Source: an uncultured Candidatus Saccharibacteria bacterium
Lineage (GTDB): Bacteria; Patescibacteriota; Minisyncoccia; Phycocordibacterales; Phycocordibacteraceae
Length of the DNA stretch: 50,128 bases
Reading direction: 5' to 3'
Assembly (NCBI GenBank): GCA_964563365.1
Contig: CAZLVR010000001.1
Location: 1 to 50,128, forward strand
Position numbers and translations under genes: made by a program. This document shows positions 1 through 50,128 of the stretch, piece by piece. Each line of letters starts with the position of its first letter. Position 1 is the stretch's first letter. Under the pieces are notes generated by a model. The model saw only the letters and a list, made by a program, of their open reading frames with translations. It was not told the origin of the DNA and made no database searches.

Positions 1-51
1 TCGCTCAATTGACGATTCGAAGGTGCGAATAGGCGGAACACAAGAGCGCAT
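1..51 (-). CDS. N-terminal fragment of an unidentified protein gene that runs off the left edge (MRSCVPPIRTFESSIER...)
   Basis: Absent from the ORF track because it is open-ended. The minus-strand ATG at 51..49 is preceded by AAGGAG (63..58) with a 6-nt spacer. The frame stays open through position 1. Confidence 0.4.
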   Translation of the reverse strand, partial: MRSCVPPIRTFESSIER

Positions 52-79
52 TGTTTTCTCCTTCACTTTCTAGACAAAC

Positions 80-113
80 AAACACCCGCACGTATACTCA
101 CGTGCGGGTGTTT
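80..113 (-). terminator. Intrinsic terminator or attenuator hairpin
   Basis: A 13-bp perfect stem (aaacacccgcacg / cgtgcgggtgttt) with an 8-nt loop. On the minus strand it is followed by GUUUGUUUGUCU and lies about 17 nt upstream of the SD of the gene starting at 51. Confidence 0.6.
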
Positions 114-356
114 GCGTATAAAGGACGTGGCGATAGGGACTTCGGTCCGCTGCGATAAGCCTGAGAGATAGTTGGCGCACACTTCGACCTCAGGATCTCC
201 GATGGGGCAGCCCCGGCCTCCCGCCAGTACCGGCCGATCAGTATGTGGCGGGGAATGCGGAATAAGAGGCCAGTCTCGAAATTCACGCTCGCGTGAGAGA
301 CTGCGAACATCCAGCCGGCTCGCGAGAAGCGGGCCGGCTTTCTTATACGGACGTTC
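114..356 (-). ncRNA. Candidate structured RNA or riboswitch-like 5' leader, class unassigned
   Basis: A ~240-nt gap between the stop of the 357..593(-) gene and the terminator hairpin. A closing helix pairs cgtataa (115-121) with ttatacg (343-349). The interior holds several nested GC-rich hairpins, for example cagtctc...gagactg and cccgcca...tggcggg. Only poor, arginine-rich ORFs cover this stretch. Confidence 0.35.
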
Positions 357-593
357 TTAATCGCCGAAGCGCTCTATGAGCTCGTTGCGGAGTTCTGCCG
401 CGCGTCGCTTCGCTCCGTCATCACCCGCTGCTTCAGCCGCGATATCAAGCTGCTTGAGGTCATGAAGGATGAGCGTCGTGTCCGGCTTCGGATCCTTAAG
501 CGTTTGCTCGATGCGATCCAGACGCTCCGCGATATCGGCGCGCGCCTGTGCGCTCATATCGCGCTCTGGTCCGAATGTCATTCCCTCTGCCAT
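357..593 (-). CDS. Hypothetical small acidic protein (78 aa)
   Basis: ORF-track entry with a plausible, helix-rich composition (AERLDRIEQTLKD...AAELRNELIERFGD). I recognise no family. Confidence 0.5.
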   Translation of the reverse strand: MAEGMTFGPERDMSAQARADIAERLDRIEQTLKDPKPDTTLILHDLKQLDIAAEAAGDDGAKRRAAELRNELIERFGD

Positions 594-760
594 ATCTTTG
601 ATACGCTACGCTGGTAGGCCTTCAGTATAGCGTTCCGCGAGCCGCAGTACGCACCTTCGCCAGATGCGCTGCTTATTCCGGTGGCGGCGCAGCTTGTCCT
701 CAATAGTAGACTCCCGAACCTGTCGGTTCCGCTTCGGTTCGCGCGTGTTTCCACGGTGGA

Positions 761-841
761 CCCCGTTAGAGATTCTGGCCATATGGCGCAAAAAGCAACC
801 GCCCTTTGAAGAAATTGTCGTTCCCGAAATCTCTAACGGGG
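761..841. repeat. 14-bp inverted repeat with a 53-nt spacer, upstream of the tRNA
   Basis: ccccgttagagatt (761-774) is the exact reverse complement of aatctctaacgggg (828-841). Both arms abut a direct GGTGGACC copy. Confidence 0.5.
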
Positions 842-941
842 TGGACCATCGTTATCCGTACTATACGGTTCTTCCATGAAGATAGGGTGGAATCGGCTGG
901 GGAAATCTGCTAGAGTGCGCGAACAAGGGTGAGAGCCCCAT

Positions 942-1017
942 GCATGCGTAGCTCAGTTGGTAGAGCACTCGACTGATACTCGAGCGGTCCCAGGTTCGAA
1001 TCCTGGCGCATGCACCA
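942..1017 (+). tRNA. tRNA-Ile (anticodon GAU), CCA encoded
   Basis: A manual cloverleaf fits. The acceptor stem is GCATGCG/CGCATGC, the D arm GCTC-AGTTGGTA-GAGC, and the anticodon arm CTCGA-CTGATAC-TCGAG. The variable loop is CGGTC, the T arm CCAGG-TTCGAAT-CCTGG, the discriminator A, then CCA. Total length 76 nt. Confidence 0.9.
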
Positions 1018-1025
1018 ATCAACAC

Positions 1026-1051
1026 TAAAGCCGCCCGAGAGGGCGGCTTTA
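1026..1051 (+). terminator. Hairpin after the tRNA
   Basis: taaagccgccc-gaga-gggcggcttta forms an 11-bp stem with a GAGA loop. The U-tail is weak. Confidence 0.5.
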
Positions 1052-1067
1052 GCCGTATACTGCCTCT

Positions 1068-1553
1068 ATGAGGGATGCTCTTATCATCGGCATTGCATGC
1101 GTCGCCGCTATCTTCCTCGGCGCGTGGCTCTATTTCTCAGGCACAGGGACCGATACGCCGAAAGCACAGTCAGGCTTTACTGTGCTCGACGAAGGGATGC
1201 AGTCGGGAAGTCTCACGAACCGCGCAAACTATCGTATCAAGTCAAAGGAAGAACTTGATGCACTTTGGAACCTTGTCTATGGCTCTGGCGGTCCTGCTGC
1301 TGCGGTCGACTTTACGAAGGAGGAGGTGCTTGCCGTCTTTGACGGTTCACACAGTTCCGGCGGATATGACATAACCGTAGATTCAGTGAAAGATGAGGGC
1401 GGTGTCAGGAAGATCCACATCACGCACACTATTCCGGGTGAAGGCTGCGCGGTATCGAGTGCCATCACGAGCCCGTACCAGATAGTTGTTGTACCGCGCT
1501 CATCACTCCCGCTTTCACGTACGGACGCAACTGCGACCGCAGACTGTCGTTGA
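1068..1553 (+). CDS. PrcB C-terminal-domain family protein with an N-terminal membrane anchor
   Basis: N-terminal TM helix LIIGIACVAAIFLGAWLYF. The block EVLAVFDGSHSSGGYDITVDSV resembles the PrcB_C signature (recalled from memory). Confidence 0.55.
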   Translation: MRDALIIGIACVAAIFLGAWLYFSGTGTDTPKAQSGFTVLDEGMQSGSLTNRANYRIKSKEELDALWNLVYGSGGPAAAVDFTKEEVLAVFDGSHSSGGYDITVDSVKDEGGVRKIHITHTIPGEGCAVSSAITSPYQIVVVPRSSLPLSRTDATATADCR

Positions 1554-1580
1554 TTTCCATACGGTTCGTCCTGCGCTACG

Positions 1581-2903
1581 ATGCACCTTATGGACGCTTC
1601 GGCTTATTTCCGTGGAAAGAAAGTAACCCTCATGGGTCTCGGCCTTCTCGGTCGCGGCATTGGTGATGCACGGTTTTTGGCCACTGCGGGCGCCGAACTC
1701 ATAGTGACCGACATGAAGAGCGCGGAAGCTCTCCAGCCTGCACTCGACGCACTCGCCGGCCTTCCGATTACGTTCCACCTCGGAGAACACCGTCTTGAAG
1801 ATTTTCGTGACCGTGACCTCGTGCTTGTCGCGCCGAAGACCCCGATCGACTCCCCGTACGTGGGTGCTGCTCGCGCGTCCGGCGCGCACGTCACCATGAG
1901 TGCAGCGCTCGCATCGCGGAGTGCGCGGGGTGCCGGCATACCAATCGTCGGGGTCACCGGTACGCGCGGAAAGACGACGACGACGGAAATGATCGCCGCG
2001 ATACTGCGTAGGGCAGGGAAGGATGTTCATGTGGGAGGGAATATCCGTGGCGTCTCCACGCTTGCGCTCCTTCCAGCACTTACGCCAGACAGCGTGCTCG
2101 TCCTCGAACTCGATTCATGGCAGCTCCAGGGGTTTCGGGATGAGAAGATATCGCCCGACATCGCCGTGTTTACGACCTTTTATCCTGATCATCTCGACTA
2201 CTATTCGAGCATGGACGCATATCTTGCGGACAAGGCATCAATTTTCACGCACCTGCCTGCAGATGGGACGCTCGTGCTCGGGCCGCAGGTCGCAGATATC
2301 GTCACGGAACACTACGGTCGTGAGCTTTCAGCGCATACGGTCCGTGCGCTCCCGTATGATGGCGAGCTGCGCATCCCCGGCATGCATAATCGCGAGAATG
2401 CAGGCTGCGCTTTCGAGACTGCACGGGCGCTCATGATTCCGGACACGGTAAGCGCGGCAGCGCTCGCCGCATTTGACGGTGTGACCGGGCGCCTTGCGCT
2501 CATACGCGAGAAAAATGGCGTGCGATTTTATAACGACACGACGGCAACGACCCCGGACGCGACTCTCGCCGCGCTCCGCGCGCTTGATCCGGACGGAACT
2601 CGGAACATCGTCCTTATCATGGGCGGTTCCGATAAGGGACTCGACATGAATCGCCTTCTCATCGAGCTTCCGCAGTATGTAAAACGGATCATCATGCTTG
2701 CTGGTACGGGAACTTCCCGCATACTCGAGTTCGTTCCGGATGCGTCAGTTTTCGATTCGCTCCAGGCTGCGGTCGAAGAGGCCGCGCGTACGGCCGGTCC
2801 AGGTGACATCGTCCTCTTGTCTCCTGCCTTTGCGTCATTTGGCATGTTCCAGAACGAATACGACCGGGGCGACCAGTACGCGGCATTGGTTGGTGCGCTC
2901 TAA
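1581..2903 (+). CDS. murD: UDP-N-acetylmuramoyl-L-alanine--D-glutamate ligase
   Basis: N-terminal Rossmann motif KKVTLMGLGLLGRG and Mur-ligase P-loop GVTGTRGKTTTT. It is 440 aa and sits directly upstream of murI and murC. Confidence 0.9.
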   Translation: MHLMDASAYFRGKKVTLMGLGLLGRGIGDARFLATAGAELIVTDMKSAEALQPALDALAGLPITFHLGEHRLEDFRDRDLVLVAPKTPIDSPYVGAARASGAHVTMSAALASRSARGAGIPIVGVTGTRGKTTTTEMIAAILRRAGKDVHVGGNIRGVSTLALLPALTPDSVLVLELDSWQLQGFRDEKISPDIAVFTTFYPDHLDYYSSMDAYLADKASIFTHLPADGTLVLGPQVADIVTEHYGRELSAHTVRALPYDGELRIPGMHNRENAGCAFETARALMIPDTVSAAALAAFDGVTGRLALIREKNGVRFYNDTTATTPDATLAALRALDPDGTRNIVLIMGGSDKGLDMNRLLIELPQYVKRIIMLAGTGTSRILEFVPDASVFDSLQAAVEEAARTAGPGDIVLLSPAFASFGMFQNEYDRGDQYAALVGAL

Positions 2904-2906
2904 CCC

Positions 2907-3662
2907 ATGATCGGCATCTTCGATTCGGGTGTTGGCGGTCTCACCGTACTACGCGCGCTTCGAACACGGCTCCCATCTGCGGACGTTGTCTATTTTGGCG
3001 ATACCCTGAATGCGCCGTACGGTCCGCGCACAAGGAGCGAGCTCACGCGGCTTACGTTCACCGGGCTTTCGCTCCTTGAACGTAAGGGAGCAACGAGCCT
3101 CATCTCCGCTTGCAATAGTGTCTCAGCATCGCTCGCCGTCTCCCTTATAGATGCGCTTTCTGTGCCGCACGACAGGCTTATCGAGATGGCGGCGCCCGCG
3201 GTTCGGACGTTACGCGATACGCCGCACCGGCTCATGATCGCCGCGACTGAAGCTACCATTGGGTCCGGACTCTATCAGGACGCGTTTGCGATGGTAGGGA
3301 AGGACGTCAGCGCTATCGCGCTCCCAGCACTCGCAGGAGCGATTGAGGCGGGCGCGGACGACGCGAAGATCGCCCGCATCATCGACGACGGATTCCGGGA
3401 AGTGCCGCTGGATTTCGACGCGCTCGTTCTTGCCTGCACGCACTACCCGCTCGTCGCGGACGCGTTCCGTAGCATTCTGCCGGGGGTCGCACTCTTCGAT
3501 CCAGCGGAAGCCGTGGCAGTGGCAGCGGAAGAGCGGCTGTGGCCGCGCGAAGCGGGTGACGGGACGACACGCTTCCTCATAAGTCGGGAATCGCCCGTAT
3601 TCAGGCAGTTCGTCGCGCGCCTCTTCCCCGAGAGCGCCTACACCATAGAAGTGTTAGAGTGA
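2907..3662 (+). CDS. murI: Glutamate racemase
   Basis: IGIFDSGVGGLTVL at the N-terminus, plus the two catalytic Cys motifs SACNS and LACTHYP. Confidence 0.9.
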   Translation: MIGIFDSGVGGLTVLRALRTRLPSADVVYFGDTLNAPYGPRTRSELTRLTFTGLSLLERKGATSLISACNSVSASLAVSLIDALSVPHDRLIEMAAPAVRTLRDTPHRLMIAATEATIGSGLYQDAFAMVGKDVSAIALPALAGAIEAGADDAKIARIIDDGFREVPLDFDALVLACTHYPLVADAFRSILPGVALFDPAEAVAVAAEERLWPREAGDGTTRFLISRESPVFRQFVARLFPESAYTIEVLE

Positions 3663-3666
3663 CCGG

Positions 3667-3789
3667 GTGAAAGCGTATTTCATCGGCACCCCGGTACCAC
3701 GACCAGTCCTACGGAGTACCGTAGGCAGGTCGGCTACGGGGCAGGTCGGCGGCGAGAGATTTTCCCCATGAAAGCGTATTTTATCGGTA
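3667..3789 (+). repeat. Direct duplication of the murC 5' end (22 nt, 20/22 identical), creating a 34-codon uORF
   Basis: gtgaaagcgtatttcatcggca (3667-3688) matches atgaaagcgtattttatcggta (3768-3789). The frame opened at GTG 3667 (MKAYFIGTPVPRP...) ends at TGA 3769-3771, which overlaps the murC ATG as ATGA. Confidence 0.6.
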
Positions 3790-5042
3790 TTGGCGGAATA
3801 GGCATGTCTGCGCTTGCGCAGCTCATGAAGGACGGCGGGGCAGACGTCTCGGGGAGCGATCGCGAAGCGTCCCCGACCACCGAGCTTCTTTCGAAGAAAG
3901 GTATTTCCGTCCGGATAGGGCAGGCAGCAGGGAACGTTCCAGCGGATGCGGAACTTGTCGTATACAGCGAGGCGGTGTGGGAGGATAATCCCGAACGCGA
4001 ACGCGCGAAAGAGCTTGGCATTCGGCAGCGTTCGTATTTTGCGCAGCTCGGTGAGGTTTCAAAGGGGAAGCGGACCATCGCTGTCGCTGGAACGCATGGG
4101 AAAACGACGACGACTGGGATGACAGCAAAGATCCTTCTCGACGCGGGAGCGTCGCCTTCAGCGGTCGTCGGATCCATCGTTCAGGATTTCGGGAGTAATT
4201 ATCTGCGCGGGGAGTCCAACCTGTTCGTCGCAGAGGCATGCGAATATAAGCGGGATTTCCTCTGTCTTACGCCAACGTACCTTATAGTCACGAACGTAGA
4301 GTGGGATCACACGGATTACTACAAAGACCTCGCTGACTTTCAGTCGGCCTTCCGCACGATGATGGAGAAGGTTCCGGCCGACGGCGCCATCATCACGAAT
4401 CCGTCGCATCCGAACATCGCGCCGCTTCTTACGGGACTTGTGGCACCAGTCATCGACTATACGCAGGAACCTGCGTACGAACTCCTTCTTCCCGGGGAAT
4501 TCAACAAGGATAATGCGCGCGCCGCCGCGGCCGCGTCGCGCGTCGCGTTCCCATCCGTCAGAGACGATGCTATCCGCGCATCGCTCGCAGCCTTCCATGG
4601 CACCTGGCGCCGGTTCGAATACAAAGGGAAGACAAAGAACGGCGCAGATATCTATGATGACTACGCGCATCATCCGACCGCGGTCCGTGCGACTATCGCG
4701 GAACTTAAGAAGCGAACGAAGGGCCGACTGTACGTAGCGTTCCATCCGCACCTCTTCAGCCGCACCCGGGATCTTCTGCCTGAGTTCGCGACCGCGTTTG
4801 CGGGAGCAGATCAAGTCTTCATCGCTCCCATCTATGCGGCACGGGAGGATGATGATGGCAGTATCTCAAGCGAAATCCTCGCGCAGAAGATTGCGGAGAC
4901 CGGCGTCGACGCGGAGGCACTCTCTTTCGAGAACATTCGTCATCTCTTCGAAACGTACGCGAAGGAAGGAGATAGTGTCGCGACTATAGGTGCGGGCGAT
5001 ATCTACAAGGTTGCGGACGCCCTCGTCGTACGTACACAATAA
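3768..5042 (+). CDS. murC: UDP-N-acetylmuramate--L-alanine ligase
   Basis: YFIGIGGIGMSALAQ at the N-terminus, P-loop AVAGTHGKTTTT, 424 aa. Confidence 0.9.
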   Translation: MKAYFIGIGGIGMSALAQLMKDGGADVSGSDREASPTTELLSKKGISVRIGQAAGNVPADAELVVYSEAVWEDNPERERAKELGIRQRSYFAQLGEVSKGKRTIAVAGTHGKTTTTGMTAKILLDAGASPSAVVGSIVQDFGSNYLRGESNLFVAEACEYKRDFLCLTPTYLIVTNVEWDHTDYYKDLADFQSAFRTMMEKVPADGAIITNPSHPNIAPLLTGLVAPVIDYTQEPAYELLLPGEFNKDNARAAAAASRVAFPSVRDDAIRASLAAFHGTWRRFEYKGKTKNGADIYDDYAHHPTAVRATIAELKKRTKGRLYVAFHPHLFSRTRDLLPEFATAFAGADQVFIAPIYAAREDDDGSISSEILAQKIAETGVDAEALSFENIRHLFETYAKEGDSVATIGAGDIYKVADALVVRTQ

Positions 5043-5067
5043 CGCCGGCCTTACGAGAAGGCCGGCG
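5043..5067. terminator. Bidirectional hairpin between convergent murC and the DUF218 gene
   Basis: cgccggcctt-acgag-aaggccggcg forms a 10-bp stem. It overlaps the last codons of the minus-strand gene. Confidence 0.5.
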
Positions 5068-5596
5068 TGCTGAAGAGATCAGTAATGCCGAGATTTCCTC
5101 TCCTGACTTCGTTCAGGAGCTTGAGCGGTTCGAGCATGCGATCGAACACGATGTTCGAATCGACCCGTACCACCGTCACATTCGTGGGGCGTATGGCGTA
5201 CGCGTCGAGCCGCGCCTGAAGGAGACGCAGCGCGCGCGGCGCATGCCAGTGCCGTACGAAGACGGTGATTGCAGGGCGGGAATCGCGCCGAAAGAGAAGG
5301 CGCGCAAACGTTTCCATCTCTCCGTTCGTATTGCACCGCTCGCCGTTTGATGGCGGTGTCGCGATGCGGTGCGTGTCGATATGAAGCGCATCCCGAAGGT
5401 GCGCCCGTACCGGCCCGTCGCCCATATGGACCCCGTAGCGTGTGCTCCATCCTGCGGGGGCGCAGAGCAGAGCCGCGGAATCATGGCGTGCCGCGCGCGC
5501 GGCAGCCGCGCAGATGTTGGCCGTTTCCGGACCAACACAAACGATCCCGTCCTGCCGCTTCAGATCGGCAGAAAGGATGAGGAGCCAGTGTGCCAA
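5051..5596 (-). CDS. DUF218 (YdcF/ElyC/SanA-like) domain protein
   Basis: The blocks NTNGEMETFARLL and FVRHWHAPRALRL match the usual nT.eEa ... H..RA pattern of DUF218 (recalled from memory). Confidence 0.5.
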   Translation of the reverse strand: MAHWLLILSADLKRQDGIVCVGPETANICAAAARAARHDSAALLCAPAGWSTRYGVHMGDGPVRAHLRDALHIDTHRIATPPSNGERCNTNGEMETFARLLFRRDSRPAITVFVRHWHAPRALRLLQARLDAYAIRPTNVTVVRVDSNIVFDRMLEPLKLLNEVRRGNLGITDLFSTPAFS

Positions 5597-5706
5597 AGAA
5601 CATCCCCTATGGTTGCAGTTCGAATAGATTCTACCATATATTTTTTATTTTTCAACTTCGTCCTTTCCTGCACGCGCGGTAGATTGGTACGGAGGAGCCT
5701 TTCGCC

Positions 5707-6135
5707 GTGTTTATGAAACCCGAGTTCTCATCACTTGTCCCGTATCGTCTGCGTGGCGGCTCATACGAGTATTTCGTCCAGAAGCGCAGCGAGACAGTGA
5801 AGCGTGCTCCAGGCCAGTTCGGCCTCTTTGGGGGAAAACTTGAACCTGGCGAGACGCATGAAGCAGCGGTCCTCCGCGAGATACAAGAAGAGCTCACCTA
5901 TTTGTGCCGCCCTGCACACTTCTGGAGCTACGAGTTCCAGGAGTCCTCGCTCCATGTCTATATAGAGCCGGTAGAGGCCGACTTCGAATCTTCAATCCGC
6001 GTCGAGGAAGGGGAGTATGGCATCTTCATTACGCTCGCGGAGGCTATGGCGGAACCCCTGATGAACCCAATGGCGGCGACCGCGCTCATTGAGATCGACC
6101 GCATGCTCGAGGTCGCAAAGCAACCGCATATGTGA
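5707..6135 (+). CDS. Nudix hydrolase
   Basis: Canonical Nudix box GGKLEPGETHEAAVLREIQEEL. The start is GTG 5707, with ATG 5713 as an alternative; GGAGGA lies upstream. Confidence 0.8.
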   Translation: MFMKPEFSSLVPYRLRGGSYEYFVQKRSETVKRAPGQFGLFGGKLEPGETHEAAVLREIQEELTYLCRPAHFWSYEFQESSLHVYIEPVEADFESSIRVEEGEYGIFITLAEAMAEPLMNPMAATALIEIDRMLEVAKQPHM

Positions 6136-6147
6136 GAGAGTGAGCCG

Positions 6148-6828
6148 ATGGGAACCCTCTCTGTCGTCGCTACACCTATCGGGAATCTGGGGGACGTCAC
6201 TCTCCGGGCGCTTGAGACCCTGAAGCACAGTGATGTCATCGCCTGCGAGGATACGCGCGTGACCTCGAAGCTCCTCGCGAAGTACGGCATCGAGAAGCCG
6301 CTCCTTATCTTCCACGCGAGGAGCGGAAAGCTCGCGACTGAGCGCATCCTCGCGGCTCTCGCCGACGAGAAGCATGTCGCGCTCGTGACTGACGCCGGGA
6401 CGCCCGGCATCTCCGACCCGGGAAGCGCTCTTGTGGCGGAGATACGAGAGCGTCTTGGAGCGGCCGTCCGTATTGAATCAGTTCCGGGAGCGTCCGCGCT
6501 CACCGCAGCGCTCTCGATTGCCGGCATTCCAACGGACCGCTTCGTCTTTCTCGGGTTCCTACCGCACAAGAAGGGGCGGCTGACTCTTTTCAGCGAGATC
6601 AAGAAGGCGGAGATGACCGTTGTCTTTTATGAATCGCCGCATCGTATCGAGAAAGCGCTCGCGTCGCTTGCGGAAGTCCTCCCTGAGGATCGGACCGTGA
6701 CGGTGGTTCGAGAGCTTTCGAAGCTCCATGAAGCTCTTATTCAGGGCGCGCCGCGGGAGGTGGCCGAGCATTTTTCGAAGCATCCGGGCCAGGTACGGGG
6801 CGAGTTTGTCGTCATCGTTTCGCATTGA
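6148..6828 (+). CDS. rsmI: 16S rRNA (cytidine1402-2'-O)-methyltransferase
   Basis: GTLSVVATPIGNLGDVTLRALETL, ACEDTR and GTPGISDPG blocks; 226 aa. Confidence 0.85.
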   Translation: MGTLSVVATPIGNLGDVTLRALETLKHSDVIACEDTRVTSKLLAKYGIEKPLLIFHARSGKLATERILAALADEKHVALVTDAGTPGISDPGSALVAEIRERLGAAVRIESVPGASALTAALSIAGIPTDRFVFLGFLPHKKGRLTLFSEIKKAEMTVVFYESPHRIEKALASLAEVLPEDRTVTVVRELSKLHEALIQGAPREVAEHFSKHPGQVRGEFVVIVSH

Positions 6829-6841
6829 TACACTGGGCCAA

Positions 6842-7033
6842 ATGAACAGTCCTCGTACGCTCTTCGTCCTCGGTATCGTAGTCATTCTTTCTTCATACAT
6901 CGGCCTTCCATACGAATGGCTGCGCATCGTGCTTCCGGTGCTTGGTGCGCTCATCATTATCGTCGCTTTCCGTGTCCGCTCTGCCCATCCGCGGCGGTCG
7001 GAACCTTTTCATGCCGAGCAAACGAACGTCTAA
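6842..7033 (+). CDS. Small two-TM membrane protein (63 aa), hypothetical
   Basis: Internal ATG of track ORF 6728..7033, located just after the rsmI stop. The product has two hydrophobic helices (LFVLGIVVILSSYIGL and IVLPVLGALIIIVAF). Confidence 0.35.
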   Translation: MNSPRTLFVLGIVVILSSYIGLPYEWLRIVLPVLGALIIIVAFRVRSAHPRRSEPFHAEQTNV

Positions 7034-8105
7034 GGGTCCGGATACAACAGTGATTGCTGTTGTCGCGGCAACAGCAGTGGTCATCGGTATCGGCGCGCTC
7101 GTGCCGCGACTTGCCGCGACGACCTATGAGCGCGGTACTGACGTCGCGGAAGCCAAGACCCTCCTACCTCTTCCGAAGAAGGTTCCTACGCTCGATACGA
7201 AAGCGTATGATGCGAAGCTTCTTTCGCTTGCACACGTATCGTCAACGACCGCCAGCACGACCGGAACTTCGACGCCGAAGCGACTGTGGCCGGCGACCGG
7301 GAACCCGTACCCGCTTCCGGGTGCACTCCTGCCTGAGAAGCGTATCGTCGCGTACTATGGCAATTTCTATTCGAAGGGCATGGGCATTCTGGGAGAATAC
7401 GATCGCGAGACCGTCATCGCGAAGCTGAAGGGGGAGAAGGCTGCATGGGAGGCAGCAGACCCTGCGACCCCCGTTGTCATGGGTATCGACTATATCGCGG
7501 TCACCGCTCAGGGCTCTCCGCAGGCCGATGGCACCTACAAGCTTCGCATGCCGGAAGAGCACGTGCGTCGGGCAATCGAGATGGCGAACGACGTACACGG
7601 TATCGCGATACTCGAGATCCAGGTCGGCCTTTCGACTTATGGTAAGGAGATACCGCTCCTTGAGAAATACCTCATCGAGCCGAATGTGCACCTTGCGCTC
7701 GACCCCGAGTTTTCCATGAAAAGCGGCGATCCTCCGGGGCACGTCATCGGTACCGTGTCGGCCGCTGACATAAACTACGCAATTACGTACCTTTCAGAAC
7801 TCGTGAAGGCGCACAACCTTCCCCCTAAGATCCTCGTTGTGCATCGCTTCACGCAGAATATGGTCACCGGCTATGAGCATATCCAGCCGACGCCTGAAGT
7901 TCAGGTGGTCATGGTCATGGACGGCTGGGGATTTGGCGCGAAGAAGATCAACACATACAACACCGTCATCTATCCGGAACCGGTGCAGTTCACCGGCTTC
8001 AAGCTGTTCTATAAGAACGATCTGAAACCGCCGTCGACGCGGCTCCTTACACCGGCGGAGATCCTCGATCTTACGCCCGCGCCCTCCTTCATCCAGTATC
8101 AGTAA
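7011..8105 (+). CDS. Membrane-anchored or secreted conserved hypothetical protein, possibly a TIM-barrel glycoside-hydrolase-like fold
   Basis: I chose ATG 7011 (MPSKRTSKGPD + TM helix VIAVVAATAVVIGIGALV) over the 6942 extension. The body (IVAYYGNFYS...LALDPEFSMK...VVHRFTQNM...DGWG) resembles uncharacterised lipoprotein-like families. The fold call is a guess. Confidence 0.55.
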   Translation: MPSKRTSKGPDTTVIAVVAATAVVIGIGALVPRLAATTYERGTDVAEAKTLLPLPKKVPTLDTKAYDAKLLSLAHVSSTTASTTGTSTPKRLWPATGNPYPLPGALLPEKRIVAYYGNFYSKGMGILGEYDRETVIAKLKGEKAAWEAADPATPVVMGIDYIAVTAQGSPQADGTYKLRMPEEHVRRAIEMANDVHGIAILEIQVGLSTYGKEIPLLEKYLIEPNVHLALDPEFSMKSGDPPGHVIGTVSAADINYAITYLSELVKAHNLPPKILVVHRFTQNMVTGYEHIQPTPEVQVVMVMDGWGFGAKKINTYNTVIYPEPVQFTGFKLFYKNDLKPPSTRLLTPAEILDLTPAPSFIQYQ

Positions 8106-8179
8106 GGCTTGCGTGCGGTCGCAGCCGGGCATACAATCGCGCGCACGGAGACAGTTCCGTGGCGCAAGGAGGAGTACCC

Positions 8180-8479
8180 ATGCGTATCATGTCCTTTGAT
8201 GAGGCAAACGTATTTCTGGGCGCCTATCCAGAGGTGCGTGCTGCGCTCGACCGGGATGGGTTCGAGCATGTCGAACGGCTCGCGGGGCGCATCACCGACG
8301 TGGTGCGGCGCGAGCGTCTCATGCGCGGCGAGATCATGCCGGAGGAGGATGTTCCTCCGCTTGGCCCGACTACGCTTGCCGAGTACGAGACGGCGCGGGA
8401 TGCCGGGAAATGCGACAATGCAAAGTTCGTCGCTGCCGTCTACGTCTATGTGCATGCTCGTGCGAAAACCGCAGCCTAA
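8180..8479 (+). CDS. Hypothetical protein (99 aa)
   Basis: AAGGAGG lies 7 nt upstream of ATG 8180, the composition is protein-like, and a strong terminator follows. Confidence 0.6.
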   Translation: MRIMSFDEANVFLGAYPEVRAALDRDGFEHVERLAGRITDVVRRERLMRGEIMPEEDVPPLGPTTLAEYETARDAGKCDNAKFVAAVYVYVHARAKTAA

Positions 8480-8496
8480 GACTTATCTCATCTCAG

Positions 8497-8524
8497 AAAC
8501 GCGCCCCGCAAGGGGCGCGTTTTT
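8497..8524 (+). terminator. Rho-independent terminator
   Basis: aaacgcgcccc-gcaa-ggggcgcgttt forms an 11-bp stem with a GCAA loop and a T-run. Confidence 0.8.
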
Positions 8525-8994
8525 CCATACAGATGAAGAGGGTATGATCGTTCCATTGAAACTTTATGGAAGTGTGGTAGGGTCAGACCCAGACGTTCCT
8601 TGCCATCACTCCAGACTATCGGTTGATGACTGGGCGTCCTGCGTGCGTGAGCACGCGGCCGGGCTTGAGACCGGGCCTCCCGCTGCCGAGACCTCGCGCA
8701 CTACGCGCCACGTTTCCGCAGCGGCACGCCTGCGCGCCTCGCCTCGCCGCCTCCTCACACCATGCACGCTATTCGCAGAATTCACATTCACAGGTACAAC
8801 CTTGTCCGTGCCGTCGGGTGGCGCCTTGGTCGGCGACACTCGGCGGTACGGTAAGCGTGTGAGAGCACGCGACTGTCATGAACAGGGCCTCCCTCTTCCG
8901 GAATCTCGCGCGCACATGCGCTACGTTCCCGAAGAGGCACGCCCAGGCTTCTTTCAGTCGTTTTCTCTCGACTCACGCTAGCAAGGAGGCATCA

Positions 8995-9636
8995 ATGTCT
9001 GAACCGGAACACGAACGCGGCGACGACCTGTTTTTCACGGGGCCCGATAGGGCATTCCTGATGCGTCTGTTCACCGCGATGCCGGCAATGACACGAAAGC
9101 AGATGAGAGATTGGACGACCGGTCCTGCGGAGCATATCCAGCATGTTCTCGCGCCGTTCGCCCTATCTCCCGTGGCTTTCGAAAGCCACGAACTACCCAT
9201 AGTCACAACCGATCGTTTCTCCAACCGGGACCGGAAGGCCCAGAAGGAGGAGATCGCGCGGATGAAAGACCGACTCTTGCAGCATTCCATCGCGAAATCG
9301 ATGGACGAGGAGCGGATGGTGTTCTCACCGGTCGTGGTGACACCGTCGAAGCTCGGCTTCAAGAAGAAAGTCGCATACGCCGAGATCCTCCACCAGGCTC
9401 TCCGCTCGGGCCGGGTCCAGACCCTGTCGTTCGTTCAGGCATACGAAATCGCCGTTCGCGCGGAAGACTTCGCGGGCGGGAGCAACCGGATCATTACCGG
9501 CATGACCCCGTTCGACGACGCTGTCATCTGTGCGAGCGAGGACAAGAAAAGCCTGATATGGAACCCGGAACCGCTCGATGTCGCGCCCCCGATCACCGTA
9601 CCCCTGAACATGCCTATCGTGTTCGCGGCGAAGTGA
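8995..9636 (+). CDS. Hypothetical protein (213 aa)
   Basis: AAGGAGG lies 5-6 nt upstream of ATG 8995, an internal start of track ORF 8878..9636. I recognise no domain. Confidence 0.6.
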   Translation: MSEPEHERGDDLFFTGPDRAFLMRLFTAMPAMTRKQMRDWTTGPAEHIQHVLAPFALSPVAFESHELPIVTTDRFSNRDRKAQKEEIARMKDRLLQHSIAKSMDEERMVFSPVVVTPSKLGFKKKVAYAEILHQALRSGRVQTLSFVQAYEIAVRAEDFAGGSNRIITGMTPFDDAVICASEDKKSLIWNPEPLDVAPPITVPLNMPIVFAAK

Positions 9637-9691
9637 TTCGGCATACCGACTCGATGGTCTCGCAGAGAACGTCACGGAGTGATGGAATTGG

Positions 9692-9720
9692 GCGCTCGCT
9701 TCGGCGGGCGCTTTTCCTTT
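9692..9720 (+). terminator. Rho-independent terminator
   Basis: gcgctcgc-ttcg-gcgggcgc forms an 8-bp stem (one G-U pair) with a UUCG loop, followed by ttttcctttt. Confidence 0.65.
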
Positions 9721-9791
9721 TATATAGTTGACGGGTGCACCGCGCGGCAGTAGGGTAGGAATCCGATACCGGTGGCAGAAAGGAGAGTCCG

Positions 9792-10109
9792 ATGGCCATG
9801 GATATCAGCGTACGTGATCTTTTGCGTATGTCCGTGCCTGCCCTGAGGTTCCTCGCGGAACTGAACGGCTGTCGCGGATTCATCACGGAGGAGGACGTCG
9901 AGGAGGTGAAAACGCTCGACGGAGCTCCGCTCGCAGCGCTCGTCACGCACCTTGCGGATCAAGTCGAGTGTATTGACGACGCGGACGTGCAACGCACGTT
10001 GCAGCGCTTGCGGATACATGTCGTCGCATACCTCGCGATGGCGGACGTATGCGCGAAGGAGTATGCAGCCGTAAGTGACGCATATCGCGCGTTCGCAGTC
10101 TCGGCATGA
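9792..10109 (+). CDS. Hypothetical acidic protein (105 aa)
   Basis: AAAGGAGAG lies upstream of ATG 9792. I recognise no domain. Confidence 0.55.
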   Translation: MAMDISVRDLLRMSVPALRFLAELNGCRGFITEEDVEEVKTLDGAPLAALVTHLADQVECIDDADVQRTLQRLRIHVVAYLAMADVCAKEYAAVSDAYRAFAVSA

Positions 10110-10168
10110 GTAGAGGGCGGCGGATTCTTCACGGGATCCGTCGCTCTTTCTGTCAGTGACGTATACTA

Positions 10169-11932
10169 GTGATGATGGATAATCCGGAGCGAGTCACATA
10201 CTTCGCAGCAACCGATACGCGTGGCAGGCGCGCGCCGTTTGGCATCAAGCAGAAGGATCGTGCGCGCCACATGTACATCATCGGTAAGACGGGCATGGGC
10301 AAATCGACCCTACTTGAGAACATGGCCATCCAGGACATCCAGAACGGCGAAGGGCTCGGCTTCATCGACCCGCACGGCGGGACCGTCGACAAGCTCCTCG
10401 ACTACGTCCCGGAGCACCGCGTGAAGGACGTCGTGTATTTTGCGCCCTTCGATATGGACCATCCGATCGCGTTCAACGTGATGGAGGACGTGGGGTATGA
10501 CAAGCGCCACCTCGTTGTGTCGGGACTTATGGCTGCGTTCAAGAAGATCTGGGTCGACGCGTGGTCAGCGCGCATGGAGTACATCCTCACGAATACGCTC
10601 CTCGCGCTCCTTGAATACCCGGACGCGACCTTGCTCTCGGTGAACCGCATGTATACCGACAAGACGTTCCGGAAGAAAGTAGTTGAATGTGTGAAGGATC
10701 CCGTCGTGAAGGACTTCTGGACGAAGGAGTTCGCCACCTATACGGACCGCTATACTCAGGAGGCGACCCCTGCGATTCAGAACAAGATCGGTCAGTTCAC
10801 GAGCAATCCGCTCATAAGGAATATCATCGGCCAGCCGAAATCATCCTTCGATATCCGGCAGATGATGGACGATCGCAAGATCCTCATCATGAACTTGTCG
10901 AAAGGGCAGGTGGGCGACACAAACACCCAGCTCCTCGGCTCTATGCTCACGACGCGCATCTTCCTTGCTGCGATCAGCCGCGCCGACGCCTCCGCATCGG
11001 AGCTTGCCCGGCTCCCGAACTTCTTTTTCTACGTCGACGAGTTCCAAAACTTCGCGAACGAGACATTCTCGGAAATATTGTCCGAGGCCCGTAAATACAA
11101 GCTCAACCTTACCATCGCGCACCAGTACGTAGAGCAAATGGAGGAAGAAGTGGCGGCAGCCGTCTTCGGTAACGTTGGCACGACCGTCGCGTTCCGGGTG
11201 GGTCCCTTCGACGCTGAGAAGCTCGAGACTATTTTCACACCGGAGTTCACCCAGGAGGACCTCGTGAACCTCGGCTTCGCGCAGATCTACCTCTCCCTTA
11301 TGATTGACGGCATCGGCTCGCGGCCGTTCTCCGCGACCACGCTCCCGCCCATCCATCCGCCGAAGCGAAGCTTCCGCAAGGAAGTGATCGCGTCCTCCCG
11401 TGAGCATTTTGGCGCGCCGCGCGCGAAGATAGAGCAGATGATACTCGACGAGCTCTCCGCAGCGCAGGATGCGGCACTCGCGGAAGCTGCATCAAAGCCG
11501 CCAAGCGGCCCGGGCAAGAAAGGTCAGAAGGGTGGATTCGATCGTCCTAAGAAGCAGGGCTCCCCGCCGCCGCCCTCACGCGTCGAGCCGGGAGATCTGA
11601 GAGCCGCGATTGCCGCCCTGTCCGAGAAGACTGGTGCGGAGACTGCGAAGAAAGCGGAGGAGAAGCATGAGGCGATAGCGTCGGCGCTTACGGCGGTCGT
11701 GCCGCCGTCATCTGCGCCTGCGCATCCTGGTTCCGTCCAGGCGGCGCCACAGTCGGAGCGCCGCGCCGCGCCGCAGAAGCCCACGCCCACGAAGGAGCAT
11801 AGAGCGGAGACTCGGAAGCCTCGCGAGGAGCGGCAGGCTCCGCATGAGCCATCTTTGCCGAAGAGCGAGGAGAAAAAAGGGTTTGAGGTCCCGGAGGAGA
11901 GCCTTAAAGCCGTTTTCGAGGACCATATATAG
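10169..11932 (+). CDS. TraD/VirD4-like (type IV coupling-protein-like) P-loop NTPase, soluble, with a ~170-aa disordered Pro/Lys/Glu-rich C-terminal tail
   Basis: Walker A IIGKTGMGKSTLLENM, Walker B FFFYVDEFQNFA, and ARKYKLNLTIAHQYVEQM, which matches the T4CP all-alpha/Q-motif region. There is no N-terminal TM helix. The start is GTG 10169 or ATG 10172. Confidence 0.7.
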   Translation: MMMDNPERVTYFAATDTRGRRAPFGIKQKDRARHMYIIGKTGMGKSTLLENMAIQDIQNGEGLGFIDPHGGTVDKLLDYVPEHRVKDVVYFAPFDMDHPIAFNVMEDVGYDKRHLVVSGLMAAFKKIWVDAWSARMEYILTNTLLALLEYPDATLLSVNRMYTDKTFRKKVVECVKDPVVKDFWTKEFATYTDRYTQEATPAIQNKIGQFTSNPLIRNIIGQPKSSFDIRQMMDDRKILIMNLSKGQVGDTNTQLLGSMLTTRIFLAAISRADASASELARLPNFFFYVDEFQNFANETFSEILSEARKYKLNLTIAHQYVEQMEEEVAAAVFGNVGTTVAFRVGPFDAEKLETIFTPEFTQEDLVNLGFAQIYLSLMIDGIGSRPFSATTLPPIHPPKRSFRKEVIASSREHFGAPRAKIEQMILDELSAAQDAALAEAASKPPSGPGKKGQKGGFDRPKKQGSPPPPSRVEPGDLRAAIAALSEKTGAETAKKAEEKHEAIASALTAVVPPSSAPAHPGSVQAAPQSERRAAPQKPTPTKEHRAETRKPREERQAPHEPSLPKSEEKKGFEVPEESLKAVFEDHI

Positions 11933-11974
11933 AAGTTGGCGCCGCCCCTCCTGCCGGGCTATGCTTGCTAGACC

Positions 11975-12823
11975 ATGAAGACGATTCTCGTGACCGGAGG
12001 GGCCGGGTTCATCGGCACGCACCTGGTGCGGCGGCTCGTTGCTGAAGGATACCGAGTCATCTCTCTCGATAACTATTTCACTGGCAGTCGGGCTAATCAC
12101 GTGGCGGGGGCTGAGTACCGTGAAGGCCACACCAAGGATATCGCTCAGCTCGTGAAAGAGACGCCGGATCTCATCTATCATCTCGGCGAATACTCGCGTG
12201 CGGAACAGAGCGTGCCCGAGCCGGCGCTCGTCTTTGACTTGAATATCGTCGGCACGTTCGGCGTTCTCGAATTCTGGCGCACGAACGGGTGCAAGCTTGT
12301 CTATGCGGGGTCATCGACAAAATTCGCAGACGGCGGCTTAGGCCGCGATCAGTCCCCATACGCGTTTACAAAGGCAACAAATACCGAACTCGTCCGGAAC
12401 TATGCTTCCTGGTACGGGATGCCGTATGCGATCTCCTATTTTTACAATGTGTATGGCCCCGGAGAACGTGCTGGCGCATACGGTACCGTTATCGAGATTT
12501 TCCGGCAGAAGCGCCTCGCTGGCGAGCCGCTCACGGTGAATGCGCCCGGCACTCAGAAGCGTAATTTCACGCACATCGATGATATCGTCGACGGCCTCAT
12601 CCTCGTCGGCGAGAAGGGAGAAGGGGACGACTTCGGCATTGGAAATGCGGAGTCCTTCTCGATACTCGACGTAGCGAAGCTGTTCGGCGGCGATATCGTC
12701 ATGAAGCCCGAGGTTGCCGGCAACCGGATGGAGTCGTCTATTGATACGAGCAAGACGGAGCTTCTCGGCTGGCAAGCGATGCGGCGCCTGCCGGACTACG
12801 TGCGCGACACGCTTTCTTCATGA
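11975..12823 (+). CDS. NAD-dependent epimerase/dehydratase (extended SDR; UDP-glucuronate decarboxylase-like N-terminus)
   Basis: ILVTGGAGFIGTHL, LDNYFTGS, and the catalytic YxxxK in SPYAFTKAT. Confidence 0.85.
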   Translation: MKTILVTGGAGFIGTHLVRRLVAEGYRVISLDNYFTGSRANHVAGAEYREGHTKDIAQLVKETPDLIYHLGEYSRAEQSVPEPALVFDLNIVGTFGVLEFWRTNGCKLVYAGSSTKFADGGLGRDQSPYAFTKATNTELVRNYASWYGMPYAISYFYNVYGPGERAGAYGTVIEIFRQKRLAGEPLTVNAPGTQKRNFTHIDDIVDGLILVGEKGEGDDFGIGNAESFSILDVAKLFGGDIVMKPEVAGNRMESSIDTSKTELLGWQAMRRLPDYVRDTLSS

Positions 12824-13794
12824 GTACCACGCATCCTGCAAGCCTTGTCATCTCGCTCGATTTCGAGCTCTTCTGGGGGATGTCTGACAAGACAACCCTC
12901 ACTGAGTACGGTGCGAACGTGCGCGGAGTGCGGGAGGCCGTGCCACGCATGCTCGAGCTATTCCGGGCGCATGGCATACGCGCCACGTGGGCAACCGTCG
13001 GCATGCTCGCCTTCGAATCGAGGCAGGACCTGTTCGCCGCACTTCCTTCGAAGCGCCCGGCATACAAGGATGCGCGGCTTTCTGCATATACGCACCTTGC
13101 CGGGAATCAGGTGGGGAAAAACGAGCAGACAGATGTGTACCATTTCGGTCCGTCCCTTATTCGAGAGATCACCGCGGTGCAGGGGCAGGAGATAGGGAGT
13201 CATACTTTCTCCCACTACTACTGCAAAGAAGACGGACAGGACGCTGAGACGTTCCGAGCAGATCTCGAAGCCGCTGCTAAGGCTCTCTCGCACTATGCGC
13301 CCCGTCCTATCTCACTTGTCTTGCCCCGTAACCAGTGGCGTGAGGACTATCTTTCGGTAGCAAAAGAAACCGGCATCCGTGTCTTTCGTGGGAATCCGGA
13401 GAGCGCAATATACGCTCCCCGTGCCGAACAGGCACAGACAAACCCGGCAGTCCGCGCACTCCGGCTCATCGATCAGTACATACCGCTCTTCGGCTCTCAT
13501 ACGGCATCCGCGCGAGAGGTTACTGGCGTCGTGAACGTTCCTGCGAGCATGTTCCTGCGCCCATACTCGACGGCGCTCCGCGTGTTCGAGCCTGTGCGCC
13601 GTGCCCGTCTCAAGGCCGCCATGACGGCAGCGGCAAAGGCAGGCGGGATCTTTCATTTGTGGTGGCATCCGCATAATTTTGGAAAGAACGTCGACGACAA
13701 TATCCGCACGCTCGCTGAGCTTCTCGCGCATTTCGATACTCTCCGCGAACGGTACGGGATGGAGAGCAGGAACATGGGGGACTTCGCCGTATGA
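12820..13794 (+). CDS. Polysaccharide deacetylase (CE4) family protein
   Basis: LVISLDFELFWGM at the N-terminus and the His motif IGSHTFSHY. Shares a 4-nt overlap with the upstream gene. Confidence 0.7.
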   Translation: MSTTHPASLVISLDFELFWGMSDKTTLTEYGANVRGVREAVPRMLELFRAHGIRATWATVGMLAFESRQDLFAALPSKRPAYKDARLSAYTHLAGNQVGKNEQTDVYHFGPSLIREITAVQGQEIGSHTFSHYYCKEDGQDAETFRADLEAAAKALSHYAPRPISLVLPRNQWREDYLSVAKETGIRVFRGNPESAIYAPRAEQAQTNPAVRALRLIDQYIPLFGSHTASAREVTGVVNVPASMFLRPYSTALRVFEPVRRARLKAAMTAAAKAGGIFHLWWHPHNFGKNVDDNIRTLAELLAHFDTLRERYGMESRNMGDFAV

Positions 13795-14534
13795 ATGCGC
13801 TCGCGATTCTTACCCAGAGTACGATTGATGCGGAACGTTTGTACGCTGCGTTCAAGGACGAATGCCGGGTCGTCGCAGTGCTCGTCGAGGATGGCCCGTC
13901 GAAGCTTTCCATCTTCTCCCGGCGCATGAAGCGCACCGGCTTCCTCGATGCGTTCGGCCAGGCACTCATGGTTCTTCTTGTCATGCCCGCACTCCGGTTC
14001 CTGTCGCGGGAGCGTATACGCACGCTTGAGTCGGTCCCGCACGCGACGGTCCCGACGGAGCTTCTGCATCGCGTTCGTTCCGTAAACGACGCCGACGCTC
14101 GCGCGGTGCTCCGTGCCGCATCTCCGGACACGATTCTCGTCTACGGTACGCGGCTTCTCTCGAAGCTCTTCCTCGAAGAGGTACATGCACGTATCGTGAA
14201 CATCCATGCGGGCATCACGCCGGAATACCGCGGCGGGCACGGCGCGTACTGGGCGTTCGCGGAAGGGCGCCCGGAGCTCGCGGGCGTCACGCTTCATAAG
14301 ATAGATGAAGGCATCGATACGGGAGAGATACTCGCTCAGGCGACCATCGTGCCGTCCGTGCACGATTCATTTGTCACGTATCCGATACTTCAGCGCGAGC
14401 TCGGCATCGAGCTCGCGAAGAGCTATCTTCGTTCCGGCGAGACTCGTCCGGCGCTCGGGAAGGAGAAAGGCCCGCTGTATACACACCCGACCGCATGGAA
14501 GTATTTTTCGCTGCGCCGCACGGGCGTTCGCTAG
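13791..14534 (+). CDS. Formyltransferase-family protein
   Basis: IVNIHAGITPEYRGGHG (the N-x-H motif) and HKIDEGIDTGEIL (the Asp motif) are typical of Formyl_trans_N. Confidence 0.7.
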   Translation: MNALAILTQSTIDAERLYAAFKDECRVVAVLVEDGPSKLSIFSRRMKRTGFLDAFGQALMVLLVMPALRFLSRERIRTLESVPHATVPTELLHRVRSVNDADARAVLRAASPDTILVYGTRLLSKLFLEEVHARIVNIHAGITPEYRGGHGAYWAFAEGRPELAGVTLHKIDEGIDTGEILAQATIVPSVHDSFVTYPILQRELGIELAKSYLRSGETRPALGKEKGPLYTHPTAWKYFSLRRTGVR

Positions 14535-14536
14535 CC

Positions 14537-15742
14537 ATGAAAAAGATACTTATCTTCTCGCTGACCTACTATCCGACGCGCGTCGGCGGGGCCGAGGTCG
14601 CCATCAAGGAGATTACTGACCGTATCCCGAGCGAAGAAATCGAGTTTCATATGGTGACGCTCCAGGTTGACGCGACACTACCGAAAACGGAGCGGCTCGG
14701 CAACGTGACGCTTCATCGCGTCGGCATGTCCGCGAACATTCGCGAGCTTTCCGGCCGCGTTCCGCTATCGATCAAGATCGCGAAGGCGCTGTACCCGCTC
14801 GACGCATTCTGCGCCGCGCTTGCGCTTCATAGGACCTATCGGTTCGACGGCGTGTGGGCGATGATGGCCGCGTATGCCGGGTTCGCCGCGCTCTTCTTCA
14901 AACTTGCGCATCCGACGGTTCCGTATCTCCTCACGCTCCAGGAGGGAGATCCAATCCCGTACATCCTTGAAAAGGTGAAGCATGTGCGATTCCTCTTCAA
15001 TCGCATCTTCGAGAAGGCGAACCGCATCCAGACCATTTCGACGCATCTTGCTGACTGGGCTCGCTCGATGGGATACCGCGGCGAAGTCGCGCTCATACCG
15101 AATGGAGTCGATACAGCGCGCTTTGCGCACGCATTCCCGCAGGCGGAACGGTCTGCCTTACGCTCAACTCTCGGCGCTGACAACGAAACGCTCCTGGTGA
15201 CTACCTCGCGTCTCGTCGAGAAGAACGGCATCGATGACGTGATTCGCGCGCTCCCGCAGGTACCGAACGTGCGCTTTCTCGTCTACGGTACGGGGCCCGA
15301 CGACGCGAAGCTCAAAGCGCTGGCCGAGCAGGAGGGCGTCCTTGACCGCGTCTCCTTCAAGGGACAGGCGAGCCACACGGAGCTGCCGCTCATCCTCGCG
15401 GCCTCGGATATCTTCATACGTCCGTCCCGCTCGGAGGGTATGGGCAACTCCTTCATCGAGGCGATGGCAGCAGGGCTCCCGGTCATCGCCACGCAGGAGG
15501 GCGGAATAGCGGATTTTCTCTTCGATTCGCGTCGTGATCCGGAACTGCCTGCGACCGGCTTCGTCGTGGACAAGGATTCGCCCGCGCAGATAGCGGACGC
15601 CATAGAGCGCGTCATGGCGCATCCGGCCGAGACGGCGAGGGTTGTCGAGAATGCCAGGAAGCTTGCCCTCGAGAAGTACGACTGGCCGCTTATTGCACAG
15701 AGTATGCGAGAGGAGTTCCGGAGGCTCCTCGGGGTAGAATAG
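14537..15742 (+). CDS. Glycosyltransferase family 4
   Basis: ATG 14537 (MKKILIFSLTYYPTRVGGAEV) is chosen because it lies 2 nt after the upstream stop. EGMGNSFIEAMAAGLPVIAT is the E-x7-E region. Confidence 0.85.
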   Translation: MKKILIFSLTYYPTRVGGAEVAIKEITDRIPSEEIEFHMVTLQVDATLPKTERLGNVTLHRVGMSANIRELSGRVPLSIKIAKALYPLDAFCAALALHRTYRFDGVWAMMAAYAGFAALFFKLAHPTVPYLLTLQEGDPIPYILEKVKHVRFLFNRIFEKANRIQTISTHLADWARSMGYRGEVALIPNGVDTARFAHAFPQAERSALRSTLGADNETLLVTTSRLVEKNGIDDVIRALPQVPNVRFLVYGTGPDDAKLKALAEQEGVLDRVSFKGQASHTELPLILAASDIFIRPSRSEGMGNSFIEAMAAGLPVIATQEGGIADFLFDSRRDPELPATGFVVDKDSPAQIADAIERVMAHPAETARVVENARKLALEKYDWPLIAQSMREEFRRLLGVE

Positions 15743-15747
15743 CCGCG

Positions 15748-16785
15748 ATGAAGCTCGTCATCGCGACCCCCCTCTATCCGCCCGAGCCCGGAGGCCCGGC
15801 CACCTACGCGAGGCTTCTCGAGAATCATCTGCCTTCGCGCGGCATCGAGGTCACGCTGGTGAAATTCAGCGACGTCAGGCATCTGCCGCGCTTCATACGG
15901 CACTTCGCGTACTACCGCACGGTGCGCGCCGCGCTTAGGGCAGCGGACGCTGTGCTTGCGCTTGACCCGGTGTCGGTCGGACTTCCAGCCATGAAGGCAG
16001 CGAAGAAGGAAGGCAAGCCGTTTTTCGTAAAGATCGTGGGCGACTACGCATGGGAGCAGGGCGTGCAGCGCTTCGGCATCACCGACACGCTCGACGAGTT
16101 CGTGAAGCGGACGAATGTGCCGTTCCCGGTGCGCATGCTCCGCGATATCGAGCGCGATGTCGCGAACGCGGCGAAAGCCGTGATCGTGCCGAGCGAGTAT
16201 CTGAAACGTAGTGTCGCCTCATGGGGAGTTCCGAACGAGAAGATGCACGTCATATACAACGCCGTCGAGGTCGAGAAGATCGGATCGGTCCCGCAGAGGG
16301 TCGCTCGTCTCCCACGGCCGCTTGTCGTTTCCGCCGGTCGCCTTATGCCGTGGAAGCGTATGGATACCGTCATTCTGGCGGCGCGCAAGATCGGCGCATC
16401 GCTCGCCATTGTGGGCGACGGCCCCGAGCGCGGACGGCTCGAGGCGCTTGCGGGTGATGCGGTATTCACGGGCACGCTCTCGCACGAGGATACGCTTGCC
16501 GTCATCGCGAGCGCGAATGCGTTCGCGCTCGCAAGCTCGTACGAAGGTTTCTCGCATCTCCTTATCGAAGCGCGCCTCCTCGGCACGCCCGTAGCGGCGA
16601 CCCGGGCCGGCGGCAATGAGGAAGTGGTCGATCAGGAGTTCCTGGTCCCGGTGGATGATGCGGATGCGCTCGCAACGGCGCTCTCGCGGGCGGTTGCGAG
16701 CGGACGCGTGGATACGGCAGGACCGCGCGAACGGTTCTCTGTTCGCGGTATGATCGACAGCGTGACGGCGCTCATACAGTCATGA
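15748..16785 (+). CDS. Glycosyltransferase family 4
   Basis: MKLVIATPLYPPEPGGPATY at the N-terminus and YEGFSHLLIEARLLGTPVAAT at the C-terminus. Confidence 0.8.
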   Translation: MKLVIATPLYPPEPGGPATYARLLENHLPSRGIEVTLVKFSDVRHLPRFIRHFAYYRTVRAALRAADAVLALDPVSVGLPAMKAAKKEGKPFFVKIVGDYAWEQGVQRFGITDTLDEFVKRTNVPFPVRMLRDIERDVANAAKAVIVPSEYLKRSVASWGVPNEKMHVIYNAVEVEKIGSVPQRVARLPRPLVVSAGRLMPWKRMDTVILAARKIGASLAIVGDGPERGRLEALAGDAVFTGTLSHEDTLAVIASANAFALASSYEGFSHLLIEARLLGTPVAATRAGGNEEVVDQEFLVPVDDADALATALSRAVASGRVDTAGPRERFSVRGMIDSVTALIQS

Positions 16786-17915
16786 AAGCCCTCTTCGTCA
16801 GTAACGATTGTTCCATCTTCGACCCCGGTAGCGCGACCCGCGAGCGCATGCGCTCCTACGCGGCCGCGATAGGGGAGCTCCACATCGTGTCCCGAGCGCC
16901 CGAAGGCGCCCTGCAGATAACCGAAGGTCCACTCACGCTTCACCCGGTCGTCGCAGGCAAGCTCTTCTATCTCGGCACGCTTGAGAAGAAGATTCGTGAG
17001 CTCACGCTGGCGCACGGCATCGAAGTCGTATCCGCACAGGATCCGTTTGAGCACGGCCGCGCCGCGATGCGAGCCATACGCGGCGTCCCGGCAAAGCTCC
17101 ATCTGCAGATACATACCGACTTCCTCTCCCCCTGGTTCGTCCGCAGCGGCGTCTTCCGCTCCATGAAGGTGCCGGCGCCCGCGATAAATCGCGTCAGGCT
17201 GCAGATCGCAAGCGACATCATCCCGCGGGCGGACGGGGTACGCGCGGTCTCCGAGCGTGTCGCGTCTTCGGTGTCCGTTACCTATGGCGTGCCTATGCCG
17301 TCGGTCGTTCCTGTGCCGGTCAGCACCGACCTTCCCGCGCCGCTCCCGCTCCCGCCGCACAACTTCTCGTTCGCGTTCCTTACGTGCAGTCGGCTAGCGC
17401 CCGAAAAGCGCATCGAGGACATTCTCATGGCGCTCGGTCGGCTTGGACTTCACCATGACACCGTCGGGCTTGTCATCATCGGTGACGGACCGGAGCGGAA
17501 GAAGCTCGAGGAGCTTACGGCGAAGCTCGGTCTCACGCAGCGGGTTCTCTTTATGGGAGAACAGAAGGATGCCCGCGCCTATATGGCGAGCGCGAACGCA
17601 TATATTCAGGCGAGCGCATACGAGGGATATGGCCGGACCCTTATCGAGGCGGCGCTTGCGAGGATCCCCATCATCACGACCGACGTGGGTATTGTCGGGG
17701 AAGTGCTTAAGGGATATGAGGATGTTCTCTCAACCCCGCCGGGAGACACTGCGAACCTCGCGGCGCATATGGAAGCTCTTATCCGCGACCATCAGCTGCG
17801 CCTCTCGCTCGTCATGAATGCTGAGCATTCAGTACGCAATCATCTTGCAGCATACCCGGATATCCCGGCAGCGATCGCAGAAGATCTTACGCACGCACTT
17901 GCACCTCGGCAATGA
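16782..17915 (+). CDS. Glycosyltransferase family 4
   Basis: YEGYGRTLIEAALARIPIITTDVG. Shares 4-nt overlaps with both neighbours. Confidence 0.8.
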   Translation: MKALFVSNDCSIFDPGSATRERMRSYAAAIGELHIVSRAPEGALQITEGPLTLHPVVAGKLFYLGTLEKKIRELTLAHGIEVVSAQDPFEHGRAAMRAIRGVPAKLHLQIHTDFLSPWFVRSGVFRSMKVPAPAINRVRLQIASDIIPRADGVRAVSERVASSVSVTYGVPMPSVVPVPVSTDLPAPLPLPPHNFSFAFLTCSRLAPEKRIEDILMALGRLGLHHDTVGLVIIGDGPERKKLEELTAKLGLTQRVLFMGEQKDARAYMASANAYIQASAYEGYGRTLIEAALARIPIITTDVGIVGEVLKGYEDVLSTPPGDTANLAAHMEALIRDHQLRLSLVMNAEHSVRNHLAAYPDIPAAIAEDLTHALAPRQ

Positions 17916-18877
17916 AGAACGTCGTTACCATCGGCGGGGGCACAGGGACCTTCGTGGTTCTGTCGGCGTTGCGGCTCCTCTCGGACCTCTCTCTCTGCGC
18001 AATTATCTCGTCTGCGGACGATGGTGGTTCTACCGGTCGGCTGCGCGACGCATACGGGTTTTTGCCGAAGGGCGACGCGCGCCAGGCGCTCGTCGCACTT
18101 GCCGAGGACGGAGAGATCCTGCGCGAGCTTTTCGCGTATCGATTTGCGAAGGGTGACGTGAAGGGACACAGTCTCGGGAACCTGTTCCTCACTGCGCTTA
18201 CCGATATCCTCGGTTCCGATGGTGCTGCACTTGCCGAGGCGTCGAGGATCCTCCGAGTGTCCGGGCGTGTCGTATCCGCCTCGGAAGCGCCGACAGTCCT
18301 CATCGCAACCCTTTCCGACGGAACGCAGCTCCGCGGCGAGCATCGGCTCGACGAGAAGATACCTAGGCGCGCCCGCGTTTCCTCTCTGTCGCTTGAGACG
18401 CCCACCTCGGCTGCGCCCGCAGCTCTTGAGGCGGTGCGCGAAGCAGAGCTCGTTATCCTCGGGCCGGGGGATCTGTATGCGTCGAGCATCGCGCCGCTTC
18501 TCCCCAGCGGGATGCGCGAAGCCATAGCTCAATCAGCGGCGATGTTCCTCTATATCGGGAACCTGTTTACGAAAGCCGGACAGACCGGCGGCATGACCGC
18601 GAAGGAGCATGTCGCGGAGCTCGAGCGGTATCTCGGCCGGCCCGTGGATCGCATTCTCGTCCACGAGGGCAGCTTCGAGCCTGACGTACTCTTGCGCTAT
18701 CGCGAGGAAGGGGAGGAGCCCGTCACTGATGACTTTGCGGATGATCCGCGCGTGGTTCGCGCGTCGATAGCATCGGTGCATCTCGTGCCGCCAGTTCCGG
18801 AGGATCCGGTACCGCGTTCCCTCGCTCGCCACGACCCCGCGCTCCTTGCTCGCGCGCTCGCGCCTCTACTTGCATGA
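17912..18877 (+). CDS. YvcK / CofD-like (UPF0052, gluconeogenesis factor) family protein
   Basis: TIGGGTGTFVVLSAL and SSADDGGSTGRLRD...PKGDARQALVAL. Confidence 0.85.
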   Translation: MKNVVTIGGGTGTFVVLSALRLLSDLSLCAIISSADDGGSTGRLRDAYGFLPKGDARQALVALAEDGEILRELFAYRFAKGDVKGHSLGNLFLTALTDILGSDGAALAEASRILRVSGRVVSASEAPTVLIATLSDGTQLRGEHRLDEKIPRRARVSSLSLETPTSAAPAALEAVREAELVILGPGDLYASSIAPLLPSGMREAIAQSAAMFLYIGNLFTKAGQTGGMTAKEHVAELERYLGRPVDRILVHEGSFEPDVLLRYREEGEEPVTDDFADDPRVVRASIASVHLVPPVPEDPVPRSLARHDPALLARALAPLLA

Positions 18878-19443
18878 CTTATTTCCTCGATTTTGATCGC
18901 ACACTCTTCGATACCGACGCGTTCAACGCGTCTTTGGTCGATGAACCGGGCTGCGCGCCGTTTGCGGACGTGCTTCGTGCGACTGTTGCAAAGAAGCGCG
19001 ACGATACGCTCTCCGGCGGAGCGGGGCGGCAGGAGGCATGGCGGCTCGTATCAGAGGCACTTCTGTACGGAGATCTTACGTTCCCGCCGGGGCACCTCTC
19101 CCGCTTTCTGTATCCGGAGGTTCTCTCAGTGCTTGAGGTGCTTGCGACCGACGCGGTCATCATGACCTATGGGGACATCGAGCTGCAGCGCGTGAAGATC
19201 AAGAGCGCGCTTCCAGGACTTGTCGCCCGCGTCATCTATACCGGAGATAAGTCGAAAGCGGTGGTGCTTGCCGAGGAAGGGTTCACCGGCACGGCACTAT
19301 TTATCGACGATCGGGCCGTCGAGCTCGCTGCCTGCGCGGCCTCGTTCCCCGAGCTTACGCTCTTTGAGATACGGCGGGACGGTAGGCCGGGAGACGGCCG
19401 CTGGCCGGTCATACGGTCGCTTCAGGAGCTCCCGGTCGCCTAA
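18874..19443 (+). CDS. HAD-superfamily hydrolase-like protein
   Basis: Motif I is present as YFLDFDRTLFDT (DxDxT). The rest of the protein is weakly diagnostic. Confidence 0.5.
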   Translation: MTYFLDFDRTLFDTDAFNASLVDEPGCAPFADVLRATVAKKRDDTLSGGAGRQEAWRLVSEALLYGDLTFPPGHLSRFLYPEVLSVLEVLATDAVIMTYGDIELQRVKIKSALPGLVARVIYTGDKSKAVVLAEEGFTGTALFIDDRAVELAACAASFPELTLFEIRRDGRPGDGRWPVIRSLQELPVA

Positions 19444-19470
19444 AGTGCGGCCGCCCTTTATACTGCCGTA

Positions 19471-20343
19471 ATGACTGGGCAGGGACCGCGTATCGGCTTT
19501 ATCGGGCAGGGGTGGATAGGGAAGAGCTACGCTGACGACTTTGAGCAGCGAGGCTTTTCGGTTGTTCGATACGCGCTTGAAGAGCCATACGCGAAGAACA
19601 AGGATCTTGTACCTGAGTGCGACATTGTGTTCATTGCGGTACCGACACCGACCCGTGCGAATGGATTTGATGATTCGATCGTCCGTGCGGTGCTTCCGCT
19701 TCTCGGGAAAGGGAAGACGGCAGTAATTAAGTCGACCCTGCTTCCAGGTACAACGGAAGCACTGCAAGCATCTTTTCCGGATATCTTCGTCCTTCATAGC
19801 CCTGAGTTTCTTCGAGAGAAGAGCGCCGCGCATGATGCGGCGAATCCACAGCGGAACCTGATTGGGATACCGGTTGATGATGCTCGGTATCGCGCGGCAG
19901 CTGACGCGGTCCTCTCGGTACTTCCGCCTGCGCCGTACGCGAAAGTCCTTCCTTCGCGAGCGGCGGAGCTAACGAAGTACGCGGGCAACGTCTTCCTCGC
20001 GACCAAGGTCGTCTTCGCGAACATGCTCTACGATCTTTCGTCCGCACTTGGCGCTAGGTATGACGATGTTCGAGAGGCGCTTTCCGCCGATCCGCGCATC
20101 GGGCCGTCGCATCTTGCTCCCGTGGACGCATCCGGGCATACGGACACGGCAGGCCGCGGCGCAGGTGGAGACTGCTTTATCAAGGATACGGAAGCGTTCC
20201 GGCAGCTCTACGGCGGGACGCTCGGGGATGCGGAAGGAGCAGAACTTCTCCGTGCGCTCGTGCGGAAGAACAACGCGCTCCTTACCGGGAGCGGGAAGGA
20301 CCTCGATATCCTGCGGGGCGTGTACGGAGAGACGCTTCCATGA
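19471..20343 (+). CDS. Short nucleotide-sugar dehydrogenase-like protein (UDP-glucose/GDP-mannose dehydrogenase family, lacking the C-terminal domain)
   Basis: RIGFIGQGWIGKS, FIAVPTPT, SPEFLREKSAAHD, and the catalytic-Cys block GAGGDCFIKD. At 290 aa it ends shortly after the Cys motif. Confidence 0.65.
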   Translation: MTGQGPRIGFIGQGWIGKSYADDFEQRGFSVVRYALEEPYAKNKDLVPECDIVFIAVPTPTRANGFDDSIVRAVLPLLGKGKTAVIKSTLLPGTTEALQASFPDIFVLHSPEFLREKSAAHDAANPQRNLIGIPVDDARYRAAADAVLSVLPPAPYAKVLPSRAAELTKYAGNVFLATKVVFANMLYDLSSALGARYDDVREALSADPRIGPSHLAPVDASGHTDTAGRGAGGDCFIKDTEAFRQLYGGTLGDAEGAELLRALVRKNNALLTGSGKDLDILRGVYGETLP

Positions 20344-21395
20344 CGATACGTTTCCGTAGGTCGCGTCTGTTGTTCGTCACGCAGGCACTCGATCTCGATG
20401 ATCCCGTCCTCTCCGTCTATCACGACTGGGTAGCGCTCCTTGCCTCGCGCGTCGAATCCGTCGAGGTCGTCTGCCTGAAAGAAGGACGACATCTATTTAT
20501 GGCGTCGTCAAACGTGCGGGTGCATAGCCTCGGGAAGGAGAACGGCCGGCCGGCGCTCGGCGCGCTTACGTACGCTCTCAGGTTCCTGCGCTTCGCGTGG
20601 ATGCTGCGCAATCGCTACAACGTGGCGTTCGTCCATATGAACCAGGAGTATCTTCTTATCGCCGGCTTTCTCTGGAAGGTACTCGGAAAGCGTGCGTATC
20701 TCTGGAGGAATCACTATGCAGGCTCCTGGCTCACCGACCTCGCGGCCGCCTTCGCGGAATCCGTGTTCTGCACCTCAAGGCATTCCTATACGGCTGCGTA
20801 CCGGAAGACGAAGCTCATGCCTGTCGGCGTGAACATAGAGAAGTTTCCAATGACCCCTGACGCGCCGCATGCGAACGGTTCCGTACTGTTTCTTGCTCGG
20901 ATGGCGCCCTCAAAGCGTGCCGAAGTCCTTATCGATGCACTCGCGCTGCTTCGCGAGCGCGGCGTTGCCGTGACTGCTGATTTCGTCGGCTCGCCACTGC
21001 CAGAGCATGCCGAATATTACGAGCGTCTCCGGAAACGTGCGTCGCTCGATTCGAGCATACGGTTCTTTCCCGGCGTACCGAACAGCGAGACCTCTGATCT
21101 CTATGCGCAGCATGACATCTTCGTGAACTGCTCTTCGTCAGGGATGTATGACAAGACCATATTCGAAGCGGCCGCCTCCGGCTGTCTCTCGGTCGCAGCA
21201 AGCGATGATTGGAAGAGCGTTGCGGGCGAAGAGCTCTCGTTCGATGGTACGGCATCATCCTTGGCTGCGCGGCTTGAGACGCTTCTTGCGTGTAGAGAGC
21301 GCGAGAAAGATGCGCTGCGGGCGCGGGCGCGGGCGATAGCGGAAGCGCAGAGCCTGCCATCCCTCATGGATCGGCTCGCGCGCGAGTTACAATAG
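20340..21395 (+). CDS. Glycosyltransferase (GT4-like)
   Basis: C-terminal block SSSGMYDKTIFEAAASGCLSVAAS in a GT-B-like layout. Confidence 0.7.
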   Translation: MTIRFRRSRLLFVTQALDLDDPVLSVYHDWVALLASRVESVEVVCLKEGRHLFMASSNVRVHSLGKENGRPALGALTYALRFLRFAWMLRNRYNVAFVHMNQEYLLIAGFLWKVLGKRAYLWRNHYAGSWLTDLAAAFAESVFCTSRHSYTAAYRKTKLMPVGVNIEKFPMTPDAPHANGSVLFLARMAPSKRAEVLIDALALLRERGVAVTADFVGSPLPEHAEYYERLRKRASLDSSIRFFPGVPNSETSDLYAQHDIFVNCSSSGMYDKTIFEAAASGCLSVAASDDWKSVAGEELSFDGTASSLAARLETLLACREREKDALRARARAIAEAQSLPSLMDRLARELQ

Positions 21396-21400
21396 CGGGC

Positions 21401-22045
21401 ATGAGAGAACCGCTCGAGAACATCTATGCCGATCATCATGCGTCGCGCCGCGGCGCAGGCTTCGTTCTGCTCGGCGATGAACGTGGCGCATTCCTCAGGA
21501 CGAATATAGGAGCCGGGAAAAAGGTGCTCGACATCGGCTGCCGCGATGGGGCGCTTACGAAGCTCTACAGGGAAGGGAATGACGTCACCGGCCTCGACAT
21601 CGATTCAGATGCGCTTGGGCGTGCGCACAAGCTCGGCATAGAGACGCGGCAGGTTGATCTGAATGGAGAGTGGGGAGTGCCACAGAGAGACTTCGATGTG
21701 GTCGTTGCCGCGGAAGTGATAGAGCATCTCTACTATCCGGACTCGGTCATCGCGAAAGCCGCAGCTGCGCTAAAAGACGATGGAATACTTCTCGGCACTG
21801 TGCCGAACGCATTCAGCCTCAAGAACCGGCTTCGACTCTTGTTCCTTAAGAAGCAGCGTACACCGCTTGCCGACCCAACTCATATCAACCACTTCACCGT
21901 ACAGGAGCTTGAATCCGTGTTGCAGAAGCATTTTGCACAGGTGCAGATCGTTGGTGCTGGCGCAGCCGGGCCACTTGCACGATATGCTCCGCAATGGTTT
22001 GCATTTGACCTCATGTTCGTCGCCACTACGCCGCGTAGAGCCTGA
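21401..22045 (+). CDS. Class I SAM-dependent methyltransferase
   Basis: Motif I VLDIGCRDGALT and post-I VVVAAEVIEHL. Confidence 0.8.
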   Translation: MREPLENIYADHHASRRGAGFVLLGDERGAFLRTNIGAGKKVLDIGCRDGALTKLYREGNDVTGLDIDSDALGRAHKLGIETRQVDLNGEWGVPQRDFDVVVAAEVIEHLYYPDSVIAKAAAALKDDGILLGTVPNAFSLKNRLRLLFLKKQRTPLADPTHINHFTVQELESVLQKHFAQVQIVGAGAAGPLARYAPQWFAFDLMFVATTPRRA

Positions 22046-22080
22046 CTCTCCGTTCTGACAGCGATGCTACACTGATTTTT

Positions 22081-22437
22081 ATGGGATTCGCCTTTCTCAC
22101 GCTTGCCTTTATCTGCAACGCAGCAGCAAACATCCTGCTGAAGCTCGCAGCGCTCCAGAAGTTTTCCTTCGCCGATGCACTGCGAGGCCAGTGGACACTT
22201 GCGACTCTTGAGGCAGGAGCTGCAGTCGGCCTCTTTGCATTGAACCTCGTGTTCTACTTGCTCGCGCTCGAGCGTATACCACTTTCCATCGGATATCCGA
22301 TTATGGTCGGAATGACCTTTTTCATTACGATCGGCGCGTCGCTTCTGCTCGGCGAGCGGATTAGCGCCTCGCATGCGGCCGGGATGGCACTCATCCTTCT
22401 CGGCATCCTTCTCATCGTTCGATTCTCCGGTTCCTAG
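22081..22437 (+). CDS. SMR/EamA-half 4-TM transporter (ArnE/ArnF-like putative lipid-linked sugar flippase)
   Basis: 118 aa with four hydrophobic helices, an N-terminus of LAFICNAAANILLKLAA, and the block PLSIGYPIMVG. Its stop overlaps the stop of the convergent RGP-like gene within CTAG (22434-22437). Confidence 0.6.
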   Translation: MGFAFLTLAFICNAAANILLKLAALQKFSFADALRGQWTLATLEAGAAVGLFALNLVFYLLALERIPLSIGYPIMVGMTFFITIGASLLLGERISASHAAGMALILLGILLIVRFSGS

Positions 22438-23534
22438 GAAATCGTTGCGAACACGTCGCGCCAGATGCGCATGCCAGTGGCATATCCCTCGATAAAGGCG
22501 CGCTCGTCCTCTTTTAACTTCTCATTCGAAAGGAGCGCGGCAGGAAGCGCATCTGCCAGCTCGGCATAACAGGTGCGATAGTCGGTACCAGACAAGGGAA
22601 GGGATGCGAGCGTTTCGACGAACTGGAGCGTGAGCGCGTGCCCGTAGCGTTCCATATCGAGGTCGCGCCAGTAATTGTGCGGATTACGCTCCTGGCGTAC
22701 CATCGGCTGCCCGTAAGCGATGAAGCCGCCGAGACGATCCGTTATTTTCTTCACTACGTAGGACGCCCAGATGTCGTCATAGCGGCCTACCTTAGGAGAG
22801 AGAAAATATGCCGGGATGACTTCGCGCGCAAGCGCGGTGTTCTGCGAGTTGAACGGCGTCCAGGTGCCTGGCGCGGGGGAAACGCGGTCCGCGCGCAGCA
22901 ATTTTGTCGCGTCGGTCGGCTCCGTGAGGTGATAGAGACGCTCGAGAGCGTCAACGTCTGGATCACCAAGCCATAGTCCTGCAGATGCGACCGGTGCGGC
23001 CCGCTTTTTCGATTCGGTCCAGACTTCCGGGATCCGTTTCTCGAGCGGGAAGCCGCGATGATAGAACGTGCGGCCATGTGCCTCTTCGAGGAGTGCACAA
23101 ACGTTTATCCAGCCGGTGGAGCTCGTCACTTCCGTGATTTCCTGTTCCGTGCCTATGCCGTGACCGCCGAGATAGTCTTCGGTTGCAAGAAAATTATCGT
23201 CATCGATGGTAGCGAGCCAGGGACACCCAGATTCGTATGCGAAGAGAATGCCTATGTTCCGACGCATGATGCAGTTCCACTGAATATGCTCACGCAATTC
23301 CGGGAAGCGAGACAAGTATTCTTCCTGGCGCTCCGGAGAAAAATACTCAACAGGGAACCCGCTCCGTTTTGCTAAATCCTCACAATAGGTCGCTGTCTCT
23401 GGTGGCGTCTTCTTATCGCCGACGACTATGAATACGATATCGCGACCGTATTTTCTGGCGTCCTGTGCATATGAATCAAGAAGCGTTGGGACAAAGATAG
23501 TCGTCGTGACTAGTGCGGTGCGGTCGGTGTACAT
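22434..23534 (-). CDS. Reversibly-glycosylated-polypeptide (RGP, GT75) family protein, UDP-arabinopyranose-mutase-like
   Basis: The blocks ATIDDDNF, HRGFPLEKR, AGLWLGDPDVDA and GRYDDIWASY parallel plant RGP TIDDDCF, RGYPFSLR, HGLWLNIPDYDA and GRYDDMWAGW (recalled from memory). I prefer ATG 23534, 1 nt after the upstream stop, to the track's TTG at 23570. Confidence 0.7.
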   Translation of the reverse strand: MYTDRTALVTTTIFVPTLLDSYAQDARKYGRDIVFIVVGDKKTPPETATYCEDLAKRSGFPVEYFSPERQEEYLSRFPELREHIQWNCIMRRNIGILFAYESGCPWLATIDDDNFLATEDYLGGHGIGTEQEITEVTSSTGWINVCALLEEAHGRTFYHRGFPLEKRIPEVWTESKKRAAPVASAGLWLGDPDVDALERLYHLTEPTDATKLLRADRVSPAPGTWTPFNSQNTALAREVIPAYFLSPKVGRYDDIWASYVVKKITDRLGGFIAYGQPMVRQERNPHNYWRDLDMERYGHALTLQFVETLASLPLSGTDYRTCYAELADALPAALLSNEKLKEDERAFIEGYATGMRIWRDVFATIS

Positions 23535-23535
23535 A

Positions 23536-24609
23536 TCAGTCCAGTATGAAGGGAAGATCACTACCGGCAAGTCGTTGTTTGGCTCCTTCTAGTACTTTCG
23601 TCAACCCCTCGTCAAGCGATATCTTTGGTGTCCAGCCAATCTCCTTCCGCATCTTTGTCGTGTCCGCGTACCGCGTCGCTACACCAACCGGCTTGTCCGT
23701 GAGCGGTCGAATCTCCGCTGTTCGGCCCGACAGCCTCAAGAACGTCTCGATAAGCTCGATGAATGACGTTGGCGTTCCGGTTCCGATATTTACGCCGGAG
23801 CCATCGGCGATACGGTCGAGAATGGGGAAGAATGCGCCAACACAATCATCGATATGTACGAAATCACGCCCCTGCAGTCCCGTGCCCCAGACTTCAATCG
23901 GATCATCGCCACGGGCAACCCGAAGCGCAATCGAGGGCGTGGGGTAGGTGAGATCTTGGTCTTCGCCGTAGCCAGAGAAGGGGCGTACACAGGCAATATG
24001 CACGCCATACCGCTCGTGCGCGAGCCTCGCAAGATATTCGCCAGTCAGCTTCGACCAGCCATAGGTCATATCCGGCGTTCCGAGCGATGAACGGAAATCG
24101 ATTGCATCCTCGACAAGCGCTTCCGCGCCGTCTGCGCCCTGGAGCCGGGTCGGGTACGCTGCTGAGGACGAGGCATAGAGCACTCGCTCGGCGCGCTTCG
24201 GATCCCGGGTAAGCCAATAGAAGAACATGGCGTCGATGCCGAGGTCCGCGGCGACCATGATAGGGTCTCCGTCGATAAGCGCGCGGCCGCCGACGATGGA
24301 AGCGAGATGGAACACGTCCCCGAATGCCTCCGGGCAGGGGAGGATTCCGCACCCTACGGCATGGTCATGGAAATAAGAGAGCGCGTCGGCAGTGATGAGT
24401 GTTATGCGTCCGCGCTCGGATTCGAATATGCGCGTTCCGTCCTGCGCTGATTCCTTCCAGGCCGGGGAAAGCCATCGGGACGGGTCCGCGCCGGTGGAGA
24501 GGTTGTCGACGATCCAGATATCGCCGTGCCCGCGTGCGACAAGCTCTCGTACGAGGTGCCGGCCGACGAAGCCGCAGCCGCCGGTCACGAGCGTGGGTTT
24601 GCCGTTCAT
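23536..24609 (-). CDS. NAD-dependent nucleotide-sugar epimerase/dehydratase (extended SDR)
   Basis: LVTGGCGFVGRHL, and the catalytic SSS...YGWSKLTGE (YxxxK). Confidence 0.85.
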   Translation of the reverse strand: MNGKPTLVTGGCGFVGRHLVRELVARGHGDIWIVDNLSTGADPSRWLSPAWKESAQDGTRIFESERGRITLITADALSYFHDHAVGCGILPCPEAFGDVFHLASIVGGRALIDGDPIMVAADLGIDAMFFYWLTRDPKRAERVLYASSSAAYPTRLQGADGAEALVEDAIDFRSSLGTPDMTYGWSKLTGEYLARLAHERYGVHIACVRPFSGYGEDQDLTYPTPSIALRVARGDDPIEVWGTGLQGRDFVHIDDCVGAFFPILDRIADGSGVNIGTGTPTSFIELIETFLRLSGRTAEIRPLTDKPVGVATRYADTTKMRKEIGWTPKISLDEGLTKVLEGAKQRLAGSDLPFILD

Positions 24610-25337
24610 GCGGCAAGTATACGGTCTCGCCCCATAAACCGCACCCGGAGGCCGACGCGGGCGTAATCAAGTATCTGCATGGCGGTCGCGTGGCTTCTCC
24701 CCTCGGTCCGCGCTTTCCAGGGGACCGGCACCTCGACGGCCCGGTATCCGAGCCGAAGCGGCTTCACGATGCATTCGAACAAGAACGGAAAGGCTGTCTC
24801 TTCCCAGCGGATACGCCGTAGCAGTTCGGTACGATATGCGCGATATCCGTATGTGAGATCTGTCAGCGGCGTCCGGTACAGGGTACGGAAGAACGCCTGG
24901 AACAGATAATTAAGTACGAGCTTTAGCAGGTTATAGCCCGCGAACCCGCCGCCGTTCTTCCAGCGAGTGGTCGCGGCTATGTCCGCTCCCGTATCGAGCG
25001 CGGCGAGCATGTCGGGAAGCGCGTCAGGGTCCGTCTCGAGGTCAGACGCCATAAGGACCGTGTATCCGCCTGACACTCGATCGAACGCGTCCTGTATGGC
25101 GCCGCCGAGCCGAGGCCGTACCTGATCGAACGCCTCTACCTGCGTGCCATAGCGTGCCTGAAGCTCTCGTATCATTGCGCGGCATCCTTCCGTCGTGAAC
25201 TTCGGCGAGGTGACGATGAGAAATCGCAGCTCATACGACGAAAGTAGGCGGGACGCCCGCTCGACCGTCTCCTTGAGCGAATAGGTCTCGTCGGTAGCGG
25301 GAAGGATAATGTGCACGCGATTCATGTGGCCCATCAT
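24606..25337 (-). CDS. GT2 polyprenyl-phosphate glycosyltransferase (DPM1/GtrB/ArnC-like)
   Basis: HIILPATDE, a DxD-type block VLMASDLETDP, and LTDLTYGYRAYR. It is 243 aa with no TM tail. Confidence 0.75.
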   Translation of the reverse strand: MMGHMNRVHIILPATDETYSLKETVERASRLLSSYELRFLIVTSPKFTTEGCRAMIRELQARYGTQVEAFDQVRPRLGGAIQDAFDRVSGGYTVLMASDLETDPDALPDMLAALDTGADIAATTRWKNGGGFAGYNLLKLVLNYLFQAFFRTLYRTPLTDLTYGYRAYRTELLRRIRWEETAFPFLFECIVKPLRLGYRAVEVPVPWKARTEGRSHATAMQILDYARVGLRVRFMGRDRILAA

Positions 25338-25357
25338 ACATGCAGGCAGCGAAGGAA

Positions 25358-25386
25358 TTGACAGTATTTATTTATAATGTTACTAT
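25358..25386 (+). promoter_or_regulatory. Sigma70-like promoter candidate
   Basis: TTGACA (25358-25363), a 17-nt AT-rich spacer, then TACTAT (25381-25386). It lies in the divergent gap between the GT2 operon and the 25428 ORF. Confidence 0.4.
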
Positions 25387-25427
25387 GCTTACGGCTCAAC
25401 ATGGAAGCCGTAGTTAGGGAGGCGCGC

Positions 25428-25661
25428 ATGCGCTACACCGTACCTGCTCCCGATGAATCCGAATGGAAGCGCGGCTTCGCCTTCCTCCCGACGACTGTCG
25501 GGAGGAAGGACGGCCGGGCTCTCGTGGTCTTCTTGGAACCGTTTGAATACCGGTTTGTCAGAGAAGGAGGCCCCGGGACCGTGACGTATTGGGAGCGTCG
25601 CCCTATCGACCCACAAGGCTATTCGGCCGTGGGCTACACGACCGGATCGACTGCGGACTGA
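25428..25661 (+). CDS. Hypothetical protein (77 aa)
   Basis: GGGAGG lies 6 nt upstream of ATG 25428, an internal start of the track ORF. A strong terminator follows. Confidence 0.45.
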   Translation: MRYTVPAPDESEWKRGFAFLPTTVGRKDGRALVVFLEPFEYRFVREGGPGTVTYWERRPIDPQGYSAVGYTTGSTAD

Positions 25662-25680
25662 CCCCGCAGCGCTCTTTTTG

Positions 25681-25716
25681 GACGCGCGCAGGACACCTGC
25701 GCGCGTCTCTCTTTTG
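25681..25716 (+). terminator. Rho-independent terminator
   Basis: gacgcgcgcagg-aca-cctgcgcgcgtc forms a 12-bp stem, followed by tctctcttttg. Confidence 0.75.
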
Positions 25717-25752
25717 CTTGCTCAAACCGGCCGCGAGCACCATGATATATCC

Positions 25753-26397
25753 ATGCAGATCGACTCTCTGTTGCGAGCGGCCGAGCATCGGGCACTGCGC
25801 GTGACCTCGCTTACGGGCCGGGTGCTCGACCTTGGCGGCGATGCGCGCGCCGGATACCGGGCACTCTATCCTGATGCGCTATTCACGACTGTGAACATCG
25901 ATCCGGACGCATGCCCGGAAATCGTTCATGATCTCGAACTTCCACTGCCTATCGAAGATGGGGTGTATGACCATGCGCTTCTTATGAATGTGCTCGAACA
26001 CGTCTTTGAATATAGACAACTCATACGGGAATCCGCCCGCGTTATCCGAGCTGGAGGTTCTGTGGTGATTGTTGTTCCGTTTCTATTCCCCTATCATCCG
26101 TCACCACGCGACTTCTGGCGCTTTAGCAGTGATGCGCTCCGTCGCGAATGCGAAGCCGCAGGTCTCGTAGTCGAATCGCTCCTCCCGCTCGGTTCCGGCG
26201 TATTCGCTGCGCGGTCGGTGATGCTTGACCGGCTCCTGCCGTTTCCATTGCGTGCTGTCCTGTACGTACTGCGGCCACTCATTGGAGGAGTTGACGCGCT
26301 CTTCGCCGCCTTCGCTCGGATGCTTGGGAAGAAGTACGTGCCCGCTGACTATGCGCTCGGCTATATCGTCGTGGCGGGGAAACCTGGCACCCCTTAG
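25753..26397 (+). CDS. Class I SAM-dependent methyltransferase
   Basis: I chose ATG 25753 because the track's 25678 start would read through the terminator. Motifs VLDLGGDARAG and LMNVLEHV are present. Confidence 0.75.
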   Translation: MQIDSLLRAAEHRALRVTSLTGRVLDLGGDARAGYRALYPDALFTTVNIDPDACPEIVHDLELPLPIEDGVYDHALLMNVLEHVFEYRQLIRESARVIRAGGSVVIVVPFLFPYHPSPRDFWRFSSDALRRECEAAGLVVESLLPLGSGVFAARSVMLDRLLPFPLRAVLYVLRPLIGGVDALFAAFARMLGKKYVPADYALGYIVVAGKPGTP

Positions 26398-26589
26398 AAC
26401 ACTGGGAGTCGTATAAGTCTGTCCCTGCAGTGCGTCTGTAGGTAGAAGGATAAATTACAGCATATAGTCTATACATGAGACGTAGACGCTTCTCAAGCGT
26501 TGCTTATCATGTTCTGATATTCAAGAGAATCTTGCGGATTATGTGGAAAGAATTGGCATCACGCTTTCCCTTATGGCACTCTGTAATGA

Positions 26590-27291
26590 ATGAATTGGCA
26601 TAAATTCCCGCCTAGTCGATTCTTGTTTAGCCGACTCATACCAAAACGGACAAAAGGACTGTATCTGGACAGATATGATTTTTGCATCAGTCCTGCAATT
26701 GCACGCGGAACATACGAGCAAGAAGAGGTGAGGCTGCTGCGAACTATTGTTACCCCGGGCAGCATCGCGGTCGATATTGGAGCCAACATAGGGTTCTTTA
26801 CTAATGAGTTTCTGAAGCTCGGTGCTGAAGTACATGCATTCGAGCCCGCAAGCCGTTCGTTTGAGATTCTTCGAAAAAATGCACCCCAGGCTCGGTTGTA
26901 TCGATGCGCAATTTCTGATTCATTTGCATCGAAAGAGTTATATCTGAACGACTACAATCACGGAGATAATCGACTGCTTGAACGCGGTATGGATTCTGAG
27001 CCGGTATTTACTGTCCCCTTGGATGCATTTAACCTGTCACCTCATTTTATCAAGATTGATACTCAAGGCTCTGAAGTGAAAGTCCTACGCGGCGCACGTG
27101 AGACGATTGCGCGCTCGCACCCCACGTTACTTGTAGAATACTGGCCTAAAGGCCTCTTTGAACAAGGGAATAGCGGCGAAGAGCTCATTTCTCTTTTGGA
27201 GGAACTGGGTTACGACATCCGAGGCGACATATCTGGATGCTCGCCAGGTAATGGTCAATTCGTGAATCTCCTGTGTGTCCATTCTCCTTGA
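26590..27291 (+). CDS. FkbM-family methyltransferase
   Basis: AVDIGANIGFFT, AFEP and IKIDTQGSEVKVLRG. GC content is visibly lower than in the flanking sequence. Confidence 0.8.
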   Translation: MNWHKFPPSRFLFSRLIPKRTKGLYLDRYDFCISPAIARGTYEQEEVRLLRTIVTPGSIAVDIGANIGFFTNEFLKLGAEVHAFEPASRSFEILRKNAPQARLYRCAISDSFASKELYLNDYNHGDNRLLERGMDSEPVFTVPLDAFNLSPHFIKIDTQGSEVKVLRGARETIARSHPTLLVEYWPKGLFEQGNSGEELISLLEELGYDIRGDISGCSPGNGQFVNLLCVHSP

Positions 27292-27415
27292 GGAGTCGAT
27301 ACGTCTGAAAAAATGGGTATTGCAGAGGGTGAAAGAAATCGACACGTCCTGGTTGCATTCCGTGTGAATAATAAGGGAAAGTATTTGTATCGCGCACGCG
27401 ATTTTCTTTTCGGAT

Positions 27416-28543
27416 TTAAGATGTTGTTACAATCCGATAGAGCGCGCGTAGTTTCTCCACGCTTCGTTCCCATGAGAATGTGGCCACACGTGCCGTGCCG
27501 CTGTGGACCAGTTGTGAGCGCAACGCCACATCTTCTGAGATACGTATGATGGCGCATGCGATATCATCAATCGTTCCTGGGTTGAACAAGAGAGCAGCAT
27601 CGCCAGCAGTCTCCGGCAGAGCTGTCGCATTTGCGCACGCAATTGGGATACCGGTAGCCATTGCTTCAAGTAACGGGAGCCCAAAGCCTTCATGTAACGA
27701 TGGATAGATAAGTGCATGTGCCGTTGCATATACGCCTGGCAAATCTTCGTCAGAGATATATGGGGCGCATATGACCTTATCAGTGAGGTCGAGTCGCTCG
27801 ATTGCACGCTCGACCTTGTCAGAGTAAGAAGGTGTGTGCCGGCCGCCGATGAGCACGAGCGGGAGGAGCACACCACGCTTCCGAGCCAAGGCATACGCTT
27901 CGACGAGACGAAGAATGTTCTTGTGCGGATCAAATCGCCCGACCGAGAGTAGGTAACGCGCTGGTAGATGGCTAGCGGGCCGTCTGTTGCTCGTTGGTTG
28001 TAGAAAATGAGACGGAAGCGCGTTTGGTATCACTGTGATACGTTCCGGGTTGATGCAATACGACCGTGCAATTTCCTCTTTAGCATAACGCGATACCGCG
28101 ATAATGCAGTCCATTCGTGAATGTAAGAAACGGTTCGTGAACATGAAAAGGAAATCCGCGAGCCCTTTTGTATAGAGCGGCAGCATTACGCCCGCATCGT
28201 GTGGTGTTACAATTATGCGTCGCGCTTTCGTAGCTAGGTAGGATGGCCAAACCCTGGGTGTTAGGTAATGGACAATATCAAATGGTTTTTGTAGCGAAAG
28301 CCAGAATACCAGCTCACGCAGGACAGTACGGTCAAACGGACCGGGCAGATGCGGAATACGCAGCGTCGGGTACTTCGCGTAGATCGGGTCGTCTGACGGT
28401 TCATGGTGAATAAGAGTGATATCGAACTCGTCCGAGGGAAGAAGCCGGGCGAGCAGCTCGCGTGCCACGCCTGCGGTGCCGCGCGCGCTTCTTCCATCTA
28501 TGACGCTCGTGACAATCCCGATGCGCGGTCTCCTGGTAGTCAT
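27416..28543 (-). CDS. Glycosyltransferase family 4
   Basis: HEGFGLPLLEAMATGIPIACAN in a GT-B layout. Confidence 0.85.
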   Translation of the reverse strand: MTTRRPRIGIVTSVIDGRSARGTAGVARELLARLLPSDEFDITLIHHEPSDDPIYAKYPTLRIPHLPGPFDRTVLRELVFWLSLQKPFDIVHYLTPRVWPSYLATKARRIIVTPHDAGVMLPLYTKGLADFLFMFTNRFLHSRMDCIIAVSRYAKEEIARSYCINPERITVIPNALPSHFLQPTSNRRPASHLPARYLLSVGRFDPHKNILRLVEAYALARKRGVLLPLVLIGGRHTPSYSDKVERAIERLDLTDKVICAPYISDEDLPGVYATAHALIYPSLHEGFGLPLLEAMATGIPIACANATALPETAGDAALLFNPGTIDDIACAIIRISEDVALRSQLVHSGTARVATFSWERSVEKLRALYRIVTTS

Positions 28544-28577
28544 GATATGTAGAGTATAGCGAGAGACGGTCTTCGGT

Positions 28578-28614
28578 GGAAAAGAGAGGGGCCGCGCAGG
28601 TGGTGCGCGGCCCC
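28578..28614 (-). terminator. Rho-independent terminator (minus strand)
   Basis: ggggccgcgc / gcgcggcccc forms a 10-bp stem (28588-28614) with a 7-nt loop. On the minus strand it is followed by UCUCUUUUCC. Confidence 0.75.
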
Positions 28615-28620
28615 TTCGCC

Positions 28621-29112
28621 TTAGCGGCGGGTTGCCCGTTCAAGGATCACCGGGATCATCTTCTTATGATGCGCGAGGGTGTCGGCAGGGAGGTTCATAG
28701 GGTCGAACCATGAACCGGAGCCGGTATACGGCCCGTCGAGCCTCGTCGCATGGAGTAGCGCGATTGCGTGGCGCGGCGAAGCCGCGTCGCGCAAGCACTC
28801 GAACCAGCCGAGCGACGCTGGCCAGAGCACCGGGGCGCACACCTCATTCCTGAGGAGGCGCGCCACGGCCTCGTCGACCGATTCGCCGCTGCGTATGACG
28901 GTGCCCGGCATATGCCACTGCGGAGCGAACTCCGGATCATCGGCCCCGCGCCGGAACATAAGAATGCGTCCGGTAGCGTCAAAGACGCACAGCTCGATAG
29001 GAACCGAGACTATCTTGCGCATGAGCGCATGAAAGACCGGCTGAGGAATGAACCCATCGTCGAGCTTGCTGAGCAGCCTAGTGAGCTGCGCAACTTCTGT
29101 TTCTTCCAACAT
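28621..29112 (-). CDS. Nudix-family hydrolase, GDP-mannose mannosyl hydrolase (WcaH/NudD)-like layout
   Basis: Degenerate Nudix box PGTVIRSGESVDEAVARLLRNEV, preceded by VPIELCVFDATGRILMFRR. The subfamily call rests on remembered similarity only. Confidence 0.55.
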   Translation of the reverse strand: MLEETEVAQLTRLLSKLDDGFIPQPVFHALMRKIVSVPIELCVFDATGRILMFRRGADDPEFAPQWHMPGTVIRSGESVDEAVARLLRNEVCAPVLWPASLGWFECLRDAASPRHAIALLHATRLDGPYTGSGSWFDPMNLPADTLAHHKKMIPVILERATRR

Positions 29113-29173
29113 CTACATGCTCCTCTTGCTGTCGATGTGATTTTATTTTAATACATTTATGAAAAGAGTCAAT

Positions 29174-29201
29174 AATCTACGGGTACCTATGAAATCTACG
29201 G
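29174..29201. repeat. Two direct AATCTACGG copies 19 bp apart in a divergent AT-rich promoter gap
   Basis: aatctacgg occurs at 29174-29182 and 29193-29201. TATACT (29202-29207) lies only about 10 nt upstream of ATG 29217. Confidence 0.4.
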
Positions 29202-29216
29202 TATACTCGGATATCT

Positions 29217-30287
29217 ATGGCAGCGAACACGACGCATCGGAAGCGGGGCGCCGCCGAGGCTGAGAAGCCAGGGAAGGAGGCACCGACAATTCTCATCACC
29301 GGCGGACTCGGGTTCATCTTCTCGTACGTCACCGAGTATTTCGTCGGCAAAGGCTATCGAGTGGTCGTTATCGACAATCTCTCCGAAGGATCGCATCCGG
29401 AAATCATCGACGGCTCGTTCATCCATCATGATGCGCACATGGCCGATGAGGCGGTCATCGACCTTATCGTAAACGAACGTCCCGACTACCTCATTCATGC
29501 GGCGGCGATGACCGACGTGGATTATTCGATTCGCGAACCGTATCGTACGCTCAAGAAGAATACGCTCGGCACGCTCCATGCGTTTGAGGCTGCGCGCCGC
29601 CTCCCGGACCTGAAGAAGTTCATGTATGTGGCAACCGATGAGATATACGGGTCGCGAGAGGAGCCGGCGCAGGAGCACGAAGCGCTCAGGGCGACGAACC
29701 CGTATTCAGCCTCGAAAGCTATCGGCTCGCTTGTCCATCTCGCGTATGAAAACACGTATCCGGAACTCCTCGGGAAACTGGTCGAGGTACGGCCGTGCAA
29801 TGCATTCGGCCCGCGACAGGATAGCCGGAAGATCATGCCGCAGCTGAAGAAGGCAATTACGGAAGAGTACTCGATCCCGCTTCATCATGAAGGCAAAGGC
29901 CATCGCGAATTCCTGTATGTGAAGAACATTCCGCCAGCGATCGAACTGCTCCTTGAGAAGGGGACTGGCGCATATAATCTTACAAGCGGAGATGGATATA
30001 CGGTGCGTGAGCTCATCGAGAAGGTTGAAGCCGCCTCCGGAAAGAAGGTGAAGACGCATCCTTCGCATCGCCCTGGGATGGATCTGCGCTACGTCGTAGA
30101 TGCCAGCCGCATGCGCGATCTTGGGTGGAAGCCACTCTACACCTTCGAAGAAGGGCTCGCTGAATATCTTGAGCTGCCGGAGGTCGTGCATCGTTCGATC
30201 GCCCGCGGCGAACGTGATGCGCAACGCAGCCCGTTGCAGCGGTTGTTCCGCTCGATACTGCGCACAATCAAACGCTATGGCCGCTAA
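29217..30287 (+). CDS. NDP-sugar 4,6-dehydratase/epimerase (extended SDR)
   Basis: ILITGGLGFIFSYV, VVVIDNLSEGS, and the catalytic NPYSASKAIGS (YxxxK). Confidence 0.85.
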   Translation: MAANTTHRKRGAAEAEKPGKEAPTILITGGLGFIFSYVTEYFVGKGYRVVVIDNLSEGSHPEIIDGSFIHHDAHMADEAVIDLIVNERPDYLIHAAAMTDVDYSIREPYRTLKKNTLGTLHAFEAARRLPDLKKFMYVATDEIYGSREEPAQEHEALRATNPYSASKAIGSLVHLAYENTYPELLGKLVEVRPCNAFGPRQDSRKIMPQLKKAITEEYSIPLHHEGKGHREFLYVKNIPPAIELLLEKGTGAYNLTSGDGYTVRELIEKVEAASGKKVKTHPSHRPGMDLRYVVDASRMRDLGWKPLYTFEEGLAEYLELPEVVHRSIARGERDAQRSPLQRLFRSILRTIKRYGR

Positions 30288-31503
30288 AAAGAAATCATTC
30301 GTTCCAGGGGAGGATTGGGTATGGTATGCGCCGTCCCGCTTCGATTCATACGGGGAGGAGGAGATACGTGCGGTCACTGAATCGCTTCGCGCCGGATGGC
30401 TTACGGCTGGTCCCCGCGCAGCGGAGTTCGAGAAGACAATCGCAAGCCTCTTCGGCAAGAAGCACGGCCTCTTCGTGAACTCAGGCTCGTCCGCCAACCT
30501 GCTTGCGCTCGAGGCGCTTAATTTGCCCCGCGGGTCAGAGGTCATCACGCCTGCCTGCAATTTCAATACCACCGTCGCGCCAATCGTCCAGAAAGGCCTC
30601 GTCCCGGTCTTCGTTGACGTGAAGGAAGGATTCTATACCCTCGACCCTGCAGAGCTTCCGAAGGCGCTCTCAAAGAAGACGCGTGCCATCTTCGTCCCGC
30701 ATCTTATTGGAAATCTGGTCGATCTACCGGCTATACGCGCCTTCGCGAAGAAGCACAAGCTTATCGTTATAGAAGACTCGTGCGACACCATCGGCGGTAC
30801 CTTCCGCGGCACAAAGACTGGCACCTATGCGGACGTGACGACCACAAGCTTCTACGCATCGCACCTGGTCACCGCGGGCGGCTCCGGCGGCATGGTCATG
30901 ATGAATGACCCGAAGCTGCGCGAGCGCGCACGCATCTTCCGGGACTGGGGACGCGGTATAACCAAGCATGACGACAAGATCCGCTCCCGCCTTACGTTCC
31001 TGATTGACGGAAAGCCGTACGACAGTGCGTTCGCGTTCGTTGAACAGGGCTATAATATGCGTCCGACCGAGATGCAGGCAGCGTTTGGACTCGAGCAGCT
31101 GAACCGTCTCCCGGGCTTCCTCAAGAAGCGGCAGGAGAACTATGAGGCGCTCCGCGAGTTCCTTGCCCGCCATGAGCAGCATTTCATACTGCCCGAGACC
31201 GAGCCGGGCGTGACGAGCAACTGGCTCGCGTTCCCGATCACGATACGCAAAGGCTCGCCATTAGAGAGAAACGCGCTCGCGCGACATCTCGAGGACAATC
31301 ATATCCAGACGCGCCCGCTTTTCTCCGGCAACATTACCCGGCATCCGGCGTATCGCGGCGTCGGCCGTGTTATCGGCAAGCTTCCGGTATCGAGCCACAT
31401 CTTCCGGAACTCGCTCCTCATCGGGGTGCATCACGGCATGACCCGGGAGATGCGCGAGCATGTCATGCGTACGATCGAATCGTTCATTGCGCGACACACA
31501 TAA
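30277..31503 (+). CDS. DegT/DnrJ/EryC1 family sugar 3-dehydratase-like enzyme (ColD/RfbH-like; His replaces the PLP lysine)
   Basis: Start at ATG 30277 (MAAKKKSFVPGEDW). VNSGSSANLLALEAL is present. SFYASHLVTAGGSGG carries His196 (codon 30862-30864) where aminotransferases have Lys. The FRDWGRG, GYNMRPTEMQAA and NWLAFPITI blocks parallel RfbH and ColD. Confidence 0.8.
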   Translation: MAAKKKSFVPGEDWVWYAPSRFDSYGEEEIRAVTESLRAGWLTAGPRAAEFEKTIASLFGKKHGLFVNSGSSANLLALEALNLPRGSEVITPACNFNTTVAPIVQKGLVPVFVDVKEGFYTLDPAELPKALSKKTRAIFVPHLIGNLVDLPAIRAFAKKHKLIVIEDSCDTIGGTFRGTKTGTYADVTTTSFYASHLVTAGGSGGMVMMNDPKLRERARIFRDWGRGITKHDDKIRSRLTFLIDGKPYDSAFAFVEQGYNMRPTEMQAAFGLEQLNRLPGFLKKRQENYEALREFLARHEQHFILPETEPGVTSNWLAFPITIRKGSPLERNALARHLEDNHIQTRPLFSGNITRHPAYRGVGRVIGKLPVSSHIFRNSLLIGVHHGMTREMREHVMRTIESFIARHT

Positions 31504-31507
31504 TGAT

Positions 31508-32431
31508 ATGGCGCGCGTCCTCCTCACCGGTGCAGGCGGATTCATCGGAGCCAATCTTGCGCGCGCGCTTCTTGCACGCGGCGATGAGGTGCATGCCTGC
31601 GTGCGTTCTCCACGCGACGCGTGGCGTCTCGCAGGTTTGGATAGGCGCCTCACGCTCCATACCACTGATTTCACCGATGCGGCAAGCATACGTTCTGTCG
31701 TTGCCGCTGTACGACCGGAGCTGGTGTACCATCTCGCGCATTACGGGGGGAATCGTGGCCAAGAAGATGCCTCGCTTATACGCCGCACCATCATCGACGG
31801 CACCGCGCACCTCTATGACGCGTGTGCCGAGTACGACCCCTTCATCGTCCATGCGGGCAGTTCCTCGGAATACGGTACGAAGACAGAGCCGATGCGCGAG
31901 GATATGCTGCCGGAGCCGACGACCGAATACGGCCTCGCGAAGCTCTGGGCGACGCTCCACGGAGAGCGATTGCGTCGCGAGATGGGCGCGAAGATCACGA
32001 CACTCCGCCTCTTTAGCGTCTACGGTCCGTATGAAGCAAGGACGCGCCTCATCCCGGCTACGACGCTCGCATTCCTGTCTGGAACCGTCCCGCCACTCTC
32101 GAACAAGGACACGGCACGTGATTTCGTGTATGTCGGAGATGTGTGCGATGCGTTTCTTCTCGCCCCCTCACGTCCGTGCGGGGTCTACAATATCGGAACT
32201 GGGATCGAATCGACTCTTGAACGTGCGGTCGAACTGATTCGGACCGAGGCCGGCTCCTCGCTTCCGCTTGCGTGGGGGACGATGGACGGTCGGGTGTTTG
32301 ATACGGCGCACTGGGTTGCGGATACGACGAAGACGTCCCGTGAGCTCGGATGGACGCCGTCGATCTCGCTTGCGGACGGCATACGCTCCACTGTCGCCTG
32401 GTTCACCGAACATCGGTCACTCTATGCGTAA
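31508..32431 (+). CDS. NAD(P)-dependent sugar epimerase/reductase (extended SDR)
   Basis: Start at ATG 31508 (MARVLLTGAGGFIGANL). Catalytic TEYGLAKLW (YxxxK). Confidence 0.85.
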   Translation: MARVLLTGAGGFIGANLARALLARGDEVHACVRSPRDAWRLAGLDRRLTLHTTDFTDAASIRSVVAAVRPELVYHLAHYGGNRGQEDASLIRRTIIDGTAHLYDACAEYDPFIVHAGSSSEYGTKTEPMREDMLPEPTTEYGLAKLWATLHGERLRREMGAKITTLRLFSVYGPYEARTRLIPATTLAFLSGTVPPLSNKDTARDFVYVGDVCDAFLLAPSRPCGVYNIGTGIESTLERAVELIRTEAGSSLPLAWGTMDGRVFDTAHWVADTTKTSRELGWTPSISLADGIRSTVAWFTEHRSLYA

Positions 32432-33242
32432 CAGCCTTTCATACGACAAACTGGCTGAGCGAGCGCTTGATGCGCGCCGGCGCTACCTTACTATCGCCGC
32501 GAACACGGGCGCGCTCCATATTGGTTCGTCGCTCTCGCAGATAGACATACTTGTTGCCCTCTATGCTGGGTTCTTGAACGTGTCGCCGGCGACCGTTACT
32601 GATCCTGCGCGCGATCGTTTCATTCTGAGCAAGGGGCATGCGGCGCTCGGCTACTATGTCGTGCTTGCGCAGAGTGGCTTTATTCCATGGGAAGAAGTCG
32701 AATCGTATGGGAAGGATGGGACGAAGCTCGCCGCTCATCCGGTTCTCGGCTCGGCCCCCGGAATCGAAGCCACGAGCGGATCGCTCGGCCACGGCCTTCC
32801 GATAGGTGTCGGGATGGCGCTTGCGGCGAAGCGGGCGAAGAATGGCGCGCGCGTTGTCGTGCTCCTGAGCGATGGCGAGTGCGATGAGGGCTCAAACTGG
32901 GAGGCGATACTGCTTGCGGGACACCTGAAGCTCGACAACCTGCTCGTTATCGTGGACTACAACAAGATCCAGTCATTCGGTAGGACCGAGGATGTGCTTG
33001 ATCTTGAACCGTTTGCGGATAAGTGGCGCGCGGCGCGCTTTGATGTGCAGGAAGTCGACGGCCATTCGTTTGAGGCGCTCATCCCTGCGCTCTCCGCCGT
33101 GCCGCGAGCCGCCGGCCCGAGTGTCATCATCGCGCATACGATAAAAGGGAAGGGCGTGCCATACATGGAGAACACGCTCGAATGGCATTATTTCAATCTG
33201 AAGCCGGAGAACCTCGATGAGGCGCTCGCATCCCTTATCTAG
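32424..33242 (+). CDS. Transketolase, N-terminal (ThDP-binding) subunit
   Basis: Start at ATG 32424 (MRNSLSYDKL). LSKGHAALGYY, GSLGHGLPIGVGMALA and LLSDGECDEGSNWEA. Confidence 0.85.
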   Translation: MRNSLSYDKLAERALDARRRYLTIAANTGALHIGSSLSQIDILVALYAGFLNVSPATVTDPARDRFILSKGHAALGYYVVLAQSGFIPWEEVESYGKDGTKLAAHPVLGSAPGIEATSGSLGHGLPIGVGMALAAKRAKNGARVVVLLSDGECDEGSNWEAILLAGHLKLDNLLVIVDYNKIQSFGRTEDVLDLEPFADKWRAARFDVQEVDGHSFEALIPALSAVPRAAGPSVIIAHTIKGKGVPYMENTLEWHYFNLKPENLDEALASLI

Positions 33243-33245
33243 CCT

Positions 33246-34163
33246 ATGCGTACCGCTTTCGTAGAGACGCTGACCGAACTTGCTGAAAAGGACGAGCGCG
33301 TCTGGCTCGTGACCGGAGATCTCGGTTTTTCCGTATTCGAGGAGTTTGCGAAGCGCTTTCCGGATCGCTACTTGAATGTGGGAGTTGCGGAACAGGATAT
33401 GATTGGCGTCTCGGCCGGGCTCGCTCTCTCGGGCATGCGTCCGTTCGCGTATTCCATCTCGACGTTCGCGAGCATGCGAGCCTACGAGCAGATACGCAAT
33501 GATGTCTGCTATCAGAACCTCCCGGTCGTCATCGTGGGCGGCGGCAGTACGTTTAGTTATAGTACATTCGGCGCCACGCACATGCCGCTTGAGGACGTTG
33601 CTATCATGCGCGCGCTGCCAAACATGCGCGTCGCGGTTCCCGGCGACCCCGCAGAGGTGCGCGCGCTTCTTACCGCGCTCCATCAGGAGTCAGGGCCCGG
33701 GTATATGCGCATCGCGAAGAAGGGAGAGCCGGTTGTACATACGGATCAGAGCGGCATTACACTCGGCATGATGAGTCTCATGCGCGACGGATCGGACGGA
33801 ACCATCATGGTGTCGGGGCGGCAGCTGCCGAACGCGCTTGCGGCAGCAGACCTCCTCGCCGGGCGAGGGATCCAGCCGCGTGTCCTTTCGGCGCATACGG
33901 TGAAGCCATTCGATGCTGCTGCGACCGTGCGTGCCGCGAAGGAGACTGGAGCGATACTTACGGTCGAGGAACATTCGCGCGTCGGCGGTCTCGCATCTGC
34001 GGTTGCCGACGTGCTTGCCAGTGAGCGTCTCGCCGTCCCGTTCTCAGCGCTTGCTGTCTCAGACAGCTTCCCGAAAGGCGTAGGCAGTCAGGAGTATTTC
34101 CTCGCTGCGCACAGCCTCACAGCAGAGGGCGTCGCCGACGCGCTTGCTGCGTTGCGTACATGA
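33246..34163 (+). CDS. Transketolase, C-terminal (pyrimidine-binding) subunit
   Basis: VGVAEQDMIGVSAGLALSGMRPFAYSISTFA and the C-terminal block TVEEHSRVGGLASAV. Confidence 0.85.
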   Translation: MRTAFVETLTELAEKDERVWLVTGDLGFSVFEEFAKRFPDRYLNVGVAEQDMIGVSAGLALSGMRPFAYSISTFASMRAYEQIRNDVCYQNLPVVIVGGGSTFSYSTFGATHMPLEDVAIMRALPNMRVAVPGDPAEVRALLTALHQESGPGYMRIAKKGEPVVHTDQSGITLGMMSLMRDGSDGTIMVSGRQLPNALAAADLLAGRGIQPRVLSAHTVKPFDAAATVRAAKETGAILTVEEHSRVGGLASAVADVLASERLAVPFSALAVSDSFPKGVGSQEYFLAAHSLTAEGVADALAALRT

Positions 34164-35314
34164 AACCAAAGGTGCTGATTCTCATAAATGAGCTTCTGCG
34201 CGGCGGAGCGCAAGGCATCGTGCTTGACCTGTGCCGCCGTATCGACCATGACAGATTCGAGTTGGTCGTTGCCACCCTGAAGCCTTCTCCCGCACCGAGC
34301 TTCCTCGAAGAGTGTCGGGCGACCGGAGTCAGGGTCGAGACACTCGACGGCGGACGCTCGTTTTCCTTGCGGGAGGCGCGCGCGCTCTTCGCGCTCTTGA
34401 AGCGTGAAAGGCCTGACGTGCTGCATACCTTCCTGCCGTACGCCGGGATACTCGGCCGCATCATCGGCCGAATCGCGGGCGTCCGTTCCATCGTCAGCAC
34501 GCAATGCAACCTCCCGGTCGCGTACGACACGAGGACGTACTGGCTCGACCGGCTCACGCTCCCGCTCGCTTGCGCATGGATCGGCGCGACCGAGAGCATC
34601 GAACGCTCCTACGGCGGCTCCTACGCTTATTTCTCCTCGGACGCATGGGAACGGGGCCGGCGGCATTTTTCCATAGTCTCCGGGGTCGACCTGCCGACCT
34701 TCGACGCGCGCGTGCGCGCCGCGGACCGCACGGCCCTGCGCGCCGCGCTTTCGGTACCGGAAGGAAAGGACCTTATCCTCATGATCGCGCGTCTCGTCTC
34801 GTGGAAGGGACACCGCGATCTCCTGTCCGCATTCGCTCGCCTCTCCGGCGAGCCGCATCTCGCTCTTGCCGGGTGGGGGCCGCTTGAGGAGGAGCTTAAG
34901 GCGCAGGCGGAACGAGAGGGGACTCTCTCTCGCGTCCATTTTCTCGGGGCGCGCAGCGACGTCCCGGAACTGCTTGCGGCCGCGGATTTCTACGCGCAGA
35001 CCCACTGCCGAGCGGAAGATGGGACGATATGGATGGGACCAAATACCTCGCAGATGGAAGCTTGCGCAGCCCGCGTTCCTTCGATATCGACCGCTGTGCC
35101 GGATATCGAGCTCCTTATCGAGGACGGGGTCACTGGGAAGCTCGCCCCGCCGAACGATTCCGGCGCTCTCGCCCGAGCGCTCGAGCACCTGCGCATGCAC
35201 TCTGATGAAGCGCGCGGGTTTGCGGAGCGTGCGCGTGCGCGGGTTGAGGAGCGGTATTCAGTCGCCCGCATGGCTGAGGCGCACCAGAGCCTGTATCATG
35301 TGCTCTCGATATGA
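34160..35314 (+). CDS. Glycosyltransferase family 4
   Basis: MKPKVLILINELLRGGAQGIVLDL at the N-terminus, in a GT-B layout. Shares 4-nt overlaps with both neighbours. Confidence 0.8.
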   Translation: MKPKVLILINELLRGGAQGIVLDLCRRIDHDRFELVVATLKPSPAPSFLEECRATGVRVETLDGGRSFSLREARALFALLKRERPDVLHTFLPYAGILGRIIGRIAGVRSIVSTQCNLPVAYDTRTYWLDRLTLPLACAWIGATESIERSYGGSYAYFSSDAWERGRRHFSIVSGVDLPTFDARVRAADRTALRAALSVPEGKDLILMIARLVSWKGHRDLLSAFARLSGEPHLALAGWGPLEEELKAQAEREGTLSRVHFLGARSDVPELLAAADFYAQTHCRAEDGTIWMGPNTSQMEACAARVPSISTAVPDIELLIEDGVTGKLAPPNDSGALARALEHLRMHSDEARGFAERARARVEERYSVARMAEAHQSLYHVLSI

Positions 35315-36246
35315 CACCGACCTCTTGCGCGCTATGCGCGGCTACAGCGCTCTCCCCGGCCCGCGAGACGCATGTGGACGGAGACGTCGTATATACGCGC
35401 TATGAGTGCGGCTCCTGCGCCGGTGAGTTTTGGTGGCCGTTTCAGAATCCAGGTGCTGCGTGGTACGAACGCGATGAACGGTATGCGGACCGCAATCAGG
35501 ACCCGATCCTGACTGCGAACAAGAAGCAGACGGACGTCCTTGCGCATGCGGGCGCCGCGCAGGGTCCGCTCCTTGATGTCGGGTGCGGCGTCGGCAACTT
35601 TCTCGCGTATGCTGAACGCTGCGGCTGGGAAGCGTGGGGTATCGATTTCGATCATGACGCGATAGAGGCAGGGAAGCGGACGTTCGGGCTCACACGTCTC
35701 TCAGTCGATGATCTCTCCTCGTTCGCCGCTGCGCACCCGAACCTGCGTTTTTCCCTCATTACGTTTTTCGATGTGTTCGAGCATCTCGACAATCATGCGC
35801 AGTTCCTGGAACTTGCGAAGAGTCTCCTGATGCCGGGAGGTGCGATCGCGCTCTCGGTCCCGTACCGGCACGGCTGGCGGTTCCTCCTCCCGAATGATTT
35901 TCCTCCGCGACACCTGACGCGCTGGGATGAGCGTTCCCTTGAGATCATCCTCGCCCGCCACGGCTTTTCCGTGAGCTATATGAATCGTCTGCCAGCGAGC
36001 CTATACTACCTCGCCCTGAAGCTCAGGTTCCGGTTCGGGCGCTGGTCGTCTGTGGGGCTTGTCCGCAGGGCGGGCGGACCTGCGGCTTCGGGACGCATGT
36101 CGCTGCGCGGCCGCTTGGCTCGCGCGGCCGCAAAAGCGAAGGACAGCGTTCTGTTCGGGCTGCCCGCGCTCCTCATATACGTGGCGCTCCTACCGACGCG
36201 CGGGCGCTATACTGACCTTTATGCCGTTGCCCGACTCAATCCGTAA
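35311..36246 (+). CDS. Class I SAM-dependent methyltransferase with an N-terminal Cys4 zinc-ribbon-like segment
   Basis: CALC...CGSC at the N-terminus, then LLDVGCGVGNFL and FFDVFEHL. Confidence 0.75.
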   Translation: MTPTSCALCAATALSPARETHVDGDVVYTRYECGSCAGEFWWPFQNPGAAWYERDERYADRNQDPILTANKKQTDVLAHAGAAQGPLLDVGCGVGNFLAYAERCGWEAWGIDFDHDAIEAGKRTFGLTRLSVDDLSSFAAAHPNLRFSLITFFDVFEHLDNHAQFLELAKSLLMPGGAIALSVPYRHGWRFLLPNDFPPRHLTRWDERSLEIILARHGFSVSYMNRLPASLYYLALKLRFRFGRWSSVGLVRRAGGPAASGRMSLRGRLARAAAKAKDSVLFGLPALLIYVALLPTRGRYTDLYAVARLNP

Positions 36247-37792
36247 GACGCTGCGGAACTGGCCGTCCGTCCTCGTCGTCATCGCTTCTGCCGGACTAGG
36301 ACTCCTCCTCGTCACCCGGCCGCTCGAGTTCCTTCTCACGAACGTCGTTCCGGACGATGCGTTCTACTACTTCCAGATCGCGCGCAATATCGCGAGCGGA
36401 GCGGGACCAACCTTCGACGGGGTCCATCCGACGAACGGCTTCCACCCGCTCTGGACAGCGCTCCTCGTTCCTGTCTTTCATGCATTCTCGACGGGCGCCG
36501 TGCCAGACTTCATGCCGGTGCGGGTCGCGCTCCTTATATGCATCCTGTTCTTCGCTGCGGCCTCGGTGCTCGTCTTCTTCATCATCTCGCGGTATACGCA
36601 GAACCCCTGGATACGCGCGCTTGCGCTCGCGCTTTTTGCGCTCAATCCGTTCCTCCTCTTCGAGGCGTCCGGCGGTCTTGAAACGTCGCTCGCGCTCCTT
36701 GCCGCATCCGGATTCTTCCTCGCCGCGCTCTCGTATCCCGAGCAGCCCCGGCCTCGGCAGATGCTTCTGCTCGGCCTGCTTGGCGGAGTCATGATCCTCG
36801 CCCGTATCGACATGGCGTTCTATCTCGCCGCGTTCCTCCTCTGGCGCCTCGCGAAAGCGCCTTCGTACGCGAGGCTACGGGAAGTGCTTTTCACCGGTAT
36901 CATCGCGACCGCCGCGGTCTCGCCCTGGTTCCTGTGGAACCTCTCGCAGTTCGGCATGCTCCTTACCTCCGCGGCGAACGGGAACAGCATGGTATCGCAC
37001 GCGCTCATCGTACAGGACCATGGGACGAGCGCATTCCAGTTCGTGAAGGCGGTGCTCTACGGCATCGACTATCAGGTGCGCAGCCTTATCCTTCATACAG
37101 GGTCTCCCGCTATCGCCCTCTCGCTTCTCGGTGCCGCGCTCGCATTCTTCGCGCTCGGGCGCGCTCGCATCCCGCGGCTTGCCGAGACGACGGCGCTCCA
37201 TGCGCTCTTTTTCGGATTCGCCGCCCTGTTTCTCGTGAACGTCGGCATCCGTCTGTGGGCGCGCAGCTGGTATTTCGTCACGTTCGGCATCTTCGTCGCG
37301 CTTTTGTTCGTGTTCGTTGCTGAGTCGCTGCGGCCGCATCTTACGCGCCCGCGCATCGTTGCGGCCTGTTTCGCGCTCTTCGCTGTCTACGCATTCTCGG
37401 TCTCGTGGAGCAAGCATCTGCGGGATCAGTGGCCGACCGGCACTGAGCTCTATGCGGCTGCGCTCTGGCGCGATGCGCACCTGCCTCCCGATGCCGTCAC
37501 CGGCTCGTTCAATGCGGGGATAGAAGGGTATTTCTCGCGCGTGCGGGTCGTGAACCTCGACGGTCTCGTGAACAATTCTGCGTTCGAAGCGCTGCGCGAT
37601 CGTCGGCTGCTTTCCTATATGCGGGATGCCGGCATCACCGTATTCGTGGATTATGACCTCTACCTCGACTATCGCTACCGGAGCTTCTTCGAGGACCCGC
37701 AGTATCGTACGCACTTCACGCTGCTCGATAGGATATCGTTTACGAAGAACGAACGTTCCGGTGACGGCCTCGGTATCTACGAATTCAAATGA
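36221..37792 (+). CDS. Polytopic membrane protein, GT-C-fold glycosyltransferase-like (ArnT/PMT/arabinofuranosyltransferase-like)
   Basis: I chose ATG 36221 (MPLPDSIRKTL + TM helix). The protein has more than 10 predicted TM helices, a first-loop acidic motif NVVPDDAFYYFQIARNIASGAG, and a soluble C-terminal domain. Confidence 0.55.
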   Translation: MPLPDSIRKTLRNWPSVLVVIASAGLGLLLVTRPLEFLLTNVVPDDAFYYFQIARNIASGAGPTFDGVHPTNGFHPLWTALLVPVFHAFSTGAVPDFMPVRVALLICILFFAAASVLVFFIISRYTQNPWIRALALALFALNPFLLFEASGGLETSLALLAASGFFLAALSYPEQPRPRQMLLLGLLGGVMILARIDMAFYLAAFLLWRLAKAPSYARLREVLFTGIIATAAVSPWFLWNLSQFGMLLTSAANGNSMVSHALIVQDHGTSAFQFVKAVLYGIDYQVRSLILHTGSPAIALSLLGAALAFFALGRARIPRLAETTALHALFFGFAALFLVNVGIRLWARSWYFVTFGIFVALLFVFVAESLRPHLTRPRIVAACFALFAVYAFSVSWSKHLRDQWPTGTELYAAALWRDAHLPPDAVTGSFNAGIEGYFSRVRVVNLDGLVNNSAFEALRDRRLLSYMRDAGITVFVDYDLYLDYRYRSFFEDPQYRTHFTLLDRISFTKNERSGDGLGIYEFK

Positions 37793-38880
37793 TGGTCAAA
37801 CTGTTCGTATCACCGCGCATTCCGGGCGAACCTCTCTTGTTCTTAGTCGCCCATCATGAGGGAGTATTTGAGCCCGGAGGCACGCTCTTTACGAGCGTTC
37901 TGCCGAAGGATTTTGCGCCGCAGAGCTATCGGTTCGTCGACAGTCTGCATGACGCCGACTATGCGCTGTTCCCTCACGCCGTGAAGTCGCGGCACGGGCC
38001 GCTTATAAGGCACGCGGCGCGTGCACGGGAAGAGGCACATGCTGCCGGGAAACTTCTCATTGTCTATATCGGCGGCGATTTGTCTCACAACATTTTTCTC
38101 GACGGCGTAATCGTGCTCAAAGGATCTCAGTATCGGCACCTCCTGCGTTCGAACGAGATACTCGCGGTTCCGACGGCAGAAGATTTCGCTGAGTCGTTTC
38201 CTATCATACCTCGCGAGAAGTCGGACCGGCCGGTCGTCTCATTCTGCGGATGGGCGGGATTCCCGTCGCCGCAGGCGTACGTGAAATATGCGCTCCGCAA
38301 CCTAGCGCTCGACGTTGTGGCTTCTGTGCTCGATCCCCGGCTACGCGCCTTCAAGAAGGGGCTCTACTGGCGTCGCCGCGCGATTGCCGTGCTTGCGAAG
38401 GATCCCAGGATCGAAACGCGGTTCATCATACGGAAGACGTTCTCCGCAAGCGTGAAGACTATCAGTCTTGACCCACGAACGGCCCGTCGGGAATATGTCG
38501 AAAATATGCGACAGAGCGATTTCGTCCTTGCGCCGAAAGGCGACGGCAACTTCTCAGTCCGTTTCTACGAAGCGTTGTCTATGGGCAGGATACCGATCCT
38601 TATCGATACGGATGTAGTGCTGCCGCTCGAATCGTTCATCGACTATGATTCATTTATCCTGCGCGTCCCGGCGGAGGATCTCGCAAAGCTTCCTGACCTC
38701 GTATGCGCGCTCTACGAGAGGCTGACGCCCGAGGAATTCAGTGCTCGCCAGCAGGCGGCGCGCACTGCGTTTACGACCTATCTCCGGTACGACCGGTTCC
38801 TCGATACCGTATTTGAATGCGTCGTTCCTAAGATCGCGGCCCGGCTTGCGGCCGGCGCAGATACAGAACCGTCGCGATAA
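37789..38880 (+). CDS. Exostosin (GT47)-like glycosyltransferase
   Basis: SDFVLAPKGDGNFSVRFYEALSMGRIPILID matches the exostosin C-terminal signature (F.L.P.G.....R..EAL..G.IPV). Confidence 0.6.
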   Translation: MMVKLFVSPRIPGEPLLFLVAHHEGVFEPGGTLFTSVLPKDFAPQSYRFVDSLHDADYALFPHAVKSRHGPLIRHAARAREEAHAAGKLLIVYIGGDLSHNIFLDGVIVLKGSQYRHLLRSNEILAVPTAEDFAESFPIIPREKSDRPVVSFCGWAGFPSPQAYVKYALRNLALDVVASVLDPRLRAFKKGLYWRRRAIAVLAKDPRIETRFIIRKTFSASVKTISLDPRTARREYVENMRQSDFVLAPKGDGNFSVRFYEALSMGRIPILIDTDVVLPLESFIDYDSFILRVPAEDLAKLPDLVCALYERLTPEEFSARQQAARTAFTTYLRYDRFLDTVFECVVPKIAARLAAGADTEPSR

Positions 38881-40093
38881 TACTCGTCAGCACTGTTGAG
38901 GCGGTCTTAGCGGCGACAAGCCCCCAGAGTCCCCAGGCTACGATTCCTCCATACTGGAGCATCAACTGCAGGACCGGAGTGACGCTATTATAAATATAGA
39001 GCTCTCGGGTATGTTTCTGCGCGGTGAGCGCCGCCAGAGCGACCGGGGCGACAACGCCGAGCATGCTGAGTGCGTAAAGGGCGGAGAAAGGCACAGATGC
39101 CGAATAGTGCGGGAAGACGAGCGCGAAGAAGAATGGCGCGATGCCCATATATACGATTGCGCCGAGGAGCGCGAATGCCGCAAGCTTTATGAGCTTCGGC
39201 CCGATGGTCGCCCGAATCTCGATGTCGGTCTTTTCTGCGAATTTCGGCAAAGCTGTTATCGAGAAGAATCGAAGGAAGCTTGCGGCCCGGTCAGGTATCG
39301 CGGTCGCAAACGCATAGATCGCGAGATCGACGGGGCCGAGGAAGTGGAAGACGAGCACATTATCCAGTTGATTTGCGACTGCCGAGAGAACGCCCATGAC
39401 GCTCAGATGTGTTCCGTACCGTAACGCGCTTTCATCAGTGGGGCCGTGCGCCGGGTACGTCCGCTTCGTCCGCCAGTGGAGCAGGGCGAGCATGACCGCC
39501 TGGACGCCGAGGCTGACGGCGAGCAGAGCAAGCGCATTCTTGAATAGAAAGGCGGTTGCGATAAGCAATCCGTAGTACGGTACGTTCAGCGCGAAGTTGT
39601 ACCAGAACATCCGCCTGAAATCCTTCTTTCCGGAGAGAAGGGCGCTGTACGTATTGAACGTCGTCGTGATCGGCAGGCTAAGGCCGATAAGTAGCAGACC
39701 GAGGGCGAGAGACGCGTTCCCATTCACGTAGTAATAGAGTGCGCCGAGGCAGGCGCCGACGAGCGGCACAAGTGCCCACCGGAATTGGACGGGCAGCGAT
39801 GCTTCGTACGTGCGGTCGTAACCGCGGGCAACCGCTTGAGCGACGGCGGTACTCATGCCGGTCATGGTGAGGGAGCCGACGAGCGCCGCGATTGAAAGGA
39901 GATACTGGTAGGTTCCGTAGACCTCTTTCGGCACTGCGTGCGCGAATGCGACGTACAGCACGAATGAGAACAGCGTCCCGGTCAGCGAACCGAGATTGAC
40001 CCAGAAGCCCCCGGTTGCAAGATACACCATATCGGTCCCTGTGAACCGTTCGCTCCACCGAAGTAGGCGTGTCACGCGGTCAGTCAGGGTCAT
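38828..40093 (-). CDS. Oligosaccharide/polysaccharide flippase (Wzx, MOP superfamily)
   Basis: 421 aa with about 12 TM helices and the typical Wzx N-terminus. Its 3' end overlaps the convergent GT47-like gene by 53 nt. Confidence 0.75.
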   Translation of the reverse strand: MTLTDRVTRLLRWSERFTGTDMVYLATGGFWVNLGSLTGTLFSFVLYVAFAHAVPKEVYGTYQYLLSIAALVGSLTMTGMSTAVAQAVARGYDRTYEASLPVQFRWALVPLVGACLGALYYYVNGNASLALGLLLIGLSLPITTTFNTYSALLSGKKDFRRMFWYNFALNVPYYGLLIATAFLFKNALALLAVSLGVQAVMLALLHWRTKRTYPAHGPTDESALRYGTHLSVMGVLSAVANQLDNVLVFHFLGPVDLAIYAFATAIPDRAASFLRFFSITALPKFAEKTDIEIRATIGPKLIKLAAFALLGAIVYMGIAPFFFALVFPHYSASVPFSALYALSMLGVVAPVALAALTAQKHTRELYIYNSVTPVLQLMLQYGGIVAWGLWGLVAAKTASTVLTSIIATVLYLRRPQAGPRS

Positions 40094-40884
40094 AGGGAGA
40101 GGTCGTCTCGTACCGCGACGTAGTTCGCGTACCGGTAGACGTTATCCCGCGACGATCGCGGATCCACCGCCACGAACCCGCGCGGCAGGAGCCGGAATAA
40201 TCGATATCCCGGCAAGAGCCGCGAGAGGTCATAGAGGCTGTATCCGCGATAAAGTTGCAGGTGATTGAACTCGAACTGGATTAAGCGCGGCCGGAGCGTC
40301 AACAGCGACTCCTGCATGCCCTCGAGCGTCTCTCGCTCGAACCCCTCCGTATCTATCTTCACAAAGTCTATGCGATCGATAGCGCGGGAGCGCGCGAACG
40401 AATCGACGCTCATCACTGGCACCTCCTCCGCCGCGGCATCCGGGAAGATGCTCCGTTCGAGAGTCGCGGTCTCTGCGCCGGGCGCAGGTAGATACAGGGG
40501 CGCCGTTCCGTCATGGTTGGTTACCGCGCTTCGCACCGGAACGATGCGTGGTATGCCTGTGAAGCGGCGCTTGAGCGCATCGAACGTCCCCTGCGCCGGC
40601 TCGAAGGCGTATATGGTTGCACCGTCGAGCTCGCGGGCAAGGCGCTCGCTGTAGTCGCCCACGTTCGCCCCGATATCAAGGCATACCTTTATAGGATGCC
40701 GACTCAGGATGTGCCGTACGAACCACGCTTCGCCTGTATTTGAGCCAACGCAGTTGTCGTACCCGAGGGCATGTAGGGAGAGGGAAAGAAGCGCCTGGTG
40801 GGCCGGCGCGAGCCAGGCACGCCCGAACGCCCGCGCCCACGCGATCGAGAAGAGCCAGGTATAGTGCTTGAACAGGCGTCGCAT
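40090..40884 (-). CDS. FkbM-family methyltransferase
   Basis: CLDIGANVGDYS, AFEP and FVKIDTEGFERETLEG. Confidence 0.8.
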   Translation of the reverse strand: MRRLFKHYTWLFSIAWARAFGRAWLAPAHQALLSLSLHALGYDNCVGSNTGEAWFVRHILSRHPIKVCLDIGANVGDYSERLARELDGATIYAFEPAQGTFDALKRRFTGIPRIVPVRSAVTNHDGTAPLYLPAPGAETATLERSIFPDAAAEEVPVMSVDSFARSRAIDRIDFVKIDTEGFERETLEGMQESLLTLRPRLIQFEFNHLQLYRGYSLYDLSRLLPGYRLFRLLPRGFVAVDPRSSRDNVYRYANYVAVRDDLSL

Positions 40885-40955
40885 ACCGGTCGTCTCCGCA
40901 TACTAGCACCGATCCCGGCGGAGGCGGCGCGCCCGCATGCTATAGTACCGGCCAT

Positions 40956-43091
40956 ATGAAGGCAGCCCTGCGCTATACCGTTCTTGCGGTCCTCTTCCTT
41001 ATCCCGTTTATTCCGCTCTATGTCTCCGGTGATCAATATTTCCCCTTTATTACGGGGAAGGCATATCTATTCCGGATCCTGATAGAGATAGCTACAGGCG
41101 CCTACATCCTGCTTGCGCTTGCGGATCGTGCGTATCGTCCGCGCTTTTCATGGACGCTCGCACTCTATGGTCTATTCATTATCTGGATGTTCCTTGCCGA
41201 CCTGTTCGCCGTGAATCCGCATAAGGCGCTCTGGAGCAACTATGAGCGCATGGACGGATGGGTGGCGCTGATCCACGTCTTCCTCTTCTTCCTCGTCGCA
41301 GGCGCCGTTCTCTCCGCGGAGAAGCTCTGGAAGCGTTGGTGGCTCACTATGCTCGGTGCATCAGTACTCATCTCTCTCTACGGTTTGTGGCAAATGTTTG
41401 GACTCGCGACCATCCATCAGGGCGGCGCGCGTGCTGACGCGTCCTTCGGCAACGCGATCTACATGGCGGTGTATCTCATGTTCATGATCGGCATCGCGGT
41501 CTGGCAGGCGATCGAATCCCGTGGTTGGCTGCGCTACGCACTCATCGCACTTGCCATCGTTCAACTCATTCTCATGTTTGCTACGGCGACCCGTGGCGTC
41601 ATCCTCGGTTCTTTTGCCGCCGCTGGTCTTATTGCGCTTCTCCTTGCGCTTCGCGCGGGCGGCACAGTACGCAAAGCATCAATCGGCGTAGTGATCGCGC
41701 TCATAGCGCTTGCGGGCGCCTTCTTTCTTGCACGCGATACCGCATTCATCCGGAGCGAGCCGACGCTTGCGCGCGTTGCAAGCATCTTCGACGCAAACGA
41801 GCTGAAGGTTCGTTCAACCCTCTGGAGCATGGCGCTACAAGGTGCAGCCGCTCGGCCGGTCTTCGGCTGGGGGCAGGAAGGCTACAACTACGTCTTCAAT
41901 ACCTACTATCATCCGTCTCTCTACGGTCAGGAGCAATGGTTCGATCGCGCGCATAACACCTATCTTGACTGGCTCATAGCGGGCGGAGTTCCAGCGCTCA
42001 TCCTGTTCCTCGCGCTCCTTGGCGCTGCGGCGCGTGCGATTGCCGTGTCTGCTATGCCGCGCAGCGAGCGATACATCTTGCTCGGCATCTTGCTTGCGTA
42101 TGCGGTACAAGCGGTATCCGCGTTTGATAACCTCTTCTCCTATATATTGTTCGCCGCGATTCTCGCCATGGCGCATGACGCATCCGCGCGCCGCATGCCC
42201 GCTGTCGACGCGCCAGGCGAGGTGAAGGACACGGGACTCGGCGCAATCGCACTTCCTGCAGTCGGCGTTGTTACCGCTGCCGCGGTGTGGCTCGTGAACG
42301 TGCCAGGCATGCAGGGAGGTGCGGCACTTATACGCGCAGCGGGAAGCCAAGATCCGTCCGCGGGCCTTGCATATCTTCAGGCGGCGGTTGCGTCCGGGTC
42401 GTTCGCGACGCAGGAGATCGCGGAACAATCCGTCACGTTTGCTTCGAATGTTATGGCACAGCCTTCCATTCCAGTTGAAATGAAGCAAAAGGCGTTCGCG
42501 TTCGCGGCTGAACGTATGAACACAGAACTGACGCGCGCACCCCAGGATGCCCGTCTCCACCTCATGTACGGGCAGCTTCTTATTGTCGCCGGCGATTTCC
42601 CCGATGGCCTTAAGGAACTTTCTAGCGCTGTCACACTTTCGCCGAAAAAACAGACGCTCAGTATCCAGCGAGGAACCGCGAAGTGGCAGTCGGGAGATAA
42701 GGCGGGCGCTGCTGCGGATTTCGATGCAGCGTATCGACTCGATACGTCCTTTGAAACCGCCGCTCAGTACGCGGCCGCAGGGAAGCTCATCACAGGAGAT
42801 GTTGCTGGCGCTGATGCGATCCTTATGGCGCGGTTCGGCACGACCACGGTCGATTCCGATCCTCTTCGCTACGCGTATTACGACCTGAAGCTGTATGACC
42901 GGCTTATCGCATCGATGCAGGCGCACGCCGCGGCTGCGCCGGAAGATGTGCAGCGGCGGCTGCAGCTCGCACAGGCCTATCTACTTGTGGGGAACGTACC
43001 CGCCGCGCGCGCAGAGCTAGAGGCGACCATCGCGGCACATCCGGAAACTGCGAGCGCAGCAGCGGGTCTCCTTAGGCAAGCGGGACTCTAG
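40956..43091 (+). CDS. O-antigen ligase/polymerase-like (Wzy_C) membrane protein with a C-terminal TPR domain
   Basis: Multi-TM N-terminal two-thirds with RADASFGNAIYMAVYLMF and ATATRGVILG blocks. The C-terminal ~230 aa form Ala-rich TPR-like repeats. Confidence 0.8.
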   Translation: MKAALRYTVLAVLFLIPFIPLYVSGDQYFPFITGKAYLFRILIEIATGAYILLALADRAYRPRFSWTLALYGLFIIWMFLADLFAVNPHKALWSNYERMDGWVALIHVFLFFLVAGAVLSAEKLWKRWWLTMLGASVLISLYGLWQMFGLATIHQGGARADASFGNAIYMAVYLMFMIGIAVWQAIESRGWLRYALIALAIVQLILMFATATRGVILGSFAAAGLIALLLALRAGGTVRKASIGVVIALIALAGAFFLARDTAFIRSEPTLARVASIFDANELKVRSTLWSMALQGAAARPVFGWGQEGYNYVFNTYYHPSLYGQEQWFDRAHNTYLDWLIAGGVPALILFLALLGAAARAIAVSAMPRSERYILLGILLAYAVQAVSAFDNLFSYILFAAILAMAHDASARRMPAVDAPGEVKDTGLGAIALPAVGVVTAAAVWLVNVPGMQGGAALIRAAGSQDPSAGLAYLQAAVASGSFATQEIAEQSVTFASNVMAQPSIPVEMKQKAFAFAAERMNTELTRAPQDARLHLMYGQLLIVAGDFPDGLKELSSAVTLSPKKQTLSIQRGTAKWQSGDKAGAAADFDAAYRLDTSFETAAQYAAAGKLITGDVAGADAILMARFGTTTVDSDPLRYAYYDLKLYDRLIASMQAHAAAAPEDVQRRLQLAQAYLLVGNVPAARAELEATIAAHPETASAAAGLLRQAGL

Positions 43092-43093
43092 TA

Positions 43094-44113
43094 ATGACGG
43101 TCGACGAACGCGTACCGCTCTCTTCTCTTACAACCTTCAAATCAGGCGGTGTCACCGCGCGCGTTGCGCATATTCGTACCGTCGAAGATTTCGACGCGGC
43201 GCGGGCGATGATCACCGCTGAGCAGCTCCCGTTCTATGCTCTCGGCGAAGGTTCGAACGTGCTTCCATCAGACGATGGATACGACGGTCTCATTGTGAAG
43301 CTTGAGATACCGGGTATGGAGTTTTCCGTAGAAGGGGACACGGTGCGTGCGACCTGCGGCGCAGGTGTCTCGTGGGATGTGTTCGTACGAGAGGCAGCGG
43401 TACGTGGCCTCTGGGGGGTGGAGAACCTTGCTGGCATTCCGGGGACGTGTGGCGCCGCTCCCGTGCAGAACATCGGCGCGTACGGAGCTGAACTATCTCA
43501 TGTGCTCCATTCCGTTGACGTATATGACATGCGCGATGGCGCGCTCCGAACTATGTTCCGAGATGAATGCGAACTCGCATATCGCGACAGCCGTTTCAAG
43601 CGCGAGAGCAATCTGATCATCGTTCGTGTTACGTTCGCACTCTCGCGCACCGCCGCCCCGCGCATCGAGTACGGCGACCTTTTGCGCGCGAAGGAAGCAG
43701 GAACGGATCTTTCGACGCCTGCCGCGATCGGCGCAGCCGTGCGGACGATTCGTGCGACGAAGTTCCCGGATCTTACTGTGTATGGGACCGCAGGCTCGTT
43801 TTTTAAGAACCCCGTTCTGTCCGAGCAGAAATATACGGAATTGACGGCGCGGTACGGCGCGGTACCACGGTTTTCGAACCCTTCCGGAGTGAAAGTGCCG
43901 CTTGCGTTCATACTCGACAAAGCGCTCGCGCTCCGCGGATTTCGCATGGGGCATGCGCATCTGTTTGGTGCACAGCCACTCGTACTTGTACTCGATCCGG
44001 GTGGAAGCTCTAGCGAGATAGAAGCGCTTGCGCGCGAAGTCGAAACGCGCGTATATGATGCGACTGGGATTCGCATTGAACGCGAAGTGCGCTCGCTTCC
44101 CGAACGCGCGTGA
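43094..44113 (+). CDS. murB: UDP-N-acetylenolpyruvoylglucosamine reductase
   Basis: LSSLTTFKSGGVTARV at the N-terminus (FAD-binding domain) and AGIPGTCGAAPVQNIGAYG. Confidence 0.85.
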   Translation: MTVDERVPLSSLTTFKSGGVTARVAHIRTVEDFDAARAMITAEQLPFYALGEGSNVLPSDDGYDGLIVKLEIPGMEFSVEGDTVRATCGAGVSWDVFVREAAVRGLWGVENLAGIPGTCGAAPVQNIGAYGAELSHVLHSVDVYDMRDGALRTMFRDECELAYRDSRFKRESNLIIVRVTFALSRTAAPRIEYGDLLRAKEAGTDLSTPAAIGAAVRTIRATKFPDLTVYGTAGSFFKNPVLSEQKYTELTARYGAVPRFSNPSGVKVPLAFILDKALALRGFRMGHAHLFGAQPLVLVLDPGGSSSEIEALAREVETRVYDATGIRIEREVRSLPERA

Positions 44114-44251
44114 AAATATTTTTTCGAAAAACTTTTTTGCGCGAACTTATCCACAGGTCGCGCTTTTTTCGCGCAAAAATATTTTTTTCGCGCAATACTA
44201 ATCGATAGAACACTTCGCGTGAAGCTGTTTCAAAAAAATATTTTTGCGCGC
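44113..44251. promoter_or_regulatory. AT-rich gap with three AAAATATTTTT-type palindromic boxes flanked by GCGC
   Basis: aaaatatttttt (44113-44124), gcgcaaaaatatttttttcgcgc (44171-44193) and aaaaaaatatttttgcgcgc (44232-44251). The third box is essentially the inverse of the second. Confidence 0.4.
44147..44155 (+). other. Perfect DnaA-box consensus TTATCCACA
   Basis: An exact 9-mer, sitting in the loop of a gcgcga/tcgcgc hairpin (44139-44163) that is followed by TTTTTT. Confidence 0.3.
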
Positions 44252-44291
44252 AAGTGGGTCGATTATCACTCAACTAAATTCTCTTAGCACC

Positions 44292-44375
44292 ATGGCTGCA
44301 AAGAAGAAGGCGAAGAAGGCGAAGAAGGCCGCCAAGAAGACGACCAAGCGCCGCAAGACCGCGAAGCGCAAATAA
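44292..44375 (+). CDS. Unannotated 27-codon polybasic micro-protein (MAAKKKAKKAKKAAKKTTKRRKTAKRK)
   Basis: Below the ORF-track size cutoff. It runs from ATG 44292 to TAA 44373-44375, lies downstream of the AT-rich box region, and is followed immediately by a strong terminator. No obvious SD is present. Confidence 0.4.
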   Translation: MAAKKKAKKAKKAAKKTTKRRKTAKRK

Positions 44376-44386
44376 CTTGCGCTACA

Positions 44387-44422
44387 AGAACAAGCCCTCG
44401 GAAGAGGGCTTGTTCTTTTTTT
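44387..44422 (+). terminator. Rho-independent terminator
   Basis: agaacaagccctc-ggaa-gagggcttgttct forms a 13-bp stem with a GGAA loop, followed by TTTTTT. Confidence 0.85.
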
Positions 44423-44476
44423 GTCTGTATCCAGACGGTTTACTGTTCCCTCATTTTTCGGTACTGTCTAGGGATT

Positions 44477-47002
44477 ATGGCTGGTTTCCTCGGTACGCTG
44501 TTCTCCCAGAACGAATCTGCGGCCTTCGTGAAGGCTGCGGCGCCCGTGCTTGCCCGGGCGGCTGCTCTTGAAGATGAGCTTACGCCCGTGTCCCGGGAAG
44601 AGTTGCAAGCGCGGCTGCGCTCGGTGCGTGAGCGCACTGGCGGGACGCCGACGAAATCTGACGATATTGCAGAAGTATTCGCGCTTGTGCGCGAAGCGGC
44701 ACGGCGGACCCTGAATGAGCGTCATTACGACGTCCAGCTTATCGGCGGCCTCGCGATAGCGTCCGGAAAGATAGCCGAGATGCGCACCGGCGAAGGAAAG
44801 ACGCTCGTCGCAACGCTCGCGGTGACGCTCCGCGCGCTTGCTCAGAAAGGCGTTCACATCGTCACCGTAAACGACTATCTCGCGCGCCGCGACGCATCCT
44901 GGATGGGGCAGGTGTATGACTACCTCGGCCTCACCGTCGGTGCCGTGACGAGCCAAGGCTCGTATATATATGACGCATCACATGTTGCTCCGGAGGAGGA
45001 TGCGGAGCGAGATCAGGAAGGCTCTTTTAAGGTCTTCTATGAGTATCTTCGACCTGCGGGGAAGCGCGATGCGTATGCTGCAGACATCACGTATGCGACT
45101 AATAATGAGCTCGGCTTCGATTATCTTCGGGACAATACCGCATACGATCCGGCGGGAATCGTACAGCGCGGGCATCACTTCGCGATCGTCGACGAGATCG
45201 ATTCGATCCTCATCGATGAGGCGCGCACGCCGCTTATCATCTCGGGACCTGCAGCCGATGCGGAAGGGCTCTATGAGCGCTTCGCAGGAATCGTCCGCGA
45301 CTTTACGGAAGGGCCTGAGTACACGGTCGACGAGAAGCAGCGCGCGGTCCAGATAACCGAGGACGGCATCCGGAAAGCGGAAGTTGCGCTCGGCATCGAG
45401 AATCTTTACACCGAGGGCGGGATGAAATACGCGCATCACTTTGAGACTGCGGTGCGGGCGAAGGCGCTCTTCCGCAAGGACAAGGAGTATGTCGTGAAGG
45501 ATGGCGAGATCATCATCGTCGACGAATTTACGGGACGGCTCCAGCCGGGTCGTCGCTGGTCGGAAGGGCTTCATCAGGCGGTCGAGGCGAAAGAAGGCGT
45601 GCCGGTGAAGAAGGAGACACGCACGTACGCCTCCGTCACGTTCCAGAACTACTTCCGCATGTATGAAGGTCTCGCCGGCATGACCGGCACCGGCCTCTCA
45701 TCCGAAGAGGAGTTTTATACCGTCTATAAGCTTGAGGTCGTGTCCGTGCCGACGAATAAGCCGGTACAGCGTATTGATCGCGACGATCTCATCTTCCAGA
45801 CGAATAACGGGAAATATACTGCACTCGCGCGACAGGTAAAGGAACTCCACGAGAAGGGTCAGCCGGTTCTTGTCGGCACGGTTTCCATCGAAGACAACGA
45901 GGTCGTGAGCGAAGCGCTCAGAAAGGCTGGCATACCGCACGAGGTGTTGAACGCAAAGAATCATGAGCGTGAAGGAGAGATCATTGCAGAGGCAGGCAAG
46001 AAGGGGCGTGTTACGGTCGCGACGAACCTCGCTGGCCGCGGCGTGGATATTAAGCTTGGCGGCGCCACTGCTTCGCCCGAAGAGCGCGAAGCTGTTCGTG
46101 CCGTAGGCGGTCTTGCCGTCATCGGCACGGAGCGCCACGAGGCACGCCGCATCGACGATCAGCTGCGCGGTCGTTCCGGCCGCCAGGGCGATCCTGGCGA
46201 GACACGCTTCTTCGTCTCCCTTGAGGACAAACTCATGCGCGTCTTCGCGTCCGACATGATCAAGAACGTGATGGGTACCTTCAAGATACCGGAGGATGAG
46301 CCTATCGAGAGCGGCATGATCACCAAATCACTCGAGACCGCGCAGAAGCGAATTGAAGGCTATAACTTCGACGCCCGCAAGCAGGTGCTCGCGTATGATG
46401 ACGTCCTTAATACGCAGCGTCTCTCAGTCTATGCGAAGAGGAACGAGGCACTTCTCGGGACGGATGAGGATGTGCTTGCAGAGTATGCGCGCATTGCCGG
46501 AACGGATGCTGCCGCGGTCGCGGCGCTCGCGGAGAAGCGCGTCGAGTTCGGCGATGCGTTCGTCCCGGTACTACGACGGCTCCTTCTTCAGATAACAGAT
46601 GCATTCTGGCTCGAACACCTTGAGACCATGGACTATCTGCGCCGGTCTGTGTCGCTGCGCGCCTACGGACAGCGCGACCCGCTCATCGAATATCGTCGCG
46701 AAGGGCTCGCTCGCTTCAACGGCATGCAGGATGCTATCGATGCGGCCATACGCGATGCGCTTCCGCGGATACGTCCAGCCGACGATGCGAAGATCCGAGC
46801 GGAAGAAGCAAAGACGCGCAAGGCGCTTGTGGCCGCTTCAAACGGTTCTGATGCCTCGGCTGATGCACTTCCGGTCGTCCGCTCGGGAAAAGAGTACGGC
46901 AGGAACGATACGGTCACTATCAGAAACGGCGAGAAGACGCAGACGCTTAAGTACAAGAAGGCCGAGCCGTTTATCGCGGAAGGCTGGACGATCGTGCCGT
47001 AG
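44477..47002 (+). CDS. secA: Preprotein translocase ATPase SecA
   Basis: MRTGEGKTLVATL (Walker A region), DEIDSILIDEARTPLIISG (DEAD-like) and TNLAGRGVDIKLGG; 841 aa. Confidence 0.95.
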   Translation: MAGFLGTLFSQNESAAFVKAAAPVLARAAALEDELTPVSREELQARLRSVRERTGGTPTKSDDIAEVFALVREAARRTLNERHYDVQLIGGLAIASGKIAEMRTGEGKTLVATLAVTLRALAQKGVHIVTVNDYLARRDASWMGQVYDYLGLTVGAVTSQGSYIYDASHVAPEEDAERDQEGSFKVFYEYLRPAGKRDAYAADITYATNNELGFDYLRDNTAYDPAGIVQRGHHFAIVDEIDSILIDEARTPLIISGPAADAEGLYERFAGIVRDFTEGPEYTVDEKQRAVQITEDGIRKAEVALGIENLYTEGGMKYAHHFETAVRAKALFRKDKEYVVKDGEIIIVDEFTGRLQPGRRWSEGLHQAVEAKEGVPVKKETRTYASVTFQNYFRMYEGLAGMTGTGLSSEEEFYTVYKLEVVSVPTNKPVQRIDRDDLIFQTNNGKYTALARQVKELHEKGQPVLVGTVSIEDNEVVSEALRKAGIPHEVLNAKNHEREGEIIAEAGKKGRVTVATNLAGRGVDIKLGGATASPEEREAVRAVGGLAVIGTERHEARRIDDQLRGRSGRQGDPGETRFFVSLEDKLMRVFASDMIKNVMGTFKIPEDEPIESGMITKSLETAQKRIEGYNFDARKQVLAYDDVLNTQRLSVYAKRNEALLGTDEDVLAEYARIAGTDAAAVAALAEKRVEFGDAFVPVLRRLLLQITDAFWLEHLETMDYLRRSVSLRAYGQRDPLIEYRREGLARFNGMQDAIDAAIRDALPRIRPADDAKIRAEEAKTRKALVAASNGSDASADALPVVRSGKEYGRNDTVTIRNGEKTQTLKYKKAEPFIAEGWTIVP

Positions 47003-47038
47003 GCATTTTGCCGGTGCGTATCCGTATCGTGTATTGGA

Positions 47039-47076
47039 GAGAGAGGTCAGTACCATATATGGTACTGACCTCTCTC
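47039..47076. terminator. 38-bp perfect palindrome (19-bp arms) downstream of secA
   Basis: gagagaggtcagtaccata | tatggtactgacctctctc with zero loop mismatch and no clear U-tract. Confidence 0.5.
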
Positions 47077-47112
47077 AGTGCGGTTTGCGGGAGTATCTGC
47101 TAGTGTGAACAT

Positions 47113-48093
47113 ATGGCATTCGTCGACGAGGTAACCATTACCGCCCAGGCCGGCAACGGCGGCACGGGCGTCATACGCTGGCTCCGCCAGAAAGAGAATG
47201 CTCGGGGCGGTCCTTGTGGCGGGGATGGCGGGCGGGGAGGCGACGTCATACTCAAGGGCGTTCGCGATCTCGCCATCCTCTCGACATATCGGTTCACGAA
47301 GAAGTTCCGCGCAGAGAACGGAGAGGCTGGCATGAACCAGAACAAGCACGGCGCGGACGGGAAGGCCGTCGTTCTCCAGGTACCTGTCGGCACCGTCGCG
47401 ACGGTGAGCTCGACCGGCGAAACCTACGAAGTACTCCGTGAGGGAGAAGAGATCGTGGTGCTTAAGGGCGGTTCGGGCGGGTTCGGCAATAGCCACTTCA
47501 AGAGCTCAACGAACCAGAATCCGTTCCAGAAAACGGAGGGTAAGCCGGGGCAGGGTGGGGATATCCATATCACCCTCAAACTCATCGCGGATGCGGGTCT
47601 CATAGGGTTCCCGAACGCTGGAAAATCATCCCTTTTGAACGCACTTACCCGGGCGAAGTCGAAGGTTGGTGCATACCCATTCACCACCCTCGACCCCCAC
47701 CTCGGTGACTTCTACGGACGCCTTCTCGCCGACATTCCGGGCCTCATCGAGGGCGCCTCGGCAGGAAAAGGACTCGGTTCAAAGTTTCTCCGTCACGTAG
47801 AACGCACTGGTCTCCTCGTACATCTTGTCTCGGCTGAACAAGAAAACCCTGCCGAGGCATATAGGGCCATACGGGATGAGCTGTCGGCATTCGGCCGGGG
47901 GCTTGCCGAGAAGCCTGAGCTTGTGGTCCTGTCTAAAGTCGATCTGCTTACCCCGGAAGAGCTTGCGAAAAAGCTTTCTGCGCTCGAGACGGTCGTGGGG
48001 ACGGGGGAAATCCAGACGGTGTCCGTCGCTGACGATGAACTCCTAAAGGCTTTCTCTGACCGTCTCGCCCGCTTGCTAGAGAAGAACGCCTAG
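47113..48093 (+). CDS. obg: GTPase Obg/CgtA
   Basis: Gly-rich Obg fold AGNGGTGVIRWLRQKENARGGPCGGDGGRGGDVIL, G1 motif GFPNAGKSSLLNAL, and DIPGLIEGAS. Confidence 0.9.
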   Translation: MAFVDEVTITAQAGNGGTGVIRWLRQKENARGGPCGGDGGRGGDVILKGVRDLAILSTYRFTKKFRAENGEAGMNQNKHGADGKAVVLQVPVGTVATVSSTGETYEVLREGEEIVVLKGGSGGFGNSHFKSSTNQNPFQKTEGKPGQGGDIHITLKLIADAGLIGFPNAGKSSLLNALTRAKSKVGAYPFTTLDPHLGDFYGRLLADIPGLIEGASAGKGLGSKFLRHVERTGLLVHLVSAEQENPAEAYRAIRDELSAFGRGLAEKPELVVLSKVDLLTPEELAKKLSALETVVGTGEIQTVSVADDELLKAFSDRLARLLEKNA

Positions 48094-48100
48094 GGTTAGA

Positions 48101-49495
48101 GTGGGGCCAATGGCTTCCTTTCGGCCCACCATAGGGCTTGAGATACACGCAGAACTCCGGACGAACACGAAGATGTTCTGCGACTCTAAGAACGACCCGG
48201 ATGAAGGGCGTCCGAACGTCAATATCTGCCCGGTCTGCATGGCGCATCCCGGCACGCTGCCGGTCATAAACCGTGAGGCGGTACGGCACGTGCTTCGCGT
48301 CGGCGCGGCACTCGACGGGAAACTCGCCGACTACACGGAGTTCGATCGCAAATCCTACTTCTATCCGGACATACCGAAGGGATATCAGATCAGTCAGTAC
48401 GAGCACCCACTCGTCTCGGGCGGTTCATTGAACGGGATCGCGATCACGCGCGTGCATCTCGAAGAGGACACGGCGCGTTCCTCGCATGCAGGCGGCTCGT
48501 CGCTCGTCGATTTCAATCGTGCCGGTGTTCCTCTTATGGAGCTTGTGACGGAACCAGTCATACACGACGCGAAGACGGCAGGGGACTTCGCGCGCGAACT
48601 TCAGCTCCTCCTCCGAACACTCGGCGCATCCGAAGCGAATCTTGAGAAAGGCGAGATGCGCATCGAGGCGAACGTTTCCGTGTCTGCGGACGATTCTTTC
48701 GGAACGAAGGTCGAGGTTAAGAACCTGAACTCGTTCCGTTCGGTCGAGCGTGCGATCGAGCATGAGATCGCCCGGCAGTCGAAGCTCATCGAGGAAGGGG
48801 GTACTGTCGTCCAGGAGACTCGTGGCTGGGACGAAGGGAAGCAGGAGACCTTCCATCAGCGCTTCAAGGAAGGGAGCGCCGACTACCGGTATTTCCCGGA
48901 GCCCGATCTCCCGAAGCTCATTCTGTCCGAGATGCCAGAGCTCTCCGCAGACGCGCTCAAAGCGTCTATGCCGGAACTTCCGTGGGAGAAGCGCGCGCGC
49001 CTTATCGGGAACGGAATCTCAGCAGAGGCGGCAGAGATACTCGTCGGCGACGAAGCGTATGCGGAGGTCTATGCGCGCGAGATAGCCGGGATCAAGGACG
49101 AGAAGGCGCATAAGGCAGCGGTCAACGTGCTCGTTGGCGAAGTGCGGAGCCTGAACCCGAGTGTCGAGAAGCTCGCGAACTTCAAAGGTTCAACCTTCGG
49201 TCCGGTCATGGAGGCCTTCGTCGCGGGAACAACTTCATCGACAGCGGCGAAGGCGGCTATCATGGGGGTTCTTGAGAACGGCGGAGAGCCGGAGATCATC
49301 ATCCAGGTAAGCGATTCTGAAGCCCTCCAAAAAGCCGTCCAGGAGGTCATAAACGGCAATCAGAGCGTCGTTGCTGAATACAAGTCAGGTAAGGGGGCTG
49401 CGCTCCAATATCTCGTAGGACAGGCAATGAAGGCCACTCGAGGGGCAGGAAACCCGGGCCTTATACGAAACCTTCTCGAAGAAGCCTTGCAGTAG
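48101..49495 (+). CDS. gatB: Asp-tRNA(Asn)/Glu-tRNA(Gln) amidotransferase subunit B
   Basis: PTIGLEIHAELRTNTKMFC, VHLEEDTAR, and a C-terminal GatB/YqeY domain (LQYLVGQAMKATRGAGNP). Confidence 0.9.
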   Translation: MGPMASFRPTIGLEIHAELRTNTKMFCDSKNDPDEGRPNVNICPVCMAHPGTLPVINREAVRHVLRVGAALDGKLADYTEFDRKSYFYPDIPKGYQISQYEHPLVSGGSLNGIAITRVHLEEDTARSSHAGGSSLVDFNRAGVPLMELVTEPVIHDAKTAGDFARELQLLLRTLGASEANLEKGEMRIEANVSVSADDSFGTKVEVKNLNSFRSVERAIEHEIARQSKLIEEGGTVVQETRGWDEGKQETFHQRFKEGSADYRYFPEPDLPKLILSEMPELSADALKASMPELPWEKRARLIGNGISAEAAEILVGDEAYAEVYAREIAGIKDEKAHKAAVNVLVGEVRSLNPSVEKLANFKGSTFGPVMEAFVAGTTSSTAAKAAIMGVLENGGEPEIIIQVSDSEALQKAVQEVINGNQSVVAEYKSGKGAALQYLVGQAMKATRGAGNPGLIRNLLEEALQ

Positions 49496-49517
49496 GGGAA
49501 GTGGCAGAGTGCGCGAG

Positions 49518-49549
49518 AAAAACGGGACGGAGAGGCCCGTTTTTCTTTT
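49518..49549 (+). terminator. Rho-independent terminator after gatB
   Basis: aaaaacggg...cccgttttt stem followed by cttttctttc. Confidence 0.65.
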
Positions 49550-49560
49550 CTTTCTACAAA

Positions 49561-49651
49561 ATATATTTCTTGTACTAAACAGACGAGAAATTCATAAAAT
49601 ACAATCTATATTGAGAACGAGAAATATATATTTCTTACATTTCTCGTACTA
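49561..49651. repeat. Short direct and inverted repeats in an AT-rich gap
   Basis: ATATATTTCTT occurs at 49561-49571 and 49626-49636. ACGAGAAAT occurs at 49583-49591 and 49617-49625, with its inverse ATTTCTCGT at 49639-49647. TTTCT(T/C)GTACTA occurs at 49566-49577 and 49640-49651. Confidence 0.5.
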
Positions 49652-49899
49652 CATTTCATCAATTACTCCTCTCCTTTCCAGGGCTACCGAATATTCTCAG
49701 CATTCATCGACGCATACGTAAAAACTTCTGCTTCGCACTAAGAAAAATCCGTTCTGATGCTGAACAAAGGATTCATTTCGATTCGCTATTCCGTTGGCTT
49801 TTCTTTCAAAAGAAGATTCTTCCCGCTGTGTATAGCGCCGCGTATTTGCTCGTTTTTCCCTCATACTGTGATGAGTAGTTCGTACGACGAAAAAACGAG

Positions 49900-50128
49900 A
49901 TGTCACCGCACGATTCGACGAACCTCCTCTCCACACGCGAAGCAGCGAAGCTTCTCGGGTATACGCATGACTACATAGCGCGCATGTGTCGTTCCGGCGC
50001 GCTCCCCGCATCGCGAGTCGGCGCTGCGTGGTATGTCACGCACAAGGATGTAGAGGCATTCGGACGTACGCACGGGAAAAAACTTGATGCGTATCGGAAG
50101 ACGCTTGCTCAAGAAATGCGCCGCGAAC
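49900..50128 (+). CDS. Excisionase/MerR-type helix-turn-helix DNA-binding protein, N-terminal part (runs off the right edge)
   Basis: Absent from the ORF track because it is open-ended. The product is MSPHDSTNLLSTREAAKLLGYTHDYIARMCRSGALPASRVGAAWYVTHKDVEAF. This fits the excisionase-family pattern L.T.EAA.LLG......I.R....G.L.A..VG..W.....D.E.F. Confidence 0.55.
   Translation, partial: MSPHDSTNLLSTREAAKLLGYTHDYIARMCRSGALPASRVGAAWYVTHKDVEAFGRTHGKKLDAYRKTLAQEMRRE

Follow-up and report, generated by a model that had tools for sequence, protein, structure and literature searches.

The window analysed here, 50,128 nucleotides of DNA from an uncultured Candidatus Saccharibacteria bacterium, carries a gene of the GT75/RGP family next to genes for a GT2 glycosyltransferase, an SDR protein and a small membrane protein of the SMR type. 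This arrangement raises the question of which sugar the GT75 protein would act on and where its product would be used. The initial annotation had described the gene as plant-type, had considered UDP-arabinose interconversion as its activity and had linked the locus to a GT-C enzyme encoded elsewhere in the window. The relevant genes are:

24606..25337, minus strand: GT2 glycosyltransferase, predicted DPM1/ArnC/AglJ-like polyprenyl-phosphate sugar transferase, first of the trio (243 aa)
23536..24609, minus strand: extended SDR, epimerase-type, middle of the trio (357 aa)
22434..23534, minus strand: GT75/RGP NDP-pyranose/furanose mutase homologue of the Ile87/Gln287 clade, last of the trio (366 aa from the ATG)
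22081..22437, plus strand: SMR/DMT-type 4-TM protein, putative lipid-linked-sugar flippase, convergent to the GT75 gene (118 aa)
36221..37792, plus strand: GT-C fold membrane glycosyltransferase, predicted to use the lipid-linked donor once flipped (523 aa)
19471..20343: truncated UDP-Glc-dehydrogenase-like gene (Pfam), 2 kb from the cassette

ORF calls and the raw sequence reproduced the coordinates and couplings previously given for the trio and the SMR gene. The GT2 stop and the SDR start overlap by 4 nt (ATGA), the SDR and GT75 genes are separated by a 1-nt gap (TGA-T-ATG), and the CTAG at 22434..22437 is common to the convergent stops of the GT75 and SMR genes.

The product of 22434..23534 is a true GT75/RGP protein. 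It matched PF03214 (Pfam RGP) over residues 19-360 (E 2.8e-11, 43.6 bits; cutoff 23.8) and, in phmmer, MtdL chains over residues 6-365 (E 8e-47). Its AlphaFold model (pLDDT 96.6) consists of a GT-A Rossmann-like N-terminal domain, a GT75-specific core and a C-terminal helical domain. Foldseek aligned it to MtdL (7XPS) with a TM score of 0.88, to rice UAM2 (8CID) with 0.64 and, beyond these two, to generic GT-A enzymes with at most 0.41. With 33% identity to MtdL versus 16% to rice UAM2, the protein is far nearer to the bacterial than to the plant enzyme, and the label "plant-type" had to be dropped. MtdL from Marinactinospora thermotolerans (A201A) and Hyg20 (hygromycin A) are bacterial GT75 GDP-L-galactose/GDP-L-fucose pyranose-furanose mutases, and crystal structures of the characterised bacterial mutases are available (7XPR/7XPS/7YUA; PMC9937993). 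Characterised bacterial GT75 pathways therefore do exist, whereas the initial annotation had been aware of no such RGP-based pathway.

The four sequence blocks on which the family assignment had originally been based are all present in the translation and map to active-site regions of MtdL: ATIDDDNF to the DXD motif, HRGFPLEKR to the catalytic/autoglycosylated Arg, AGLWLGDPDVDA to the Asp195 region and GRYDDIWASY to the Arg257/Asp260 region. The plant RGP/UAM proteins likewise belong to PF03214 and share the DXD and catalytic Arg motifs. Asp109-111 and Arg159 of MtdL correspond to Asp111-113 and Arg160 of the query and are invariant in 120 homologues, and the sugar/phosphate ligands Asp195, Ser228, Gln229, Arg257, Asp260, Arg289 and His292 are all kept (query Asp193, Ser230, Gln231, Arg251, Asp254, Arg283 and His286). 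In MtdL, the guanine-selective pocket involves Thr13 and Asp40, with a small residue filling position 86, whereas active plant enzymes, which use UDP-sugars, have Pro13, Asp42, Asp86 and Ser87 (PMC9937993). The query possesses Thr11 (MtdL Thr13), Asp40 and Cys88 (MtdL Ser86), the latter position being Ser or Cys in 117 of 120 close homologues; at the four plant positions it has Thr, Lys, Cys and Ile. Since Thr13 and Ser/Cys86 match MtdL and not plant Pro13/Asp86, GDP-sugars are favoured over UDP-sugars, and UDP-arabinose is the less likely substrate.

The query nevertheless departs from the MtdL/Hyg20 type at three further positions: Asn42 is replaced by Lys42, Asp87 by Ile89, and the Mn2+-coordinating His287 by Gln281. 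The last two replacements count against the lipid-furanose module favoured below. With Asp87 and the Mn-binding His gone, the protein might instead act as a glycosyltransferase that primes or glycosylates itself, or serve as a scaffold without catalytic activity, as AtRGP5 does. Asp87 is essential in MtdL, where D87N and D87S abolish activity, and in the inactive plant protein AtRGP5 His287 is lost together with Arg257 (PMC9937993). In the query, however, Arg257 is retained, as are, identically or with conservative replacement across phyla, all 14 mapped active-site residues other than positions 87 and 287. Gln is able to ligate Mg2+ or Mn2+ via its carbonyl oxygen, and it occupies the position of His287 in 120 of 120 close homologues. 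Among 150 representatives, positions 87 and 287 covary, combining either Asp with His or Ile, Val, Phe or Gly with Gln, and these two states separate in a neighbour-joining tree in which MtdL lies in the Asp/His clade and the query outside it. By sequence, the query thus belongs to a large GT75 clade distinct from that of MtdL. Conserved and covarying Gln and Ile/Val residues are expected of a re-tuned site rather than of decay; together with the tight synteny with sugar-nucleotide pathways described below, they make a non-mutase role very unlikely. We infer pyranose-furanose mutase activity for the protein, and the altered pocket (Ile89 for Asp87, Gln281 for His287) suggests a different preference for the sugar side chain, for the metal, or for both.

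The GT2 protein matched Pfam Glycos_transf_2 (E 6.8e-14), and its only four sequence matches in the PDB were the Dol-P-Man synthase of P. furiosus (E 5.9e-14) and three ArnC entries, in line with the DPM1/ArnC-like identity initially proposed; in NCBIfam, AglJ, Dol-P hexose transferase and ArnC each scored under their cutoffs. By homology, it is therefore a predicted polyprenyl-phosphate sugar transferase. No TM segment was predicted in it, leaving it without a membrane anchor, which counts against a lipid-dependent module. The SDR protein contains the NAD motif GGCGFVG, SSSAAYP and the Tyr/Lys pair in YGWSK, and matched Epimerase and GDP_Man_Dehyd in Pfam. Its orthologous family is tight (47-70% identity across phyla), and a profile built from it scored best in the PDB against UDP-Glc/UDP-GlcA 4-epimerases and GDP-mannose 3,5-epimerase (GME), with a narrow margin of 124 versus 110 bits. 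No NCBIfam equivalog was found for it, the sole full-length match being heptose_epim (ADP-heptose 6-epimerase). A GME identity for this SDR was rejected: in the SDR family, invariant Ala150 and Tyr222 stand where GME has Cys145 and Lys217, so that the catalytic Cys is absent, and the 4-epimerases score slightly higher. This counts against the GDP-hexose module favoured below.

We then compared gene neighbourhoods in 79 species-level loci, each from one genome, across many phyla. The order GT2>SDR>GT75 was found in 21 loci, GT2>GT75 in 14 and SDR>GT75 in nine; in 41 of the 79, a GT2 orthologue was no more than 5 kb away from the GT75 gene, and in 35 it lay directly upstream. The cassette occurs in Patescibacteria, Acidobacteriota, Nitrospinota, Nitrospirota, Proteobacteria and other phyla, and the SDR is fused to GT75 in two cases (P0121 and L015). 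Synteny of GT75 with the SDR and the polyprenyl-phosphate-type GT2, as first described for this window, is hence conserved across phyla and supports a functional link. The source, an uncultured ultra-small bacterium, shares the cassette with many bacterial phyla. GT75 genes of the same clade also have other partners: a true GME (E 1e-95 against 2C59) adjoins them in eight loci, including the order GT2>GT75>GME, and in 10 loci they reside inside GmhA-HddA-HddC/GmhB GDP-heptose operons. In the nearest relatives of the query, a mannose-6-P-isomerase-type cupin/nucleotidyltransferase fusion gene flanks the cassette. Each of these three associations argues for GDP- over UDP-sugars.

The initially proposed route, read as a UDP-sugar pathway, would have the SDR act as a 4-epimerase that makes UDP-L-Arap from UDP-Xyl or UDP-Galp from UDP-Glc, with GT75 making UDP-L-Araf or UDP-D-Galf for transfer to polyprenyl phosphate. 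It agrees with the closest solved relatives of the SDR and with its lack of the epimerisation Cys of GME, although against the SDR profile GME nearly equals the 4-epimerases. The UDP-Glc-dehydrogenase-like gene 19471..20343 close to the cassette, an orthologue of which is found near the cassette in L010, fits the same route and counts against a GDP-sugar, but its product is without the C-terminal nucleotide-sugar-binding domain (Pfam). SDR-less cassettes could moreover tap housekeeping UDP-Gal. Conversely, no gene of the window scored as a UDP-xylose synthase, with SDR 31460..32431 scanned by Pfam only, and the other SDRs of the window score closest to 4,6-dehydratases. Genes for GDP-mannose or GDP-heptose synthesis were not found among the window ORFs scanned, which counts against the GDP reading. 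In view of the MtdL-like base-selectivity residues and of the ties of the clade to GME and GDP-heptose operons, we consider conversion of UDP-Arap to UDP-Araf disfavoured and the UDP-sugar route unlikely. The most likely function is the conversion of a GDP-hexopyranose to a GDP-hexofuranose, followed by formation of a polyprenyl-P-furanose, its flipping and transfer by the GT-C enzyme.

The position of the SDR in this sequence deserves separate consideration. The 14 GT2>GT75 loci lacking it indicate that it is dispensable for the core reaction. GT75 might then take a housekeeping NDP-pyranose directly, and the SDR would diversify the furanose, acting either downstream of the mutase or once the sugar is on its lipid; ORF13 of Citrobacter youngae O2 and DprE2 are precedents for such a late step. 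In the known pentofuranose three-component system, undP-Ribf is the proposed substrate of a GalE-like SDR (PMC11127046), and ADP-heptose 6-epimerase, the family of the sole full-length NCBIfam match, acts on an exocyclic carbon. Yet sister cassettes with GT2 and GT75 swap the SDR for GME, a pre-mutase nucleotide-sugar enzyme, the SDR-GT75 fusions best suit consecutive soluble steps, and no membrane-association features were predicted in the SDR. This changed order of steps appears quite improbable, and we retain an SDR acting upstream of the mutase.

For the membrane steps, the SMR protein is predicted to have four TM helices and reached the Pfam gathering cutoff for TMEM234, with EamA and Multi_Drug_Res just under theirs. 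ArnE (E 1.5e-8) and ArnF were its best NCBIfam matches, both under cutoff, consistent with the ArnE-like identity proposed earlier. A homologue follows GT75 in L001/L009, L007 and L008 and lies close by in L005 and L058. The SMR gene travels with the cassette only in close relatives, which counts against the lipid-furanose module. Of the 31 loci that automated gene calling classed as GT2-linked cassettes, 19 have a GT-C orthologue or another GT-C-like multi-TM protein as a neighbour of the cassette.

In the window itself, the GT-C gene is located 12 kb from the cassette, a distance that counts against a lipid-furanose module. Its product has about 9-10 TM helices, a C-terminal alpha/beta domain and an invariant Asp45-Asp46; Pfam PMT_2 was sub-threshold, and its homologues contain PF13231 and go by names like GT39 or ArnT-like. 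The top Foldseek matches of its model (pLDDT 93.7) were all GT-C proteins, namely STT3/AglB, DPY19, AftB, ArnT, ALG9/12 and AftA. Orthologues of 36221..37792 directly adjoin GT2-SDR-GT75 in at least seven other genomes (L009, L010, L014, L018, L024, L028 and L043), and L006 also carries one by the cassette. The suggestion that this protein is the likely downstream user has gained from both fold and gene neighbourhood.

Taken together, we lean modestly towards a module of four to five genes that supplies extracytoplasmic glycosylation with a lipid-linked furanose donor. The NAD-dependent SDR would first epimerise a housekeeping nucleotide-hexose, most likely GDP-mannose or a close relative, to an L-galacto-type epimer. 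GT75 would contract the pyranose to the furanose on the nucleotide through Arg160 and with a divalent metal, following the mechanism solved for MtdL. The soluble DPM1/ArnC-like GT2 would, judging from homology and synteny, move the furanose to polyprenyl phosphate, and the ArnE-like SMR protein may flip the glycolipid. Outside the membrane, the GT-C protein would then attach the furanose to a surface glycan or protein.

Several known systems resemble parts of this scheme. The MtdL and Hyg20 genes belong to antibiotic clusters, while the query is located among envelope-glycan genes and its SDR partner is not a GME; sister loci do pair GT75 with GME, which makes the MtdL substrate GDP-L-galactose. 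The three-component pentofuranose glycosylation systems encoded by Citrobacter youngae O1/O2 ORF12-15 (GT136; PMC11127046) and the mycobacterial decaprenyl-P-arabinose route also combine a cytoplasmic lipid-phosphate furanose donor, a flippase and an outside GT-C enzyme, with the SDR optional. Their donors carry pentoses and derive from PRPP via a UbiA-type phosphoribosyl synthase and a phosphatase, whereas the donor predicted here would come from a nucleotide-sugar via GT75 and a GtrB/DPM1-type GT2; no UbiA-type polyprenyl phosphoribose synthase or phosphoribose phosphatase domain was detected in the window ORFs scanned. GtrA/GtrB/Gtr(type) and ArnC/ArnE-F/ArnT similarly unite a polyprenyl-P-type GT2, a small 4-TM flippase (here a candidate) and a GT-C enzyme. 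Unlike the predicted cassette, they carry pyranoses (Glc, Ara4N) without a mutase, and TM helices are present at the C-terminus of their GT2 enzymes. The FADH2-dependent NDP-pyranose mutases, namely UGM/Glf and the GDP-6-deoxy-heptopyranose mutases of C. jejuni HS:10 and HS:41 (PMC10680097), catalyse the same net reaction as that proposed for GT75, a metal-dependent GT-A protein unrelated to these flavoenzymes in fold and cofactor. MAGs from gut and rumen have the Ile/Gln clade of GT75 in the type of GDP-heptose operon that contains a flavin mutase in C. jejuni.

Unlike MtdL and Hyg20, the query represents a separate GT75 clade residing in a cross-phylum cassette with a polyprenyl-P-type GT2 and often a GT-C gene nearby. 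The cassette would be an ancient, horizontally mobile unit that probably turns a nucleotide-sugar into its five-membered-ring form, loads it onto a membrane lipid and decorates the cell surface with it.

The window is the entire 50,128-base contig, and its nearest relatives are Patescibacteria/CPR genomes that carry the labels Paceibacterota or Kaiserbacteria. The ORF listing gave the cassette as four genes:

24606..25337, minus strand, GT2
23536..24609, minus strand, SDR
22434..23534, minus strand, GT75 (366-aa product)
22081..22437, plus strand, SMR (118 aa), convergent with the GT75 gene

In the raw sequence, an ATGA overlap is common to the GT2 stop and the SDR start, the SDR/GT75 junction reads TGA-T-ATG with a 1-nt gap, and the TAG stop of the SMR gene and the GT75 stop overlap in one CTAG. 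The cassette is a real feature: all structural statements of the initial annotation were borne out by the ORF listing and the raw sequence, and its interpretation is right in part. A gene for a TrwB/VirD4-like type IV coupling-protein ATPase (10169..11932) lies at the upstream edge of a 30-kb glycan island. The GC content of 0.51-0.56 around 26-30 kb, compared with ~0.60 elsewhere in the window, hints at mosaic acquisition of this island. Genes for Wzy_C-TPR (O-antigen-ligase-like), MurB and SecA directly adjoin the cassette in relatives (homologous loci L001, L005, L006 and L007); in the window they occupy 40956..47002, where ~15 kb with additional glycan genes separates them from the cassette.

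The assignment of the 22434..23534 product to GT75 is secure because it matched the Pfam RGP profile (PF03214) over its whole length and above the gathering score (43.6 bits, gathering score 23.8), as had been anticipated, and because its AlphaFold model (pLDDT 96.6; 43 homologues in the alignment) superimposes on MtdL, the bacterial GT75 mutase of the A201A pathway, with only generic GT-A enzymes following MtdL and rice UAM2 among the structural matches. Of the four motifs highlighted in the initial annotation, two are the family's DXD and catalytic arginine, and the others are its Asp195 and Arg257/Asp260 regions. The protein had no match in an NCBIfam scan, and exact-sequence look-up returned no name or accession for any cassette protein. 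At E<=1e-3 the family counts 2,532 clusters, of which 356 remain at E<=1e-30. The label "plant-type" has to be abandoned: the closest solved relative is MtdL (E 8e-47, residues 6-365) and not a plant protein, and the model lies far nearer to MtdL (TM 0.88, 33% identity) than to rice UAM2 (TM 0.64, 16% identity). Likewise, the view that no bacterial RGP-based pathway had been characterised overlooked two characterised bacterial members, Hyg20 and MtdL, the latter turning GDP-L-galactopyranose and GDP-L-fucopyranose into their furanose forms during A201A biosynthesis (PMC9937993).

Twenty functionally assigned MtdL residues were mapped on 150 representatives of clusters at 50% identity as well as on the query and the 120 homologues closest to it. 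Sixteen are conserved in the query (Thr13, Ile15, Asp40, Arg90, Asp109-111, Asn112, Arg159, Asp195, Ser228, Gln229, Arg257, Asp260, Arg289 and His292; MtdL numbering) and four are replaced, namely Asn42 by Lys, Ser86 by Cys, Asp87 by Ile and the Mn ligand His287 by Gln. Positions 87 and 287 covary family-wide, Asp occurring with His, and Ile, Val, Phe or Gly with Gln; in a neighbour-joining tree the Asp/His and Ile/Gln states form separate groups, MtdL falling in the former and the query in the latter. Together with the size of the family, the conserved residues and this covariation indicate that the query belongs to a large, conserved and uncharacterised GT75 clade, the pocket of which appears re-tuned, not degraded.

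Among PDB sequences, the GT2 matched the Pyrococcus Dol-P-mannose synthase and three ArnC sequences and no others, NCBIfam pointed to AglJ, Dol-P-hexose transferase and ArnC, and TM prediction found no helix. The SMR protein has four predicted TM helices, its best NCBIfam matches being ArnE and ArnF, both under their cutoffs. The SDR carries the NAD motif and the Ser/Tyr/Lys triad, and its orthologues across phyla share 47-70% identity. In an NCBIfam scan it was the equivalog of no model, and a profile of 28 orthologues scored UDP-Glc/UDP-GlcA 4-epimerases (124-113 bits) and GDP-mannose 3,5-epimerase (GME; 110 bits) nearly equally. Its assignment as a GME orthologue was rejected, given 26% identity to a true GME neighbour and the invariant Ala150 and Tyr222 in place of GME Cys145 and Lys217. 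For the predicted downstream user of the lipid-linked sugar, the protein encoded at 36221..37792 on the plus strand, Pfam gave a sub-threshold PMT_2 match and nothing else, and a search of its family profile against PDB sequences yielded nothing meaningful. The best Foldseek matches of its model (pLDDT 93.7) were all GT-C enzymes (STT3/AglB, DPY19, AftB, ArnT, ALG9/12, AftA and PglB), and a conserved Asp-Asp pair, with Asp46 invariant, is located just past the first TM helix.

The GT-C gene is part of a tightly coupled glycan operon encoding a DegT aminotransferase, an SDR (31460..32431), the two parts of a split transketolase, a GT4, a methyltransferase, the GT-C and an exostosin/GT47-like protein (37789..38880; PF03016, E 4.8e-13). 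The latter has a domain typical of eukaryotes; its gene shares 4 nt with the GT-C stop, and in L005 and L024 its orthologues occur together with the GT-C gene. For the split transketolase (32268..33242, N-terminal ThDP domain; 33246..34163, Pyr and C-terminal domains), possible roles are sugar branching, two-carbon transfer or the supply of sedoheptulose-7-P.

The gene neighbourhood was compared over 80 loci, taken from homologue contigs and from a search through one genome for each species, using local ORF calling and phmmer; these loci were found with a 13-sequence alignment (a 45-sequence one was too diverse), and the sample is biased toward the Ile/Gln clade, from which the search pattern had been built. 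They span Patescibacteria, Acidobacteriota (Bryobacterales, Terriglobales), Nitrospinota, Nitrospirota, Proteobacteria, Elusimicrobia, Chlamydiae, Planctomycetes, Chloroflexi and one archaeal MAG. Save for one Asp87 and one His287, all GT75 proteins fully aligned at both positions in this clade-biased sample combine Ile, Val or Leu with Gln. Arrangements were counted from the raw phmmer table; a greedy non-overlapping gene choice dropped some SDRs overlapping GT75 starts. Of the 79 loci in which GT75 was called as a gene of its own, 21 have the order GT2>SDR>GT75, 14 have GT2>GT75 and nine have SDR>GT75; an orthologous GT2 is at most 5 kb away in 41. SDR and GT75 are even fused, with the SDR N-terminal, in the homologue P0121 (742 aa) and at L015:5093-7255. 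Orthologues of the window's GT-C directly adjoin the cassette in L009, L010, L014, L018, L024, L028 and L043, as well as in L006. In Bryobacterales, GT2>GT75 is preceded by another GT-C-like protein, with 10 TM helices, and an SMR homologue comes after GT75 in the three closest relatives. The wiring hypothesis of the initial annotation, including 36221..37792 as the downstream transferase, is thus well supported by cross-phylum synteny, the fusions, the adjacent GT-C orthologues and, in the closest relatives, the SMR. A further homologue, P0123 (570 aa), is a GT75-methyltransferase fusion. A Pfam-matchless family of ~316 aa with one C-terminal TM helix, often followed by an FkbM methyltransferase, is encoded beside GT75 in L023 (7753-8703), L039, L040, L064, L066 and L080 and may represent an unclassified furanosyltransferase.

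Regarding the substrate, GDP-sugars are favoured over UDP-arabinose by three lines of evidence. First, the key base-selectivity positions are Thr13/Ser86 in the GDP-using MtdL and Pro/Asp in UDP-using plant enzymes (PMC9937993), and the query is MtdL-like at both. Second, a bona fide GME adjoins a same-clade GT75 in eight loci (L004, L027, L035, L036, L039, L053, L069 and L080), including the order GT2>GT75>GME; the GME of L004 matches Arabidopsis GME with E 1e-95 and keeps the SSSACMYP Cys. The product of GME, GDP-L-galactose, is the substrate of MtdL. Third, in 10 gut, rumen and marine MAGs (L063, L065, L073-L075, L079, L081, L083, L084 and L086; Elusimicrobia, Succinivibrio, Akkermansia-labelled, Gastranaerophilales, Alpha- and Gammaproteobacteria) GT75 sits inside a GDP-heptose operon (e.g. 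L081:6091-12330) ordered GMD-like dehydratase, GmhA, HddA-like kinase, HddC-GmhB fusion, GT75, RmlD-like reductase and cupin, with GmhA passing its NCBIfam cutoff. The heptopyranose to heptofuranose step of C. jejuni has been assigned to FADH2-dependent mutases (PMC10680097); the GT75 of these operons is predicted to be a flavin-independent GDP-heptofuranose mutase.

In the nearest relatives, a gene adjoining GT2 and absent from the window encodes a 266-272-aa fusion of an RfaE-domain-II/cytidylyltransferase-like nucleotidyltransferase and a mannose-6-phosphate-isomerase-type cupin (L009:7242-8060, L006, L012, L013, L014), which may be an unusual NDP-mannose-forming bifunctional enzyme and is a weak hint at a mannose origin of the sugar. 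Its RfaE-II-like domain and the HldD-like full-length match of the SDR hint at an ADP-heptose route, left unsupported as the heptose operons found are of the HddC (GDP) type. A UDP-Gal or UDP-Ara route is a real rival, as the window's SDR is no GME (26% identity; Ala150, Tyr222), its top solved relatives act on UDP-sugars and a truncated UDP-Glc-dehydrogenase-like gene is present at 19471..20343, but the MtdL-like base pocket and the GME-linked and GDP-heptose-linked loci of the same clade speak against it. A GDP-hexose of the L-galacto type, or a close epimer, is the most likely substrate. The 19471..20343 product (290 aa; UDP-Glc/GDP-Man dehydrogenase family) keeps the catalytic GGxCxxKD cysteine motif but is missing the entire C-terminal domain, which binds the nucleotide-sugar, along with part of the N-terminal one. 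Near the cassette in L010 there is an orthologue, and full-length family members abut GT75 in L004, L037 and L040.

Starting from the families and folds of GT75, GT2 and GT-C, the conserved catalytic residues, the synteny and the gene fusion, we infer the enzymatic activities, nucleotide, sugar, order of SDR and mutase, flippase role and acceptor. The SDR would epimerise a housekeeping NDP-hexose, GT75 would contract the ring from pyranose to furanose, GT2 would move the sugar onto polyprenyl phosphate, the SMR protein would flip the lipid-linked sugar and the GT-C would transfer it outside the membrane. At the enzyme level, MtdL and Hyg20 are closest, belonging to the same family but differing from the window GT75 in clade and context. 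At the system level, the Citrobacter three-component pentofuranose systems (GT136), of which the O2 system likewise has a GalE-like SDR (PMC11127046), and the mycobacterial decaprenyl-P-arabinose route follow the same logic; unlike in the window cassette, their donors are PRPP-derived pentoses from UbiA-type synthases, none of which turned up among the window ORFs scanned. With the Gtr and Arn systems the cassette has in common a GT2, a putative small flippase and a GT-C; those systems carry pyranoses and lack a mutase. No paper tying GT75 to CPR bacteria, or to a GT2 acting on polyprenyl phosphate, came up in a literature search. The cassette is a predicted GT75 mutase joined to a putative three-component glycosylation system and is not categorically new. 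To our knowledge, the known routes delivering furanoses outside the membrane all begin with PRPP.

Tentatively, and with slightly less than even confidence, we propose that the Ile87/Gln287 GT75 clade and the soluble DPM1-like GT2 constitute a previously unrecognised, phylogenetically widespread GDP-sugar route to lipid-phosphate-linked hexofuranose or heptofuranose donors (e.g. polyprenyl-P-L-galactofuranose) feeding GT-C enzymes, a nucleotide-sugar counterpart of the PRPP-based pentofuranose systems, with Gln in place of His perhaps marking a re-tuned metal site; flavin-independent GDP-heptofuranose synthesis in gut bacteria would likewise fall to this clade.

Mammals lack furanose sugars, which are often antigens and drug targets. 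Widespread but entirely uncharacterised, the cassette can be tested directly with soluble enzymes; it offers a workable rule for annotating ~2,500 protein clusters currently listed as hypothetical, and candidate enzymes for chemoenzymatic GDP-furanose synthesis. Should the prediction hold, nucleotide-sugars would become a further starting point for lipid-linked furanose donors, Ile/Gln would mark a second GT75 active-site type, recognisable from sequence and possibly distinct in its metal or sugar specificity, and GT75 enzymology would reach beyond plants and two antibiotic pathways into envelope glycans across many uncultured phyla.

Follow-up and report, generated by a model that had tools for sequence, protein, structure and literature searches.

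ThDP-dependent branching of deoxysugars is, according to the sections of PMC12247030 that treat it, established only for YerE-like lyases, whose reaction is described there, and for E1 alpha/beta-type enzymes. A comparable role for transketolases is a proposal which, in that source, has been published for antibiotic clusters of Streptomyces only: split transketolases have been proposed to carry out hydroxyacetyl branching in miharamycin, amipurimycin and 13 Streptomyces sequences (Krug et al. 2024), and according to section 2.3 of this 2025 review ketone acceptance by transketolases is still undemonstrated in vitro (PMC12247030). Regarding 3-deoxygenation, the parts of PMC8987622 on E1, ColD and SpnQ describe the mechanisms of these three characterised 3-dehydratases, their shared hallmark (the replacement of Lys by His) and the four-cysteine [2Fe-2S] motif of E1.

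Gene content of the locus

We analysed a stretch of 50,128 nt (hereafter, the window; positions 1-50,128 of contig CAZLVR010000001.1, assembly GCA_964563365.1) from an uncultured Candidatus Saccharibacteria bacterium (Phycocordibacteraceae). Its genome is 72% complete, which bounds the genome-wide absences reported below. Domains were called with Pfam and NCBIfam profiles, structural relatives were identified by PDB sequence search, and the E1 family was placed by a quick tree. The genes of interest (Table 1) belong to a surface-glycan locus of ~31 kb and are tightly packed between 29217 and 36246, with gene ends that overlap or lie 3-5 bases apart.

Table 1. Features of the operon and its neighbourhood in the window.
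Feature	Coordinates	Strand	Evidence and remarks
GT4a, GT4 glycosyltransferase	27416..28543	-	Pfam Glycos_transf_1 103.6 bits; co-conserved with the cassette
Nudix-domain ORF	28621..29112	-	Pfam NUDIX 32.7 bits; divergent from the operon
SDR1, RmlB-like NDP-hexose 4,6-dehydratase (predicted)	29217..30287	+	GDP_Man_Dehyd 157.5 bits
E1/RfbH-like PMP-dependent 3-dehydratase (predicted)	30277..31503	+	His196; no [2Fe-2S] loop Cys
SDR2, extended-SDR reductase/epimerase type	31508..32431	+	Epimerase 149.8 bits; ORF opens at 31460, likely start 31508
TK-N, transketolase N-terminal (ThDP-binding) subunit, sugar-cluster type	32424..33242	+	Transketolase_N 135.4 bits
TK-C, transketolase C-terminal (pyrimidine-binding) subunit, sugar-cluster type	33246..34163	+	Transket_pyr 121.4 bits, Transketolase_C 78.6 bits
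GT4b, GT4 glycosyltransferase	34160..35314	+	Overlaps TK-C stop; co-conserved
SAM methyltransferase	35311..36246	+	Methyltransf_23 81.6 bits; co-conserved
Membrane GT-C-like (PMT_2-like) protein	36059..37792	+	Weak PMT_2 match, 22.2 bits (cut-off 26.1)

Several flanking genes recur in two other loci, L004 and L005: GT4a homologs (45-49% identity) flank the E1-like gene, GT4b homologs (41-50%) lie directly 3' of TK-C, and the SAM methyltransferase has homologs with 38-44% identity. L005 also encodes a homolog (37% identity) of the PMT_2-like protein, whose true start is probably downstream of 36059. The Nudix-domain ORF had been labelled WcaH-like in a first-pass annotation of this DNA, a label for which we found no support: the ORF had no NCBIfam match and its PDB matches were generic Nudix proteins only (best E 8.7e-4). 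It is unrelated to the Nudix gene found in locus L039, and its link to the sugar pathway is uncertain.

The two SDR genes were placed by that annotation on either side of the dehydratase gene, and both are indeed there. SDR1, described as 4,6-dehydratase-like, is RmlB-like and carries the TDE motif, its 'ATDEIYG' matching 'STDEVYG' of 2HUN, as well as the YxxxK motif (YSASK). Its scores are far under all curated NCBIfam 4,6-dehydratase cut-offs (dTDP-glucose 4,6-dehydratase, 180.9 bits with a cut-off of 365; gmd, 44.6 with a cut-off of 415; CDP type, 71.7). SDR2 reads 'HAGSSSEYG' in the corresponding segment, where the D-E pair is missing, and it carries YGLAK; we propose that SDR2 is a side-chain ketoreductase, and it could alternatively be a plain C4 ketoreductase. 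As the annotation had stated, the window contains neither a sugar-1-phosphate nucleotidyltransferase nor an E3-type reductase: PF00483 had no match anywhere in the genome (72% complete), the window included, and the sole PF00175 match (36.1 bits) is located on contig C49.

The His196 protein

The DegT-family protein encoded between the two SDR genes (PF01041, 309.2 bits) contains in its translation all the motifs previously claimed for it (SFYASHLVT, FRDWGRG, ITKHDDKIRSRL, GYNMRPTEMQAA and NWLAFPITI). Alignment with E1 bore out the claim that His replaces the PLP-binding Lys: His196 is opposite His220 of Yersinia E1, and there is no Lys. Since 'sfyasH' of the query aligns with 'sfypaH' of E1 and the H220K variant (3BB8) has K in the same column, His196 corresponds to His220. 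His occupies this column in all 29 E1-family proteins compared. The best PDB match was Yersinia E1 (3BCX; E1/RfbH/DdhC, the CDP-6-deoxy-L-threo-D-glycero-4-hexulose 3-dehydrase), with E 8.5e-78, 265.6 bits and an alignment covering residues 21-404, whereas ColD (2GMS) was a weaker match (E 1.9e-48, 168.9 bits).

The cysteine ligands of the [2Fe-2S] cluster of E1 follow the spacing C-X57-C-X1-C-X7-C. Three of these four are absent from the window protein. The E1 loop DCYCAPGCDNTCKK (aligned E1 residues 250-262) is replaced by 'GITKHDDKIRS', devoid of Cys, and one of the two Cys of the whole protein is opposite the second Cys of E1 'EDCCD'. The enzyme had been called cysteine-less, which is accurate for the cluster loop and not for the protein, as those two Cys persist. 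On the NCBIfam E1/RfbH profile (NF011936) it scored 390.7 bits, below the curated cut-off of 423. In the quick tree it branched outside the supported Fe-S clade, and a separate long branch held the sample's two proteins of ColD type. These comparisons identify it, at the level of sequence, as a predicted cluster-less relative of E1/RfbH, nearer to E1/RfbH than to ColD; the former label 'ColD/RfbH-like' thus stands in its second half, the kinship with RfbH/E1, and not in its first. We rejected membership of the ColD clade, and with it a GDP-mannose context, on the PDB score below that of E1, the separate branch in the tree and the gmd score of SDR1.

The split transketolase and the distribution of the cassette

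The window split transketolase (32424-34163) is an extra paralog and not the housekeeping enzyme. The source genome has two Transketolase_N matches, and the second split pair lies on contig C42 beside ribulose-phosphate 3-epimerase, so that the window pair is not the sole pentose-phosphate transketolase, an outcome against which the first-pass annotation had set its proposal. The two subunits with an intact ThDP motif that it described are present: TK-N, which likely starts at 32424 and not at 32268, has SDGECDEGSNWEA...DYN. The only strong Pfam matches of the pair are Transketolase_N, Transket_pyr and Transketolase_C, with none to the decarboxylase-superfamily (AHAS-like) ThDP fold. TK-N homologs of this subfamily are set apart from housekeeping forms by the features HIGSSLS, SKGH, GSLGHGL and DYNK, and two otherwise conserved histidines are absent from the TK-N of locus L003.

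Of the residues expected for EC 2.2.1.1, SDGE...DYN in TK-N and, in TK-C, Glu49 (cofactor-activating) and His112 (equivalent to His473) are conserved, whereas those of the acceptor and phosphate sites are replaced in TK-C by Gly100, Phe108 and Lys158. These three columns are those of His461, Asp469 and Arg520 of the E. coli transketolase; in the alignment, Gly100 is opposite 'tH' and Phe108 opposite 'geD' of 6YAJ. In 12 comparison subunits from the phylum (that of the second pair of the window genome and 11 others) His461 occurs in 11, and Asp469 and Arg520 in all 12; the His and the Asp are also visible in the alignment of five additional subunits. The replacements extend to the subfamily, for which we listed 150 representatives (at least 323 bits, one per 50%-identity cluster): among these, all 150 lack His461, 146 lack Asp469 and 87 have Lys at the Arg520 column, and the cofactor Glu and His473 are present in the 150. 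The acceptor pocket is altered at positions that protein engineers have also mutated, the experiments covered in PMC5073344 having shifted the acceptor preference of E. coli transketolase from phosphorylated aldehydes by evolution at S385, D469 and R520. In natural fusions, TK-C is joined to a Zn-ADH (reductase) or to Methyltransf_14, a domain of the sugar C-methyltransferase type.

We then compared gene neighbourhoods in a sample of 400 genomes of the phylum. An E1-family gene lies within 9 kb in four of the six genomes with a signature-type transketolase (genomes found partly with a profile made from five of these same six, in a signature check that covered the subunits scoring above the lowest ~130), and such a gene occurs in 25 of the 400 genomes overall, in line with the suggestion that the pair neighbours 3-dehydratases. 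Four of the 25 E1-family loci have a transketolase pair. The three E1-like loci closest to ours all contain SDR2, TK-N, TK-C and an RmlB-like SDR, in 9/9 loci the pair adjoins an SDR gene, of either the 4,6-dehydratase or the epimerase family, and other lineages keep the arrangement with SDR2 and GT4b. In three cassettes (L039, L051 and L052) genes for an RfbF-like cytidylyltransferase and for a 4,6-dehydratase of the CDP type are present as well, which leaves YerE as the only gene missing from a complete yersiniose-like set; L052 has, in this order, cytidylyltransferase, CDP-type 4,6-dehydratase, E1, TK-N, TK-C and SDR. A cysteine-less E1 is no constant companion of the transketolase: in two loci the pair accompanies an Fe-S-type E1, and 5 of the 11 cysteine-less E1-like loci have no transketolase in the fetched flanks, several of which end at contig ends. 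Two genomes (G215 and G001) have a signature-type transketolase with no E1-family gene nearby, so the transketolase can do without 3-deoxygenation.

A putative pathway to a branched sugar

We favour, with moderate confidence, the view that the product of the operon is a nucleotide-linked, C-branched 3,6-dideoxyhexose, the transketolase performing a ThDP-dependent C2 addition. SDR1, to judge from its fold and motifs, would convert an NDP-hexose into the NDP-4-keto-6-deoxyhexose, from which the His196 enzyme would remove the 3-OH via a PMP Schiff base to give the NDP-4-keto-3,6-dideoxyhexose. Given the loss of three of the four cluster Cys and the lack of a neighbouring E3, product release would occur by hydrolysis and PMP would be recharged from glutamate in the manner of ColD, a likely model for both steps because it is also of the Fe-S-free His type (as presented in PMC8987622). 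TK-N/TK-C may then add a ThDP-bound two-carbon carbanion to the C4 ketone; depending on whether the donor supplies glycolaldehyde (as a ketose or hydroxypyruvate would) or acetaldehyde (as pyruvate would), the product would be a tertiary alcohol, 4-C-(hydroxyacetyl) or 4-C-acetyl. SDR2 would reduce the side-chain ketone, and GT4a and GT4b would transfer the sugar, to be decorated by methyltransferases.

A C2-branched 3,6-dideoxy sugar made by a transketolase had been suggested from the DNA of the window, and the extra paralog, its altered acceptor site, the co-occurrence with E1 and SDR genes and the TK-C fusions all support it. The claim that this role was biochemically unassigned holds for in vitro work, but the role had already been proposed in print for the Streptomyces split transketolases, as the relevant section of PMC12247030 attests. 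More tentatively, and with slightly less conviction than a coin toss would warrant, we suggest that C-C branching of nucleotide-activated keto sugars may be the normal job of the subfamily, which in this locus would work with an Fe-S-free, reductase-free descendant of E1. The subfamily is a large and unnamed one, in which no fewer than 150 clusters (50% identity) share Gly in place of His461.

The operon might instead make an unbranched 3,6-dideoxyhexose, with SDR2 as C4 ketoreductase and the transketolase pair serving another step of the glycan locus; it could, for example, transfer two carbons to an aldehyde or aldose that bears no phosphate and so provide an unusual ketose or a higher-carbon sugar precursor. 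The usual transketolase acceptors are aldehydes, ketones being unproven in the account of PMC12247030, and the pairs of G215 and G001 without E1-family gene also fit this scenario. We nevertheless judge it rather unlikely: the SDR beside the pair in every locus and the gene order of L052, which makes the 4-keto sugar the obvious electrophile, speak against it, NDP-keto-sugar chemistry is indicated by the fusion that joins TK-C with a domain of the sugar C-methyltransferase type, and Pfam detected in the operon none of the enzymes (kinase, isomerase, phosphatase) that a free-sugar route would use.

Doubts about the dehydratase itself carry less weight. A DegT-family protein that has diverged or lost its activity, or one with another PMP chemistry, would be compatible with the score below the RfbH cut-off, and SpnQ, given PLP and glutamate in the absence of a reductase, transaminates (in the part of PMC8987622 devoted to it). 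This is improbable in view of the alignment to E1 over nearly four hundred residues and of the Lys-to-His change that marks all three characterised 3-dehydratases (PMC8987622); moreover, homologs with up to 73% identity suggest that selection maintains the gene. Least probable of all, to the point that we give it hardly any credence, is the reading of the pair as a spare or divergent copy of the pentose-phosphate transketolase, present in a glycan locus by chance. Pfam and NCBIfam do call both subunits transketolase and the cofactor motifs are intact, but the canonical pair is encoded on C42, the acceptor-site replacements, which include Arg520 to Lys, recur among the 150 subfamily representatives to the extent given above (Lys in 87 of them), and other lineages share the arrangement with SDR2 and GT4b.

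If the branched-sugar pathway is correct, ultra-small Patescibacteria would display 4-C-(1,2-dihydroxyethyl)- or 4-C-(1-hydroxyethyl)-3,6-dideoxyhexoses, and the cassette hints at undescribed surface sugars in this group. As a conserved cassette of uncultured bacteria it would offer natural test cases for ketone-accepting transketolases, enzymes that are of interest to the biocatalytic synthesis of tertiary alcohols, and the Fe-S-free E1 relative informs the kinship of the E1/E3 and ColD routes to 3-deoxygenation.

The closest parallel is CDP-yersiniose A biosynthesis in Yersinia pseudotuberculosis, whose sequence of 4,6-dehydration, PMP-dependent 3-deoxygenation, ThDP-dependent C2 addition at the C4 ketone and branch reduction would be repeated here; as in the YerE context, 4,6-dehydratase, 3-dehydratase and reductase genes surround the window pair. 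In contrast, a split transketolase stands in for YerE (a decarboxylase-superfamily, AHAS-like enzyme) and SDR2 for YerF, a single Fe-S-free enzyme with no E3 nearby replaces the E1/E3 pair, SDR1 is RmlB-like and not of the CDP type, and no nucleotidyltransferase was found in the window. The His196 protein shares with E1/RfbH/DdhC (3BCX) the aligned catalytic His and the blocks FRDWGR and GYN, but differs in its missing ligands, its sub-threshold NCBIfam score and its position outside the Fe-S clade. With ColD (GDP-4-keto-6-deoxymannose 3-dehydratase; 2GMS, 3B8X) it has in common the His for Lys and the absence of an Fe-S cluster, but the similarity is weaker and no Gmd-type dehydratase lies beside the window gene. 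The miharamycin and amipurimycin systems, likened here by their description, also have a two-gene transketolase in a sugar pathway with a proposed C2 transfer to a keto sugar, although they belong to actinomycete antibiotic clusters and ours to a Patescibacteria surface-glycan locus, beside a 3-dehydratase. Finally, the housekeeping split transketolases (Carboxydothermus hydrogenoformans 6YAJ/6YAK and the C42 pair) have the same two subunits and cofactor residues as the window enzyme, which departs from them in the residues of its acceptor and phosphate sites and in a gene context of glycans instead of pentose phosphates.

Genomic setting of the proposed deoxysugar operon

The window corresponds to contig C1 of an assembly of 621,544 bases in 74 contigs, 72% complete; for its proteins, the named homologs are patescibacterial. 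Pfam annotation of the window delimited a glycan-biosynthesis island of ~31 kb (~11,975 to 43,091). Within it, the genes of the operon from SDR1, the first of two short-chain dehydrogenase/reductase genes, lie on the same strand with their ends overlapping or 3–5 bases apart.

Coordinates of the operon and its surroundings in the window
Feature	Coordinates	Strand or position
Peptidoglycan genes (Mur ligases and racemase)	1581-5042	left of the glycan island
GT4 glycosyltransferase (GT4a)	27416-28543	divergent, upstream of the operon
Nudix ORF	28621-29112	divergent, upstream of the operon
SDR1	29217-30287	+
DegT-family protein	30277-31503	+
SDR2	ORF opens 31460, likely start 31508, end 32431	+
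Transketolase N-terminal subunit (TK-N)	likely start 32424, end 33242	+
Transketolase C-terminal subunit (TK-C)	33246-34163	+
GT4 glycosyltransferase (GT4b)	34160-35314	+
Methyltransferase	35311-36246	+
More glycosyltransferases, Wzx-type flippase, Wzy-like protein	after the methyltransferase	same strand run
MurB, SecA, Obg, GatB	from 43,094	right of the glycan island

At the left edge of the island, three genes sit side by side (11975-14534), coding for an SDR epimerase/dehydratase, a polysaccharide deacetylase and a formyltransferase; the trio is reminiscent of the way in which ArnA/ArnD lead to a formylated or 4-amino sugar. Just upstream of the island, the ORF at 10169-11932 gives weak matches to coupling proteins of TrwB/TraG type. 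Among the GT4 genes, a gene at 17912-18877 strongly matches the CofD family (2-phospho-L-lactate transferase; 236.8 bits), an unusual setting for this family. The UDP-glucose/GDP-mannose dehydrogenase-like ORF at 19471-20343 (290 aa), matched in its N-terminal and central domains and unmatched in its C-terminal domain, may be truncated or miscalled. Genes for a GT75 (RGP-like), an SDR, a GT2 and a small EamA-like membrane protein occupy 22081-25337, and their homologs (46–61% identity) adjoin the transketolase cassette in comparison locus L005. The G+C content descends to 0.509 between 26001 and 28000, against ~0.59 for the contig, where FkbM methyltransferase and GT4a genes are found.

The E1-like dehydratase and its neighbors

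All the motifs quoted for the DegT-family protein in the first-pass annotation were found in its translation, with the histidine proposed to replace the PLP-binding lysine at residue 196. Its best solved relative in a PDB search was the Yersinia Fe-S 3-dehydrase E1 (3BCX, E 8.5e-78); the match to ColD, the His-type, Fe-S-free 3-dehydratase, was poorer (E 1.9e-48). 'SFYASH' aligned opposite 'SFYPAH' of E1 and, since the H220K variant 3BB8 has Lys at the same column, His196 matches the catalytic His220, as the annotation had anticipated. The loss of the Cys-rich stretch that it had also reported was confirmed. The E1 loop 'DCYCAPGCDNTCKK' is replaced by 'GITKHDDKIRS' and the loop cysteines are gone, but the protein is not Cys-free: it has two cysteines in total, one of them opposite a Cys of E1 'EDCCD', so that three of the four cluster ligands, in E1 numbering, are absent. 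The RfbH model scored 390.7 bits, below its cut-off of 423, and in a quick tree the monophyly of the cysteine-less E1-like group was unsupported (SH-aLRT 24). The assignment of the His196 protein as a dehydratase is fairly secure.

SDR1 carries the T-D-E and YxxxK motifs of RmlB-type 4,6-dehydratases, in agreement with its initial description as 4,6-dehydratase-like, and SDR2 lacks the D-E pair. The window had been noted to contain neither a sugar nucleotidyltransferase nor an E3-type reductase (the partner of E1); indeed, no PF00483 nucleotidyltransferase was found in the whole 72%-complete assembly, the single PF00175 match of which is on contig C49. The 'WcaH-like' label of the Nudix ORF had to be abandoned, as it matched no NCBIfam family and its PDB matches were merely generic Nudix proteins; with no specific match, the derived suggestion of a GDP-sugar was dropped. 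The Nudix gene of the L039 cassette is unrelated to this ORF.

The split transketolase and its occurrence with dehydratases

The ThDP motif of the transketolase is intact, as first described. The pair might have been the only pentose-phosphate transketolase of the genome, but contig C42 carries another split pair, immediately after a ribulose-phosphate 3-epimerase gene, so the window pair is not the housekeeping one. In an alignment with 6YAJ, the split transketolase of C. hydrogenoformans, the window TK-C showed 'GGGSTFSYSTFGATH' opposite 'ATHAGLTVGEDGASH'. In E. coli transketolase numbering, His461 is changed to Gly, Asp469 to Phe and Arg520 to Lys, His473 is retained, and the 'ESTR' stretch that follows Ser385 is remodelled and one residue shorter. 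This pattern is common to nine cluster-embedded TK-C subunits (window, L003, L004, L005, L035, L039, L051, L052 and L059). Among 12 comparison subunits (the second pair of the window genome and 11 from other genomes of the phylum), His was retained in 11 and both Asp and Arg in all 12; five further comparison subunits have His and Asp in the alignment. The N-terminal subunits diverge in parallel: those of cluster type read HIGSSLS, SKGH, GSLGHGL and DYNK, versus SGHSAGPLG, SNGH, GPLGxGL and DRNN in the housekeeping forms. The TK-N of the Saccharibacteria locus L003 (10191-10988) reads SKGW without the 'HP' histidine and, therefore, lacks two histidines kept in all 15 other aligned subunits.

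Percent identity could not separate the transketolase types, with cassette and housekeeping subunits overlapping at 34–47% to the query, and we therefore adopted a profile and signature columns. The profile, built from the nine cluster-type TK-C subunits and run over 1.84 billion representatives, retrieved 34,150 matches at E <= 0.001 and 5,225 at E <= 1e-30. In the best 150 of these 5,225 (all >= 323 bits), the His461 column never contained His (Gly 144, Ser 3, Ala 3), Asp was absent from the Asp469 column in 146, and the cofactor Glu and His473 were retained in all 150. In three of these 150 representatives (P0146, P0213 and P0255), TK-C is part of a fusion: in one case with a zinc alcohol dehydrogenase, in one with a Methyltransf_14 TylC3-type C-methyltransferase-like domain and in one with a methyltransferase domain. 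The E. coli variant S385Y/D469T/R520Q was evolved from phosphorylated toward non-phosphorylated and non-polar acceptors (PMC5073344); the natural substitutions thus fall on residues known to govern which acceptor is preferred. Three genomes have, as their second copy, a third type of split TK-C (L077 632-1396, L078 6052-6822 and L079 6019-6795); it reads 'SHGGVSNA(R/L)DGGSAH', with His461 and Asp469 retained and the 'THQ' motif altered.

An SDR immediately adjoins the transketolase pair in all nine loci. L052 has the order cytidylyltransferase (RfbF model 406 bits, exceeding the cut-off), CDP-type 4,6-dehydratase (470 bits), Fe-S E1, TK-N, TK-C, SDR and GT2, and the arrangement is similar in L051 and L039. 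In L039 the E1-like gene is of the cysteine-less kind, and the locus also has a Nudix gene, a TylC3-type C-methyltransferase and a GFO/IDH/MocA oxidoreductase. The dehydratases of L003-L005 and of the window are RmlB-like, and the stretch seen of these four loci contains no nucleotidyltransferase; dTDP model scores are 310–321 bits for L003-L005 versus 180.9 for SDR1 of the window. In the L004 homolog of SDR2, an in-frame stop proved to be no anomaly, as it falls upstream of the true start codon.

The three closest E1-like loci in species-representative genomes, labelled Saccharibacteria, Komeilibacteria and Gammaproteobacteria (the last a 931 kb MAG), all contain an RmlB-like SDR, an SDR2 homolog, both transketolase genes, GT4b and GT4a, but they are a biased sample because they were selected through the dehydratase. 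Among 400 other genomes of the phylum, 25 had an E1-family gene (E <= 1e-60), including none of the seven sampled from the window's own family or order, and four of the 25 loci (L035, L039, L051 and L052) had a transketolase pair within up to 9 kb on either side. Sorting 28 loci plus the window by their cluster loop placed such a pair near six of 11 cysteine-less E1-like genes, two of 16 of Fe-S type (3–4 loop Cys) and neither of two ColD-like ones; the catalytic His was present in all 29 proteins. The reverse search of the same 400 genomes with the TK-C profile gave six subunits at 436–484 bits, all belonging to the profile itself (the window and five other genomes), and then scores of 309 or less. 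The 309-bit subunit (genome G001) has the signature; five others examined immediately below it are of housekeeping type, three second copies belong to the third type, and the inspection ended above ~130 lower-scoring subunits. Signature-type subunits were thus seen in six genomes besides that of the window, four of them with an E1-family gene within 9 kb, although these four are not independent since G206 and G397 belong to one genus. In G215 and G001, an E1-family gene was absent both nearby and genome-wide at E <= 1e-60. Some 4 kb from the G215 cassette, L059 encodes a nucleotidyltransferase/HepT-like toxin-antitoxin pair (12134-13001), with methyltransferase, TMEM260-like and TPR genes in between.

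Proposed pathway and known systems

At the level of sequence, the operon encodes a 4,6-dehydratase-type SDR, a cluster-free His-type PMP enzyme, a reductase-type SDR, glycosyltransferases and a ThDP enzyme combining an intact cofactor site with a rebuilt acceptor site. The best available interpretation of the whole is that it may produce a C2-branched deoxysugar. An NDP-hexose would be dehydrated to a 4-keto-6-deoxy sugar and lose its 3-OH by the action of the E1-like enzyme which, because it lacks both the Fe-S cluster and E3, would finish in ColD style, by enamine hydrolysis with PMP recharged from glutamate (the underlying E1 and ColD mechanisms are summarized in PMC8987622). The transketolase would then add a two-carbon unit onto the C4 ketone, a plausible role to which we give roughly even chances, and SDR2 might reduce the new side-chain carbonyl. 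A glycolaldehyde-unit donor would fit, because the histidines aligned with those holding the donor C1 hydroxyl are retained. Pyruvate stays a possible donor, since 'HIGSSLS' of TK-N resembles the corresponding DXS motif and TK-C scores 178.6 bits with the DXS model, versus 204.2 with a transketolase model.

Section 2.3 of a review (PMC12247030) presents transketolases for sugar branching only as proposals, for miharamycin and amipurimycin, and the review mentions a bioinformatic study that added 13 candidates, every one of them a split-gene transketolase of Streptomycetes; none has been characterized in vitro. The first-pass statement that no biochemical assignment of this role existed is, therefore, essentially correct, as far as this review goes, but the idea itself was already in print. 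A literature search restricted to papers outside subscription found no published demonstration of transketolase-catalyzed branching of an NDP-sugar and no published description of the cassette in Patescibacteria. DesAB is a split transketolase with a role outside the pentose phosphate pathway. It is the steroid side-chain-cleaving pair of Clostridium scindens (PMC3735941). In the CDP-yersiniose A route, YerE adds activated acetaldehyde to CDP-3,6-dideoxy-4-keto-D-glucose (PMC12247030); the chemistry proposed here would copy that route, whereas the ThDP enzyme of the window belongs to another superfamily than YerE.
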